This document shows, in pieces, positions 1 through 60,083 of a DNA stretch of 60,083 nucleotides. Position numbers and translations under genes: made by a program. The notes under the pieces were generated by a model. That model did not search any database and was not told the DNA's origin. It saw only the letters and a program-made list of their open reading frames with translations. The first letter of the stretch is position 1. Every line of letters begins with the position of its first letter. The DNA is from an uncultured Planctomycetales bacterium (GTDB lineage: Bacteria; Omnitrophota; Gorgyraeia; Zapsychrales; Zapsychraceae): NCBI GenBank assembly GCA_964535935.1, contig CAZHWM010000012.1:131232-191314 (forward strand), written 5' to 3'.

Positions 1-74
1 AGGCATTTGCTGCAAGATTGTTCCCTTCAATATATGTGGCAGTAAATAAAAAAGTAATAAAATAATTAAATATC

Positions 75-1076
75 TTAATTTATAAAATCAACCCCATCTG
101 CCGTAATCTTGAACATATTAAATACGCTATTCACACTTATCGCATCCATGCATGAATGCAATAAGCCAGATTTAGGATATTTGCATTTTTCACAAGATAT
201 ATTATTTCTTATAAAGCTACTATTATTAGACCATGGCCCGTATCTTTCAGGTGAAGTGGGGCCGAATATAGCCAGAACAGGCACATTAAGATAACTTGCT
301 AGATGCATTGGTGCACTATCATTTGTAATAACAAGCAGTGCATTTTTTATCACCTCAGCCAATTGGATTAAACTTGTCTTGCCAGCTATATCCATTGCAG
401 GGGCCTTCATTTCTTTTAATATTTTAACAACAATATTTTTGTCTTCGCCTGCATCCCCAATCAACACCACTTTTATATTATAAATATTAATAATCTTGTC
501 ACATAATTCAGCGAACCTATTATATCCCCATCGTTTACTTTTATCAGCTGCTCCTGGAGATACTATTATGTATCTATTATCACTGTCTTTAAATTCATTA
601 TTAAGTAAATTTTTTATATAAGAGCTGTCTTTTTCTGTTATAAATAGTGAGTATCTTGTATTTGAGATATTCCGATACGGATAAATGGATTTTAATCTAT
701 TAAGATGCTCATCGCGTACATGAAGACATCTACCAACTCTTCTCCGCCATAATGGTGTCATATAACGAGGAGCAATAAACAATGGTATCATTGTGTTACG
801 CAGATCTACCACTAAATCATATCGTGTTTTTAATAATTTTAATATCCATCTCGCAGAGGACAACCATGGCTGATGTTTGTTGAATATATATATATGATGA
901 AAATTGGGATTACTATATAACAGCCCTTTCGCTTTAGGACCCACTACAACAGATATCTGTGCCTTAGGGAAGTCTCTCTTTAAAATATCTAATACAGGGA
1001 ATGTAAGGACTACATCCCCTATATTAGAAAGAGAAATAACCAATATTTTGCGAATTTTTGTTTTATCCATTAGCAT
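75..1076 (-). CDS. Glycosyltransferase family 9 (ADP-heptose:LPS heptosyltransferase-like)
   Basis: N-terminal ILVISLSNIGDVVL, YDLVVDL, SPGA..KRW and ITNDSAPMHLA..PVLAIFGPT are GT9 motifs; lies in the LPS cluster. Confidence 0.88.
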   Translation of the reverse strand: MLMDKTKIRKILVISLSNIGDVVLTFPVLDILKRDFPKAQISVVVGPKAKGLLYSNPNFHHIYIFNKHQPWLSSARWILKLLKTRYDLVVDLRNTMIPLFIAPRYMTPLWRRRVGRCLHVRDEHLNRLKSIYPYRNISNTRYSLFITEKDSSYIKNLLNNEFKDSDNRYIIVSPGAADKSKRWGYNRFAELCDKIINIYNIKVVLIGDAGEDKNIVVKILKEMKAPAMDIAGKTSLIQLAEVIKNALLVITNDSAPMHLASYLNVPVLAIFGPTSPERYGPWSNNSSFIRNNISCEKCKYPKSGLLHSCMDAISVNSVFNMFKITADGVDFIN

Positions 1077-1125
1077 TTACTAACTTTTGTCAGCAGTATT
1101 CACAATTTAAGCTGAGTGATATCTA

Positions 1126-2148
1126 TCAGATAAGGAAAGGCCTTGCTGCATTGACTACGTCGTAAACTGTTACAGCTTGCATACATATGTTGTCTTTACA
1201 CTTTAACTGGTAACATGCTTTTCGATTACAGCCTATATACTTGTGTAAAACAGTTGCCTTTCCGGTTCCTCGTGGGCCAGTAAGTTCCGGACGAGTCGGG
1301 CCAAATATGGCAACAACATCAGTTCCTGTACTGTTAGCTATATGTAGAGGGCCTGTATCTGCAGAGATTACAAGTGTTGCTTTAGAAAGTAAAGCTATCA
1401 TTTCTGCTAATGTGGTATTTCCTGCTAGTATGATCACTGATTTTATTCCCGATATTTTTTTTATTTCTTCTGCCAAGGGTTTGTCTTTTTCTGCACCGGT
1501 TATAATTATTTTTATTTGTGAAAATTCAGCAAGTTTTTTTATAACTAGTGCGTAATTTTTTTTATCCCAACGTTTTAGGTCCCAGTTGCCACCAGGATTA
1601 ATAATGACAAATTTATCATCTTTATTTATACCATTATCTTTCAATTTTTTTTCAATACTGGTTATAGCTTTAGCCAAAGGCATGATGCGTGTATGTCTAT
1701 CTTGTATTTTGATACCCATATATTCTATCACATTAAGATAATAGTCAGCCCTATGAATATCATATCTTGGAAAAGGGACCTTATGTGTTAAAAATATTCC
1801 TCTTTTTTTAGTATCATAACCAACTCTTATAGGTATACCTGCCATAAACGCCATGGCTGCCCTAGTCATGGATTTATGTAATATAAACACGGAATCAAAA
1901 TTTTTTTGTCTCAAATTCATTATAAGATTTAATTTTCCCAATATACTTCTATGCCTTCGAGCCTCATCGTATATGATGATTTCATCTATATAAGGAATAC
2001 AATCTAAAATATCTTTTATTCGTGGTACTGCCAAACAACTGATTTTTGATTGTGGATATGCCTGTTTAATTGCCTTAAACACAGGGGAGGAGAATACAGC
2101 ATCACCTATCCAGTTGATGTTAATAACAAGAATTTTCTTTAATATCAT
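1126..2148 (-). CDS. waaF: GT9 heptosyltransferase, WaaF/RfaF-like
   Basis: NWIGDAVFSSP, NPGGNWDLKRW and ISADTGPLHIA..AIFGPT match heptosyltransferase II; exact acceptor specificity cannot be read from sequence. Confidence 0.75.
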   Translation of the reverse strand: MILKKILVININWIGDAVFSSPVFKAIKQAYPQSKISCLAVPRIKDILDCIPYIDEIIIYDEARRHRSILGKLNLIMNLRQKNFDSVFILHKSMTRAAMAFMAGIPIRVGYDTKKRGIFLTHKVPFPRYDIHRADYYLNVIEYMGIKIQDRHTRIMPLAKAITSIEKKLKDNGINKDDKFVIINPGGNWDLKRWDKKNYALVIKKLAEFSQIKIIITGAEKDKPLAEEIKKISGIKSVIILAGNTTLAEMIALLSKATLVISADTGPLHIANSTGTDVVAIFGPTRPELTGPRGTGKATVLHKYIGCNRKACYQLKCKDNICMQAVTVYDVVNAARPFLI

Positions 2149-3257
2149 ATGTCTTTGTCTTTGTTAATAAATTTTTTATATACTTTCATTGTCTCTTCTG
2201 CCATGCCTTCAGCAGAATAGTTATTAAATGCATACTCTCTTGCCATAGTCCCTAATCTGTTTGCCAGCTGTCTATCCTGTATAAGGGCAATAATGGCATT
2301 AGACAATTGTTTTATATTTTCCGATTCAACAAGAAGACCTGTCTTATTATGTTGTACTACATATGGAAGACCTCCTATTTTGGATACTATAACCGGCAAA
2401 CCAGCAGCCTGTGCCTCCATTACTGCAAGCCCAAGTCCTTCTGAACGTGATGGCATAACAAATATATCTATAAGAGAAAGAATTTCTGTAGTATCGCTAA
2501 CATTAGGATAAAAGATTATCTTATCTATTATTCTATGTTCTTTTGCCAATTGTCTCAATGTAGATTTTGTTTTTCCCTCTCCAGCGATAAACAACCTAAC
2601 ATGAGGAAATCTCTTACATACTTCACCCATAGCATGTATAAGAATGTCATGACCTTTTACTGATGAAAGTCTTGCTATAATACCTATAATAATATCTTCT
2701 TCTGAGAGATTATATTTGTTCCTCAATTCTTTTTTTTTATGTAATGCACATAAAGAGAATCTTTTTAAGTCTATTCCATTTAATATAAAAAATATCTTAT
2801 TATCTGTAACCCCTAAATCTTGTTGTAAGTGTGCCTTTACAGCAGGACTAATTGCTATTACTGCATCTCCCCAACATCCGAATATTTTTCTAGATAATCG
2901 TGGTTTAAAATAACCATGGCAGGTTGTTATGTGTGCGACCTTTGTCATTTTATTTAAAAAAGTACCCATAACTTGTGTGATACGTGTCTGGGAATGTATA
3001 ATATCTATTTTATTTTTTTGTATATATCTTTTTAGAGAAGGTATAGCCATATATATTTTAGGAGAAAGTTCTGATTTTGTTTTAATATTTATTATAAATA
3101 AATCTGCTCCTATAGATTTAAAATTTTCCTCCTCTTCCCCTCCACTGCTTGCTATAAAAATTTTATGTCCTTGACTATAAAATATTTTACTAAGCGTAAA
3201 TATGTAGCTGGTTATACCACCTTTATTTATATGTGTTGATAAAAATAATATGTTCAT
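2145..3257 (-). CDS. Glycosyltransferase family 4 (GT-B fold)
   Basis: GGITSY N-terminal motif, IARLSSVKGH, PSRSEGLGLAVMEAQAAG (E-x7-E); 4-bp ATGA overlap with the downstream GT9. Confidence 0.9.
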   Translation of the reverse strand: MNILFLSTHINKGGITSYIFTLSKIFYSQGHKIFIASSGGEEEENFKSIGADLFIINIKTKSELSPKIYMAIPSLKRYIQKNKIDIIHSQTRITQVMGTFLNKMTKVAHITTCHGYFKPRLSRKIFGCWGDAVIAISPAVKAHLQQDLGVTDNKIFFILNGIDLKRFSLCALHKKKELRNKYNLSEEDIIIGIIARLSSVKGHDILIHAMGEVCKRFPHVRLFIAGEGKTKSTLRQLAKEHRIIDKIIFYPNVSDTTEILSLIDIFVMPSRSEGLGLAVMEAQAAGLPVIVSKIGGLPYVVQHNKTGLLVESENIKQLSNAIIALIQDRQLANRLGTMAREYAFNNYSAEGMAEETMKVYKKFINKDKDI

Positions 3258-3262
3258 CCCTC

Positions 3263-5353
3263 TTATCCTTCATCTATCATTTCATCTATTTTGGCTAAAA
3301 CTTCTTCAGGAGTTATTTCTTTCATACAATAATGTATTTTTTTCCTGCAAAAACCTTTATAACAAGGCGCACAGGCTACTGCTTTTTGAATAATTGATAT
3401 CTTTTCTGCGGGCGGAACATGTCGTTTTGCAGATGTAGGCCCGAATAAACCTATACATGGCACCCCCATAGCAGCTGCTATATGAAGCGGTGCAGAATCA
3501 GGACTTATGTATACTTTACAACGTTTTATAAGAGCTGCTAATTGTAATATATCTGTCCTACCAATAAATATTGCAGGTTTAGATTGTGTTATTGAAAGTA
3601 ATATATGGGCACGTGCTTTATCTTTTTCTGTCCCGGTTATTATAGTTCGTATATTTCTTTCTGCTAACATGTCGCATAATTTAGCTATGTGTTCTAATGG
3701 CCAATTTTTACTTTCCCATTTAGCTGAGGCAGCCAGACTAATTCCTATAATATTATCTGTGTTGCCAAGCCATTCTGAATCCAATAAGGATAAGACATAT
3801 TTTATATCTTCATGAGACGGCCATAATTTAAGTTTATATTTTTTATCATATTTTATTCCTAACATTTCCAATAGAATAAATTGATGTCGAACGGGCGGGA
3901 TATCTCTCTTGATATCTTTTATTTTATTTGATAGCAAAAAACTAAATTTACCGTTATCATATCCATAACTTTGTTTGGGAAAACTCAGAAATGATATAAT
4001 ATGGCTCTTTTTATTATTTTGAAGATCTATAACTTTATCGAATTTATTTTTTCTTAAATTTTTACAAAATCTTAATAAGCCGTATCCATGATGTTTTCTT
4101 TTATCGAATAAAATCAGCTCATCTATATATGGACAATTTTTTAATATCTTGTTATATTCTACATTTGTAACACAGCTAATTTTTGCCTTCGGGAACCGTT
4201 CTCTTATTGCCCGCAAAGCGGGTATTGATAGGATAATATCCCCTGCAGAACTCATCTTTATAATAAGAATATTTTGTCGCTCCAATAATTCTTGATACAC
4301 ATTAATTGTATTTTCACACATTTTTTCAACAGTAAATCTTTGCTTCAATTGTTTTTTAGCCGCCTTAATTATTTTTTTAGATAAATTTCTATCGTTTAAT
4401 AACCTATATACCTGGTCTGCCATGGAATCAATATCCTTTGCCTCAACCAATAATCCGGTTTTTTCATGTTGAATAATATCAATAACTCCTCCCACTTTAG
4501 TTGCTACTACAGCTACGCCTGCTGCTTGCGCTTCTAATATAACCCTACCAAACGATTCCTGTGTTATAGTTGAGAGTACAAGGACATCTGTTTTTGCAAG
4601 GAGTTCAGGTATATCTTTTCGTTTACCCAAAAACTCCACTTTATCATTAATCCCCAATCTATGAACGAGCACCTCTAGCTCCTGACGATAATGTTCTTTT
4701 TGTGCAGGGGCATCGCCAATAATCCATATTTTTATATATGGAGTCTTTTGTATGATTTTGGCCATGGCCTTTAAAAAATAACTATGGCCTTTTAAAGGTG
4801 TAATTCTTCCTACAATAGAGATTGTATAATAATCCTTTTTATCATCACCTCGTTTAATATTAAATCGCTCTATATCTACACTTCTTGGTATACAACGTAT
4901 ATCTTCAGAATCTACTCCAAAAGTCTCTACCATATGCCTAGCTATAACTTTACTGGGAACAATTACAAGCTTGCCCCATCCCATAACACGGCTAAATAAA
5001 ATACTTTTATAATATCCATGGCAGGTAGTAACAAAGACTGCATTTGTCCCCCGGCAGGCGAAATATGCTATCCAAGCTGGGACACGTGAACGCGCATGGA
5101 CAATATCTATTTTTTCTTCTATGATAATTTTACGTAGAGGTTTTATCATTTTACATACGGTAAATAGGGACTTTTTGTGAACAGGAAGGGTATAATGTCT
5201 ACTGCCAGTTTCTAAGAGCGTATCAACAAGGTCCCCTCCATTCGAAACAACTATAGAAGTATGACCTTTCTTAACCAGATATCTGGCAAAATCTATGGTG
5301 CCAGTCTCAACACCACCTACATTCAGTTCAGGAAGAATTTGAAGAACTCGCAT
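3263..5353 (-). CDS. Fused GT4 (N-terminal ~355 aa) + GT9 heptosyltransferase-like (C-terminal) glycosyltransferase
   Basis: GT4: GGVETG, GRITPLKGH, ESFGRVILEAQAAG. Then in the same frame GT9: NILIIKMSSAGDIILSIP, DKVIDLQ, ISPDSAPLHIAAAMG..GLFGPT. Confidence 0.88.
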   Translation of the reverse strand: MRVLQILPELNVGGVETGTIDFARYLVKKGHTSIVVSNGGDLVDTLLETGSRHYTLPVHKKSLFTVCKMIKPLRKIIIEEKIDIVHARSRVPAWIAYFACRGTNAVFVTTCHGYYKSILFSRVMGWGKLVIVPSKVIARHMVETFGVDSEDIRCIPRSVDIERFNIKRGDDKKDYYTISIVGRITPLKGHSYFLKAMAKIIQKTPYIKIWIIGDAPAQKEHYRQELEVLVHRLGINDKVEFLGKRKDIPELLAKTDVLVLSTITQESFGRVILEAQAAGVAVVATKVGGVIDIIQHEKTGLLVEAKDIDSMADQVYRLLNDRNLSKKIIKAAKKQLKQRFTVEKMCENTINVYQELLERQNILIIKMSSAGDIILSIPALRAIRERFPKAKISCVTNVEYNKILKNCPYIDELILFDKRKHHGYGLLRFCKNLRKNKFDKVIDLQNNKKSHIISFLSFPKQSYGYDNGKFSFLLSNKIKDIKRDIPPVRHQFILLEMLGIKYDKKYKLKLWPSHEDIKYVLSLLDSEWLGNTDNIIGISLAASAKWESKNWPLEHIAKLCDMLAERNIRTIITGTEKDKARAHILLSITQSKPAIFIGRTDILQLAALIKRCKVYISPDSAPLHIAAAMGVPCIGLFGPTSAKRHVPPAEKISIIQKAVACAPCYKGFCRKKIHYCMKEITPEEVLAKIDEMIDEG

Positions 5354-5367
5354 GAGTACAAAAATAA

Positions 5368-5394
5368 ATCCTGCATATAAAAAACAAGCAGGAT
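5368..5394 (-). terminator. Possible intrinsic terminator/hairpin between the LpxL::ELM1 gene and the GT4::GT9 gene
   Basis: Minus strand ATCCTGC-13 nt-GCAGGAT followed by TTATTTTT; short 7-bp stem with a long loop, so weak. Confidence 0.35.
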
Positions 5395-5434
5395 ATTCCT
5401 AATATTTTTATTAATAAAATCTTATCTTCTACTA

Positions 5435-7399
5435 TTATATGATTTGCTTTATAGCATCCGTTATTATATTGCAGTCATCTATCCTCCTAGTGTGTATCTT
5501 CCCCTTTGCTATATCAATGATATTGTGACATAAATCTTTGACATTTGAAGAAAAAATATATCCATCTGCACTTAATTTATCTATGAACCTTTTATGTTTA
5601 TTTGGATAAGGGAGAAATTTTTCTTTAAAACAAGGGATAAATACTATGGTCTCCTTACCAGAGTTAACTGCTTCTGATATCATAGAGATACTATCACCAG
5701 ACACCACTACAATATCAGATAATCCAAGTATGCCACCTACTGCTTCAGGGATATTATTTTGGTTTGCTAAAATAAGCAGTTGGCAAGAAGGATTACGTTT
5801 TAATTCTTTTGCTAAAAGTGTCTCTATTTTAGGAGGTGTCCTTCGAGAGGTTGTTATAAGTATATCCGCATTTAAATTATCAGCCGCTTGTGAAAGCTGG
5901 CTGATTAATATGCGTATTTGTTTAAGACTAATAAATACGTCTTTTGCATCTCCACCAATAAAAACTCCTATTTTTTTTCTTAAGCTGTTTTTAAGATGAG
6001 AAAAACGCGTAAGTAATAACTCTTTTTGTTTATTTAGATATTCTGGAGTTATTAAATTTAATGATGCATAACTGACTACTATTTTGGGATTTTTTTTATC
6101 TTTGTGCGATACATCATGTTGAGGTAAAATTACAAGATCATAATTTTCGTAACTCATCAGTCCTGGTTTAAGAATACATATACTTTTTGCATTATTGTCC
6201 AATGATAAAAAAGTATTCACAGCAGCTAATGATGAACCGCATGATATAACAAAATCAGGCCTGCTGGTCATTATTTCATTATAACTATCTTCATTTAAAA
6301 AATGTCTCAATACTCCAAAATGGTTTTGATTAATAAAAGGTAATAGCAAGGGAGCTAAAACAGAAAATATTCGATATAAACTCTTAGTTTTAAATACTAC
6401 TTTGGTGGTATTAAGACTAGTCTCTACATGGCGATCTGCCATAATTTTTTTAAGAATTTGTGCGGCCATTTGAGATTGTCTTAAATGGCCGATCTTATCA
6501 TCACTTAATATAGTAATAGCTGCCTCATTCGAATATTTCCATATTTTATAAAACCACATATATTCTTCTGGATATTGCCTTACATATTCTTCCATAATTG
6601 CTGTCACTTTTCTCAGATTTGTTTGAATGTCTTTATCAATATTGCCCGTATTATCCAAATGGATTGGTTTATCTATAATAATACGATGGCGATGATTTTT
6701 CTCTCTTATAATAACAGTACAACATATAGGGACATCAAACTTTAACCCTATACGTATCGCTCCAACAGACATTGAGGCTTGTTTTCCAAAAAAAGGAGCT
6801 AAAACACCATCACGACCACCTTGATCTACAACCATTCCTACGACTTCATTATTTTTAAGACTTTTTATAAGATCTCTCGTCCCAATACCTCTAGATAAAA
6901 CTATAGAACCACCACATTCTCTATAAGAATTCAATAGTCTGTCAATACGAGAATATTTATGTTGAGGTTTAACTATTACCTTATATGGATGGCCTAACAT
7001 CGCGCAGGATAAACTTGCTAATTCCCAACTCCCAAAATGCATAGCCAATAAAATAACACCTCGGCCTTTTTTCAACGAAGCCTCTACGTGTTCTTTACCT
7101 TCTATAGAGACAATTTCACTAAATTTAGATTTATTCAATAACGGAAGCCTTAATAAATCTATTAAATTTTGCCCATAATTTTTAAATAATTTTTTTGTAA
7201 TCTTTTTTAACTCATGGCCATCTTTCTCATTAGCAAATGCAGTTTTAAGATTGGCATAAACTTGAGCACGGTGTTTTCTGTCAAAATAATAAAACAATAT
7301 CCCAATCCCTCTACCTATTGCGAGAGCATAACCTAAAGGCAAAAGGCGTATTATAAAACCCAAAAATTTAACACTGTAATAGATGATTGATTCTTTCAA
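5435..7399 (-). CDS. Fusion of lipid A late acyltransferase (LpxL/HtrB family) and ELM1/GtrOC1-family putative glycosyltransferase
   Basis: N-half: LAMHFGSWE (H-x4-acid), MVVDQ, PFFG..AS, YPEEYMWFYKIWK. C-half: VISCG, VILPQHD, IGVFIGG, TTSRRTP, VVSGDSISMISEAVNSGK (ELM1 motifs). TTG start overlaps the lpxK end. Confidence 0.85.
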   Translation of the reverse strand: MKESIIYYSVKFLGFIIRLLPLGYALAIGRGIGILFYYFDRKHRAQVYANLKTAFANEKDGHELKKITKKLFKNYGQNLIDLLRLPLLNKSKFSEIVSIEGKEHVEASLKKGRGVILLAMHFGSWELASLSCAMLGHPYKVIVKPQHKYSRIDRLLNSYRECGGSIVLSRGIGTRDLIKSLKNNEVVGMVVDQGGRDGVLAPFFGKQASMSVGAIRIGLKFDVPICCTVIIREKNHRHRIIIDKPIHLDNTGNIDKDIQTNLRKVTAIMEEYVRQYPEEYMWFYKIWKYSNEAAITILSDDKIGHLRQSQMAAQILKKIMADRHVETSLNTTKVVFKTKSLYRIFSVLAPLLLPFINQNHFGVLRHFLNEDSYNEIMTSRPDFVISCGSSLAAVNTFLSLDNNAKSICILKPGLMSYENYDLVILPQHDVSHKDKKNPKIVVSYASLNLITPEYLNKQKELLLTRFSHLKNSLRKKIGVFIGGDAKDVFISLKQIRILISQLSQAADNLNADILITTSRRTPPKIETLLAKELKRNPSCQLLILANQNNIPEAVGGILGLSDIVVVSGDSISMISEAVNSGKETIVFIPCFKEKFLPYPNKHKRFIDKLSADGYIFSSNVKDLCHNIIDIAKGKIHTRRIDDCNIITDAIKQII

Positions 7400-8501
7400 T
7401 AAGGACGTCCTTCCCTTTTGTTATATATATCTCTATTTCTAAATAAAAAATTACGATATTCTTAAAATAACAACTATATTTATGAAGTTTTACTGCATCT
7501 TTTTCAGTAGTTATTATTATATTAACATTCTCTAAACAACATTGACTGCATATATAATCGATATCATTTATATTATAAATATAATGATCGATAAAGAAAA
7601 AATTTTTTTCAATAATACATCCTATACCTTCTAACGTCTTTTTAAAAGATAAACTATCCCCTATACTGGCCAAAGCAGCTATTTTTTTTCCTTTAACATA
7701 TTCTAATGATTCTTCTAATTTAGAAGATAACTCTTTAAGACATATAGGTTTATGTATTGTCTCAACAATAGGAATCCCATTTGCTATTTCATGTAATTTT
7801 CTTTTAATATATTCAATATTATGTATGCCTAAGTCTGTTTTAGTTAGTATAAAAATATCTGCTCTCTTTAATGCAGATATAGGTTCTCTAAGAATTCCTC
7901 GCGGCATTAAAAAACCATTTCCCCATGGATTTGTAGTATCTACAGCCACAATATCCATGTTCCTAAATAATTTTCTGTATTGAAACCCATCATCAAGAAT
8001 GAAAATATCTGCCTCATAGTTTTTTAAAAAATTAATAGCATTATTTATTCTATTAGGACCTACAATAATAGGAATATCGTAGTTCAACTTTTCCTTCAGC
8101 ATACATGCCTCATCACTAACAATTTTATATTGTCTCTGTTTATAATTAACACCTTCTTTTGTCCCTTTTTTTATAACAGATGCCCTGCCTGCCATATATC
8201 CACGTGTTAGAATAACAGGGTTCTTCTTATTATTTTCTTTTATCAATCTTGCAATCAATTCTACGATTGGGGTCTTACCAACTCCTCCAACAGTAATATT
8301 CCCTATACTTATCACCTTAGAAGGTAGTCGTGTTTGCGAAAAAATGCCTGCATCGTAACAATATGAAATCCATTTCACAATCAAATAGTAAATAAAGGAA
8401 AGAAATAGTAAGATAATTTTAATAGGTAAATAAATCAGACTATTTTTTTTATCAGTAGCAAGTGAATATAATACCTTTTTTAGTTTATTAATAATATCCA
8501 T
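7368..8501 (-). CDS. lpxK: Tetraacyldisaccharide 4'-kinase
   Basis: ISIGNITVGGVGKTP P-loop, ILTRGY, LDDGFQ, LREP, TTEKDAVK. Confidence 0.95.
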   Translation of the reverse strand: MDIINKLKKVLYSLATDKKNSLIYLPIKIILLFLSFIYYLIVKWISYCYDAGIFSQTRLPSKVISIGNITVGGVGKTPIVELIARLIKENNKKNPVILTRGYMAGRASVIKKGTKEGVNYKQRQYKIVSDEACMLKEKLNYDIPIIVGPNRINNAINFLKNYEADIFILDDGFQYRKLFRNMDIVAVDTTNPWGNGFLMPRGILREPISALKRADIFILTKTDLGIHNIEYIKRKLHEIANGIPIVETIHKPICLKELSSKLEESLEYVKGKKIAALASIGDSLSFKKTLEGIGCIIEKNFFFIDHYIYNINDIDYICSQCCLENVNIIITTEKDAVKLHKYSCYFKNIVIFYLEIEIYITKGKDVLIERINHLLQC

Positions 8502-8535
8502 TTCCTAAATCATGATTAAATCTGAAGGAAAACTA

Positions 8536-9825
8536 TCATTCAATTTTTCTAGATTTACTATGTAAAAGTAATTGGGACAATGCACTAAGGGTTTCGGCTG
8601 TTGCTCCTTGATTTTCTGTGACTACTTCTTTTGCTGCCTCTCCTATAGATTTTAACTTATTCGGATTTCGTAACAATTCCAAGATTTTATTAAATAATTC
8701 CTCAGTATTATTAACTTGGATGATAGCATTTCTTTTTAAAAACAACCTCACCACATCTTTAAAATTGTCAGCCCTAGGTCCTATAAATACTGGTTTACCA
8801 AAGGCAGCAGGTTCTATAATGTTTTGTCCTCCTCCTATGGTAAAAGTTTTTCCAATGAATACTATAGTGGCTATTTGATACAATGGTTTAAGCCAGCCTA
8901 TCTCATCAACTATTACTATCTCATTTAAATTTGATATTTCTCTTCCCTTTCTTAATTCAGAGAATACAACAGGTTGTAATCCTTTCTGTCTTACCAACTC
9001 TACAACATCTTTTGCCCTTTCAATATGTCTTGGAGCAATAATTAATCCTAAATATGGATTTTCTTTTCTTAACTGGATAAATATATCCACGATTATATTC
9101 TCTTCTCCTGGATGCGTGCTACCTGCAACAAAAATTTTATTTTTTCTTAATATCCCCAAATTTTCTATATCTACGTCTTTGGAATCTAGTGCTATATCGA
9201 ATTTAAGATTACCACATATTTTTACACGTTCAGGATTAGCCCCCATAGAGACGATTCTTTCAGCATCTGTTTTGGTTTGCATGCAAAATATATTCACATA
9301 TTTTAAAGATCTTTTTATAAAAAAAGATGCCATACGATACCATTTAAAAGATTTCTCTGATATCCTTCCGTTAATTTGCAATATAGGAATTCCTGCTTTA
9401 CCAAGTAACGTATATAAATTGGGCCATATCTCTGTTTCTGTAGATATATATACACTGGGTTTTATTTTATTTATATATCGTGCGACAATCCAGCTAAAAT
9501 CTAACGGTGAATAAATTACTATAGCATTATCTTTAAAACTTCTACGCGCAAGGTTGTTACCTGTTGGTGTAACAGTGGAACAAATAATCTGATATTGAGG
9601 AAATTTCTTTTTTATAAATTTAACAAATTTTATTATTGTCATAACCTCACCAACACTTACCGCATGTATCCATATCCTCTTTTCTGTAGCAAGCTTGGAC
9701 AACAACTTTTTATCTGGCCCCCAACATCTTGAGATAAAATCTTTATGCCATTTGCCTTTAATAATAAAATATGGCAAATAACTCAACGTAAAAAGTAAAT
9801 ATATAATATCGTAAAGAATAAACAT
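8536..9825 (-). CDS. waaA: 3-deoxy-D-manno-octulosonic acid (Kdo) transferase
   Basis: IWIHAVSVGE, ETEIWPN, NGRIS, GNLKFD, AGSTHPGEE, APRHIER, GGQNIIEPA. Confidence 0.95.
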   Translation of the reverse strand: MFILYDIIYLLFTLSYLPYFIIKGKWHKDFISRCWGPDKKLLSKLATEKRIWIHAVSVGEVMTIIKFVKFIKKKFPQYQIICSTVTPTGNNLARRSFKDNAIVIYSPLDFSWIVARYINKIKPSVYISTETEIWPNLYTLLGKAGIPILQINGRISEKSFKWYRMASFFIKRSLKYVNIFCMQTKTDAERIVSMGANPERVKICGNLKFDIALDSKDVDIENLGILRKNKIFVAGSTHPGEENIIVDIFIQLRKENPYLGLIIAPRHIERAKDVVELVRQKGLQPVVFSELRKGREISNLNEIVIVDEIGWLKPLYQIATIVFIGKTFTIGGGQNIIEPAAFGKPVFIGPRADNFKDVVRLFLKRNAIIQVNNTEELFNKILELLRNPNKLKSIGEAAKEVVTENQGATAETLSALSQLLLHSKSRKIE

Positions 9826-9866
9826 AATCCTACTTTTTTAAAACAAAATAATACACGACAGTAAAA

Positions 9867-10730
9867 TTATGCACGCGGATGGGCATGATCATAGACATGT
9901 TTTAATTTCTCTGCTGTTACATGTGTATATATCTGAGTAGTAGATAAATTAGCGTGTCCTAATAATTCTTGCACTGAACGGAGGTCCGCACCTCTTTCGA
10001 GCATATGTGTTGCAAAGGAGTGTCTTATAACATGTGGATATATATGGTTATTTATGGTATTTGCCTTTTTTATGTATTTCTCCACTATATTACGTACACT
10101 CCTGTCAGAAAGCCGTCCACCATTCTTATTAAGAAATAAAACCTCAGACGATTTTTTTCTACTTGATAAATAGTCTCTTATGGCGTCCACAGCTCTCTCT
10201 CCTATAGGTAGAAGCCGTTCTTTTTTACCCTTCCCACGTACTTTAATAAGGTTAGATATTAAATCTACGTCAGAAACATTTAACGATACTAACTCACCAA
10301 CTCTCATCCCCGTGCTATATAAGGTTTCTAAGATGGCTTTATCTCTTTTATTTACAGTTTTTTCTCCTGATGAAGCCTCTATAAAAGAAGTCATATCCTT
10401 CTCAGTTAAAAATTTAGGAAGTAATTTATCGAGTTTTGGAGACAGAAGAAGTAGAGAAGGATCATTCTTCAATATTCCTTCTCTATTTAAAAAACGGAAA
10501 AAACTTCTTAATGAGGAAATTTTTCTTGCAATAGTACGAGAACAAAGTTTTTTCCCTCTCAATTTCGCAATAAATTTTCTCAACATTAAGTAATCTATAT
10601 CTTGTATATCAATATTCTGTAAAAAATCAAAAAATTCTACTAGATCTGCTTTATATACCCGTATAGTTTGTTTGGAATAGTTTTTTTCTATTTCAAGATA
10701 AAATACAAACTTTCTTATATAACGATTCAT
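9867..10730 (-). CDS. xerC: Tyrosine recombinase XerC
   Basis: RDKAILETLYSTGMRVGEL, GKGKKER, HVIRHSFATHML, VQELLGHANLSTTQIYTHV, HPRA; dprA-topA-xerC synteny. Confidence 0.9.
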   Translation of the reverse strand: MNRYIRKFVFYLEIEKNYSKQTIRVYKADLVEFFDFLQNIDIQDIDYLMLRKFIAKLRGKKLCSRTIARKISSLRSFFRFLNREGILKNDPSLLLLSPKLDKLLPKFLTEKDMTSFIEASSGEKTVNKRDKAILETLYSTGMRVGELVSLNVSDVDLISNLIKVRGKGKKERLLPIGERAVDAIRDYLSSRKKSSEVLFLNKNGGRLSDRSVRNIVEKYIKKANTINNHIYPHVIRHSFATHMLERGADLRSVQELLGHANLSTTQIYTHVTAEKLKHVYDHAHPRA

Positions 10731-10794
10731 ATAAAAATCTTTACATGTTAAAAAAAATTATTTTATAAAAGATATTAAAGTTTACATATTTCAT

Positions 10795-12747
10795 CTATTT
10801 GGATGGAAGTTTATTAGTAATATAAGTACACTCGGGATATTTACTACATCCATAAAATATGCCTCTACGTGATTTACGTTCTACTAATTCTCCATCACAG
10901 CCTTCATTTGGACATTTAATGCCTAAAGAAAAGGCTTGTGCGAACTTACATTCAGGAAAACCAGAACAACTAAGAAATTTTCCTTTTCTTCCCCATTTGA
11001 CAACCATCTGCCTACCACATTTAGGACAATGTCTATCAACATAATTTTCAGTTTTTACAATATTTTTTTCTGCATAATCAAGTTCTGCTTTAAAAGGCTT
11101 ATAAAATTCATTAAGCAGGCTCACATAATCCATTCTCCCTTCTTCAATAAGATCTAGTTCTTCTTCCATCTTAGAAGTAAATCCTATATCCATAATTTTA
11201 GAAAAATATTCTACTAAAAGGTCGTTTATCAATATCCCAAGTTCCGTAGGAGTAAAATAGCCTCGTTCACGTACAACGTAATTACGCATTACCAAAGTTT
11301 GTATAATAGAGGCATAGGTACTTGGCCTTCCTATGCCTTCCTCTTCCAATGTTTTAACAAGGCTTGCCTCTGAATATCTAGCTGGTGGCCTTGTAAAATG
11401 TTGAGTTGGAATAACATCTTTTAATACTAATCTATCTCCTTTATCATAATGAGAAAAATCCTCTCCATTTTCTTCTTCAGTAATATCTTTTGATATAGAT
11501 AAAAAACCATCAAATAAAAGAGTAGAACCAGATGCTGTAAATGTATATTTATCTGCTGTTATTTCCATCTTTCTATATTCATAAACAGCTAGTGTCATCT
11601 GTGAACTTACAAAACGTCGCCATATTAGTTCATAAATATAATATTGGTCTGATGTAAGATATTTTTTTATGTCTTCTGGTTTACGCAAAACGTCTGTTGG
11701 ACGTATAGCCTCATGCGCCTGCTGGGCAGATTTCTTGGATTTATATCTATTTGGCTTTGTAGGTAGGTATTTATCTCCATATTCATCAACGATAAGTCTG
11801 CGTACTTTTTCAATAGCATCCTTAGAGATATTAAAAGAATCTGTTCTCATATACGTAATAATACCTACACGTTCTCCTCCACCTAAGTCTATACCTTCAT
11901 AGAGTTGTTGAGCGATCATCATGGTCTTACTAGCATTAAACTTAAATCTATTAAAGGCTTCTTGTTGTAGTGTACTAGTAATTAAAGGTGGCAATGCCTT
12001 ACGTTTAACTTGCCTTCGTGAGATTTCAGTAATGATAAAATTTTCTTTTTTTATTTTTTCTACTATATCATTAGCTTCAGCCTCATTATTAATCTCTTTT
12101 TTAGCATCATCTATCTTTTCTAAGGACGCAGTTAAAATATGTGTTAAACCTTGCTTTTGTAACTTTATCTCTATTTCCCAGTATTCAACAGGCACAAATG
12201 CCTGAATCTGTCTTTCTCTTTCAACTATTATCCTGAGTGCCACTGATTGCACCCTGCCGGCACTTAACCGTGAGCCTACTTTTTTCCACAATATGGGGCT
12301 TATCTTATACCCCACAATTCTATCAAGAATACGCCTCGCTATCTGTGCATCTATTTTCTTTTTATCAAACTCACGTGGATGTTTAAAAGCTTCTAAGACA
12401 GCATCTTTCGTGATTTCTTGAAAAGTTACCCTATGTATTTTTTTCCCATCACCTATATGTTCAACTAAATTCCAACCTATTGCCTCACCTTCTCTATCAG
12501 GATCTGTGGCAAAATAAATCTCTTTTGCTTTGGCTGAATCCTTTTTGAGTTTACTTAATATCTTCTGTTTACTTCTTACAACAATAAATTTAGGGGTAAA
12601 TCCACCGTCAATATCAACACCCAAACTGGATTTAGGGAGATCAACAAGATGTCCCATAGATGAAAGAACTTTAAAATTTTTACCTAAAAATTTATTGATG
12701 GTCTTTACCTTTGCAGGGGATTCAACAATAACAATAGCTTTTACCAT
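10795..12747 (-). CDS. topA: Type I DNA topoisomerase
   Basis: IVESPAK TOPRIM, ATDPDREGEAI, SAGRVQS, GIITYMRTDS (catalytic Tyr), QQAHEAIRPT, two C-terminal C4 zinc ribbons. Confidence 0.97.
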   Translation of the reverse strand: MVKAIVIVESPAKVKTINKFLGKNFKVLSSMGHLVDLPKSSLGVDIDGGFTPKFIVVRSKQKILSKLKKDSAKAKEIYFATDPDREGEAIGWNLVEHIGDGKKIHRVTFQEITKDAVLEAFKHPREFDKKKIDAQIARRILDRIVGYKISPILWKKVGSRLSAGRVQSVALRIIVERERQIQAFVPVEYWEIEIKLQKQGLTHILTASLEKIDDAKKEINNEAEANDIVEKIKKENFIITEISRRQVKRKALPPLITSTLQQEAFNRFKFNASKTMMIAQQLYEGIDLGGGERVGIITYMRTDSFNISKDAIEKVRRLIVDEYGDKYLPTKPNRYKSKKSAQQAHEAIRPTDVLRKPEDIKKYLTSDQYYIYELIWRRFVSSQMTLAVYEYRKMEITADKYTFTASGSTLLFDGFLSISKDITEEENGEDFSHYDKGDRLVLKDVIPTQHFTRPPARYSEASLVKTLEEEGIGRPSTYASIIQTLVMRNYVVRERGYFTPTELGILINDLLVEYFSKIMDIGFTSKMEEELDLIEEGRMDYVSLLNEFYKPFKAELDYAEKNIVKTENYVDRHCPKCGRQMVVKWGRKGKFLSCSGFPECKFAQAFSLGIKCPNEGCDGELVERKSRRGIFYGCSKYPECTYITNKLPSK

Positions 12748-12786
12748 ATTAAATTTCCTTAATTAAACTTAAAAAAAAATAAAAAT

Positions 12787-13941
12787 TCACCTATTTTTTT
12801 GCCGAACAAATATCTTGCCTGGCAATTGTTTAACTATCCCTTTCATTTCTAGTTTTAATAAAATGGAAGAAACTAACGGCAACGGTAAACTACATTTATC
12901 TACTAACATATCAATATGTGTTCCAACTTGAGATGGTAAACAACTATAAACTTTTTGTTCTTCTCTGGTCAAATCGTTTAAAAAAAAAGGATCTTTTCTC
13001 TCACTTTCTACATTAGCTGCTTTATATTTATAATTATGATTACTTTCTTTTTTAATGTATGCTCTCAATTGCGGTTCTAATTCATTTAGTATATCTTCAA
13101 TACAGGTTACGAGTTTTGCTCCCTGCTGGATAAGATGATTAGTCCCTTTTGCATAAGGATTATCGACCTTGCCCGGGACAGCAAATACTTCTCTACCTTG
13201 TTCTAATGCAAAATCAGCTGTAATAAGTGCCCCGCTTTTAAGTGCAGCCTCAACTACAATTACACCCAACGATAATCCACTAATTATTCTGTTACGCCTT
13301 GGGAAATTATAAGCAAAAGGACGAGTTTTCATAGGAAACTCGGATATAACTGCTCCATAGCCTATAATTTCTTCAAATAATCTCCTGTTCTCAGGAGGAT
13401 ATATATGAGACAATCCACAACCTAATACTGCAGTTGTTCTCCCATTTGCCCTCAATGCACCTCGGTGAGCAGATGAGTCTATACCACGTGCCATACCAGA
13501 AACAACATTTATCCCAAGTTCAGCAAGTCTTGATGCAAAACTCATTGCTACAGAAATTCCGTACATCGAAGCCCGTCTCGAACCTACTATAGCAATAGAA
13601 AGATTATTGTTCGACCACCCCTTTATACCTTTTACATAAAGAACAACAGGACTGTCTGGTATTTCTGCTAAAGAGGTTGGAAAGTTATTATCGAAAAAAG
13701 CAATTATATCTATCTTGTCTCGTAAAACAATATCAAACTCTTCTTTAAGAAATCTATCCTTTTGAAAATTTAGCAGTTCATCGATCGCCTTCTGCGTGAA
13801 TATTTTACTTGCTTCTAACTCTTTCTTATTTAAAGAAACTATCTTTACAGCCCTACCATAATGTTTTAATGCCTTTTTTATCCCTATATTACCAATACCA
13901 TTAACTGCATTTAATATTAACAAGGCCTCAAGTTCTGTCAT
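12787..13941 (-). CDS. dprA: DNA-processing protein DprA (Smf)
   Basis: IAIVGSR, VVSGMARGIDSSAHRGAL, FPRRNRIISGLS, SGALITA..A.EQGREVFAVPG; C-terminal winged helix. Confidence 0.95.
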   Translation of the reverse strand: MTELEALLILNAVNGIGNIGIKKALKHYGRAVKIVSLNKKELEASKIFTQKAIDELLNFQKDRFLKEEFDIVLRDKIDIIAFFDNNFPTSLAEIPDSPVVLYVKGIKGWSNNNLSIAIVGSRRASMYGISVAMSFASRLAELGINVVSGMARGIDSSAHRGALRANGRTTAVLGCGLSHIYPPENRRLFEEIIGYGAVISEFPMKTRPFAYNFPRRNRIISGLSLGVIVVEAALKSGALITADFALEQGREVFAVPGKVDNPYAKGTNHLIQQGAKLVTCIEDILNELEPQLRAYIKKESNHNYKYKAANVESERKDPFFLNDLTREEQKVYSCLPSQVGTHIDMLVDKCSLPLPLVSSILLKLEMKGIVKQLPGKIFVRQKNR

Positions 13942-13965
13942 AATATCAACTTAAAATATAAAGAA

Positions 13966-14499
13966 CTAATTGTATAGCTTAATGATTGCTGCACAAACCT
14001 CATCAATGGTTTTCTTGTCTGTAGGAACAATATAGTCTGCTTGGTTATAAAACGGCATTCTAAATTCCAATAATCTTCTAATTTCTTTTTTAGGATCAGC
14101 CACCTTTAACAATGGCCTATTTGTATCAAATTTCACCCTTTCATATATAATATCTACAGATGCAGTCAAGCATATCAATATACCATTTTTTTTAAGATTA
14201 GAGACATTTTCAGGATTTAATACTACACCACCGCCACAGTCAATAATAAGATTATGTCTAGATGAGATCTGTTTTACAATTTTAGTTTCTATTTTTCTAA
14301 AATAAGGCTCTCCTGAACTTTTAAATATTTCAGGAATGCTCCGTCCCTCTTCTTTTTCAATCAAAATATCTGTTGAAACTACTTCTTTATTTAATAATTC
14401 ACCAAGTCTTTGGGCAACAGTAGATTTTCCAACTCCCATAAAACCTATAAGAATTATGTTATTTTTTTTATCCATAGCTTGTCGATTGTAACATAACAA
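13966..14499 (-). CDS. aroK: Shikimate kinase
   Basis: LIGFMGVGKST P-loop, GEPYFRKIE, DCGGGVV, RPLL; real start is probably the internal Met (MDKKNN). Confidence 0.93.
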   Translation of the reverse strand: MLCYNRQAMDKKNNIILIGFMGVGKSTVAQRLGELLNKEVVSTDILIEKEEGRSIPEIFKSSGEPYFRKIETKIVKQISSRHNLIIDCGGGVVLNPENVSNLKKNGILICLTASVDIIYERVKFDTNRPLLKVADPKKEIRRLLEFRMPFYNQADYIVPTDKKTIDEVCAAIIKLYN

Positions 14500-14535
14500 A
14501 GAAATACTGTCCAGAGGCTTTTATTAGAAGGTTTC

Positions 14536-15351
14536 TTAAGTGGTAGGTATACCATACCTTTGCAGAAGCCATGATATAATCTCATTTCCCCAAAACAAAC
14601 TAATTATCGCACCAAGAACTAGAAACGGACCATAAGCTATCACCGTCTCTTTAGTACGTATCTTTTCAACAATACCAAAAATTGAACCAAAGAACGGTGC
14701 TATAAAAAAAGTAAGAAGAGCATATTTCCAACCTAAAAAGGCTCCTATCATAGCGAGTAATTTTATGTCTCCCCCACCCATAGACTCTTTTTTAAATAAA
14801 AAATCTCCAAGTATACCCATTAAATAAATAACACCACCTCCTATCAATACACCCAATACAGACATACCTAGTGCTGTTAAATGAGAGGCCAAAAAATTAG
14901 TATTATTAGTATCTACACCCTGTAAGCCAGGTATAAAAAAACTAAAAAAAAGCCCAGCAAACATTCCACCTATACTTACTTCATCTGGTATTATTCTATG
15001 TTCAAAATCTACAAAAGTTGCAACGATAAAACAAGATAACATTACTAAATATGGTAAAAGAATAGTCTTCAGACCAAAATAAATGTAAAATAAAGTAAAT
15101 AATATAGCTGTGATTAGTTCCACCCCAAAATAACGAAAAGAGATTCTTTCTTTACAAAAACGACATCGACCTTTTAAAAGAATATAACTAAGAAGAGGTA
15201 TATTATCATACCATGGAATATTCTTTTTACACTTAAGACAATGAGATGGGGGTGTTACTACAGAGGCCTCTTGAGGCAATCGAACGATACATACATTTAA
15301 AAAACTCCCTACTATTGCGCCTAAAATAAATATACATATAGCTATTTCCAT
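14536..15351 (-). CDS. pilD: Prepilin peptidase (A24 family) with N-terminal Cys methyltransferase-type domain
   Basis: GSFLNVCIVRLP, SHCLKC, NIPLLSY..LKGRCRFC, VDFEHRIIPD, MGGGDIKL (two catalytic Asp), AYGPFL. Confidence 0.93.
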   Translation of the reverse strand: MEIAICIFILGAIVGSFLNVCIVRLPQEASVVTPPSHCLKCKKNIPWYDNIPLLSYILLKGRCRFCKERISFRYFGVELITAILFTLFYIYFGLKTILLPYLVMLSCFIVATFVDFEHRIIPDEVSIGGMFAGLFFSFFIPGLQGVDTNNTNFLASHLTALGMSVLGVLIGGGVIYLMGILGDFLFKKESMGGGDIKLLAMIGAFLGWKYALLTFFIAPFFGSIFGIVEKIRTKETVIAYGPFLVLGAIISLFWGNEIISWLLQRYGIPTT

Positions 15352-16220
15352 TATTTTTCTAATCCTTTTTCTAATGCTTCTCTCATTTTTATCTTTATTT
15401 TCTCATCAAGACGGGTATTAGCCCAATGTTCAAATGCTAATACACCTTGATAAAACAACATACCTAATCCGTTTGCAGTATCCGCTCCTCTTTGTTTAGC
15501 AATTTTTAAAAGAGAGGTCTCGGCTGGATTATAAATCAAATCATATACAAGCATACCTGTATGTAGAAGCTCGGGTTCAATCAAAACAGGATCATCCTGT
15601 TTCATCCCTACAGGAGTTGCATTTATCAATAGCTCGGCATTATTTATATCTAAATCATCTATACTAAAAACTGCCTTTACGATAGAAGTGTCCATCCGCT
15701 GACTAAGGTCCTCAATTAATTTCTCTGCTCGCTGTTTATCTATATCATAAAGTAAAATAATTTTTGGTTTATCAGGCATAAGACAAAGCATACTTACTAT
15801 AGCACGCGACGCTCCTCCCGCGCCTATTATTGCAACCTTTTTATCACATACTTCGAACTTCAATTCATTTAAATGGGCCAAAAATCCCGGTGCATCAGTA
15901 TTATAACCTATTAGTTTTCTATCCTTTGATACTACAATAGTATTCACAGCCATAACCTTCTGGGCAAAAGGAGAAAGACTGTCTATATATTTAATAACCT
16001 CTTCTTTATAAGGCACAGTTACGTTTAGACCAAATATAGGACTCAACTCATCCTTTAACTTATCAAAAAACTCGTCTAATTCGTCCTTTTGAAGTTCAAA
16101 TAATCTATATTCAGCATCTACTTGTAATGCCTTAAATGCAGCATTATGCATTAACGGAGAAAGGCTATGTTTTACAGGATACCCAATAAGTCCATAAATA
16201 GCTTTTGTTTCTTCTAACAT
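15351..16220 (-). CDS. aroE: Shikimate dehydrogenase
   Basis: GYPVKHSLSPLMHN, NVTVPYK, AVNTI, GYNTD, IIGAGGASRA, INATPVGM, DLIYNP.ET, GLGMLFYQG. Confidence 0.95.
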   Translation of the reverse strand: MLEETKAIYGLIGYPVKHSLSPLMHNAAFKALQVDAEYRLFELQKDELDEFFDKLKDELSPIFGLNVTVPYKEEVIKYIDSLSPFAQKVMAVNTIVVSKDRKLIGYNTDAPGFLAHLNELKFEVCDKKVAIIGAGGASRAIVSMLCLMPDKPKIILLYDIDKQRAEKLIEDLSQRMDTSIVKAVFSIDDLDINNAELLINATPVGMKQDDPVLIEPELLHTGMLVYDLIYNPAETSLLKIAKQRGADTANGLGMLFYQGVLAFEHWANTRLDEKIKIKMREALEKGLEK

Positions 16221-16237
16221 AATTATTTTAGCTTTTT

Positions 16238-16306
16238 ATTCTGCACAATTCAACCTTGTTAAATAGTGAAAAATGCACAAATCAACAAGGTTAAATTGTG
16301 CAGAAT
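16238..16306. repeat. Two inverted units of a REP-like palindromic element; outer 23-bp arms with one mismatch
   Basis: ATTCTGCACAATTCAACCTTGTT (16238-16260) and AACAAGGTTAAATTGTGCAGAAT (16284-16306) are reverse complements except at one position; each half resembles the 45762-45804 palindrome. Confidence 0.8.
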
Positions 16307-16329
16307 GTTAAACTTCCATCTAATTGTTG

Positions 16330-17856
16330 TCATATTTGCTGAGATAATATTTTATTTACAGCATTAACATATGCCTTTGCTGATGCCTCAAGTATATCCG
16401 TGCTTGTCCCATGCGTGACAACACTCTTATCACCAAACTTAACTTTTATTGTAACCTGCCCCAGAGCATCTTTTCCTTGCGTAACAGACTGTATAGAATA
16501 ATCCAAAAGTTTGCCTTTCATATCTACAATAGACTCTATAGCATTATAACATGCATCTACAGGACCATCTCCCGAAGACTTCATGGTGAATAATTTCCCT
16601 TTATTTTTTAATACAACCTCTACTTCAGGGGCGATGTTGGTACCTGTTTTTGCTGAGATAGCATCTAATGTCCATACCTTTTTAAATACCTTTCTCTCAT
16701 CTTCTACTATTGCAAGTAGATCCTCATCAAAGATCTGTTTCTTTTTATCTGCAACATCTTTGAATCGTTGAAAAGCCGAATCAAGTTCTCTATCTTTTAA
16801 TATTATTCCAAGGTTCTTTAACCTCTCTCTGAAGGCGTGCCTACCGGAATGTTTCCCCAATACAAGACCTGTATCCATAAAACCAACATCTTCCGGTCGC
16901 ATAATCTCATATGTAGCCCGTTCCTTTAATATACCATCTTGATGAATACCTGCCTCATGCCTGAATGCATTATTCCCTACAATTGCCTTGTTAGGAGCGA
17001 CAACAAAACCTGTATAATTGCTTACTAACCTAGATGTCCTACATATCTCAGTTGTTTTTATTCCTGTAAAACATCCATATATATCAAAACGTGTCTTTAA
17101 TGCCATTACTATCTCTTCCATAGAGGCATTTCCTGCACGTTCTCCTACTCCATTAACTGTACACTCTATCTGCCTCGCACCGCTTCTTATAGCAGATAAA
17201 GAATTAGCAACAGCAAGTCCAAGGTCATTATGGCAATGTACAGATATTACTGCCTTATTAACATTGGCAACATTATCTATTATACCTGCAATAATAGAAC
17301 CGAATTCTTCTGGCACACTATAACCTACTGTATCCGGGATATTAACAGTAGAGGCACCGGCATCTATGACTGCCTCTACTATCTTATATAAAAAATCTCT
17401 CTCTGTACGGGATGCATCCTCTGGAGAAAATTCTATATCATCAGCTTTATCCCTTGCGTATTTTACCGCTTTAATTGCCATATCCAGTATTTCTTGTTGA
17501 GTCTTTTTAAATTTATATTTTCTATGTATTTTTGATGTAGCAAGAAATACATGAATACGTTTTCTCTTAGCAGGTCTCAAAGCCTCCACTGCTGCATCTA
17601 TATCTTTTTCTATAGATCTAGCCAATCCACATATAATCGATTTCTTTATATGTTTAGCAACCGTATTAACGGAGGAAAAGTCCCCCTGAGAAATAACAGG
17701 AAAACCTGCCTCTATGATATCTATTCCTAATCTTTCTAATGCATATGCTACTTCTAATTTTTCTTTCTCGTTCATACTCGCACCTGGAGCCTGCTCTCCA
17801 TCACGCAAGGTAGTATCAAATATTAATACCCTATCCTTATTATTACAACTCTTCAT
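16330..17856 (-). CDS. leuA: 2-isopropylmalate synthase
   Basis: FDTTLRDGEQAPG, IEAGFP, HCHNDLGLAVAN, GERAGN, HEAGIHQDG, C-terminal regulatory domain (GDGPVDA, ASAKAYVNA). Confidence 0.95.
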   Translation of the reverse strand: MKSCNNKDRVLIFDTTLRDGEQAPGASMNEKEKLEVAYALERLGIDIIEAGFPVISQGDFSSVNTVAKHIKKSIICGLARSIEKDIDAAVEALRPAKRKRIHVFLATSKIHRKYKFKKTQQEILDMAIKAVKYARDKADDIEFSPEDASRTERDFLYKIVEAVIDAGASTVNIPDTVGYSVPEEFGSIIAGIIDNVANVNKAVISVHCHNDLGLAVANSLSAIRSGARQIECTVNGVGERAGNASMEEIVMALKTRFDIYGCFTGIKTTEICRTSRLVSNYTGFVVAPNKAIVGNNAFRHEAGIHQDGILKERATYEIMRPEDVGFMDTGLVLGKHSGRHAFRERLKNLGIILKDRELDSAFQRFKDVADKKKQIFDEDLLAIVEDERKVFKKVWTLDAISAKTGTNIAPEVEVVLKNKGKLFTMKSSGDGPVDACYNAIESIVDMKGKLLDYSIQSVTQGKDALGQVTIKVKFGDKSVVTHGTSTDILEASAKAYVNAVNKILSQQI

Positions 17857-18466
17857 TACTTATTCCTCCCGAGGCAAAATTTTTTATCATATCCTTTATA
17901 GAGCCAAGTGTAACATATTCGTTCCCATTATCACCCTTATTAGCATAGGAATAAATTTTTATATCATATAAATCTTGTTTGTTAATATGTCTCTCTTTTA
18001 TTCCTATTAACCTCATATTAAGCCCACGATGCTCAAATTTAATGGGATGGATACCAAACATTTTGACAAATTTTTTGAATGTTTTCTCTGAATATCCCCA
18101 TTTATGAATACCAAAATGTCCAATATAGATTTTTGATCCCCAGAATGTTTCGCCAAAGACAAGATCCACTATTGCATCAAATCCAAACTTAAAATACCTA
18201 AACAATATTTTTTTAAAGTTAGGGACCTGAACTGTTATTTTCCCTCCTATCTTAAGAACTCTAACCCATTCATAGAAGACAAAAAAACGTATATATTTAT
18301 CAAAATGTTCCAGTAAATCTTCAGCCAAAATTTCATCAATACTAAGTTCTTGATAAGGTAATGGCTGTGTTATATCATGTATTAAATCAGGATTAAAGGC
18401 TGCAACAGAATCTATATTTATCCAGCCCTCTAATTTTTTATTACCACAACCCAGATGGAGTTTCAT
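17843..18466 (-). CDS. Class I SAM-dependent methyltransferase (type 11-like)
   Basis: KLHLGCG motif I, WINID, DLLEHF, RVLKIGG, VPNF; substrate unknown. Confidence 0.8.
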   Translation of the reverse strand: MKLHLGCGNKKLEGWINIDSVAAFNPDLIHDITQPLPYQELSIDEILAEDLLEHFDKYIRFFVFYEWVRVLKIGGKITVQVPNFKKILFRYFKFGFDAIVDLVFGETFWGSKIYIGHFGIHKWGYSEKTFKKFVKMFGIHPIKFEHRGLNMRLIGIKERHINKQDLYDIKIYSYANKGDNGNEYVTLGSIKDMIKNFASGGISNEEL

Positions 18467-18479
18467 TATTGTATATTTA

Positions 18480-19472
18480 TTATTTCTTCATCCACGGCAT
18501 CATATCTCGCAGCTGTCTACCTACGGTTTCTACCAAATGTTTTTTGGCCTCTTCTCTAAAATTTAAGAAATTAGGTCTTCCCTTTTTATTTTCTCGTATC
18601 CATTCACGGGCAAATTTCCCTGTCTGAATTTCTTTTAGTACCTTTTGCATCTGTTTGCGTACACGTGCATCTATAATACGGGGACCGCGTGTATAATCAC
18701 CATATTCCGCCGTATCTGAAACTCGTTTTCTCATCCCTACTATACCGTCTTCATAAATTAAATCGGTAATTAATTTTAATTCATGCAAACACTCAAAATA
18801 GGCTATCTCTGGTTGATATCCTGCCTCTACAAGTGTCTCAAAACCTGCCTTTATAAGCGCACTTACTCCTCCACACAATACTGTCTGTTCACCAAATAGA
18901 TCTGTTTCAGTTTCTTCCTTGAAGGTAGTTTCAATAACTCCTGCCCTTGTTCCACCAATACCCTTTGCATATGCAAGAGCATCTTTTAATGCATTGCCAC
19001 TGGCATCCTGATATACTGCAACCAAACACGGGACACCTTTTCCTTCTTCATATTGTCTTCTTACCAGTGCCCCAGGTCCTTTGGGTGCAATCATCCATAC
19101 ATCAACATCCTCAGGTGCAATGATTTGCTTGAAGTGAATATTAAACCCATGAGAGAAAACTAATGATTTTCCCTTTTTTAAATAACGCTTTATGCTTTTT
19201 TTATATACCTCCGGTTGAAGATGATCCTGTGTTAATACTACAATAACATCTGCTTTTTTAGCTGCTGTTTTGGCATCTACTGGTTTAAATTCATCCTCTA
19301 TTGCCTTATTATAATTAACAGAACCTTCTCGTTGTCCTACTATGACATTAACACCACTATCCCTTAAATTCAAAGCCTGCCCACGGCCTTGTATACCATA
19401 ACCAATAATTGCTACTGTCTTATCCTTAAATGCATTTAAATCTGCATCTTTATCATAATAAATTTTTACCAT
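18480..19472 (-). CDS. ilvC: Ketol-acid reductoisomerase
   Basis: [70 protein letters not shown]. Confidence 0.97.
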
Positions 19473-19489
19473 TATATACCTCCTTAACT

Positions 19490-20905
19490 TTAATAACGAT
19501 AATGTTCTGGTTTATATGGTCCATCTATTGAGACTCCTATATATTCTGCCTGTTCTGGTGTCAGTCTGGTAAGTTTCACACCCAATTTTTCTAAATGTAA
19601 ACGTGCAACCTCTTCATCAAGATGTTTGGGTAGACGGTAGACACCTACATCATATTTTCTTCTCCACAACTCTATCTGCGCTAAAACCTGATTAGTAAAA
19701 GAGTTACTCATAACAAAAGATGGATGCCCTGTAGCACATCCGAGATTAACAAGTCTACCTTCAGCCAGTATGATAACAGAATGCCCATCAGAAAAATAAT
19801 ACTGATCTACCTGAGGTTTTATATTAATTTTTTTTATACCCGGCCATTTTTCAAGTCTTGATACCTGTATCTCATTATCAAAATGACCGATATTACAGAC
19901 TATACTTTTATCCTTCATTTTAGACATATGCTCTGCTGTTATAATATCTCTGTTCCCAGTAGCTGTAACATAGATGTCAGCCTCTTCAAGGCAGTCTTCA
20001 ACAGTTTTTATCTCAAAACCCTCCATAGCTGCCTGAAGAGCACATATAGGATCTATCTCTGTTATTATAACTCTTGCGCCATAACTACGCATAGATTTAG
20101 CACATCCCTTACCAACATCGCCATAACCGCATACAACAACTACCTTGCCTGCAATCATTATATCTGTGGCACGTTTAATACCGTCAGCTAATGACTCCCT
20201 GCATCCATATAGATTATCAAATTTTGATTTTGTCACTGAATCATTCACATTAAATGCAGGGAAAAGTAGTGTCTTATTGCTCATCCTTTGATATAGTCTA
20301 TGTACTCCCGTTGTGGTTTCTTCTGACACCCCCCGTATGTCTTTTACCATAGAATGCCATATCCCTGGGGATTCTGATAATGTTTCTTTTAAAGAGAAGA
20401 ATAATTCTTTTTCATCTTCTGCATCTGTATCCACATCCAAAATTGAAGAGTCGTTTTCTGCCTCATATCCTTTATGAACCATAAGAGTAGCATCTCCACC
20501 ATCATCTACAATTAGATTTGGTCCTTTGCCATCAGGAAAAATAAGGGCTCGTTTCAGACACCACCAGTATTCTTTAAGCGTCTCTGCTTTCCATGCAAAC
20601 ACAGGAACTCCTGATGCTGCAATAGCTGCTGCTGCATGGTCCTGTGTGGAAAAGATATTACAACTTGCCCATCTTACATCAGCACCCAACTCAACAAGGG
20701 TCTTTATAAGGACCGCGGTCTGTATGGTCATATGAAGTGAACCTGTTATTCGTGCCCCAGCTAAAGGTTTCTGGTCACGATATTTTTCCCTTAATGCCAT
20801 TAATCCTGGCATCTCCGATTCCGCCAACTCTATCTCTTTATTACCAAAACCTGCAAGAGACAAATCTTTGACCTTAAAGTCTTCTGACATTGTAACCTCG
20901 GGCAT
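19490..20905 (-). CDS. ahcY: Adenosylhomocysteinase (471 aa; start reassigned to the ATG at 20905)
   Basis: [81 protein letters not shown]; SD GGAGGT precedes the ATG at 20905. Confidence 0.96.
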
Positions 20906-20976
20906 AATAATTACCTCCCCTGATATTGATGATATATGGGCTGAAACAAAAAATGTAAATACCGTTTTAATCTGAA

Positions 20977-22128
20977 CTAAGCATCCTTTTTTAATACACT
21001 TGCCTTGTCTGTTTTTTCCCATCGAAACTCTTTGCGGCCAAAATGACCATACACCGCTGTTTTCTCGTAATTGGGTTTTAGCAATTCTAATGTTTTAATA
21101 ATACCTTTAGGTGTAAGGTCAAAATGTTTACGCACCAGTTCTACCAATCGTTCATCTGAGACCTTGCCTGTCCCCATGGTATCAACCATAACACTCACTG
21201 GGTCAGCTCTACCTATTACATAACTTAACTGTATCAAACACCTCTTTGCAAGTTTAGCAGCAACTATATTTTTAGTGATATATCTAGCCATATACGTTGC
21301 AGACCTATCTACTTTTGTTGGATCCTTACCTGAAAATGCCCCACCACCATGGGAAACAATACCTCCATATGTATCCACAACTATCTTTCTTCCTGTAACT
21401 CCTGTATCAGACTGTGGACCACCAACAATAAATTTCCCTGTCTCATTCACATAATATTTAGTTTTCTTATCCGCCAAATCTCCAACTATAGGCAGAGCAA
21501 TATTTTTTATTATCTCTTCCCGTGCCTTCTTAGCAATCTTTTTCCCCGTTCTATCCAATATCTCTTCTGTATGCTGGCATGCTAATACAACTGCATCCAC
21601 TCTTATTGGTTGTTCGTCAATATATTCTACAGAAACTTGACTTTTACAATCCGGCCCCAAATAATTAAGTAAGCCTTTTGTCCGCACTTCTTCTACCCGC
21701 TTAACCAATTTATGTGCCAACATTATAGGAAGGGGCATCAACTCTGGGGTCTCATCACAGGCATAACCAAACATTATACCCTGATCCCCTGCACCACCAG
21801 CATCGACCCCCTGAGCTATGTCAGGAGATTGAGCGTTAATAGCGTTTAATATAGAACAGACATTGGCATCGAATCCATATTTAGGATGAGTATATCCTAT
21901 ATCACGCAATACTCTACGTACTAATTTATGTATGTCAACATATGTATGTGTAGTTATCTCTCCACCAACAATAACCAATCCCATAGAAATAAATGTTTCG
22001 CAGGCCACACGTCCCTTAGGATCGTTTTTTAAAACAGCATCCAAGACTGCATCAGATATCTGATCACAAACTTTATCAGGATGACCTCTACCAACAGATT
22101 CTGATGAGATAAAATGTTTCCCTTTCAT
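20977..22128 (-). CDS. metK: Methionine adenosyltransferase
   Basis: [62 protein letters not shown]. Confidence 0.97.
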
Positions 22129-22175
22129 TTTTACCTATCCTTTCATTGATATCCCTTATGTAATAATCTTATTAT

Positions 22176-22925
22176 TTATTTAAAGTTCATTTGGGCCTCT
22201 CTATATGCCTCTATACTTCCAATATCATACCAAGTCCCAGAAAATTTAAATCCATATACATCTGTTTTACCTATCAACCATTTTATATAATCACCTGCCT
22301 TATCAGACTTTTTAGACTCCCTAAGATATTCTGATACCATACCCAGAGAACTCCTAGGGAAATAGTAAAAACACATAGCAATCAAACTCGATGCAGGAGA
22401 AGAAGGTTTTTCTTCAAAAGATAATATTTTATTATTTCCATTTACGAGAACAACTCCAAATTTTTTAGCCTCTTTAATATTTCCAATATCATATACACCT
22501 ATAGTAACAGCAGGTGATTTATCCACCGCAAATAATATATATTCCTGAACATTAAAATTAAACAGATTATCCCCTCCTACAACCAAAAGATCATCATTAA
22601 TAGTCATATTATTGAGAACAAAATCTATATCACCTATTGACCCTAATCTATCCTCTGGAGTATTTGTTCCATCATTAACAATTTTAATATCAGGAAAAAC
22701 AGATACAGACCTCAAATCTAATGCCCATTTTTCAAATATTCTATAAAATTTATTATTAGTAACTACTATAATCTCATTCAATGTATTAAGAGTCATCAAT
22801 TTCTCTATTATATAATTTAATAAAGGTCTACCATTAATATCTAAAAGTGCTTTGGGGGTATCTTTTATAATAGGATAAAGCCTTGTCCCATAACCTGCAG
22901 CTAAAACTAATGCCTTCATTTTCAT
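22176..22925 (-). CDS. Sugar-phosphate nucleotidyltransferase family protein
   Basis: LAAGYGTRL..PKALL signature, GGDN, FEEKP, WYDIGS; no hexapeptide C-terminal domain. Confidence 0.85.
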   Translation of the reverse strand: MKMKALVLAAGYGTRLYPIIKDTPKALLDINGRPLLNYIIEKLMTLNTLNEIIVVTNNKFYRIFEKWALDLRSVSVFPDIKIVNDGTNTPEDRLGSIGDIDFVLNNMTINDDLLVVGGDNLFNFNVQEYILFAVDKSPAVTIGVYDIGNIKEAKKFGVVLVNGNNKILSFEEKPSSPASSLIAMCFYYFPRSSLGMVSEYLRESKKSDKAGDYIKWLIGKTDVYGFKFSGTWYDIGSIEAYREAQMNFK

Positions 22926-23059
22926 TTCCCTATATTTATAAATAAGTTAACTATTATTTATAAATTTATAATAATTTCAAATAAAGAGTTAAAATACTTT
23001 TTTAACATAAATTACAACTTAACGGAAGAATTATTTTGAAAAATTAACATTTTGATACG

Positions 23060-24826
23060 CTATTTAACTGGATCCAATACTTCTGGGACAAGCTTCTGTA
23101 ACATGCTTCTACTTAACTTTTCTATTTCTCTACTCGTAGCGATGGATAGGACCTTATCTGCTAATTTTCTAGCATCCCTAAAAGTTACCGAACGGATCAC
23201 TTTTTTTATCTGTAGGATATTTATCGAAGACATGCTAAATTCATCTAATTCTAAACCTAATAAAATAAAAGCTAATATAGGATCAGCCGCCATTTCTCCA
23301 CACATTCCTACCTTAATCCCTTTTTTATGAGCAGCATCTATCGTGCGTTTTATTAGCCTCAATATAGCCGGATGGGCTGGTTCGTATAAATCTGCTGTCT
23401 GTTCATTAACTCTATCAATTGCCAGAGTATATTGAACTAAATCGTTAGTCCCTATGCTAAAAAATTGTGCCTGTTCTGCAAGCATATCTGATGTCATGGC
23501 CGCAGATGGCAATTCTATCATTACCCCAACATCAATATCTTCATCGAATAGGATTTTATCTTTTTTTAAACTTTTCTTAACCTCCTCTAATATGGCATTA
23601 GCTTTAGACAAGTCTTCAGGACCTGATATCATAGGATACATCAACTTTATTTTACCATAGGCAGAAGCTCTTAATATTGCTCGTAATTGGGTCTTAAATA
23701 TATCGGGTCTTGCAAGACAAAATCTGATAGCCCTCCAACCTAAAAAAGGATACATATCTTTAGGAATTTGTAAACTTGATATAAATTTATCTCCTCCGAG
23801 ATCAAGAGTTCTTATGGTAACAGAACGGGGAGAAACTGCCTCAGCGACCTGTTTATATGCTTTAAATTGTTCTTCTTCCGAAGGAAGATCTACCCTATTC
23901 ATATAAAAATATTCTGTTCTATACAATCCAATACCATCAGCCCCTAAATTTAATATAGCAGGAATCTCCTCAGGCAACTCTAAATTTGCTAATAATAAAA
24001 CCTCTCTATCATCTTTTGTCTTTGCAGGAAGATTTTTTATATCATCAAACTGTCCTATAAAACGAGTAATTTTGTCCTGTTCTTTACGATAAATCCTAAT
24101 AGTTTGTTTTTTAGGGTTTATAATAACTATACCTTTATGTCCATCGACTATAAGATAATCTTGATTTGTTATCCGTAGAGTAGCATCTTTTAGCCCTACA
24201 ACGGCAGGTACGCCAAGCGACTTGGCCATAATAGCTGTATGTGACGTCCTGCCACCTGTATCTGTCACAAAAGCAATAATATTTTTATTAAACATACTTG
24301 CAGTATCAGATGGAGAAAGATCATGACTCACAATGATAATACTCTCTGTCAAATTATCAAATTCATGTAACTTAACCTCTCCAACTAAATTTTTTATAAC
24401 ACGGCGCCCAACATCATCGATATCTCCAACTCTTTCTCTGAGATATTCATCTTCTATATTAGCGAATATCTTCACATATTTTTTTAACACTTCTGAGAAA
24501 ACATACTCAGCAGATAATTTATCTTGTTTTATCCTTTTTATTACCTCCTCAACCAATGTTCTATCTTCTAATACCAAAAGATGGGCATCAAACAACTGTG
24601 CATGCTCGTGTTCTATAGTAGAACTTATTTTCTTTTTGATACTTAATATTTCTTCCCTTGTCTTAATCAAAGCCTCTTCAAAACGAGCGATCTCTATTGG
24701 GACCTCCTGCTCCATTATCGCCCTTGGGGCAATTACAAAATCCTGCTTATCTAATATAAAAGCAGAGCCAAATGCTATACCGGGGGCAGCAGGTATTCCT
24801 TTTAATGTCATCTCATTCATTAACAT
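23060..24826 (-). CDS. ptsI: PTS enzyme I (phosphoenolpyruvate-protein phosphotransferase)
   Basis: [11 protein letters not shown] (phospho-His), [20 protein letters not shown]-like [26 protein letters not shown]; no N-terminal GAF domain. Confidence 0.95.
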
Positions 24827-25088
24827 CTTCTTCCTTTGACAATAATTGTTCTAACTCTTGAATTACCTTTTCAGCATCTTCTCCATTGACCTCAACCTCT
24901 ATCTCTGAGTCTTTTTGTGCACCAAGTGTCAATATCCCCATTATAGACCTACCATTAACCTTAACCCCATCTTTGTTAACAGATACATTAGAATTATATT
25001 TAGAAACTATACGCACAAACATAGCTGCTGGTCTGGCGTGAAGACCTTGAGGATTCTTAACAATGAATTTTCTTTTAATATCAGGCAT
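24813..25088 (-). CDS. ptsH: HPr phosphocarrier protein
   Basis: GLHARPAA (His15) and NGRSIMG (Ser46). Confidence 0.95.
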
Positions 25089-25125
25089 AATCCTTATTTT
25101 TTCTCAAATAAAACTTATTAAATAT

Positions 25126-26370
25126 TTATCTTCGTATAACTCTATATGACTCAATTAATCTTATCAATTCTTTGTTTAACTTATCAGAATCATGCCTTAC
25201 ATAGTCTGTTACTCCCAACAAATCAGTAGCCACAACTTTATATCCCATCACCTTAATTTTATCTATATCAGGCTCCACAGGAAATGACTTTTCTTCTTTA
25301 TATCTCTCCAAAGCTTTGGGGTCTGCGATAGCATTATTAATAAGGCACGCATCTATGACAAATTTATTAGAATGCTCAATGATAGCCTTAACATGATCAC
25401 TTGCCGAATATCCATCTGTTTCTCCATGCTGGGTCATGACATTACATATATAAATTTTAAAAGCAGAAGACTTTGATATAGCATCACTCATACCTTTAAT
25501 AATAAGATTAGGAATTACACTCGTATATAAACTACCGGGACCTAAAATAATAATATCTGCCTCTGCTATTGCTTCCAATGCATCCTGAGTAGGATAAGCC
25601 TCTTCCTCACTCAAATAAACCCTCTTTATTCGTCTTCCCGGACTAGGTATTTTATCCTCTCCTGTAGTTTTGGTGCCATCTTCGTATTCTGCAATAAGAT
25701 GCAAATTACTTACTGTAGAAGGGACCACTTTCCCTCTGATAGCTAATACTTTACTTGTTTCTTTTACTGCTCTTTCAAAATCTCCATCAGTAAGCTGGGT
25801 CATTGCAGTCAAAAAAAGATTACCAAAATTATGACCTCTTAGTTCCGAGTCTTTGGAAAACCTAAATTGGAAAAGTTCTCCCATCAAAGCAGGTGCGTCA
25901 GCTAATGCAACAAGACAATTTCTTATATCTCCTGGCGCAACTATATTGAACTCTTCCCTTAACCGACCAGATGAACCACCACTATCAGCTACCGTAACCA
26001 CAGCTGTTATATTGGCAGTATACTCTTTTAAACCAAATATAAGATGTGAAAGACCATGCCCCCCACCAATAGTTACTATTTTGGGGCCACGTTCAAGATA
26101 TCTTTTTTGATATAATATATTAACTAATTCCCTCTCTCCCTTTGGAAGAAATAAAGTTATCAGAGAAACTATCATCTTACCCATACCTATAACAATCAAC
26201 ACCATCCCACACAATATCCACACTATGCCTGAAATACTCACAAATGTATCTTTTTGGGCTGTCAAAACAGCTCCTATACTTACTACAAGTATTCCAAAAA
26301 GAGATGTAAATATCCATCTCTTTATCTTCATTCCACGATATAACCATTTAAAAGGATTTCCTGAAGACAT
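25126..26370 (-). CDS. yvcK: Uridine diphosphate-N-acetylglucosamine-binding protein YvcK/GlmR with N-terminal membrane helices
   Basis: IGGGHGL, VTVADSGGSSGRLR, PGDIRNCL, GHNFGNL, GPGSLYTSVIPNL, NVMTQ.GET; two hydrophobic segments at the N-terminus. Confidence 0.92.
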   Translation of the reverse strand: MSSGNPFKWLYRGMKIKRWIFTSLFGILVVSIGAVLTAQKDTFVSISGIVWILCGMVLIVIGMGKMIVSLITLFLPKGERELVNILYQKRYLERGPKIVTIGGGHGLSHLIFGLKEYTANITAVVTVADSGGSSGRLREEFNIVAPGDIRNCLVALADAPALMGELFQFRFSKDSELRGHNFGNLFLTAMTQLTDGDFERAVKETSKVLAIRGKVVPSTVSNLHLIAEYEDGTKTTGEDKIPSPGRRIKRVYLSEEEAYPTQDALEAIAEADIIILGPGSLYTSVIPNLIIKGMSDAISKSSAFKIYICNVMTQHGETDGYSASDHVKAIIEHSNKFVIDACLINNAIADPKALERYKEEKSFPVEPDIDKIKVMGYKVVATDLLGVTDYVRHDSDKLNKELIRLIESYRVIRR

Positions 26371-26375
26371 AGGAT

Positions 26376-26852
26376 TTATAATTTTGATATACGTTCATCT
26401 TCATGTTGGATTATTTTTAATGCCATCTTTTCATCCTCTGCTCCCTTAAGACTTTCTCTTACAAATTTATCTTTAAGTAACCTGGAAATCTTGGCTAAGG
26501 CCTTGAGATGTGGCCCAGCAGAATCTACAGGAGCTACTAACAAAAAGAATATGTATGCAGCTTCTCCATCTAATGAATCAAAATCTATACCTTTCTTACT
26601 TACACCAAAACAACATACCATCTTCTTTATACAATCACATTTACCATGCGGTATAGCTATCCCCTGTCCTATCGCAGTAGATCCTAAAGCCTCTCTTGCC
26701 ATCAGAACCTCAAAAATTTTTTTCTTTTTCCTTCTATCTACCGCCCCTGCCTTAATTAAAAGATCTATTAATTCAAGTATTATATCCTCCTTCGTTTCAC
26801 TCTTAAGATCAACACATACTGCTTTTGAACAAAGAAAATCACAGATTTTCAT
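26376..26852 (-). CDS. ptsN: PTS IIA component (Ntr/fructose type)
   Basis: REALGSTAIGQGIAIPH (phospho-His), FDSLDG, HLKALAKISR; stand-alone IIA with no IIB/IIC nearby. Confidence 0.88.
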   Translation of the reverse strand: MKICDFLCSKAVCVDLKSETKEDIILELIDLLIKAGAVDRRKKKKIFEVLMAREALGSTAIGQGIAIPHGKCDCIKKMVCCFGVSKKGIDFDSLDGEAAYIFFLLVAPVDSAGPHLKALAKISRLLKDKFVRESLKGAEDEKMALKIIQHEDERISKL

Positions 26853-26990
26853 TAATATTTCCTCCTATCTCCAATACATCTTGATTAATTTATCCTATAT
26901 ATCAACATTAAAAATGGAAACTTTGAAAATTTACTACTTTTATATTATATCTTTTCTAGTAAAATTCTAAAAATGTCCTTGTAGAATAAA

Positions 26991-27023
26991 ACCCCGTTAA
27001 AAGAATAGAATCTCTAACGGGGT
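26991..27023 (-). terminator. Rho-independent terminator downstream of the tRNA Lys-Leu-Gly run
   Basis: Minus strand ACCCCGTTA-15 nt-TAACGGGGT followed by TTTATTCT; about 65 bp after tRNA-Gly. Confidence 0.65.
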
Positions 27024-27087
27024 CATAAACCTTTTATATTAATATTATTTTATTATTTAGCATATTTTAAATTAATATAAAAATAAA

Positions 27088-27161
27088 AGCGGCGGATGGG
27101 ACTCGAACCCACGACATCCACCTTGGCAAGGTGGCATTCTAGCCAACTGAATTACCGCCGC
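27088..27161 (-). tRNA. tRNA-Gly(GCC)
   Basis: GCGGCGG acceptor stem, anticodon arm CCACC-TTGCCAA-GGTGG, T arm GTGGG-TTCGAGT-CCCAT; CCA not encoded. Confidence 0.96.
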
Positions 27162-27217
27162 ATTTAATAAAATTATATCATATTATAGAAAGGAAACAAT
27201 TTTTACTGAATGTAATA

Positions 27218-27299
27218 TGGGCGGAAGAGGACTTGAACCTCCATGGGTTTCCCCACTAGTTCCTAAGACTAGCGCGTCTACCAATTCCGCCATCCGCCC
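27218..27299 (-). tRNA. tRNA-Leu(TAG)
   Basis: GGGCGGA stem, CTAGT-CTTAGGA-ACTAG anticodon arm, long variable arm, GGAGG-TTCAAGT-CCTCT; CCA not encoded. Confidence 0.96.
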
Positions 27300-27338
27300 T
27301 CTTTATAGGGCTACATATACATTGTCCTAAAATATATA

Positions 27339-27411
27339 TGACCCACCCGCGACTCGAACGCGGCACACCAGCCTTAAAAGGGCTGTGCTCTACCGGATGA
27401 GCTAGTGGGTC
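27339..27411 (-). tRNA. tRNA-Lys(TTT)
   Basis: GACCCAC stem, CAGCC-CTTTTAA-GGCTG anticodon arm, CCGCG-TTCGAGT-CGCGG; CCA not encoded. Confidence 0.96.
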
Positions 27412-27424
27412 AAAAATTTTTACT

Positions 27425-27991
27425 CTATTTAATAAATTCTAATAAAGAATTAATTTTATTCTCTAACAATACATCTATCTCTTTAATATATTTATCCACC
27501 AATTTCTGCACCTCTTCATGTGCCTTAAATATATCATCTTCCGATGCCTCTTTATTTGCTTGCATCTTTTTCAACTTTTCATTCGCATCCCTTCTAATAG
27601 TTCTCAAAGAAATTCGACTTTTCTCTGCCATATCCTTTACAACCTTTTTTAATTCCTGCCTCCTTTCTTCAGATAAAGGGGGAACATTTATCCGTACAAT
27701 TTTACCATCATTAGAACAAGAAACTCCCATATTGGCTTTATTAATAGCTTTTTCAATTTCTGGTATAGCATTAGCATCCCATGGCTGAACAACTATAGTT
27801 CTTGGATCTGGCACAGATATAGAAGCCAATTGCTTTAATAATGTAAGTGTCCCGAAATAATCAATATGCAATCCCTCTATAAGACCAGGATGAGCACGAC
27901 CAGTTCTTACTTCAGAAAATTCCCGATTAGCAGCCTCTACTGTTTTTTTCATCTTATTTTCTGTTTCTTTTAATATTTCTTTTACTATCAT
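27425..27991 (-). CDS. frr: Ribosome recycling factor
   Basis: VRTGRAHP, DYFGT..LKQLA, VQPWD, DGKIVRINVPPLSEERR, IRRDAN. Confidence 0.96.
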   Translation of the reverse strand: MIVKEILKETENKMKKTVEAANREFSEVRTGRAHPGLIEGLHIDYFGTLTLLKQLASISVPDPRTIVVQPWDANAIPEIEKAINKANMGVSCSNDGKIVRINVPPLSEERRQELKKVVKDMAEKSRISLRTIRRDANEKLKKMQANKEASEDDIFKAHEEVQKLVDKYIKEIDVLLENKINSLLEFIK

Positions 27992-28033
27992 AAGTATCCC
28001 CCGAATAAAAGGAAAGATATTAATTTATTGCTA

Positions 28034-28762
28034 TCAAGTTACAACCGTCCCTAAATTTTCTCCTAACACAGCTTTTTTTATATTCCCAGGTTCCATAAGA
28101 TTAAATACAATTATAGGAAGTTTATTATCCATACACATACTTATTGCTGTAGAGTCCATTACCTTTAAGTTATTCTTCAATACATCAATAAATTTTAATT
28201 TTGTATATTTCTTGGCAGATTTATTCTTCATGGGGTCATCAGAATAAACTCCATCTACTTTTGTTGCCTTCAAAATAACATCAGCATCAATCTCATTAGC
28301 TCTTAATGCCGCTGCTGTATCTGTTGTAAAATAAGGATTACCTGTCCCTGCAACAAATATAACCACCCTACCTTTTTGCAAATGTCTTAATGCCCTCCTG
28401 CGAATATACGGTTCTGCTACTGCTGACATCTGTATAGCACTCATTACCCTTGAAGGCACTCCTGCTTTTTCCAGAGCATTCTGTAAAGCTAAACCATTTA
28501 AAACTGTTGCCAACATTCCCATATAATCAGCAACCGAGCGATCCAACCCAAAACGTTTTGACTCTACCTGACCACGAAAAATATTTCCCCCTCCAACGAC
28601 TAAGGCTACTTTAATACCCAAATCACAAATTTCTTTTATCTGGGATGCAAATGACGCACATATCTCTGCATCGATACCATGTTCTTGTTTCCCCAAAAGC
28701 GCCTCACCGCTCAATTTGAGAAGTACACACTTATATACAGGTTTATTCTCTTTAGCTTTCAT
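28034..28762 (-). CDS. pyrH: UMP kinase
   Basis: [53 protein letters not shown]. Confidence 0.97.
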
Positions 28763-29279
28763 TTACCTTATATCTTACAAAACGCTTTATAGAAATATTT
28801 TCCCCAATACTAGAAATCAAAGAATTTATATATTCTTGTATAGTAATCTTAGGATCTCTGACAAAAGGTTGCATAAGAAGACATTTTTCCTTTACAAAAC
28901 TCTCTTTATCTTCTACATTTTTTAGTAAATCTTCAGGGATATCTTCCTCTTTTAAATATTCTGGATTCATCGCGGCAACATGCATAGCTACATCTTTTGT
29001 AAATTTACAAAATTCATCCATTTTTGCCACAAAATCCGTCTCGCAATTTGCCTCAAGTAAGACTCCTATCTTAGCACCTGGATGTACGTAAGACTCTATT
29101 CTCCCTTCAGCCGTGGTCCGACCTTCTTTTTTTGCAGCGATTTCAAGTCCTCTACGTTTTAAAACCTCTTTTGCCTTTTCAATATCTCCATTTGCTTCTT
29201 CAAGTGCCTTTTTACATTCTATGACTCCACAAGAAGTTAATTCCCTTAATTCTTTTATTCTCTCAACTGTTATCTCCAT
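28752..29279 (-). CDS. tsf: Elongation factor Ts, short single-core form (175 aa)
   Basis: [54 protein letters not shown]; in the rpsB-tsf-pyrH-frr order. Confidence 0.95.
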
Positions 29280-29330
29280 AATAATATTATCTCCTCTATA
29301 TTTGATTTATATACTCTCTTCCTCATTTTC

Positions 29331-30149
29331 CTATGAATTAGCAGCTTTAGGACGGCCCTCTTCCTTGTCGGAGGCCTCAGATTCTAATTTATTCCCCTTT
29401 TCTAAATCCATAGTCTCAGCAACTGTAGCTGAAGACTCCGTGTTTTCTTGGTTACTATTACCTAATATATATTCTTTCCTGCCTTCTATGATACTGTCCG
29501 CAACAAGAGAAGTAATGAAACGTATTGATTTTAAGGCATCATCATTGCCGGGTATAGGATAAGTAATAGGATCCGGGTCACAATTTGTATCCACCAAAGC
29601 AACAATAGGGATATTTAATCTAACTGCCTCTTTGACTGCTATTTCTTCTTTTTTAGTATCAACAATAAATACCGCCTCTGGCAAATCCCTCATCTCTCGA
29701 ATGCCGCCCAAATCTCTAAGTAGCTTTTCTTTTTCTTTCGAAAGTCTAGCAAGTTCTTTCTTCTTAAGATTCTGCCACGTTCCGTCTTTCTCCATTTCTT
29801 CTATCTGATTTAAACGCGCTATAGACTTGCGTACAGTTTGAAAATTTGTTAGAAGACCTCCTGGCCATCTATTCTTCACATAAAACATCTCTGATCTTAT
29901 CGATTCCTCTTCTATAATAACCTGCGCCTGTTTTTTGGTTCCTATAAAAAGAACCCTCCCACCTTTAGATGCCAATTCATGTATGAAATCCCTGGCTTTT
30001 TCCAAACAGACAACAGTCTTCTCCAGATCGATAATATAAATTCCACTTCTCTGGCCAAAAATAAATTTTTTCATCTTGGGATTCCATCTTTTTGTTTGAT
30101 GACCAAAATGGACCCCTGATTCCAATAACTTTTTAATCAACTCTTTCAA
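29331..30149 (-). CDS. rpsB: 30S ribosomal protein S2
   Basis: LLESGVHFGHQTKRWNPKM, FIGTKKQA, RWPGGLLTNF, DTNCDPD, PGNDDA; TTG start with a GGAGG SD. Confidence 0.97.
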   Translation of the reverse strand: MKELIKKLLESGVHFGHQTKRWNPKMKKFIFGQRSGIYIIDLEKTVVCLEKARDFIHELASKGGRVLFIGTKKQAQVIIEEESIRSEMFYVKNRWPGGLLTNFQTVRKSIARLNQIEEMEKDGTWQNLKKKELARLSKEKEKLLRDLGGIREMRDLPEAVFIVDTKKEEIAVKEAVRLNIPIVALVDTNCDPDPITYPIPGNDDALKSIRFITSLVADSIIEGRKEYILGNSNQENTESSATVAETMDLEKGNKLESEASDKEEGRPKAANS

Positions 30150-30222
30150 TCAAATCCCTCCATTCTCAGATTATTAATAACTCTCTAAAAATTTAACTCA
30201 TAATTTTTAAAATTTGTGTGAT

Positions 30223-30251
30223 AGTATAACTAATAATTTAAAATTTTTCAA
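30223..30251 (-). promoter_or_regulatory. Putative sigma70 promoter of rpsB-tsf-pyrH-frr
   Basis: Minus strand TTGAAA-17 nt-TATACT, about 75 bp upstream of rpsB. Confidence 0.6.
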
Positions 30252-30347
30252 CTATTATTTATATTTCTATTAATCTCTTCTAATTTTACACCCTTACAAT
30301 TACAATTGCATAAAAATTATTAAGCTAATAAATTTCCAAAACACATC

Positions 30348-31067
30348 TTATAAAAGATAATCTTCTTTTATATTTTTTAGACTCCTAAAAATATTTATCT
30401 TTACTGCGGGATTAATCTTTCCGATATCTGAAATAATTCTCTTTACCATTTCCCTCTTTGAACTACTCTTATTAGGACAATCAAATTCATCTATTTTATC
30501 AAATCCTTCCTTTTGTGCCATTCGCATAATTTGTTCCTCTGTTTCATATGCTAATGGCCGAATAATTGTTATTTTCCCTCCAAACAATTCCTGTTTAGGT
30601 TTCATGGCCCCTATCTCTGCATTAAAAAACATATTCAAAAGAATCGTTTCTACAATATCGTCCATATGATGAGCTAAGGCTATTTTATTAAAACCTAATT
30701 TAGCTGCTATCTCAAAAAGTGCCTTCCTACGATTCCACGAACACCAAAAACAATTAGTATTTTCCATATTAGGCTCTTTAAGAAAATCTATCTTCTCTAC
30801 AATATATTTTATCTTTTTCTCTTGAAAATATTCTATAAGTCTCTTGGTGGGGAATCCCGGCAAGCCATAATCAATATGAACTGCTAATAATTCAACATTA
30901 ATAGGTATAAAGCTCTGCCTATATAACATAACATTAAGCAATGCAAGGCTATCCTTCCCCCCTGATACAGCAATAATAACTTTATCATTGTCCTGCAACA
31001 TATCATAATCTGCTATAGCTTTACCCATACGTTTAGAGATAGATACAACTATATTACTCACAGACAT
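30348..31067 (-). CDS. ttcA: tRNA 2-thiocytidine(32) synthetase TtcA family
   Basis: VSGGKDS PP-loop, CFWCSWNRR, AHHMDD..ET, IIRPL, CP. Confidence 0.85.
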   Translation of the reverse strand: MSVSNIVVSISKRMGKAIADYDMLQDNDKVIIAVSGGKDSLALLNVMLYRQSFIPINVELLAVHIDYGLPGFPTKRLIEYFQEKKIKYIVEKIDFLKEPNMENTNCFWCSWNRRKALFEIAAKLGFNKIALAHHMDDIVETILLNMFFNAEIGAMKPKQELFGGKITIIRPLAYETEEQIMRMAQKEGFDKIDEFDCPNKSSSKREMVKRIISDIGKINPAVKINIFRSLKNIKEDYLL

Positions 31068-31195
31068 TCTTTGTTCACTCCTAAATTATTATATTTCAGG
31101 ATATCTGGCACTGCTTTTTATTTAAATATTTATTATCCCTTCACCTATACAAATAGTGAAAAATTTATAAAAAATATATCTAAATATTTTAAATT

Positions 31196-31855
31196 TTATT
31201 TTATCCCAAATACACATACAATATAGTCCTCATACACCTCTAATACCTCCATAACAAATTGTCTTTCACATAAACTTATAAGATTAATCTTAGTAGCTTT
31301 TATCTTAGGAAAGATCTCACTAACACTAATTTCGTTAATATTACACTTCGGATAACTAATCCCACAAATTTCTACTTTCGTCAAATAAGGATTTTTTTTC
31401 TTCATTTCCGGAGGTATTCTTAAGATGTGCGTATTCTTCCAATCTATGTATAACCCTGTCGGCAATGTATTGACATCTGTAGGGATTATATATTTATTAC
31501 TCATAATAACAATTCTATATCCACCGGGGTATTTATTCCAAAAACCTAATGGATATTCCTTTTTTATTCTTTCAACTACTTCCTTTATATGACTAGATTT
31601 ATTTGGACTATTTGCCTTACTTTCTAAGATATGGACCACATAAAAATATATAGACAAGCCTATCGCCAAGAAAAATAAAAAAACAATAATATCTTTATAA
31701 TTTGAAACTATCCGCCATAGATATTGGTTACGTTTATATTTCTTATTTATATTTCGTATACCCGATATCTTTTTTTTATATACAATATTTCTGCCTTTTT
31801 TTCGTCGTAATTTATTCCCTTTCTTACGATTATTTTTACTTTTCTGTTTTACCAT
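31196..31855 (-). CDS. Hypothetical single-pass membrane protein with a very basic N-terminal tail
   Basis: First ~45 aa are K/R-rich, followed by the hydrophobic segment IIVFLFFLAIGLSIYFYVV; overlaps the cheD end by 20 bp; no family recognised. Confidence 0.6.
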   Translation of the reverse strand: MVKQKSKNNRKKGNKLRRKKGRNIVYKKKISGIRNINKKYKRNQYLWRIVSNYKDIIVFLFFLAIGLSIYFYVVHILESKANSPNKSSHIKEVVERIKKEYPLGFWNKYPGGYRIVIMSNKYIIPTDVNTLPTGLYIDWKNTHILRIPPEMKKKNPYLTKVEICGISYPKCNINEISVSEIFPKIKATKINLISLCERQFVMEVLEVYEDYIVCVFGIK

Positions 31856-32372
31856 GCTGACTGTTATATGATTGCCATAAAAGCTTTTTGGGACTGTCCC
31901 CTACAGAAAAAAACACTTTTCCTGTAGGTATATCAAACATTATACTCCTTCGCAGCAGCCCGCCGACATCCTGTGCTACAATTTTCAAATTCTTTCGTTT
32001 TATATATTCAATGACCGAGTTAATATTACTTATTCCTATATTATCGGCCTCTCTTTGTAATACGTTAGCCCCACCTACCATAGATATTTCTATATCCTTG
32101 ATGTCTTTCATTCCACATTCATAAAATGTCTCTAACATAAAATCTAATGCATTATATGCATATTTTCTCTTATTACCTTTTACATGAACCGGTGCTATTC
32201 CAGGAAGCATAATATGCGCAAGAGCACCTATATGCTTTTTCATATTATATGCAGCTACAGCAATACATGAGCCTATAGCAGAAACTGTCAAAATTGTATT
32301 TAAGTATCCGAATTTTATTTCTCCTGTTGAAACTTCGACAATATTTCTTTCTCGATATATATCATCTTCCAT
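31836..32372 (-). CDS. cheD: Chemoreceptor glutamine deamidase CheD (orphan)
   Basis: TGE, AIGSCIAV (catalytic Cys), AHIMLP (catalytic His), KYA, VGGANV, NIG..N, QDVGG..RR. Confidence 0.92.
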   Translation of the reverse strand: MEDDIYRERNIVEVSTGEIKFGYLNTILTVSAIGSCIAVAAYNMKKHIGALAHIMLPGIAPVHVKGNKRKYAYNALDFMLETFYECGMKDIKDIEISMVGGANVLQREADNIGISNINSVIEYIKRKNLKIVAQDVGGLLRRSIMFDIPTGKVFFSVGDSPKKLLWQSYNSQHGKTEK

Positions 32373-35199
32373 ACTGAATAATCTTTTCTTTTAATTTCTC
32401 CACATCTATTGGTTTAGTTATAAAATCGTTCATCCCTACCTCTGCCGCTTTTCGTCTATCTTCCTGCATTACTGCAGCAGTAAGGGCAATAATAGGAAGC
32501 TCCTTACTTATCTCTGAACGAATTATTTTAGTAGCTTCTATACCATCCATAACCGGCATTTGAAGATCCATAAGACATAAATCATACTGATTACCTGCCT
32601 TAAGCTTTTCTACTGCCTCTTTCCCATTATTGGCAAACTCTGCGATACATCCTAATTCTTCAAAATAAGCCTGAAGTAACATACGATTAGGCATACTATC
32701 TTCTGCTACTAAAATCTTTATGCCCTTATAATTCAACTCATCTGCCATATGCCTGGTAACTATTGGCCCCATCTCTCTTTTGTCCCCCAATACAGTGGCT
32801 ATAACCTTCGCGAAATTATCTATAATAACAGGCTTAGGCAAATAACCATCAAAGCCCATCTCCTGTGCCTTATTAGCCTCTCCTATCTGAGGATCTGCTG
32901 TCACAGCAATTATTTTAAGCTTTTTATATTTGTCATAAGAACGTATTTTTTTAACCAACTCATATCCGTATTCTTTACCTAAAAAAATATCACATAAAAT
33001 TATATCAGGTATATTATTATCTTCTTCTAGTCTCTTTATACATTCGAATGCAGTTTTTGCTGAAGACTCTACTGATAATATCCGCATACCCAACTGTTTA
33101 CATAATTGTTTTAAGATTCTCTGAGATACCTTATTATCTTCTACTATCACAACAGCCTTACTCTTTATTTCTTTATAAGAAAGAGGATATATCTCTGTCT
33201 CTGAGATAGCTTTACCTTTTTCAAATGGAATCACAAAAATAAATTTACTTCCTTTATTCAGTTCAGATTCTACCCATATTTTCCCACCCATAGCCTCTAC
33301 AAGTGCCTTACATATAGTAAGCCCTAATCCCGTCCCACCATATTTCCTTGTAACAGATGTATCAGCCTGACTAAATGATTCAAATATATCATCAAGTTTA
33401 TCTGAAGGGATTCCTATACCAGTATCCACTACACTAAATCGCAATAAAGGTATATCTTCCGTTCTATCTTTTTCCTTGTTGACCACAACACCTATCTCTC
33501 CTTGTGTAGTAAACTTAATTGCATTTCCAAGTAAATTCACGAATATCTGTCGCAAACGGGTAGGATCTCCTTTAAGATAAATAGGCACATCTTTATCTAT
33601 CTCGATATATGTATCGATTCGTTTATCTCCCATTCGTGTTGCAACTATTTTAAAAACATCATTAATTAGATATCTTAAATTAAAATCTATCTTCTCTAAG
33701 GAGATTTTGCCTGATTCTAATTTTGACAAATCAAGGATGTCATTTATAATACTCAACAATAACTGCCCACTCGAGATGATAGTATCCAAATATTCTTTTT
33801 GTCTCTCATCTAAAGGAGTCTTTCGTAAAAGTTCACTAAACCCCAATACAGCATTCATGGGCGTACGTATTTCATGACTCATGTTAGCAAGAAAATCTGC
33901 TTTAGCCCGGGCCAAGTCTTCCGCCCGTTCCTTAGCGGCCCTCAACTGCTGTTCACTAGCTGTAAGCTGTTGATTTGCTGCCCTAAGCTGCTGTTCATTG
34001 GCCAATAATTGTTGATTTGCTGCCTTCAATTGTTGTTCATTCTCCAATAATTTTTTATTCAATGTCGATAATTCTTTACTCCTTTCTTGTTCCTCTTTTA
34101 TAAGTCTTTTTTGTTCATTCATGAGATTACGAACTTCTGTTATATCAGTGAAAATCTCTATTATACCGATTATATTACCATCTGCATCTTTAAAAGGACT
34201 TCCCATAATCTTAAAACATCCTTCTTTCCCAGAAGGCATCCTTTTCTTTACCTCTAAATCTATTCTCTCTTCCCCTGACATAATTTGCCTTAATGGACAC
34301 CTGTCCGTATGACAATAGCTTCCCTTAAAAACATCAAAACATTTTCTTCCCTTAACATCTTCCTGTGAAATCCCAGAAAGCTCTGACATTGCCATATTTT
34401 CACTTATAATGTTAAAATTTTTATCTATAACCATCATTCCACTAGGCGCACTGTTATATATCTGAATCAATTCTGTCCCCAATCTCTTTAAATCTTTTAT
34501 CATGTTATTAAATGCTTCTGCTAATATACCTATCTCATCTCCTGTGACAGATGGCATACTTACATCTAAATTACCTCTCCCTACTTCTTCCATCATTTTT
34601 ATTAGCCTAAAAATAGGCCGTGTAATAATTTTAACAAAGGCTATAGAGAATATCCCTCCTATAATTAATACAATTAATATTACTAATATAATAGAATGAA
34701 CTATCCTTGAAACCGCTATAATAAAAGGCCCCTCTGTTGTAGCAAAATCAACTATACCCAAATTATTACCTATAGGTATACATATATCATGTATCTTACC
34801 ATTAGAAGCCGTAAAATGAATGATCTTATAAGGAGATATTGTATCTTTACAACTCGAACTATTTAATTTAAGACGAACAGATTTCCCTACATATAATAGT
34901 TGTTTGCCTTCACAATCCCTTAATGATATATAAATTGCCTCCTTCATATGTTTTATATGCTTCAACAGGATCATCCTAAGTTCATCTATATTCCCATTTC
35001 CTTTTAAATATCGTTCACATAATTCTTTTATGTGATAAGCCTCTGTTAAAGCCCTTTTGTGGTATTCTGTATCAAAACTATTATATATAACCGTATAAGT
35101 AAATATAATTATTGCGCATCCCATAAATAATACAATTGATACTACCCCAATAAAGAATTTTAATTGCAAACTGCAACATTTACTTTTCTTACCTCTCAT
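32362..35199 (-). CDS. Hybrid sensor histidine kinase: TM-sensor-TM-HAMP-PAS-Gln-rich coiled coil-HisKA-HATPase-REC-REC
   Basis: HAMP (RPIFRL..GNLD..DEIG.LAEAFN.M), PAS (SAPSGMMVID..IEIFTDIT), H-box FLANMSHEIRTPMN, N/G boxes (NLLGNAIKFT, DTGIGI, YGGTGLGL), REC1 (CDIFL), REC2 (MDLQMPVMDG). Confidence 0.95.
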   Translation of the reverse strand: MRGKKSKCCSLQLKFFIGVVSIVLFMGCAIIIFTYTVIYNSFDTEYHKRALTEAYHIKELCERYLKGNGNIDELRMILLKHIKHMKEAIYISLRDCEGKQLLYVGKSVRLKLNSSSCKDTISPYKIIHFTASNGKIHDICIPIGNNLGIVDFATTEGPFIIAVSRIVHSIILVILIVLIIGGIFSIAFVKIITRPIFRLIKMMEEVGRGNLDVSMPSVTGDEIGILAEAFNNMIKDLKRLGTELIQIYNSAPSGMMVIDKNFNIISENMAMSELSGISQEDVKGRKCFDVFKGSYCHTDRCPLRQIMSGEERIDLEVKKRMPSGKEGCFKIMGSPFKDADGNIIGIIEIFTDITEVRNLMNEQKRLIKEEQERSKELSTLNKKLLENEQQLKAANQQLLANEQQLRAANQQLTASEQQLRAAKERAEDLARAKADFLANMSHEIRTPMNAVLGFSELLRKTPLDERQKEYLDTIISSGQLLLSIINDILDLSKLESGKISLEKIDFNLRYLINDVFKIVATRMGDKRIDTYIEIDKDVPIYLKGDPTRLRQIFVNLLGNAIKFTTQGEIGVVVNKEKDRTEDIPLLRFSVVDTGIGIPSDKLDDIFESFSQADTSVTRKYGGTGLGLTICKALVEAMGGKIWVESELNKGSKFIFVIPFEKGKAISETEIYPLSYKEIKSKAVVIVEDNKVSQRILKQLCKQLGMRILSVESSAKTAFECIKRLEEDNNIPDIILCDIFLGKEYGYELVKKIRSYDKYKKLKIIAVTADPQIGEANKAQEMGFDGYLPKPVIIDNFAKVIATVLGDKREMGPIVTRHMADELNYKGIKILVAEDSMPNRMLLQAYFEELGCIAEFANNGKEAVEKLKAGNQYDLCLMDLQMPVMDGIEATKIIRSEISKELPIIALTAAVMQEDRRKAAEVGMNDFITKPIDVEKLKEKIIQYGR
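33934..34041 (-). repeat. In-frame 42-bp (14-aa) tandem repeat, ~2.5 copies, encoding five heptad-spaced QQ pairs
   Basis: Protein NEQQLKAANQQLLA-NEQQLRAANQQLTA-SEQQLRAA; DNA units differ largely at synonymous positions (CAA/CAG, TTG/CTT/TTA, GCA/GCC/GCT). Confidence 0.9.
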
Positions 35200-35701
35200 C
35201 TTTTCCCCCTTTAGTTACAGTTGCCCCCCACATACCTAAATGCCTTTTCTTAGCATTACCTTCTAACATAAGAAACAATTCTTTATATTTATAGGGGAAG
35301 TGCCTTATAGCCTCGGCATATCCCAGGCGTATAAGTTCTTCATTAATAAAAGTTCCATCCTTAAGATATACATATGCTAGCCTACGACCATATTTATCAA
35401 ACTCTTTCTGATTATCATAGCCTTTAAGCCACACTCGTTTATGTTCTATTTTGCTTTTTAGATAATACTTCGCCTCTTTTGCGAAAAATTCTGTTTTGGA
35501 GTGATATTTAGACTTTATCTCTGGAGCATTAATACCTATTAATCGTATATGTTCATTGTTGGAAAGGATAAAAGTATCTCCATCAATTACATATTTTACA
35601 TACGCCCATTCTCCAAATGATATTAACGGAGAGAATAAAATAAATCCAGCACTTATTATTATCAAAAAAATTACCTTATTAGAAGGGATCTTTTTATACA
35701 T
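35189..35701 (-). CDS. Thermonuclease (staphylococcal nuclease) family protein, N-terminally anchored or secreted
   Basis: VIDGDT, IRLIGINAPE, DKYGRRLAYVY, INEELIRLGYA, GMWG; hydrophobic N-terminus. Confidence 0.92.
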   Translation of the reverse strand: MYKKIPSNKVIFLIIISAGFILFSPLISFGEWAYVKYVIDGDTFILSNNEHIRLIGINAPEIKSKYHSKTEFFAKEAKYYLKSKIEHKRVWLKGYDNQKEFDKYGRRLAYVYLKDGTFINEELIRLGYAEAIRHFPYKYKELFLMLEGNAKKRHLGMWGATVTKGGKDER

Positions 35702-35783
35702 AAATATTTAGAAAATAATTTCTTAATTATAGACAGGATAAGGAAATGTAACGATATTAGATAATATTTTGTTTATAATTTAC

Positions 35784-36695
35784 TTATTTATATCCATTTT
35801 CTAGGGGCGGCTGCTGTTCTTCTGACCGATTTTCTTCTATTTGAAATTTTTGTTCATGTCCCTCCTTCTCTACATTTACTTTATCTAGTTCTTCTCGCAA
35901 AGACCTTACTTTCTCTTTTAATGCCTGTATTTCTTTTTCCATCAATTCTTTTACTTTCTCAAACTCCTGTCTATTCCTTATCTCATTCTCCAACTGATGT
36001 TTCGTAAGTCTTAGTTCCTCTGTCTTCTCAGCGAACAAGGCATCTAACTTTTTATACTTTTCCTCTAAATCTTTAAACTCTTTCTCATTTGGAAAGGAAG
36101 TAGAAGACGATGATATATCTGTTTTCTCAATACCGTTATTGTAAATAACTTCTTTGTCGAGGGATTGCTGTAATTGGCCACTTCCATTAATAGAATTATT
36201 ATCTGTATCTATATCGTTTATATTTTTATCAATATCTCCTTCCATAGATGTAATCTCTCCTGGAGGCTCTATTTTAAGAGAAGCAGTCCCAGTAGAATCT
36301 TCGTCTATCTTCTTTACCCGAGTCTCTTCCTCTTCAATCCTCTCATCATCTAAACTTTCAGATAAAACATCCTGTAATGAAGGCATTGGGACTGTATCTA
36401 ATTCGTCTGATGATTGTTTCTTTTTCCAAAAACTAAACTTATCTACTAAACTGCACAAAACTTCTCTTATAGAAATCTTAGTGGGATCAGATTTATCAGC
36501 CTCTTCTATTGTTTTTTCCCCATCAAACTGTCCTTTTATCATTTCTTTATCTTTATTTCCTAGCGTACTATATTCCTTTATTTCTTTATTAGTCGATAAA
36601 CCTAACAATTCATTGACTTCATCTTTAGAGTTATAATATATAAATCCACATAACCCTATTCCTAACGTAATAAAAAGAAGAAAAAATATAAACAT
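35784..36695 (-). CDS. Hypothetical membrane-anchored protein with acidic low-complexity middle and C-terminal coiled coil
   Basis: N-terminal TM segment, D/E/S-rich linker, heptad-rich tail (LEEKYKKLDALFAEKTEELRLTKHQLENE...). Confidence 0.7.
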   Translation of the reverse strand: MFIFFLLFITLGIGLCGFIYYNSKDEVNELLGLSTNKEIKEYSTLGNKDKEMIKGQFDGEKTIEEADKSDPTKISIREVLCSLVDKFSFWKKKQSSDELDTVPMPSLQDVLSESLDDERIEEEETRVKKIDEDSTGTASLKIEPPGEITSMEGDIDKNINDIDTDNNSINGSGQLQQSLDKEVIYNNGIEKTDISSSSTSFPNEKEFKDLEEKYKKLDALFAEKTEELRLTKHQLENEIRNRQEFEKVKELMEKEIQALKEKVRSLREELDKVNVEKEGHEQKFQIEENRSEEQQPPLENGYK

Positions 36696-36755
36696 ATTAC
36701 AAAAATCCCCCCTAAAAAATTATAATTCTACAAATTTATATAATTTATTTATAAA

Positions 36756-37133
36756 TTACTTATCAAAAATTATTACTTTTGCCGTAAAATTAGCCCTTAT
36801 ATATGCGTTACCAATGATATGTTGTGCTGGTAACCTTTTCCATATACCTGTAGCATCTGTCTTTATATCTGTTATAGCATCCCCGCCCATAATAGCAGCC
36901 TCTCGTTTCATTTTGTCAATAATATCACTAATTCTATGCCTCCTCTCTGTGTTTACAGTGACATATCCAATTACTGTATACGGTTTACTAACCTTTTCAA
37001 TATATACAACATCATTAGAGCTTCTCTTTGAAGGATGATAATCCAAAGAAATATCCTTAGAATCAATATGATATATACTACATCCACTAATAATTACCCA
37101 AATAAGAGAAACAACAACTAACATCATTTTCAT
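36756..37133 (-). CDS. Hypothetical lipoprotein (YbjQ-like fold suspected)
   Basis: Lipobox ISG-C after a hydrophobic core; PYTVIGYV and KMKREAAIMGGDAI resemble the YbjQ/heavy-metal-binding-like family (inference). Confidence 0.7.
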   Translation of the reverse strand: MKMMLVVVSLIWVIISGCSIYHIDSKDISLDYHPSKRSSNDVVYIEKVSKPYTVIGYVTVNTERRHRISDIIDKMKREAAIMGGDAITDIKTDATGIWKRLPAQHIIGNAYIRANFTAKVIIFDK

Positions 37134-37221
37134 TGGCTCTCACCTTCCTTAAATTACAAAATAATATATACTACAAAAAATATTTTATATTTTTTCTCAC
37201 TATTTGGATATTAATAAATTA

Positions 37222-37250
37222 ATATTATTCTTTTATTGGCTTTTTGTCAA
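37222..37250 (-). promoter_or_regulatory. Putative sigma70 promoter at the head of the 37133-31196 accessory run
   Basis: Minus strand TTGACA-17 nt-TAATAT, about 90 bp upstream of the lipoprotein ATG. Confidence 0.55.
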
Positions 37251-37337
37251 TGAAAGCAATAAATATTTACTTACTGACAGAGATGCTATTTAAAAAAATA
37301 TTATTTCAAAATTATAATTTGTAATAATACTTATATT

Positions 37338-39182
37338 TCATATATCGCCTTCTTCAGGGAAATGATTAAGTTCCAATGCCATATCCACCACAGCCGTATC
37401 CCAACCATGAGAAGATATTTCCTTCTTTATATCCTCTTTATTCATATTTTTAAACTCATCTTTATGTACATCTAAAAAAGTCCTCAATATTCGAAGATTG
37501 TATTTTTGATGTTTGGATAACTTCCATCGCATAGGCTTCATATCTTCTGGTTTGTTAATAACAAAAGCAATTAGTGCAATAATTCCCGGTAACAAAATAA
37601 GAGACAACGCACCTATAAAATAAAAAGATTTTGTTGTCCCTATAAAATATTCCGCACTATTCCAAAACACATCAAATAAATAATGCCCCACTATAACGGG
37701 AATAATTCCAAATCTCAAATATATAAAAGATAAAAATAGACCTAATAAACTTACCTCTATACCTCGAAACCATCTAGGATAAACCGGATAATTTGTATGT
37801 GCAAACCCCCAAACCACAGAAGAAATAACCACTGTAGCCAATATATTTTTTAACGCCTTCTTGCCCAAACTAATAGAAAATAATCTAAACATAATCTCTT
37901 CATTAAGGCTCGCCTGAAATCCAATTGTAAAAGCGGTTAAAAATGGGAAATAACTGCTTGTTAACGAAGTCAATAATGTATGTTCCACCCACACATCCAT
38001 GTATTTCTGACCAAAAGTAATTATCAAGGATTGCATACCCAACATAATAAGGGATACACCATATCCCATAAAAATTAACTTTCCTACTTGTCGAGAAAAA
38101 AAAGTAGTACGTAAATAATAGAGAAAAGAGCCTTGTGGCCTATCTCTGAACACTTCAAAATGCAACAGTTCCCCCCCAAAGGCAGGAACAATAAAAGAAA
38201 ATGTAAAGAAAAAAGCTATAACAATATTATTTACCACGTACCTTATCAAATAACTGTTAAAAGGTGTTGTGGTCTTATAATCAAAAATAATAGACTGATA
38301 TTGATTTGCAATAGACGCTACAGAAAGCAGGAAAAAAATACTTGCTATTCCTACATAAAATTTTCTTGTAGTCTGAAGGCATAAATGATCCCGTCTTATC
38401 ATAAAAAAAACAAAGGCTGTAGTAAATAAAGCATAATAAATAAGTTTTATAATAACAGAAATATTCCTATTACTTTCATCCATCCTAGATAATCTGCGAT
38501 TAAATTGTTCGGGCACTATAAATATATTTTTTGAGAAAGAACGAATCTCATCTCCTGCTATTGTTGCACCTATAATGAGTTTTCCTGTCCCTGCATCTTT
38601 ATCATTACTCCATGGTATATGGACACTTTTTTTTTCCCAAGAAAAAGTATATTCTACACGATTATCAAACTTTTTCTTACTTTCATCATGAATAGTATAT
38701 AAATTAGGATTAAACTTAAATTGTCTTTCAAGAAAAGTAATTACTTTCTCTCTGGCTTCATTCTTTTTTATTATTTTTCTTTTATCAGTAGTTTTAATTA
38801 TATGTTTAAATGAAACTATTTCTCCCCTTGAAGAGCTAACAGCTAGTCTATATTCCTCTTTTTTTTCTTCTTTAAAAAAACGTATAAGCCAAAAGAACAA
38901 ATCAAAATCATTTTCTTTTATAAATTTTTTTGTATTTTTAAATCCTATAGTTTTTTGAAGGTATCTATATGCTTTATTATCAAAAGCAAAAAGTATTGCT
39001 GTTTTAAATTGAGAGGTATCTACACCTTGATTTCTTAAATATTCCTTTGCAATCTTCAGTGCCTTGGCCCTATCCGTTGAGAAATCAACAAATACCAACT
39101 GAGGATAACTCAATTTAAACCACAAAAAAATACTTAAACAAGATAAGACAATTAATACAATCCAAGATTTTCTACTTATCAT
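37338..39182 (-). CDS. CPBP (CAAX/Abi) family intramembrane glutamic endopeptidase with large N-terminal extracytoplasmic domain
   Basis: SLNEEIMFR (EExxxR), VWGFAH (FxxxH), GHYLFD (HxxxD); multiple TM helices in the C-terminal 60 percent. Confidence 0.85.
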   Translation of the reverse strand: MISRKSWIVLIVLSCLSIFLWFKLSYPQLVFVDFSTDRAKALKIAKEYLRNQGVDTSQFKTAILFAFDNKAYRYLQKTIGFKNTKKFIKENDFDLFFWLIRFFKEEKKEEYRLAVSSSRGEIVSFKHIIKTTDKRKIIKKNEAREKVITFLERQFKFNPNLYTIHDESKKKFDNRVEYTFSWEKKSVHIPWSNDKDAGTGKLIIGATIAGDEIRSFSKNIFIVPEQFNRRLSRMDESNRNISVIIKLIYYALFTTAFVFFMIRRDHLCLQTTRKFYVGIASIFFLLSVASIANQYQSIIFDYKTTTPFNSYLIRYVVNNIVIAFFFTFSFIVPAFGGELLHFEVFRDRPQGSFLYYLRTTFFSRQVGKLIFMGYGVSLIMLGMQSLIITFGQKYMDVWVEHTLLTSLTSSYFPFLTAFTIGFQASLNEEIMFRLFSISLGKKALKNILATVVISSVVWGFAHTNYPVYPRWFRGIEVSLLGLFLSFIYLRFGIIPVIVGHYLFDVFWNSAEYFIGTTKSFYFIGALSLILLPGIIALIAFVINKPEDMKPMRWKLSKHQKYNLRILRTFLDVHKDEFKNMNKEDIKKEISSHGWDTAVVDMALELNHFPEEGDI

Positions 39183-39904
39183 ATAAGATGAATCATTTCT
39201 TTGGGCAACTTCTTTAATTCTTGACTGCCTAGGACTTTAACTGCCCATCTTAAAAGTTCTAATTTTTTTCTTAATTTAGAGTCGGGTTCTTTAACAAATG
39301 CTAACCGTTTCCGGGATAAAAACATCATCTTCCTCAAAGTATTAAATACAATCCTTGCCTCCCTCGGTCTCACTTTCTTGGTATATAAAAGGGCACATAA
39401 ATCCTCAAAGGCCAAATCATTTACAGCAGCGTTGTAATGGTCAAGTTTTCTAATAAGTGCCGGGACCATAACCTTGAAATATCGATACCTATCCAAACAA
39501 CATAAACTATACATTATGGCCACTTCTACAAATGGCGATGCTGAACGATTTAGTCTGCGTATAAATATTTTTTCTACAATCCTCTTCTCTGGATAAACTA
39601 TCTCAGAACCAAATTTTTTATTAAATGCCATAACAGCAGCCGCTATCTTATATGGACTAAGTGTATAATCTTTAATCATCGCCAGCAATGTATCTTTATC
39701 TAACTCCATGTATTTCTCTTTATATCCATTAAGTAACATCTTGTCATCAAATATAGTATATGCTGAAGTTTTCAATCTTATAGATTTCCTTCCCTGCTCT
39801 TCTCTAATATCAGCTGATAGCAATGGTATTTGAGAAATATATATACAAATAATATAAAGTAGAAGCCTTATAACTCTATTAAAAACAAATTTTGACATAA
39901 ACAT
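39179..39904 (-). CDS. Hypothetical exported, helix-rich protein
   Basis: Signal-peptide-like N-terminus; ATGA overlap with the CPBP gene; no family recognised. Confidence 0.65.
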   Translation of the reverse strand: MFMSKFVFNRVIRLLLYIICIYISQIPLLSADIREEQGRKSIRLKTSAYTIFDDKMLLNGYKEKYMELDKDTLLAMIKDYTLSPYKIAAAVMAFNKKFGSEIVYPEKRIVEKIFIRRLNRSASPFVEVAIMYSLCCLDRYRYFKVMVPALIRKLDHYNAAVNDLAFEDLCALLYTKKVRPREARIVFNTLRKMMFLSRKRLAFVKEPDSKLRKKLELLRWAVKVLGSQELKKLPKEMIHLI

Positions 39905-39926
39905 TAAATACTCTCCTCTTTCTTTA

Positions 39927-40796
39927 TTAACCTATAATCTCCATAGAAACATCTATTGCCTTATGTGTATGGGTTAAAGATCCTATAGAAATTCTATCTA
40001 CACCTGTTTTGGCTATATCCCGGACATTTCTTAATGTAACACCACCAGTAGCCTCAAGCAAAGGCCTTTTTTTATGACCTGTTTCATTTCTTAATTTTAC
40101 AGCTTTCCTCATTTGTGATAGAGTCATATTATCCAACATAATTATATCCGGGGGGTTTTTAAGTACCTGCTTAAATTGGATTAAATTATCCACCTCCACA
40201 GCTATAGGCTCTTTATGTGTCTGTTTAAATCGTTCTATAGCTTCTGGAAGAGTGATAAAATCTTCATAAACCTTTCTGTGATTATCTTTTATAAGCACCA
40301 TTTCTTGTAAATTTATTCTATGATTTACCCCGCCGCCGCACCTAACTGCATATTTTTCAAATTTTCTCAATCCGGGGGTAGTCTTTCGCGTCCCCAAAAT
40401 AACAACATTATATGGTTTTACCTTCTTCACAAACCTATTGGTATTGGTGGCGACACCGGAAAGATACGCAATACAATTAAGAGCTGTTCTCTCTCCTGCC
40501 AAGAGTGCCCTTGTTTTGCCTTTCAATGAAATAATGGTAGTAGCTTTACTTACAAAATCACTATCTTTATAAAACTTACGATATTTTACTTTTTTATCCA
40601 ATTTTTGGAATATTTTTATAGCAATGTCCACTCCACAAAGGACAGACTCCTCTTTTACAATAATCACCGCTTCTGATATCTTATCTTCGGGTATCAAAAA
40701 ATTAGTAGTAATATCTTGATCACTAGCATCCTCTTTAAGTGCTTTAAATATAATTTGTTCAACATCTACGGGATCCAAAACAATTCTTTTTTTCAT
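39927..40796 (-). CDS. nadC: Quinolinate phosphoribosyltransferase
   Basis: ALKED...DITT, ERTALN, TRKTTPGLR.FEKYAVRCGGG.NHR, LIKDNH, VEVDN, IIMLDN, EATGG, DRISIGSLTH. Confidence 0.95.
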   Translation of the reverse strand: MKKRIVLDPVDVEQIIFKALKEDASDQDITTNFLIPEDKISEAVIIVKEESVLCGVDIAIKIFQKLDKKVKYRKFYKDSDFVSKATTIISLKGKTRALLAGERTALNCIAYLSGVATNTNRFVKKVKPYNVVILGTRKTTPGLRKFEKYAVRCGGGVNHRINLQEMVLIKDNHRKVYEDFITLPEAIERFKQTHKEPIAVEVDNLIQFKQVLKNPPDIIMLDNMTLSQMRKAVKLRNETGHKKRPLLEATGGVTLRNVRDIAKTGVDRISIGSLTHTHKAIDVSMEIIG

Positions 40797-40815
40797 AATA
40801 TCTTTATAATCTCCC

Positions 40816-43479
40816 TTATCCTAATTCTGCAAGAGCCTGTTTTAGTTCTTTGATCTTTAGCTCCATTTCATCAAATCTGATGCGTTCCTTTTGTATCACC
40901 TCCTGCGGAGCCTTATTTAAAAAATCTTTATTTTGTAATCTTGCAGACAGGCTGCTGACAATACGTTCATTATCCTTAATTTCAGCTATAATCCGTTGTT
41001 TCTCCTCTTCTATATTTATAAGACCGCTTAAAGCTACTATACATTTCACCTTCCCTATTACAACCGTTGCTGAAGCCGATACATTATTAGCATCAACTTC
41101 TCCGACAGTAATCTCATTGACCTTAGCAAATGTCCGAAGCATATTGGAATTTTGTTCTAATAATGACAGAGAAATAGTATCTTCAGATACAAATTGACAA
41201 TCTATTTTATCCTTAGGTTTTATATTCCATCTGGCCCTTATATTGCGTAATGCACCTATCACATCAATAACAAATTTCATATCAGCTTCTACTTTTACAT
41301 CAATCTTTTCCTCCTCTATATCAGGCCAACGCTGAATACATAAAGGATTATCCTTACCTTTAAATCTACACCATATCTCTTCTGTCACAAACGGCATAAA
41401 GGGGTGCAATATCTTTAATGAACCCTCAAGTAAGGCCAAAGCTATATTTTGTATATTTTCTTCATTCCATCTCTCTTTTATAATCTCCAGATACCAATCA
41501 CATAACTCACTCCAGAAAAAATCCTCTACAAGTATCTCTGCCTCAGAGAAACGGTATCTTTCTATTGCATTGCCTACATGTTTGACAGTGTTAAAAAATC
41601 TTGATACAATCCATTTAGTTACAAGATCTTTATCTTCTATTTTAATACCAGATAGATAATTAGCCCCTGATTCAGATCGTTTAAGGTTAGATAGGTCAAT
41701 ATGCATTAATATAAGCCTTGACGCATTCCATACCTTATTTGCAAAATTCCTCCCTATTTCAAATTTATCTTTCGAAATAAAGATATCCTGACCAGAATTA
41801 ACAATAAGACTAAATCTTAACGCATCTGCCCCGTATTCCTCTATTATTTCAAGAGGATCAATTGCATTTCCTAAAGATTTCGACATCTTCCTACCTTTAG
41901 AATCACGTACTGTACCATGAATATATACATCTGAAAAAGGGATATCTCCCATAAACTCCAAACCTGCCATTATCATGCGTGCAACCCAGAAAAAGATTAT
42001 CTCTGGTGCAGTAAATAATGCTGATGTAGGATAAAAATATTGCAAGTCAGGATCAATCGTACCATCAGATAACGGCCACCTGAACGTTGCGAACGGCCAT
42101 AACCATGATGAAAACCACGTATCAAGGACATCTTCATCTTGATATATATCCTTTGAACCACATTTAGGACATTGTTTGGGATCTGTTTCAGAAACAATAA
42201 CATTATCATCATTTCCACAATCTCTACAATACCATACTGGGATTCTGTGTCCCCACCATATCTGCCTTGATATACACCAATCACGAATATTCTCCATCCA
42301 ATTCATATAAACTTTGGTCCATCTCTGAGGATAAAACTTAATCTTTCCTTCTTTTACTGCTGTAATCGCAGGTTCCGCGAGAGGCTTCATCTTTACAAAC
42401 CATTGTTTAGAAAGATATGGTTCTACAATAGTATGACAACGATAACAGTGCCCTACTGCATGCATATGAGGCGTTATCTTTTCAAGTAGTTTTCTTTGCT
42501 TCAATTCATCAACAATTGCCTCTCTTGCCTCAAACCTATCCATATCAGCAAATTCACCTGCCTGTTCATTAAGTCTTGCATCCGGATGCATAATATTAAT
42601 AGCTTTTAACCCATGCCGTTCTCCCATAAAAAAATCATTAGGATCATGAGCAGGTGTAACCTTAACTGCACCTGTTCCAAATTCAGGGTCAACAAACTCA
42701 TCTGCAACAATGGGTATATACCTACCTATAAGAGGAAGTACAACGGTCTTTCCTATCAGATTGGTGTACCTACTGTCATTCGGGTTAACTGCAACAGCTG
42801 TATCCCCTAACATGGTCTCAGGCCTTGTTGTAGCAACTGTAATATATTCATCAGTATCTTTAATAGGATAACGAATATAATAAAGAAAACCTTCTGTATC
42901 CTTATGCTCAGCCTCCTCATCAGATAAAGCAGTAAGACAGCGCGGACACCAATTGATAATATATTCACCTCGATATATAAAACCTTTTTGATATAACTTT
43001 ACAAAAACATACCTTACAGCCCTACAATAATCTTCATCCATCGTAAACCTTAACCTCTGCCAGTCACAAGAACTACCTAATCTTTTAAGCTGTCGAATAA
43101 TGGTATCTCCATACTCTCTCTTCCATGCCCATAATCGTTCTAAAAAAGCATCGCGACCTATATCCTGCCTTCGTTTTCCTTCCTTTGCCAGTTGTTTTTC
43201 AACAACATTCTGAGTAGCTATACCTGCATGATCCGTACCAGGCATCCATAACGCCTCAAACCCCTTCATACGCTTATATCGGATAATAATATCCTGCAAT
43301 GTATTGTTGAGCGCATGCCCCATATGAAGAATACCTGTAACATTTGGAGGAGGGATAACAACAGTATAAGGCTGTTTATTTTGATTAACTTTGGCTGAGA
43401 AACAATTCTTCTCCTCCCAATATTTGGCCCATTTATTATCTACCTCTTTGAAATTAAATCTTGGTGGCAATTCTATCAT
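40816..43479 (-). CDS. valS: Valine--tRNA ligase
   Basis: PPPNVTGILHMGH (HIGH), PGTDHAGIATQ, ATTRPETMLGD, WCISRQIWWGH, KMSKSLGN, C-terminal coiled coil. Confidence 0.98.
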   Translation of the reverse strand: MIELPPRFNFKEVDNKWAKYWEEKNCFSAKVNQNKQPYTVVIPPPNVTGILHMGHALNNTLQDIIIRYKRMKGFEALWMPGTDHAGIATQNVVEKQLAKEGKRRQDIGRDAFLERLWAWKREYGDTIIRQLKRLGSSCDWQRLRFTMDEDYCRAVRYVFVKLYQKGFIYRGEYIINWCPRCLTALSDEEAEHKDTEGFLYYIRYPIKDTDEYITVATTRPETMLGDTAVAVNPNDSRYTNLIGKTVVLPLIGRYIPIVADEFVDPEFGTGAVKVTPAHDPNDFFMGERHGLKAINIMHPDARLNEQAGEFADMDRFEAREAIVDELKQRKLLEKITPHMHAVGHCYRCHTIVEPYLSKQWFVKMKPLAEPAITAVKEGKIKFYPQRWTKVYMNWMENIRDWCISRQIWWGHRIPVWYCRDCGNDDNVIVSETDPKQCPKCGSKDIYQDEDVLDTWFSSWLWPFATFRWPLSDGTIDPDLQYFYPTSALFTAPEIIFFWVARMIMAGLEFMGDIPFSDVYIHGTVRDSKGRKMSKSLGNAIDPLEIIEEYGADALRFSLIVNSGQDIFISKDKFEIGRNFANKVWNASRLILMHIDLSNLKRSESGANYLSGIKIEDKDLVTKWIVSRFFNTVKHVGNAIERYRFSEAEILVEDFFWSELCDWYLEIIKERWNEENIQNIALALLEGSLKILHPFMPFVTEEIWCRFKGKDNPLCIQRWPDIEEEKIDVKVEADMKFVIDVIGALRNIRARWNIKPKDKIDCQFVSEDTISLSLLEQNSNMLRTFAKVNEITVGEVDANNVSASATVVIGKVKCIVALSGLINIEEEKQRIIAEIKDNERIVSSLSARLQNKDFLNKAPQEVIQKERIRFDEMELKIKELKQALAELG

Positions 43480-43865
43480 TCTACTACCTTCACCCTTTCT
43501 AATAATTTTTCTATTAAAAGACTATAATCTCTTATCTTTTCATAAATAGCATCTGCTATCTCTTCCTTATATGTATGGGAGGTATTATTTCTACTATCTG
43601 TCATCTCAAGAAATTTGATAGTTTCATCCTCTCCAAAAATACCAGCAGCAAAAGCCTCTCTAAAAACTGCCTTAGGAGTATTAACAATAATACCTTCATT
43701 GTCTTTTAAATACTCTTTTAAAAACTTCCATAGCGCCTCAAATGTATATTCAAACCGTTGTATTGCCGCATCCCTTACAATAACAGAAAAAGGTTCTCTT
43801 AATACCTGCTTTAAAGTAGTAGATGCCCGCAATGCATCTTTGTATCTCAAGGACAATCTTTCCAT
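43476..43865 (-). CDS. HEPN-domain protein (HI0074/HepT-like toxin)
   Basis: RDAAIQRFEYTFEALWK and RNNTSHTY (R-x4-H RNase motif plus Tyr). Confidence 0.9.
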   Translation of the reverse strand: MERLSLRYKDALRASTTLKQVLREPFSVIVRDAAIQRFEYTFEALWKFLKEYLKDNEGIIVNTPKAVFREAFAAGIFGEDETIKFLEMTDSRNNTSHTYKEEIADAIYEKIRDYSLLIEKLLERVKVVE

Positions 43866-44143
43866 ACTAGAGCCTCTTTTAGTACCTCAGTTCTAAAATC
43901 TTCTGACACCTCTGACAACAAAACAAACTCTACCTTATAAGGTATGTTCAATTGTTCTACCTTTTCTTTTAAAAAAATAATTTTATTTTTATTAAATTTG
44001 CCAACAGGCATAATACCTATATCTACGTCTGAAGATGGGTTTTGGTCTCCACGTGCTCGAGAACCAAATAGAACAACCTTAACATCCTCATCTTGTAATT
44101 CATTTAAAATAAAGCTCTGCAAAGATATCAAGTAATCATTCAT
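43847..44143 (-). CDS. Minimal nucleotidyltransferase (MNT/MntA-like antitoxin)
   Basis: LFGSRARGDQNPSSDVDIG (GS-x10-DxD); overlaps the downstream HEPN gene by 19 bp. Confidence 0.9.
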   Translation of the reverse strand: MNDYLISLQSFILNELQDEDVKVVLFGSRARGDQNPSSDVDIGIMPVGKFNKNKIIFLKEKVEQLNIPYKVEFVLLSEVSEDFRTEVLKEALVWKDCP

Positions 44144-44176
44144 GAAACTCCCCTATATTATCTATCATCATAGAAA

Positions 44177-45745
44177 TTATCTTTTATAATCTTTCAATAA
44201 TTTGTATTCAATACTGTCAATTAATGCCTCCCAGCTTGCTTCTATAATATTCTCATGGACACCCACTGTTGTCCACGAGTCGTGATTGTCCTGTGATTCT
44301 ATAAGTACTCTTACCCTTGCTGCCGTACCTGTCGTAGTATCAAGAACCCTCACTTTATAATCAACTAAACGCATATGTGACAATTCAGGATAAAATTCAT
44401 TTAATGCACTACGTAAGGCCTTATCTAATGCGTCAACGGGACCGTCTCCTTCTGCAGCGGAAAATTTCTCTTTGCCATCTACATTTACCCTGATAGATGC
44501 CTCTGCAAATATCTTCCCATCAAAACGTTTCTCAGTTGATACCTTAAAACCCTCAAGTTTAAAGAAAGGTTTATATCTTTTTAAAGAACGCTTCATAAAT
44601 AATTCAAAAGATGCATCTGCTGCCTCAAACTGATAACCTTCATGTTCTTTTTCCTGTAAAGCCCTCAAAAGTTTCTTAGCCTGAGGAGACTTTTTATCAA
44701 GAGATACATCTAGTTCTCTTGCCTTCATTACTATTGGCATTTTACCTGCCAACTCTGACGTAATAAAACGTCGATGATTCCCTACAACCTTGGGATCTAT
44801 ATGCTCATATGCCAACGGATTCTTTAACATCGCATCAATATGTACCCCTGCCTTATGGGCAAATGCAGAATGTCCTACAAAAGGGGTATTATCAGGAAGC
44901 TGGATATTACTAATTTCATTAATATAATAACAAGTTTCTGTTAACAGAGATACCTTTTTATCTGGAATAGTCCGCAAATTCATCTTTGTATGTAATATTC
45001 CTATAATAGTAGAAAGATTTGCATTGCCACATCTCTCACCTAACCCCGTAATAGTTCCCTGCACATGAGAACAACCAGATTCAATAGCCGCAAGAGTATT
45101 AGATACTGCAAGTCCAGAATCATTATGTGCATGTATACCCAATGATGTTGATATTTTTTGTCTTATTTTTCCAATCACATCTTTTATATATTCTGGCAAC
45201 ATACCTCCATTCGTATCACATAATATAATACAGTCAGCACCTGCATCTTCTGCTGCAATTAAAGTATCTAATGCATAATCCGGATTACTTTTATATCCAT
45301 CAAAAAAATGTTCTGCATCAAAAAAAACCTCTTTTTTTCTATTTTTAAGGTATAAAATGGAATCTTTTATCATATTCAAATTTTCTTCTAAAGAAGTCCT
45401 AAGAACATCTTTTACATGGAGATCCCAACTTTTACCAAATATAGTAATAGTTTCAGCTCCTGATTTTATAAGTTCACGTAGATTAACATCATCAGACGAC
45501 TTAATATTCGACCTACGGGTAGATCCAAATGCAACTATCTTAGAAACTGTAGGTTTATGCTGCTTAACAAATTTAAAATATTGTTTATCTTTAGGATTAG
45601 ACCCTGGCCATCCTCCTTCAATGTAATGGACCCCCAACTCATTTAACTTCTCAGTTATTTTTAACTTATCCTCAACAGAAAAAGAAATTCCCTCTGTCTG
45701 AGAACCATCTCTTAAGGTTGTATCATAGACAACAATTTTTTCCAT
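44177..45745 (-). CDS. cimA: Citramalate synthase
   Basis: YDTTLRDGSQTEG, YIEGGWPGSNPKD, IFGKSWDLHV, DAEHFFDG, AFAHKAG.H, GDGPVDALD, VRVLIES, ASWEAL. Confidence 0.94.
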   Translation of the reverse strand: MEKIVVYDTTLRDGSQTEGISFSVEDKLKITEKLNELGVHYIEGGWPGSNPKDKQYFKFVKQHKPTVSKIVAFGSTRRSNIKSSDDVNLRELIKSGAETITIFGKSWDLHVKDVLRTSLEENLNMIKDSILYLKNRKKEVFFDAEHFFDGYKSNPDYALDTLIAAEDAGADCIILCDTNGGMLPEYIKDVIGKIRQKISTSLGIHAHNDSGLAVSNTLAAIESGCSHVQGTITGLGERCGNANLSTIIGILHTKMNLRTIPDKKVSLLTETCYYINEISNIQLPDNTPFVGHSAFAHKAGVHIDAMLKNPLAYEHIDPKVVGNHRRFITSELAGKMPIVMKARELDVSLDKKSPQAKKLLRALQEKEHEGYQFEAADASFELFMKRSLKRYKPFFKLEGFKVSTEKRFDGKIFAEASIRVNVDGKEKFSAAEGDGPVDALDKALRSALNEFYPELSHMRLVDYKVRVLDTTTGTAARVRVLIESQDNHDSWTTVGVHENIIEASWEALIDSIEYKLLKDYKR

Positions 45746-45761
45746 ATAACAATCCTTCCTC

Positions 45762-45804
45762 TTTATTCTGCACTATTTAACAAGGTTAAATAGTGCAGAA
45801 TAAA
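45762..45804. repeat. Perfect 20-bp palindrome with a 3-nt loop (REP-like), same family as 16238-16306
   Basis: TTTATTCTGCACTATTTAAC-AAG-GTTAAATAGTGCAGAATAAA; lies in the lysC-cimA spacer and abuts the cimA SD; no U-tract follows on either strand. Confidence 0.85.
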
Positions 45805-45818
45805 AGAAAACAATCAAA

Positions 45819-47036
45819 TTAACCTAAATTAAATACCTTATGAAGAACCTTAACAGCCTTATCTGTTTGTCTTTGTTCTATAATACATGAGATACTTATC
45901 TCTGATGTTGTTATCATATTAATATTAATTTTATTCTTAGCAAGGGCAGAAAACATCTTTGCTGCTATTCCATGATGTGAACGCATACCTGAGCCCACAA
46001 TAGAGACCCTGGCAATATTTTTATCATACTGGACATCTCCTGCACCTATCTCTTTTGCTACTTTCTGGGCTGCCTCCAAGACAACATTTAATGATTGTTT
46101 AGGAACAGTAAAAGATATATCTGTGTATTTAGTATGACTTACATTCTGTACAATAACATCAACATTTACTCCTAATTTAGATATTTCCATAAATATCTTA
46201 GCTGCTATACCGGGTTGATCCGGCACGGAACATATAGTAATCTTGGCTTCTGATTTATTACTAGTTACCCCACGCACTGCTATATCCTCTAATCTATCAT
46301 CTGATTTAACTATCATAGTTCCTTCCTCCTTACAAAAACTCGAACGTACATGTATAGGAATATTAAACCTTCGTGCCACCTCTATAGACCGCGCTTGCAT
46401 AACTTGTGCACCTAAAGATGCCATCTCCAGCATCTCATCAAAAGAGATGGTCTTGATTTTCCTCGCCTCTTTAACAATACGAGGATCTGCAGTATAAATA
46501 CCTTCTACATCCGTATATATCTCACATACTCTGGCCCTTAATGTTTTAGCCAATGCTACTGCTGTTAAATCCGAGCCACCTCTCCCTAAGGTAGTAATAT
46601 CATCTTCAATCGTAACCCCCTGATAACCTGCGACTATAACTATTTTATCTTTTCTAAAAGCTGTCCGTATCCTTCCTGCATCTATAGAATGTATCCGTGC
46701 CTTTGTATGCGCTTTGTCAGTAATGATTCCCACTTGTTTACCTGTAAATGATATGGCATCATAACCTATGCTTTTAACTGCCATAGCTAGCAAGGCACAA
46801 GAAATCTGTTCTCCTGTGGACATTAGCATATCCATCTCACGTTCAGCTGGTTCAGGAGTAATCTGATATGCCATAGCCTCTAATTCATCAGTAGTATCTC
46901 CTAAGGCTGATACCACTACTACGATATTATTATCTTGCCTTTTGGATTCCACAATCCTACGTGCTACTGCCTTAATACGCGCAATGTTAGCAACCGATGA
47001 ACCGCCATATTTTTGCACTATAGTATATTTGTTCAT
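45819..47036 (-). CDS. lysC: Aspartate kinase
   Basis: VQKYGGSSV, VVSALGDTTD, TTLGRGGSD, YTDVEG..TADPR, EMASLGAQV; two ACT domains. Confidence 0.96.
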   Translation of the reverse strand: MNKYTIVQKYGGSSVANIARIKAVARRIVESKRQDNNIVVVVSALGDTTDELEAMAYQITPEPAEREMDMLMSTGEQISCALLAMAVKSIGYDAISFTGKQVGIITDKAHTKARIHSIDAGRIRTAFRKDKIVIVAGYQGVTIEDDITTLGRGGSDLTAVALAKTLRARVCEIYTDVEGIYTADPRIVKEARKIKTISFDEMLEMASLGAQVMQARSIEVARRFNIPIHVRSSFCKEEGTMIVKSDDRLEDIAVRGVTSNKSEAKITICSVPDQPGIAAKIFMEISKLGVNVDVIVQNVSHTKYTDISFTVPKQSLNVVLEAAQKVAKEIGAGDVQYDKNIARVSIVGSGMRSHHGIAAKMFSALAKNKININMITTSEISISCIIEQRQTDKAVKVLHKVFNLG

Positions 47037-47116
47037 CTTTTATCTATTTCCTTCCCTCCCAAAAAGAAACGAAAATCTTAACTACCTTAATAGCTGACTT
47101 AATCTCCTTTATATCT

Positions 47117-48325
47117 CTACATATACCGTTTTATAAAATCATTTAATAAGAGCTCTCCCGTATTATATACTATCCCGCTTTCTTTAGCTGCCTTTTCACT
47201 ATACCCACTAATACCACTGACAGGGATATTCTTTCCAAACATAATAAACCCGACTGCATCCGCAGTATGAGTACGTAAAGATACTGGAGTAGGATGGTCC
47301 GGAACTACCAATATGCGGATATCATCACATTCATTAAAATAACTCAATATTTCTCCTATTACTTCTTTGTCTATTTTTTCTATGCAAGATACCTTTGCAT
47401 TTATATCACCATTATGACCTGCCTCATCTGCCGACTCTATATGAATAAACACTATTCCTAATGACTTAAGTGCCTCAAGTGCATACTTTGCCTTTCCTGC
47501 ATAATTTGTATCATAATATCCTGTAATACCCGGGACATCTATCACCTTCAATCCAGCAAGTTTTCCTATCCCATTTACTAAATCTACTGCTGATATTATT
47601 CCACCTTCCACACCAAATTTATCTTTAAATAGTGGCAAATCCGGCTTTATCCCCTGCCCCCATAGCCATATCATATTAGCAGGATTCTCTCCAAGGTCTA
47701 TACGAACTTGGTTCACTGAATGTGATTCAAATACCTTACGTGAACGTTCCATCAATTTCAACAACATTGGAGACTGTTTTCCTTTTGGTAAATATTGTTT
47801 AAATTTCCTACCTATAATATCATGTGGGGGTGTAGTTCTTATTTTAAGATAATCATCGGGATTACGTAATTTTAGTACTAATAGATGCCTATAGCTTTTA
47901 CCAACATAAAATTTTACATCCTCTAGACCGATATCATTATTTAATGCCTCTATCAGCAATGCAGCCTCTTTAGTAGAAATATGACTAGCACTATAATCTG
48001 CCATCTTTTCATCAGTAACTGTAACAAGATTACATCTAAATGCAACCTCATCATTATTAAGATTAATTCCCATATTTGCTGCTTCTAAAGGAGCCCTGCC
48101 GGATAAATAACGCGTTGGATCATAGCCTAAAAGTGACATATTACCTACATCAGAACCGGGTCTCATGCCTTCTGGAATAGTAGTAACTACTCCTATACTG
48201 CCATTTTGTGCAATATAATCCATATTGGGTGTATCTGCCACCTCAAGTGGAGTCTTGTTTCCCAACTCTTCTACGGGATAATCCGCCATACCATCTGGAA
48301 TTATAACAATATATTTCATAACCAT
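47117..48325 (-). CDS. apgM: Cofactor-independent phosphoglycerate mutase, ApgM type (proposed homoserine kinase subfamily)
   Basis: PDGMAD, TPNMD, PGSDVGNMSLLGY, AFRCNLVT, WLWGQG, HIESADEAGH, PDHPTP..RTH; embedded in the thr cluster. Confidence 0.85.
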   Translation of the reverse strand: MVMKYIVIIPDGMADYPVEELGNKTPLEVADTPNMDYIAQNGSIGVVTTIPEGMRPGSDVGNMSLLGYDPTRYLSGRAPLEAANMGINLNNDEVAFRCNLVTVTDEKMADYSASHISTKEAALLIEALNNDIGLEDVKFYVGKSYRHLLVLKLRNPDDYLKIRTTPPHDIIGRKFKQYLPKGKQSPMLLKLMERSRKVFESHSVNQVRIDLGENPANMIWLWGQGIKPDLPLFKDKFGVEGGIISAVDLVNGIGKLAGLKVIDVPGITGYYDTNYAGKAKYALEALKSLGIVFIHIESADEAGHNGDINAKVSCIEKIDKEVIGEILSYFNECDDIRILVVPDHPTPVSLRTHTADAVGFIMFGKNIPVSGISGYSEKAAKESGIVYNTGELLLNDFIKRYM

Positions 48326-48354
48326 TTAAAGAATAAATTTATAAAAAATAAAAT

Positions 48355-48996
48355 TTATATCATCCCATCTAATAATCTAACAAGCGTCCTAGATAACGTA
48401 TAACGACTCTTTCTAAATGCCAAAATATCACCATCTTTATTAATAATATACGCTCTGTAACCACGTATATCATTAGTATTAGCGATAACAAGGTCACATC
48501 CTGCCCGCCTTATAAGAGAACTTGCTTCCCTACGGGCATCCACCTTATGCATATTAGGCTCCAATTTAAATCCTACAAGGAAAACATTAGGAGCAATTCT
48601 TTTTATGGAATCTATAATTTTCTCTGTAGGAACTAATTCTAATATAATACTCTCCTGCCCTGAAGACATCTTGCCTTTAAAAGGAGATCTTAGTTTATAA
48701 TCAGAAACCGCTGCCACATGGACGACTATGTCATATCCTTTTCTTAACTCTTTTCGTATTAGTTGAAATAATTCATCATAAAAATAAAACTTCAAAACCT
48801 TTATACCCGCCACAGAATCCAGTCTATTCAATACTGGCCCTTCTAAGACAGTTACCTTTGAACCTCGATTAAAAAAATCTTTTGCTATAATCCCACCTAA
48901 TCTGCCGGTTGACCTGTTACTTATTACGCGCATATCATCTATCTCTACCCAAGTAGGACCACTAGTAATAAGAACCTTCTTGTTCTCTACACCCAT
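48355..48996 (-). CDS. coaB: Stand-alone phosphopantothenoylcysteine synthetase (CoaB domain)
   Basis: VLITSGPT.VEIDDMRVISNRSTGRLG, AAVSDY, LVGFKLE, DLVIAN; no CoaC flavoprotein domain. Confidence 0.82.
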   Translation of the reverse strand: MGVENKKVLITSGPTWVEIDDMRVISNRSTGRLGGIIAKDFFNRGSKVTVLEGPVLNRLDSVAGIKVLKFYFYDELFQLIRKELRKGYDIVVHVAAVSDYKLRSPFKGKMSSGQESIILELVPTEKIIDSIKRIAPNVFLVGFKLEPNMHKVDARREASSLIRRAGCDLVIANTNDIRGYRAYIINKDGDILAFRKSRYTLSRTLVRLLDGMI

Positions 48997-49110
48997 TAAA
49001 AAATTTTCTCTCCATTTACAGGAAGTAACTTACCTATAATCTATAAAAACTACAGATTATATCTCTCTGTCCCGCTTTTTAGTATAACTATTTACCTTCT
49101 AGAAAGTATT

Positions 49111-50169
49111 TTATAACTCCCCTATCTCTTCAAGCACTGCTTCTAATACAGGTTCCACTATTGCCGGTCTAATGACATTCTTTACTGCAGTATCCGGGTC
49201 TTTTAACCCATGGCCAGTAAGGGTACACACCATCCTAGCACCCTTCTTATCTTTGAAAAAATCTGCATGATGAAGTTTCAATATTCCTGCAACAGAAGCA
49301 GCAGAGGCAGGTTCAACAAATATTCCATCCTTTTGTGCCAACAATTTATATGCGGCAATAATTTCTTCATCAGTTACCATATCAATCACACCAGAAGATT
49401 CATCCCTTGCCTGTTCTGCTGTCTTCCAACTTGCTGGATTACCTATCCTTATAGCAGTCGCTATCGTCTCAGGTTTCTCTACAATCTTTCCTCTTACAAT
49501 AGGAGCAGCACCTGCTGCCTGAAATCCTAACATCTTTGGCAACTTACCTATTATACCCGCTTGTTTATATTCTTTATATCCTTTCCAATAAGCAGTAATA
49601 TTGCCTGCATTACCTACAGGGATAGCATGGAAATCCGGAGCATCTGAAAGAGAATCACATATCTCAAAGGCTGCTGATTTCTGGCCTTCTATACGATAAG
49701 GATTTATAGAATTTACAAGAGTGATAGGATAATTTGAAGTAATTTTTCGTACCAAAGATAATGCCTGGTCAAAATTCCCTTTAATCGCAATAACCTTTGC
49801 ATTATGTATCATTGCCTGTGCCAATTTCCCCAGTGCAATATTTCCCTCAGGGATAAGGACAATACATTTCAAACCACAACGGGCAGAAAATGCTGCTGCG
49901 GAGGCAGAAGTATTTCCGGTTGATGCACACATCACAGCCTTTGCTCCATCTTCTACTGCCTTAGATATCGCCACTGTCATCCCTCTATCTTTAAACGAAC
50001 CAGTAGGATTAACACCTTCATACTTCAAAAATACTCTTAAACCTATCTTATTGGACAGGTATTCAGAAAAAATAAGAGGAGTATTCCCTTCATTAAGCGT
50101 TACTATAGGTGTTGCATTAGACACAGGTAGAAAAGTTTTATATCGTTTTATAATACCTTCCCATTTCAC
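49111..50169 (-). CDS. thrC: Threonine synthase
   Basis: [20 protein letters not shown] (PLP Lys), [46 protein letters not shown]. Confidence 0.96.
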
Positions 50170-51482
50170 TGTAATTTCTCCATTCTTATAGCAACCGGTT
50201 TATCTCTAACAACAGAAAGCCTGTTTATCTGACTAAGCGCCATACGGATATTTCTCTCCGAGGTATAATCTGTAAGCATAACAACAGGAACAGTGGAAAG
50301 ACGATTGTGTGCCCTCTGAGTAACAGAGTTAATACTTATACCATGTCTACCAAGTATACCAGAAATTTTCGACAATACTCCTGGTTTGTCTGTCACCATG
50401 AACCTTATATAAAATTTTGTTTGTATCTGATCTATTTTCCTGATCTTCAAACCTTTACCTTCACTATAAATATTTCGCAATGCTGAGGTATTAACATGAC
50501 CAGATGCAAGATTTATAAGATCACTTATCACACCAGATGCGGCTGCCATTTGTCCTGCACCTTCCCCGGAAATAAGAATATCTCCTAAAGGTGAAGTTTG
50601 AAAAAATACTGCATTATATATACCATTTATTGAGGCAAGTGGATGCCCCTTAGCAATAAGTGTAGGATGAACCCGTGCCTCTATCTCATCCGATGTCTTA
50701 GTATTAGGAGACGATACTTTTTTAGATATTGCTAATAATTTTATAACCAATCCAAGGCTTTCTGCATATTCTATGTCCTCGCCTGATATATGAGTAATAC
50801 CTTCGGTGTATATATCCTTTACCCTGATAAATTTACCAAACCCAAGACTTATCATAATAGCTAGCTTATGTGCTGTGTCCATACCATTAATATCCAAAGT
50901 AGGATCGCTTTCCGCATAACCTTTTTTTTGAGCAGCCTTCACAGCATCTTCAAAAGAACATCTGTTTTTTGTCATCTCACTTAAAATAAAATTACACGTG
51001 CCATTCACTATCCCGTATATCCCATCGAAACTATTACCGGCAATGCCTTCTGTTATGGTTTTGATAATAGGGACCCCTGCACATACAGACGATTCAAAAA
51101 ATATGCTCTTACGATATTTATCTGCTAACCTAAACAAAATATTACCAAAATTAGAAATAAGCGCCTTATTAGCAGTAACAAAATATTTCCCAGCCCTAAT
51201 AGCCTTTTCTGCTATCTCCTTTGCCGGATGAAGCCCTCCTATAAGTTCAACAACAGTATCTATATTATCCGCACCAACAATATCCTCATAACTAGTGGTC
51301 AGCATTATATCTTTGTTTAATGAATTAATATTCTTTTTATGTATATCCAAATCACATATTGCTTTAATAGAAAGATTTACACCGAACTTTTTCTTAATAT
51401 AATTCCCCTTTTTTTTAATAAAAATAGCCACCCCGCTGCCTACCGTCCCATAACCTATTAAACCTATATTAACGTTTCTCAT
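50166..51482 (-). CDS. hom: Homoserine dehydrogenase with C-terminal ACT domain
   Basis: [55 protein letters not shown]. Confidence 0.95.
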
Positions 51483-51862
51483 AACTCATCTCTCCTATTA
51501 GCAAAGAAGTCCATAATTTTCTTTAATAAAAATTTAGCCTCTGGTGTAAGATCTTTAAACTGTAGACGTGTGTTATATAAAATACCCTTAGCTGTTTCAT
51601 GTGATTCTAACACCACCCCTTCTAAATAAGTAGCATCACTCAGATATGGGGTATTCAAATCGATACCCATCACCGTTCCCGGTGCATACGCCCTTGTAGT
51701 GATAAAACACATACCACCTAAGCTGATATTCTTTAATTGGGTCACTTCGTATTTCTTTTCTGGATTATCTCTGAGATAATAAGAAAGCAAAAAATGCTTT
51801 TTAATCCGTTTATTCTTTCTTCTTTCAACCTTTGAATATTGATCCTTCATTAAAACCTCCAA
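51479..51862 (-). CDS. Stand-alone PilZ domain protein
   Basis: ERRKNKR (RxxxR) and NISLGG ([DN]xSxxG); ATGA overlap with hom. Confidence 0.85.
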   Translation of the reverse strand: MEVLMKDQYSKVERRKNKRIKKHFLLSYYLRDNPEKKYEVTQLKNISLGGMCFITTRAYAPGTVMGIDLNTPYLSDATYLEGVVLESHETAKGILYNTRLQFKDLTPEAKFLLKKIMDFFANRRDEL

Positions 51863-51922
51863 AATCTAGAAAACAAGGCCAAATAAATTAATATCTCATT
51901 GAGAAATATAACTATAAATAAA

Positions 51923-51999
51923 TGGTCGGAGCGGTGAGACTTGAACTCACGACCTCTTGAACCCCATTCAAGTGCGCTAGCCATCTGCGCCACGCTCCG
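51923..51999 (-). tRNA. tRNA-Pro(GGG)
   Basis: CGGAGCG stem, CTTGA-ATGGGGT-TCAAG anticodon arm, GTGAG-TTCAAGT-CTCAC; ends ACCA (CCA encoded). Confidence 0.96.
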
Positions 52000-52125
52000 A
52001 GAGATACAACCATTCCTAATTACAAGAACACTCCCTTTTCTTTATTAAAAATGTTTATATATATTAATATATTTTTAATATTACGACAAGGGTTAATTAA
52101 AAAAATACCTTATCGAATAACAAAA

Positions 52126-53133
52126 TTATTCGGATTTGAGTTTGCGGTTCATTAAACTTGAAACCGCATCAATAGGAGGTTTATTTTTATAAATGATATG
52201 ATAAACTTCATGTGTTATAGGCATATACACCTCATACTTAAGACTAAGTTTATATACTGATTTTACTGTATCTACTCCTTCTGCTACCATCTCCATTGAA
52301 GAGAGAATATCATCAATAAACTTGCCTTTGCCAAGTTGTTCCCCAACATACCTGTTACGACTCTTTGGACTAAAACACGTAGTAACCATATCTCCCAACC
52401 CAGCCAGCCCGGAGAAAGTCTTTCTTTTAGCACCCATTACACTACCAAGGCGTGCCATTTCAACCAATCCACGTGTCAATATTGCTGCCTTAGTATTAGC
52501 CCCAAAACCAAGCCCATCGCATACACCACACGCAATGGCTATAATATTTTTTATACTGCCACAAAGTTCTACTCCAATAACATCAGTATTAGTATATACA
52601 CGAAAAAACTGAGAATTAAATACATTTTGTATTATCTTTGCTACAGTTGCCCTTCGGGCCGCAACGACAGCTGTTGAAGGCATATTTCTAGCCACTTCAA
52701 TAGCAATGGTAGGTCCTGACAAAACTGCAACATCTACAGTCCCAAGCCATTCTACTAACATTTCTGAGATTCTTTCTAATGAAACATTATCTATTCCTTT
52801 AGTGACACTAACAAAAAATTTTTTTGTAAAGTCTGTCTTAACTCGTGCTAAACGTTTTATAATATTACGGGCATATCTTGAAGGAATAGCAAATACTATA
52901 AGATCGGCTTCGGCAACAGCATAAGTTAAGTCGCTGGTCAACTGCAAGGCTGAAGGCAACTTGATATCAGGCAAAAATTTCGAATTATATCTATTTTCTC
53001 TCATGTGAGAAATATAATCAGAAAAGGGTCCCCATAACTTCACTAAATATCCTTTTTTAAGCAAAAAAATTGCTAAAGTGGTTCCCCAGCCACCATCACC
53101 TATAACAGATATTTTCTCTATAGTCTTTTTCAT
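52126..53133 (-). CDS. gpsA: NAD(P)H-dependent glycerol-3-phosphate dehydrogenase
   Basis: IGDGGWGTTLA, VTKGI, LSGPTIA.EV, GVELCGSIKNIIAIA, GLAGLGD..TTC..SRNR.VG, EGV.T. Confidence 0.95.
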   Translation of the reverse strand: MKKTIEKISVIGDGGWGTTLAIFLLKKGYLVKLWGPFSDYISHMRENRYNSKFLPDIKLPSALQLTSDLTYAVAEADLIVFAIPSRYARNIIKRLARVKTDFTKKFFVSVTKGIDNVSLERISEMLVEWLGTVDVAVLSGPTIAIEVARNMPSTAVVAARRATVAKIIQNVFNSQFFRVYTNTDVIGVELCGSIKNIIAIACGVCDGLGFGANTKAAILTRGLVEMARLGSVMGAKRKTFSGLAGLGDMVTTCFSPKSRNRYVGEQLGKGKFIDDILSSMEMVAEGVDTVKSVYKLSLKYEVYMPITHEVYHIIYKNKPPIDAVSSLMNRKLKSE

Positions 53134-53177
53134 ATATTAAATGTTAAAAGGAACATAAAATTCAATTTTAATAAATA

Positions 53178-55049
53178 CTATGGTTTCATTACCTTAAAAA
53201 GGGCAAAATCTGAATTTGTGTATATCCTTTTAAATAAATGATTGTTATCAGCAGGGACAATATATCTTAAAAATACTACATAATTGGCATTATATTTTAG
53301 TATAGCATTTTTAATTGCACCTATTATTGGCCTATGTGGTCTAATTGTATAAGCAGATATATCATCAATCCTCTTTTTCCATTCCAAAGCTGCATCATAA
53401 TCAAAACCTACAATACCACAATCTCGCTCAGAAGCAACTATCTTCCTCTCAGAAAAAATACGAAATCCTCCCATAGGTAAATCATATGGGACTAATATTA
53501 CGGCATCTTTGGGTGTATTTTCTTTTACAAACCGTTGCATATCTACCCAACTCCTCATAACACGCCAAAAACCATCACCATGTTTCTCTCTGTAGTGTCG
53601 CTCAATGTTATAATGAACAAATTGTATTACAGAGATAATTAACGGAACAATATAAAATAATTTTTTTATCCTCCCTCTCCTTTTAGTATTAACATAATTT
53701 GCAGCTATGTATACTATAACTATACCTAAAGTTAATATTATTAAACAAACATAAGTGCTGGGTTGATATAGTTGTTGTTTAAATAGCAAATAGATCCCAA
53801 ATACACAATATAAAACAAAAAAAGTTGAAATAGTCATTATCAAGACACCCAACCACTTTATTCTAACTTTTCTGGCATTAAAAGCTATCAAGGTAAAAAA
53901 TAATAAAGCTAAAGCCGTAAGCTTTATATATTCACTGTATTTCAACATTGAAAATATTGCTGACATAGCCAAACCAACTGCAATAGAGCTTTCTTCTATT
54001 TTCTTTATAAACAAAATAGTAGTAAATCCCATAAGAAGAAAATGTAAATATTGAGTATTCCGTATAAGGTTCAAATCAACCACAAACTTAATAGGATAAA
54101 TATATGTAAATACAAAACAGATAACTAAAAGAGAAAAGGCCCCTATACAAAAAGCTAATGCCTTCTTATTATGTCTAAAAAAACTGTTGAAAATTATATT
54201 TATTATAAAAAGAAAAATTAAGACTAAATACTTTTTAGTAGCGGCAAAAAATAATTTAAAAGAACTAACTATAATTTTAAGACTAACTGGTGGGAACATA
54301 AAATTTTGAGGACAGGCAAGCAAATAAAGAGCTTTCCAATCCGTATGAGAAATACCTGCTGAAATATTCTTTGCCGCCATATGGTTTCCAATAACCCAAA
54401 AAATAAACGGTGAGGCAAAGATTAAATAAAACAATGATGCCTTAATGAACGTGAGAAAGCCATGTCGTTTAAATTGCCATAAAAGATATATCTCCATATA
54501 AATAAATGGGAATAAACTATACAATGCATGAAAATCTGTAGCAACTCCTAGCAATATGGCAGCAGTAAAAAATCTATCAATAAAAAAGAAATATATACCC
54601 GCAAAAATAATAGCAAGGGCAAATTCTTGATGAGAAAATGTTCTATAAAGAAATTCATATACCCTACTAAATGCAATAAAAACTATTACACACGAAAAAG
54701 CATGTAACTTATCTTTTGTTATTGAGAGCCATAATTTGTATATCCAAAAAAATAAAAAATACCTACTAATAAGATAAAGGATAAAATATACTAGAGGAAT
54801 CTGGTTAATACTAATAATATGAGCCAATATTGGATAAAGATATGATGGGAAATTTCTTTTAAGACTATCTACATAATAATCCCCCACATAAAGACTACTA
54901 TCTATTAAACTTTTCAATAAAGGAATCTCAACATGTTGATCATCCCAACCATACTTGTAACTAGTAGTAGACAAAAAAACACCCAATAACACTAAAGAAA
55001 TAAACCAAGTAGAATATAGATATTTAAATAAAACTCGGAAAGAATTCAT
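53178..55049 (-). CDS. Polytopic membrane protein, putative GT-C-fold glycosyltransferase
   Basis: About 12 hydrophobic segments, acidic first loop YGWDDQHVEIP, C-terminal soluble domain (VKENTPKDAVILVP, FRIFSER); the family call is inference. Confidence 0.55.
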   Translation of the reverse strand: MNSFRVLFKYLYSTWFISLVLLGVFLSTTSYKYGWDDQHVEIPLLKSLIDSSLYVGDYYVDSLKRNFPSYLYPILAHIISINQIPLVYFILYLISRYFLFFWIYKLWLSITKDKLHAFSCVIVFIAFSRVYEFLYRTFSHQEFALAIIFAGIYFFFIDRFFTAAILLGVATDFHALYSLFPFIYMEIYLLWQFKRHGFLTFIKASLFYLIFASPFIFWVIGNHMAAKNISAGISHTDWKALYLLACPQNFMFPPVSLKIIVSSFKLFFAATKKYLVLIFLFIINIIFNSFFRHNKKALAFCIGAFSLLVICFVFTYIYPIKFVVDLNLIRNTQYLHFLLMGFTTILFIKKIEESSIAVGLAMSAIFSMLKYSEYIKLTALALLFFTLIAFNARKVRIKWLGVLIMTISTFFVLYCVFGIYLLFKQQLYQPSTYVCLIILTLGIVIVYIAANYVNTKRRGRIKKLFYIVPLIISVIQFVHYNIERHYREKHGDGFWRVMRSWVDMQRFVKENTPKDAVILVPYDLPMGGFRIFSERKIVASERDCGIVGFDYDAALEWKKRIDDISAYTIRPHRPIIGAIKNAILKYNANYVVFLRYIVPADNNHLFKRIYTNSDFALFKVMKP

Positions 55050-55097
55050 GGTGAGAATAATATATATATTATAATTATATAATAACTAAACTAAAAA

Positions 55098-55168
55098 AGC
55101 GGGCGATGAGGATCGAACTCACGTTTCAAGCTTGGAAGGCTTGTGTTCTACCACTGAACTACGCCCGC
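55098..55168 (-). tRNA. tRNA-Gly(TCC)
   Basis: GCGGGCG stem, CAAGC-CTTCCAA-GCTTG anticodon arm, GTGAG-TTCGATC-CTCAT; CCA not encoded. Confidence 0.96.
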
Positions 55169-55201
55169 CTATATTCCTCACTTTTCAGAGGGATATATAA
55201 A

Positions 55202-55284
55202 TGGGCAGGGAAGGATTCGAACCTCCGAAGCGCAAGCGCAGCAGATTTACAGTCTGCCCTCGTTGACCACTTGAGTACCTGCCC
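55202..55284 (-). tRNA. tRNA-Tyr(GTA)
   Basis: GGGCAGG stem, GCAGA-CTGTAAA-TCTGC anticodon arm, long variable arm, GGTTCGAATCC; CCA not encoded. Confidence 0.96.
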
Positions 55285-55315
55285 AAAAATCTACCATCAG
55301 ATTTCTCTAGATAAA

Positions 55316-55388
55316 AGCCGGCGAGAGGCCTCGAACCCCCGACCCGCTGATTACAAATCAGCTGCTCTACCAACTGAGCTACGCCGGC
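55316..55388 (-). tRNA. tRNA-Thr(TGT)
   Basis: GCCGGCG stem, GCTGA-TTTGTAA-TCAGC anticodon arm, GGGGG-TTCGAGG-CCTCT; CCA not encoded. Confidence 0.95.
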
Positions 55389-55442
55389 TTAAATACCCAA
55401 CAAACCATGGAAATTTAGCTCCTTCTCGAATAATGAAGCATA

Positions 55443-55471
55443 AGTATACCAAAATTTTACGCAGATGTAAA
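55443..55471 (-). promoter_or_regulatory. Putative sigma70 promoter of the Thr-Tyr-Gly tRNA operon
   Basis: Minus strand TTTACA-17 nt-TATACT with an extended -10 TG, about 55 bp upstream of tRNA-Thr. Confidence 0.65.
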
Positions 55472-55488
55472 GGATGAATATAGCGTTT

Positions 55489-55848
55489 TTAAGATAAAAT
55501 AGAAGATATATATTTCAATAATTTATCCTGCTCATCCTGAGAAAGACCAAAAAATTCTATACCCACACAGTGATACCCCAAATATTCTGACATACTTTGC
55601 CATACGACTCTACCCCTTACTTCAAAAGCCTGAGGATTTCCAGAAAAATATAAATTCATATACAAAATAGTATCAATATCTATTTTACGTTGAGCATAAA
55701 TACATACCCCATAAGCACTAAGATCCTTAATAAAAACAGTTTGTCTATGGACTGATTCCTCACTCAAAGAATAATCAGCAACCACACCCTTTACACGTTT
55801 TCCCCTGCGAGTTTTACTAATTCCTTGATGATAATTTTTCCCCTCCAT
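55489..55848 (-). CDS. Stand-alone PilZ domain protein
   Basis: RRGKR (RxxxR), DLSAYG (DxSxxG), VRGRVVW..GIEF. Confidence 0.82.
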   Translation of the reverse strand: MEGKNYHQGISKTRRGKRVKGVVADYSLSEESVHRQTVFIKDLSAYGVCIYAQRKIDIDTILYMNLYFSGNPQAFEVRGRVVWQSMSEYLGYHCVGIEFFGLSQDEQDKLLKYISSILS

Positions 55849-55992
55849 CTATCTTTCTCCTAATATAAATTTTATTCTTTAAAAATTAAAAAATATTATA
55901 TTATTTTTATTTTTTTTATATATAATATTTTAGCATATTTCCTTTTAAATTAAAGAGCTATTAAAATTATATCAACTTTAAGGAGAAACAAA

Positions 55993-57204
55993 ATGAAAAA
56001 AATAGGAATAATTACAAGTGGAGGCGATTGTGGTGGACTTAATGCTGTACTTAAAGGAACCGCATTAATGGCAAGGAGATATGGGACATCTTGTTTTGTA
56101 ATTCCCAATGGATATGCGGGCCTGTATAATTTAGTAGAATTTGATAAACTTGTTGAATTAACTCCTGAAAGGATAGATTCCGTAAATGCAAATGCTGCAG
56201 GCTCTGAGGCAGGACATTCTCGTGTAAAAATAGCAAAGATTGCAGATCCCGATAAGTACAAAAGAATAAAAGCCGGTCTTAAAAAATTTAAATTAGAAGG
56301 ACTGGTCATTAGCGGTGGGGATGATACAGGAAAGGTAATGATAGACCTAGCAGAACAAGGGATTAAATGTGTACATGCACCCAAAACGATGGATTTAGAC
56401 TTACAAACGTATTCTGTAGGTTTTGATTCTACAGTCAATCGCATAGCACGCTTTGTAGATGATATAAAAACCACTGGCCGGACACATAACAGAATTATAG
56501 TAATGGAGGTATTCGGAAGATATGCCGGACATACCGCATTTCGAGCTGGTATAGCAGCTGATGCCGATGCCATATTGATACCAGAAGTGCCTGTTGATTT
56601 TGATATTTTATATAAAGATTGTAAAGAAACCTTTATGTCTAGGGTTGCATCGAGTGATGTTAAAGCGGGGACCTATCTAATTTTAGTAGCTGAAGGGCTT
56701 AAAAAAGCTGACGGCGGTGAACTTTATGACAAATCAGCTGGAACAGATGCATTTGGGCATAAAAGATTGGCAGGAGCCGGTAAATATGTTTGCGATGAAC
56801 TTACTAAAAGATTAAAAACTGATCCGGAGATAAAACAGTTTATGAAAGAGCAAAAAATGTTTGTTAAAGATCTCTACGAAATACCAGAGGTAAGAACCGT
56901 ATCTCCCGGTCATTTAGTCCGATGTGGAGACTCCTCTGTATATGACGTTAATTTTGGCAAGGAAGTAGGTGCCGGGGCAGTTATATTATTGCATGAAGGC
57001 AAAAGCGGTGTAACTATAGTAGGAGTCAGCCGTGGAAAAATAGAATATATAGATGCTCACAAGGCAATAAAACAAAGATATGTGGATCCACGTATTATAG
57101 CATTTCATGAACAAATGGGTGTATGCTTTGGACGTAATATCACATGGGAGCCACCTATATGTGAAGAAAGGAAAGGCCATATTCGTAGATATTTGAATAC
57201 TTAA
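55993..57204 (+). CDS. pfkA: 6-phosphofructokinase, predicted PPi-dependent
   Basis: TSGGDCGGLNAV, SGGDDT (GGDD, with Asp at the donor-specificity position), PKTMD, EVFGRYAGH, IPE, GHLVR. Confidence 0.9.
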   Translation: MKKIGIITSGGDCGGLNAVLKGTALMARRYGTSCFVIPNGYAGLYNLVEFDKLVELTPERIDSVNANAAGSEAGHSRVKIAKIADPDKYKRIKAGLKKFKLEGLVISGGDDTGKVMIDLAEQGIKCVHAPKTMDLDLQTYSVGFDSTVNRIARFVDDIKTTGRTHNRIIVMEVFGRYAGHTAFRAGIAADADAILIPEVPVDFDILYKDCKETFMSRVASSDVKAGTYLILVAEGLKKADGGELYDKSAGTDAFGHKRLAGAGKYVCDELTKRLKTDPEIKQFMKEQKMFVKDLYEIPEVRTVSPGHLVRCGDSSVYDVNFGKEVGAGAVILLHEGKSGVTIVGVSRGKIEYIDAHKAIKQRYVDPRIIAFHEQMGVCFGRNITWEPPICEERKGHIRRYLNT

Positions 57205-57337
57205 AAATAATATTCCAATAATATTAAATATCATTCCTGCCTAGCGTAATATTTCTATCTCAGTTTTTTGTTTTGTTTAGAATAACACGGCAGGCAGAAA
57301 GTAACAATTTTTATTAATTCTTAATTATTTCCCATCC

Positions 57338-58771
57338 ATGAAAAGACAAATCATAAAAAAATTTTTAATATTTTTAACACTCACCTTTCTTAGTATATCT
57401 GCCTTTATTATACGGTTAAATAATTTTAAAAAGCATCAAATGCGCACAATAGATGAAATAGTTTATTATACAATGGGCTCCCAGATGGCCAAAAACATCC
57501 TTGACTACAATACAATTCCCTATGGCAAAAAACTCATGGCCAGCGGAAGGAAATTACCTAAATATTTCTCTGAACCACTTTTTAAACATCCGCCTGTATT
57601 CTCACTGCTTATCAGCTTCTCTATAAGAATATTTGGAGATAAACTTTTATCTGCAGAATATATATCATTAACTGCCGGGATATTAATGATACCTCTCATA
57701 TATTTATTAGCCACTTTGATTTTTGACTGGAAAATAGGATTAATATCTGCTTTGTTTTTATGGTTAGATCCAATTACCATCATGTGCTCCCAAAAGGTAT
57801 GGATGGGAACAACAATAGCCTTTTTTGTCCTACTATCTGCAGTACTGTTTATTTCCGCTTTAAAATATAATAAAAATTGGCTATTTATATTAAGTGGAAT
57901 TTCTGCAGGCTTGGCAGTTAACACTAAGTATACAGGTATTCTTATTACTATAGCAATAACAATATTTGCTATAATCTACAAAAAAAATTTATTTAAAAAT
58001 AAATATTTTATTATATCTCTAGGCCTTCCAATTATTATGCTTATGCCTTGGTTTTATTGGAATTATAAAGTATATGGGATAAAGTCAGTATTAAGACATC
58101 CTGAATTATTGGCATTAGTAAAAGATATAAAACGGCTTTCAAAAATCATTCCAATTTTTCTTCTTGCTGGTATAGGAACTATATTATATAAAAAAATCAA
58201 AAAGAATAACAAATCAAATATCTGGTATTATTTTACTAATAATAAGAATATAAAAAATAATAATATATTATCTAGTCTTTCCTACATCCTTATTTTAACT
58301 ATAATATGCATATTTCTTAAAAATGCTTTATTACATAGCTTACAACCGAGACATATTCCATTTACCTCATGGATGTTTGGGGTCTTCTTAAACGAAACCC
58401 CTTCTTTTTATTTTAGACGGCTCATAGAGTACTCTTTTATATATACCTTATCATTTATTTATCTATTCTCTTACACTCCTAATAGGAAACCCGAAGCCTC
58501 TCTTATAAGTATTTCTGCTGGAATTATTCTAACCTTCTTTATTATGTGGGGCAACTATCAATCAAGATATATATTATCTGCTATCCCTTTCCTAATCATA
58601 CTTGGAGTAAAGTTATGGTTCCAATTATTTAATAAAGTGTCAAAAAGTAGTAATACTCTTATATATTTTTTAGGTAGACTGGGACTAAGAGTACTGTTAA
58701 TATATATTTTATTAAAAACATACTTACTTGACGTACTACTTAGTTTCACAAATAATATGTGTTATTTTTGA
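57338..58771 (+). CDS. ArnT/PMT-like GT-C glycosyltransferase (family 39/83-like)
   Basis: IDEIVY in the first loop, FKHPP, GLAVNTKYTG, MPWFYWN, SRYIL; polytopic. Confidence 0.82.
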   Translation: MKRQIIKKFLIFLTLTFLSISAFIIRLNNFKKHQMRTIDEIVYYTMGSQMAKNILDYNTIPYGKKLMASGRKLPKYFSEPLFKHPPVFSLLISFSIRIFGDKLLSAEYISLTAGILMIPLIYLLATLIFDWKIGLISALFLWLDPITIMCSQKVWMGTTIAFFVLLSAVLFISALKYNKNWLFILSGISAGLAVNTKYTGILITIAITIFAIIYKKNLFKNKYFIISLGLPIIMLMPWFYWNYKVYGIKSVLRHPELLALVKDIKRLSKIIPIFLLAGIGTILYKKIKKNNKSNIWYYFTNNKNIKNNNILSSLSYILILTIICIFLKNALLHSLQPRHIPFTSWMFGVFLNETPSFYFRRLIEYSFIYTLSFIYLFSYTPNRKPEASLISISAGIILTFFIMWGNYQSRYILSAIPFLIILGVKLWFQLFNKVSKSSNTLIYFLGRLGLRVLLIYILLKTYLLDVLLSFTNNMCYF

Positions 58772-58854
58772 TTTTTATACTGATTTTACTAAATAAAACA
58801 AATTTTACTCAATTATACGTGTCTAAAAAATGGTAACATATATATATCCACTAC

Positions 58855-58882
58855 TTGACAAAAAAAATTTTTTCGCTATACT
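58855..58882 (+). promoter_or_regulatory. Putative sigma70 promoter of rpmB
   Basis: TTGACA-16 nt-TATACT, 60 bp upstream of the ATG; AGAGGAG SD present. Confidence 0.6.
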
Positions 58883-58941
58883 TCATATATATTGTAATTT
58901 GATAGATTATTTCATTACATAATAAAAGAGGAGAGACTATT

Positions 58942-59169
58942 ATGCCAAAAGTTTGTGAAATATGTAAGAAAGGATACTTGCCTGGAGTAAAATATAAAAG
59001 ACGCGGTATGGTAAAAAGAAAAGGTGGTGCAGGTTCCAAGATTGTAGGAAAGACTCTTAGGCGTTTTTTACCTAATCTCCAACGTGTAAGAATTAATTTA
59101 AACGGTACAATTAAAAGAGTTCATGTATGTACAAGTTGTATTCAAGCTGGGAAAATCACAAAGGTTTAA
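58942..59169 (+). CDS. rpmB: 50S ribosomal protein L28 (Zn-binding C+ form)
   Basis: CEIC, RRFLPNLQ, VCTSC. Confidence 0.95.
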   Translation: MPKVCEICKKGYLPGVKYKRRGMVKRKGGAGSKIVGKTLRRFLPNLQRVRINLNGTIKRVHVCTSCIQAGKITKV

Positions 59170-59220
59170 CATAATAAAATTGTTTTTATTCTTCATATAC
59201 TATAGTTTACACCCTACTAT

Positions 59221-60083
59221 CGCAACTTTGACAGTTGGAGGTTAAAAAAAGACTATTTATCGACGAGAGAGGATGCACCACAGGCAGACGGGACACTACA
59301 TTTGCTATCTCTATTGTAAAACAATATCCTTGGCGGTACTTCATTAAAACTCACATCTGCATCAATAGCTTTTATCTTCTTTTTTAACGTTATCTTTAAT
59401 ATTAACGCTAAAAAACAAATAAAAACATGTGCCTTTATTCGTTCTTCTTTGTAATGATAGATAGGTGATGTCTCTAATTCGCTCTTTAGATCCCTAAACC
59501 CTGCTTCTATTTGCCATAGCCCCTTGTAATGCAGCGCAACTTCCTGACTGCTGAGGGCAGTGTTTGTTATCAACACCCAGTATCCATCATATTGGCCTTT
59601 TTCGTGTAATTTCTCCTCATTAAGATATACTTTTATCTTCAAATTCTATATATTTCTTATACCCATTTTTTATCATCCAGTCTTTGGCTGTTCTGCTAGA
59701 TATCTTTTTGTTTAAGTGATGTTTAAACGCTATCCGCTTATGGTGTCTGTTTGCTGCTTCTTCTGGGTTGTAACAAATTATGTATCTGCCTTCGCCTTCT
59801 TTCTCCACTTCTTTTACATATAAATTATCCCTAACTTCCCACATGTCTTTTGGATTTAGCAGTTCTTTGCGCCTCTGTTTGTCAAATTGTCTCATTCTTA
59901 CTCCCAATATATATTCCTGCTTCAGTTCATTTAGGCGTTCTATGTTTTTCTTTGATATCATTCCTCGGTCTGCCACCCATATGATTTTGCCTATGGTGTA
60001 TTTGCTCTTTATCTTTTCTACAATCTTCTCAAAACTGTTTACATCCGCTTCGTTGCCTTTTATTATCTCACAGGCTATTGGAT
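59221..60083 (-). mobile_element. IS1634-family insertion sequence, 3' part (runs off the window), decayed
   Basis: Transposase motifs PIACEIIKGNEAD, VADRGM, CYNPEEA, YDGYWVLITN, YKGLWQIEAGFRDLKS, PIYHYKEERIKAHVFICFLA. CGCAACTTTGACAG at 59221 resembles IS1634-type ends as recalled (unverified). Confidence 0.85.
59253..60083 (-). pseudogene. IS1634 transposase pseudogene (frameshift at ~59620-59642; probable in-frame deletion at 59336/59337)
   Basis: Frame 1 is open from the window edge to ...FEDKSIS* (59620); frame 2 resumes with LNEEKL...; SFNEV joins directly to the terminal-type PPRIL motif. Confidence 0.8.

Follow-up and report, generated by a model that had tools for sequence, protein, structure and literature searches.

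A predicted CheD deamidase encoded together with histidine kinases that carry tandem Gln-Gln heptads: a candidate enzyme-substrate module

Introduction

Covalent receptor modification has been regarded as characteristic of chemotaxis arrays. What, then, does a cheD gene do directly beside a sensor histidine kinase? The question is raised by a 60 kb stretch of an Omnitrophota chromosome (the whole DNA analysed here, termed the window), which carries a kinase gene and cheD as a pair on the minus strand. An earlier sequence-only reading had proposed that this kinase is the substrate of CheD.

Results

Gene layout and kinase architecture

The pair consists of a hybrid sensor histidine kinase of 945 aa (32362..35199, (-); ORF list, Pfam, hydropathy and residue map) and a predicted CheD-family glutamine deamidase of 178 aa (31836..32372, (-); Pfam PF03975). 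Both genes overlap by 11 bp (32362..32372, (-)). The junction DNA reads CAGT followed by ATGGAAGATGA, the overlap containing both the ATG of cheD and the TGA of the kinase gene, and together with the ORF coordinates it bears out the overlap noted earlier. The identical overlap is present in a 77% identical relative (L001). Such an overlap of kinase stop and cheD start suggests that the two genes are translationally coupled. Downstream, an ORF of 219 aa (31196..31855, (-); ORF list and Pfam) overlaps the cheD stop by 20 bp. It shows a basic N-terminus and one hydrophobic segment, has no Pfam match and finds homologues only in L001 and L002 among 163 related loci. It may be the final gene of this operon and lies outside the conserved module of CheD and Gln-Gln (QQ) repeat, termed CheD-QQ.

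The kinase is arranged as TM1, extracytoplasmic region, TM2, HAMP, PAS, QQ-heptad helix, HisKA, HATPase_c, REC and REC (all coordinates on the minus strand); with HisKA including an H-box, HATPase_c and REC in one chain it is a hybrid histidine kinase. Hydropathy places TM2 at residues ~162-190, directly followed by HAMP (residues 189-238, 34486..34635; PF00672, 48.4 bits). The PAS domain (residues 246-357, 34129..34464; Pfam PAS_4/PAS_9/PAS) has a DIT motif at 352 near its end. The QQ-heptad array ENEQQLKAANQQLLANEQQLRAANQQLTASEQQLRAAKE, the proposed CheD target, covers residues 386-424 (33928..34044; residue map and family consensus). HisKA (DHp) follows at residues 432-497 (33709..33906; PF00512, 87.4 bits) with the phospho-accepting His442 (33874-33876) in the H-box SHEIRTP, 24 residues past the last QQ. 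HATPase_c occupies residues 544-660 (33220..33570; PF02518, 107.8 bits), and the two REC domains (REC1 ~684-800, REC2 829-940; 32380..33150) match PF00072 in two stretches with 157 bits.

The linker region was modelled as a kinase fragment using AF2 in single-sequence mode. The model predicts a continuous helix of residues 353-458 (33826..34143; fragment residues 114-219) which starts at the PAS end, takes in the QQ array and His442 and finishes together with DHp helix 1, with pLDDT 86-96 over residues ~360-429; the PAS part of the model is unreliable. The QQ array is hence predicted to sit within a single helix joining PAS to His442.

The CheD protein

The window CheD scores 67.7 bits against PF03975 (cut-off 25). 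Cys36 lies at 32265-32267 within GSC and His53 at 32214-32216 within AHIMLPG (both (-)), so that the SC and HxMLP motifs claimed before are indeed found. S35, C36 and H53 are conserved in 100% of the subfamily CheDs (137/137). The C36-H53 spacing of 17 residues is the same in Thermotoga maritima CheD, whose catalytic Cys and His are C27 and H44. The third catalytic residue of that enzyme, Thr21, corresponds to Val30 in the window CheD (flanked by Thr29 and Ser31) and to Ser in the subfamily consensus. Judged by sequence, the catalytic Cys and His are retained in this predicted deamidase subfamily.

The subfamily profile matches T. maritima CheD (2f9z_C) with an E-value of 1.5e-28. The AF2 model of the window CheD reaches a pLDDT of 91.7 and its best Foldseek match is likewise 2f9z_C (TM 0.84 target-normalised, rmsd 2.3 Å, 150 columns), followed by the deamidases NTAN1 and CNF. 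Among the NCBIfam CheD equivalogs the best model, NF041119, yields 93.7 bits at a cut-off of 240, and all nine models (9/9) stay below their own cut-offs. Scans of Pfam and NCBIfam revealed no curated family that covers the proteins with the QQ repeat.

The QQ-heptad array

The QQ pairs of the window kinase are found at residues 389/390, 396/397, 403/404, 410/411 and 417/418, i.e. five pairs with an exact spacing of 7 residues. Three or more in-register pairs did not occur in any of 20,000 shuffled versions of the kinase sequence. Together with the residue map this confirms the five pairs reported between PAS and H-box. The underlying DNA has a 42-bp (14-aa) period in 2.9 copies.

The family repeat consensus is A-[AS]-[NE]-Q-Q-L-[RK]. 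Over 1227 family heptads Q is found at 96-97% at both positions, A at 91% at -3 and L at 97% at +2, while Glu is encoded at <2% of the QQ positions. Arrays comprise 3-29 tandem sites. The repeat is located upstream of a PAS domain more often than upstream of DHp, and the output domains in the same polypeptides are HisKA, HisKA_2, HisKA_3 or HWE kinase.

The 10-residue chemoreceptor pattern used in the sequence-only reading recovers exactly the four methylation sites of Tar, Q295, E302, Q309 and E491. Applied to the window kinase its sole match is TASEQQLRAA, and the full fit claimed for this site holds. A shorter A/S-xx-QQ-xx-A/S pattern fits 4/5 sites of the window kinase. Family-wide, 91% of the in-register sites fit the shorter pattern and 9% the full 10-residue (CheR/CheB) pattern.

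Chemotaxis and methylation genes

Six-frame ORFs of the window were searched by phmmer using E. coli CheA, CheW, CheR, CheB, CheY, CheZ, Tar and Tap, whereby the REC of the kinase was the sole match. Pfam scans of window ORFs of at least 100 aa, as well as precomputed Pfam data for the syntenic L001, returned nothing but housekeeping genes; a few short ORFs close to the 3’ end of the window are covered by phmmer alone. CheC was not seen in the window by Pfam. The earlier statement that the 60 kb hold no other che gene thus stands.

The CheR and CheB catalytic domains gave 0 matches in the window and in the flanks of 163 loci, 1.72 Mb in all (phmmer, E. coli seeds), and again 0 in 149 representative QQ proteins. 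Both domains were clearly detected in the positive controls L165 and L166. Among the 163 loci CheA was found in L056 only and CheW in L135 only. Of the Pfam families assigned to 42 QQ proteins, the 25 commonest do not include MCPsignal (18 rarer families aside).

CheD and the QQ repeat recur together

The pairing was evaluated from both sides. A sample of 80 species-level loci was found by the CheD subfamily alone and spans Bacteroidota, Planctomycetota, Cloacimonadota, Omnitrophota, Zixibacteria and others. A QQ-heptad protein is encoded in the fetched locus in 64/80 of these genomes, mostly directly downstream of cheD; 59 loci have an ORF with at least three in-register QQ pairs and 5 have two pairs plus variants. 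In the CheD-derived loci and the window, 58 of 69 QQ ORFs lie ≤ 200 bp from cheD, and the strand is nearly always shared. Conversely, 79 metagenome loci were found by the consensus repeat peptide alone, and 54 of them have the CheD subfamily beside the repeat. A lack of cheD enrichment beside QQ-heptad kinases had been named beforehand as an outcome speaking against the proposal; the enrichment is very large in both directions.

Some loci count against a module. CheD is missing in 25/79 repeat loci, 8 of which are cut at the contig start; ~15 informative repeat loci have no CheD in the fetched DNA. Moreover ~10 CheD-subfamily loci have no nearby QQ protein, and one of those without a QQ protein (L056) lies 3.5 kb from a real CheA. 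At the other extreme, one contig (L136) exhibits an in-frame fusion of CheD and QQ repeat with no intervening stop. The repeat profile matches 815 protein clusters (50% identity) at E ≤ 0.001 and 366 at E ≤ 1e-10. Taken together, the CheD-QQ module is widespread, comprising several hundred protein clusters from many phyla, and is not peculiar to the window kinase. The reciprocal linkage, the invariant Cys/His pair and the fusion support the proposal that the window kinase is a CheD substrate, with deamidation as the predicted reaction.

Discussion

What CheD may do to the array

We consider it probable that CheD-QQ is a dedicated enzyme-substrate module in which CheD deamidates the A-x-x-Q-Q-x-x-A array and so tunes the co-expressed kinase. 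Most likely CheD both binds and deamidates the repeat, altering kinase output; the reaction itself, the Gln residues targeted and the effect on output are what we infer from the sequences. CheD would dock on the QQ array and convert Gln to Glu. In each chain, the helix leading from PAS/HAMP to His442 would gain as many as 10 negative charges, or 20 in a homodimer, as is assumed for histidine kinases. The added charge may alter helix stability or register and thereby shift the kinase/phosphatase set-point. Since no methyltransferase accompanies the module, the modification would be one-way and reset through protein turnover only.

A more tentative extension is a charge counter: every kinase molecule would be fully amidated at first, deamidation would proceed stepwise over the 3-29 heptads without reset, possibly gated by the sensor, and the output would reflect the age or signalling history of the kinase. 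We regard this as possible rather than likely, and the ratchet or timer behaviour of the array is something we infer.

A competing, rather unlikely explanation gives binding the main part: CheD could be a stoichiometric partner whose docking on the multivalent QQ array activates or inhibits the kinase allosterically, a role also proposed for CheD at B. subtilis chemoreceptors, with deamidation being incidental or only destroying the docking sites. In B. subtilis the binding function of CheD outweighs its deamidase activity, as CheD-F102E deamidates normally and nonetheless acts null-like, making binding the key function there (PMC3513319). Within the module each kinase gene has its one, putatively translationally coupled cheD, and even two CheD paralogues from the same genome, only 43% identical, each stand beside their own kinase, which resembles a stoichiometric partner more than a shared enzyme. 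The persistence of Gln and the rarity of encoded Glu likewise fit Gln as a binding determinant. What is hard to explain without catalysis is the invariance of Cys36 and His53 in all 137 sequences. Moreover CheC, which titrates CheD in B. subtilis, was not seen in the window, and this also counts against a pure binding partner.

Alternatively, CheD could prime the array by turning Gln into Glu for reversible methylation through a CheR and CheB encoded elsewhere, resulting in a split, MAC2-like adaptation system. Deamidation does generate methyl-accepting Glu in chemoreceptors (PMC7289035), TASEQQLRAA meets the 10-residue pattern, and the array is a Gln version of the MAC1 coil described below. 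The wider data make this improbable. With the full pattern in only 9% of the in-register QQ sites and no CheR in any of the flanks, the priming option of the sequence-only reading is argued against; neither the flanks nor the 149 QQ proteins yielded a CheB catalytic domain either. A working state with Glu further predicts that Glu is commonly encoded, as in MAC1 and Tar, in contrast to the <2% found. Less probable still is a coincidental adjacency, whereby an orphan CheD serves chemoreceptors from elsewhere in the genome, with the QQ repeat being no more than an ordinary coiled-coil linker. The subfamily member close to CheA (L056) would fit, but the reciprocal linkage over many phyla contradicts it, as does the existence of the CheD-QQ fusion. 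The subfamily also occurs in Bacteroidota and Chlorobi (Prosthecochloris), which to our knowledge have no flagellar chemotaxis.

Deamidation of the array by its own CheD therefore remains our preferred reading, and CheD-QQ, recurring in many phyla regarded as non-chemotactic, looks like an undescribed covalent tuning of two-component kinases. The module would bring covalent modification to ordinary two-component kinases by deamidation alone. An enzyme of 20 kDa and a repeat peptide would also provide a very simple test system for the relation of signalling-helix charge and kinase output. CheD is over-represented in metagenome-assembled compared to cultured genomes (PMC10767990), and CheD-QQ modules may partly explain this. 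The charge counter, if true, would give many phyla that are non-motile and for the most part uncultured a molecular timer or memory, and would explain some of the “orphan” CheD genes in metagenome-assembled genomes.

Comparison with known systems

Canonical CheD (B. subtilis; T. maritima, PDB 2F9Z) and the window CheD belong to the same Pfam family and have the fold and the Cys-His pair in common. The targets are alike too, being a Gln pair between small residues on one helix face, but the CheD-QQ sites are arranged in tandem, 3-29 per array. Canonical CheD works with MCP, CheC, CheA and CheW, none of which is found beside the window CheD. Furthermore the substrate loop differs, with the subfamily signature GGANVL in place of the canonical GGA(Q/S)MF. 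In B. subtilis CheD, M101 and F102 of this loop influence deamidase activity and partner binding (PMC3513319).

In Tar MH1 and in QQ proteins containing HAMP, the sites are one heptad apart right after HAMP. E. coli Tar aligns without gaps on arrays preceded by HAMP, Q295 and E302 corresponding to the second Q of successive pairs (one case and five further). Unlike Tar, the QQ proteins show no MCP signalling domain among their most frequent Pfam families, and the Tar matches end by residue ~330, covering HAMP and the first adaptation helix. Ordinary PAS/HAMP-to-DHp signalling helices share with the window kinase, as modelled, a helix that is continuous from DIT to the phospho-accepting His. 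We know of no ordinary histidine kinase linker with repeated enzyme-recognition sites or a dedicated modifying enzyme. Our literature search found no publication describing a CheD-QQ-heptad kinase system.

A close precedent is given by the “methyl-accepting coiled-coil” kinases MAC1 and MAC2 (Wuichet & Zhulin 2010, as summarised in bioRxiv 10.1101/2022.05.07.491037 and PMC6943060), which are reported to be experimentally uncharacterised. The MiST-based CheD classes in the available text of bioRxiv 10.1101/2022.05.07.491037 are F1, F7, F8 and Uncat, with no MAC class among them. The precedent invoked by the sequence-only reading proved sound: the MAC1 kinases of Sinorhizobium meliloti pSymB (L165:3401-6886) and M. 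radiotolerans (L166:3389-6880) carry an EE heptad coil and fused CheB-CheR. Like these, CheD-QQ combines a sensor kinase having its own heptad coil of paired acidic or amide residues, no MCP signalling hairpin and an attached chemotaxis-type modification enzyme. The paired-[EQ][EQ] heptad coil that marks MAC systems is present in CheD-QQ; their CheB/CheR is absent from the flanks and QQ proteins searched. MAC systems have EE sites and CheB plus CheR, fused (MAC1) or adjacent, whereas CheD-QQ has QQ (96-97%) and CheD as sole enzyme. The QQ profile scores the MAC1 coil with a non-significant 4.7 bits; the coil layout, small-small-N-XX-L-x and often just upstream of PAS, is nevertheless the same, with EELRAANEEL in MAC1 and QQLRAANQQL in CheD-QQ. 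At the sequence level, the QQ repeat corresponds to the EE heptad coil from these two kinases with Gln in place of Glu, which would make CheD-QQ a Gln-encoded sister system to the MAC kinases.

A hybrid kinase and CheD encoded by overlapping genes

The minus strand of the window carries four ORFs, each end overlapping the next. They encode a nuclease (35189-35701, assigned by Pfam), the hybrid histidine kinase of 945 aa (32362-35199), CheD with 178 aa (31836-32372; both by ORF call and Pfam) and a protein of 219 aa without family match (31196-31855, ORF call). The cheD start and the kinase stop share 11 bp (ATGGAAGATGA), and the junction DNA thereby agrees with the sequence-only reading. The nuclease is of the secreted type with an N-terminal hydrophobic segment and belongs to the staphylococcal-nuclease (SNase) family. 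Its gene shares 11 bp with the beginning of the kinase gene and hence may be co-transcribed with kinase and cheD. In L001, a close syntenic relative of the window, 77 bp lie between nuclease gene and kinase and there is no overlap. The 219-aa ORF shows a very basic N-terminus, one hydrophobic segment and a 20-bp overlap with the cheD stop. It has no Pfam match, and among the 163 related loci homologues were found solely in the closest relative (L001/L002).

The kinase has two membrane segments in total (~14-36 and ~162-190, by hydropathy) and consists of HAMP (189-238), PAS (246-357), HisKA (432-497), HATPase_c (544-660) and two receiver domains according to Pfam. The five QQ pairs noticed earlier are indeed spaced by seven residues (389, 396, 403, 410 and 417); the phospho-accepting residue is His442. 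Shuffling the kinase sequence 20,000 times never produced three or more in-register QQ pairs. The DNA of the array has a 42-bp period. The fold of a kinase fragment was predicted from the single sequence using AlphaFold (AF2). Residues 353-458 form one helix leading from the PAS DIT motif via the array (pLDDT 86-96) to His442; the PAS part of this model is unreliable (pLDDT ~30), hence it was used for the helix only.

CheD is a genuine but divergent family member

The window CheD is a genuine but divergent CheD. It passed the Pfam CheD family at 67.7 bits and stays far under the cut-offs of all nine NCBIfam CheD equivalogs. A profile built from 50 of its CheD relatives matches Thermotoga maritima CheD (2f9z_C) with E 1.5e-28. 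The AlphaFold model (pLDDT 91.7) superimposes on 2f9z_C with a TM of 0.84 and an rmsd of 2.3 Å, followed by the deamidases NTAN1 and CNF as next structural matches. S35, C36, H53, G100 and L105 do not vary among 137 subfamily sequences, which were drawn from two independent samplings; the conservation of N103 is 96%. The window CheD is probably catalytically active. Canonical CheD proteins (T. maritima and an Oscillospiraceae bacterium) exhibit GGA(S/Q)MF, whereas the subfamily has GGANVL at this position. In Bacillus subtilis CheD the loop residues M101 and F102 influence both deamidase activity and partner binding (PMC3513319). A transglutaminase-like cross-linking role was considered as well and dropped for want of support.

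CheD and the QQ repeat are paired in both search directions

The sequence-only reading had named adjacency of cheD and QQ-heptad kinases as a point to check, and both search directions show it. The CheD subfamily alignment was scanned against one genome per species, which returned 80 loci from Bacteroidota, Planctomycetota, Cloacimonadota, Omnitrophota, Zixibacteria, Ignavibacteria, Chlorobi and others, with relatives of Lentimicrobium and Mariniphaga among them. An ORF with at least three QQ pairs in 7-residue register is present in 59 of these 80. Five further loci have two QQ pairs plus near-variants, one (Tangfeifania DSM 27063) only a decayed array, four to five end right after cheD, and about ten are true negatives for a QQ repeat ORF. 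Counting all CheD-derived loci and the window, the repeat ORF is located within 200 bp of cheD in 58 of 69 cases, almost without exception on the cheD strand and mostly downstream. The other ORFs of these loci and of the window contain no such array, with one tandem-repeat artefact excepted. This is a 14-residue tandem repeat (LLQQIANLHVWRGY, L014:12102-12347) mimicking in-register QQ pairs, the only false positive in ~1.1 Mb of CheD-derived loci. Three contexts of more distant CheDs show the same pairing, with the array N-terminal, following a membrane segment or preceding the DHp.

For the opposite direction a consensus repeat peptide was scanned against metagenomes, yielding 79 loci. The CheD subfamily adjoins the repeat gene in 54 of them. 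Of the remaining 25, 8 have a repeat ORF truncated by the contig start, the side on which cheD is normally encoded. No more than roughly one in a few thousand genes is a cheD; chance neighbours would therefore be expected at a rate well under 1%.

In one metagenome contig (L136:2524-7404) a single reading frame with no stop in between covers CheD, a pair of QQ arrays and numerous PAS domains. In close relatives a stop codon follows ...NFLNEK. Either the genes have fused naturally or the stop codon has been lost. A complete 4.1-Mb chromosome of a Bacteroidales MAG (OY787449.1) encodes two CheD-QQ kinase pairs (L018, L055). The two CheD paralogues are merely 43% identical, which suggests long-standing dedicated pairs.

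The repeat occurs in sensor kinases

An exhaustive repeat-profile search over 1.84 billion representative proteins, on which the repeat counts rest, returned 815 clusters at E ≤ 0.001, 366 at 1e-10 and 39 at 1e-30; a word-indexed search with a 50-aa consensus gave only four short fragments. True in-register QQ arrays are found in 148 of the top 149 profile matches, and none of these 149 has a CheD, CheR, CheB catalytic or MCP hairpin domain.

Domains were counted in a 42-sequence aligned subset of 61 QQ proteins. PAS is present in 34, HATPase_c in 32, a receiver domain in 16 and HAMP in 5 of the 42, and MCPsignal is not among their 25 most frequent Pfam families. The DHp is of the HisKA, HisKA_2, HisKA_3 or HWE type. 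The array is located before PAS, between PAS domains or, as in the window kinase, directly before the DHp. In 28 of 101 informative loci the next gene after the kinase encodes a small response regulator. One 356-aa protein (L153:2840-3907) consists of membrane segment, HAMP and QQ array only, with no output domain and cheD directly following. Its HAMP plus array matches HAMP plus first methylation helix of Escherichia coli Tar with E 7.5e-13.

Repeat statistics were derived from 168 arrays with 1227 heptads. The consensus heptad is A(91%)-[A/S/N/T]-[N 56%/E 39%]-Q(96%)-Q(97%)-L(97%)-[R/K/Q], the QQ frequencies being somewhat inflated since arrays were defined by QQ pairs. Alternating N and E generate a 14-residue super-repeat (steps NE 388, EN 369, NN 116, EE 4). 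Arrays span 3-29 heptads (median 7), and an encoded Glu is found in 21 of the 1227 pairs.

The 10-residue chemoreceptor methylation consensus applied in the sequence-only reading finds exactly the four sites of Tar but fits just 9% of the array sites. The pattern A/S-xx-QQ-xx-A/S, reportedly the CheD site preference described with the 2F9Z structure, fits 91%. Repeat proteins with HAMP ahead of the array align with Tar without gaps from TM2 over HAMP to the array, placing Q295 and E302 on the second Q of successive pairs. Five more cases of this Tar-type alignment are found among the representative proteins.

Chemotaxis genes and further features of the window

All six-frame ORFs of the window were searched with phmmer using E. 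coli CheA, CheW, CheR, CheB, CheY, CheZ, Tar and Tap. The sole match is the receiver domain within the kinase. Together with Pfam this confirms that the 60 kb contain no further chemotaxis genes, as had been noted. The 1.72 Mb of CheD/QQ flanks give no match to CheR, and all 65 CheB matches therein are receiver-only. A Chitinivibrionales locus (L056:505-7468) has a subfamily member ~3.5 kb upstream of a genuine CheA and no QQ protein nearby; the CheD subfamily is thus not restricted to QQ kinases.

The other window ORFs comprise lipid A/LPS genes, XerD, TopA, DprA, PTS components, ribosomal genes, aromatic and branched-chain amino-acid genes, PilD and two PilZ proteins (Pfam). Two LPS genes encode fusions, namely a GT4 glycosyltransferase with a GT9 heptosyltransferase (3263-5353, 696 aa) and a lipid A acyltransferase with an ELM1-like domain (5435-7399, 654 aa). 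The prepilin peptidase PilD (14536-15351) and the small PilZ-domain proteins (51479-51862, 55489-55848) indicate c-di-GMP signalling as well as a machinery for type IV pili or pseudopili; flagellar genes are absent from the window. Every named homologue of ValS at 61-67% identity is from Omnitrophota, which assigns the organism to this phylum. The valS end is overlapped by 4 bp by a nucleotidyltransferase-substrate-binding/HepT-like protein (43476-43865, 129 aa), possibly the toxin component of an MNT-HepT pair. With few exceptions, genes before ~55.8 kb are encoded on the minus strand and later ones on the plus strand, and the GC skew flips sign at the same place (-0.15 to +0.10). The region ~55000-58000 may represent an origin or a terminus of replication; a dnaA gene was not observed.

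Possible function of the pairing

The best reading of these sequences is that CheD would bind and deamidate the QQ array, altering the charge on the helix that drives the DHp. That the arrays keep Gln so strictly argues that the amide state matters. It also speaks against the arrays being mere precursors of methyl-accepting Glu, as do the missing CheR match in the flanks and the low share of sites agreeing with the 10-residue pattern. A serious rival is a CheD that only binds, without catalytic effect. B. subtilis CheD provides a precedent (PMC3513319), and each kinase having its own CheD, with such low identity between the two paralogues of one genome, would suit a binding partner. The invariant Cys and His of the subfamily favour catalysis. 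If deamidation takes place, Glu could pair i/i+3 or i/i+4 with the frequent Arg/Lys at +3 or, alternatively, repel across the dimer. Deamidation might thus either raise or lower kinase activity.

Comparison with MAC kinases

Two reports (bioRxiv 10.1101/2022.05.07.491037; PMC6943060) describe MAC1 and MAC2 as kinases whose coil resembles that of chemoreceptors and to which CheB and CheR are either fused or otherwise associated; they are reported to lack any experimental characterisation. The passages of the bioRxiv report covered here list, in its MiST-based classification, the CheD classes F1, F7, F8 and Uncat with no MAC class among them. MiST 4.0 only remarks that metagenome-assembled genomes contain CheD relatively more often (PMC10767990). 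A full-text literature search found no description of a CheD-kinase or QQ-repeat system.

Two plasmid-encoded MAC1-type proteins (L165, Sinorhizobium meliloti pSymB; L166, Methylobacterium radiotolerans) were used for comparison. Both show the order CheB_methylest-CheR_N-CheR-coil-PAS_10-PAS-HWE_HK and have seven in-register EE-type pairs from residue 658 on, just before PAS (example ATEELRAANEELQSMNEEYRSTAEELETSKEELQSINEEL). The layout is that of the QQ array, but with EE where the array has QQ. The QQ profile gives the MAC1 coil no significant score, hence homology is suggested by layout only; common descent of both appears plausible. We rate the CheD-QQ module as a CheD-only, Gln-encoded counterpart of the MAC kinases.
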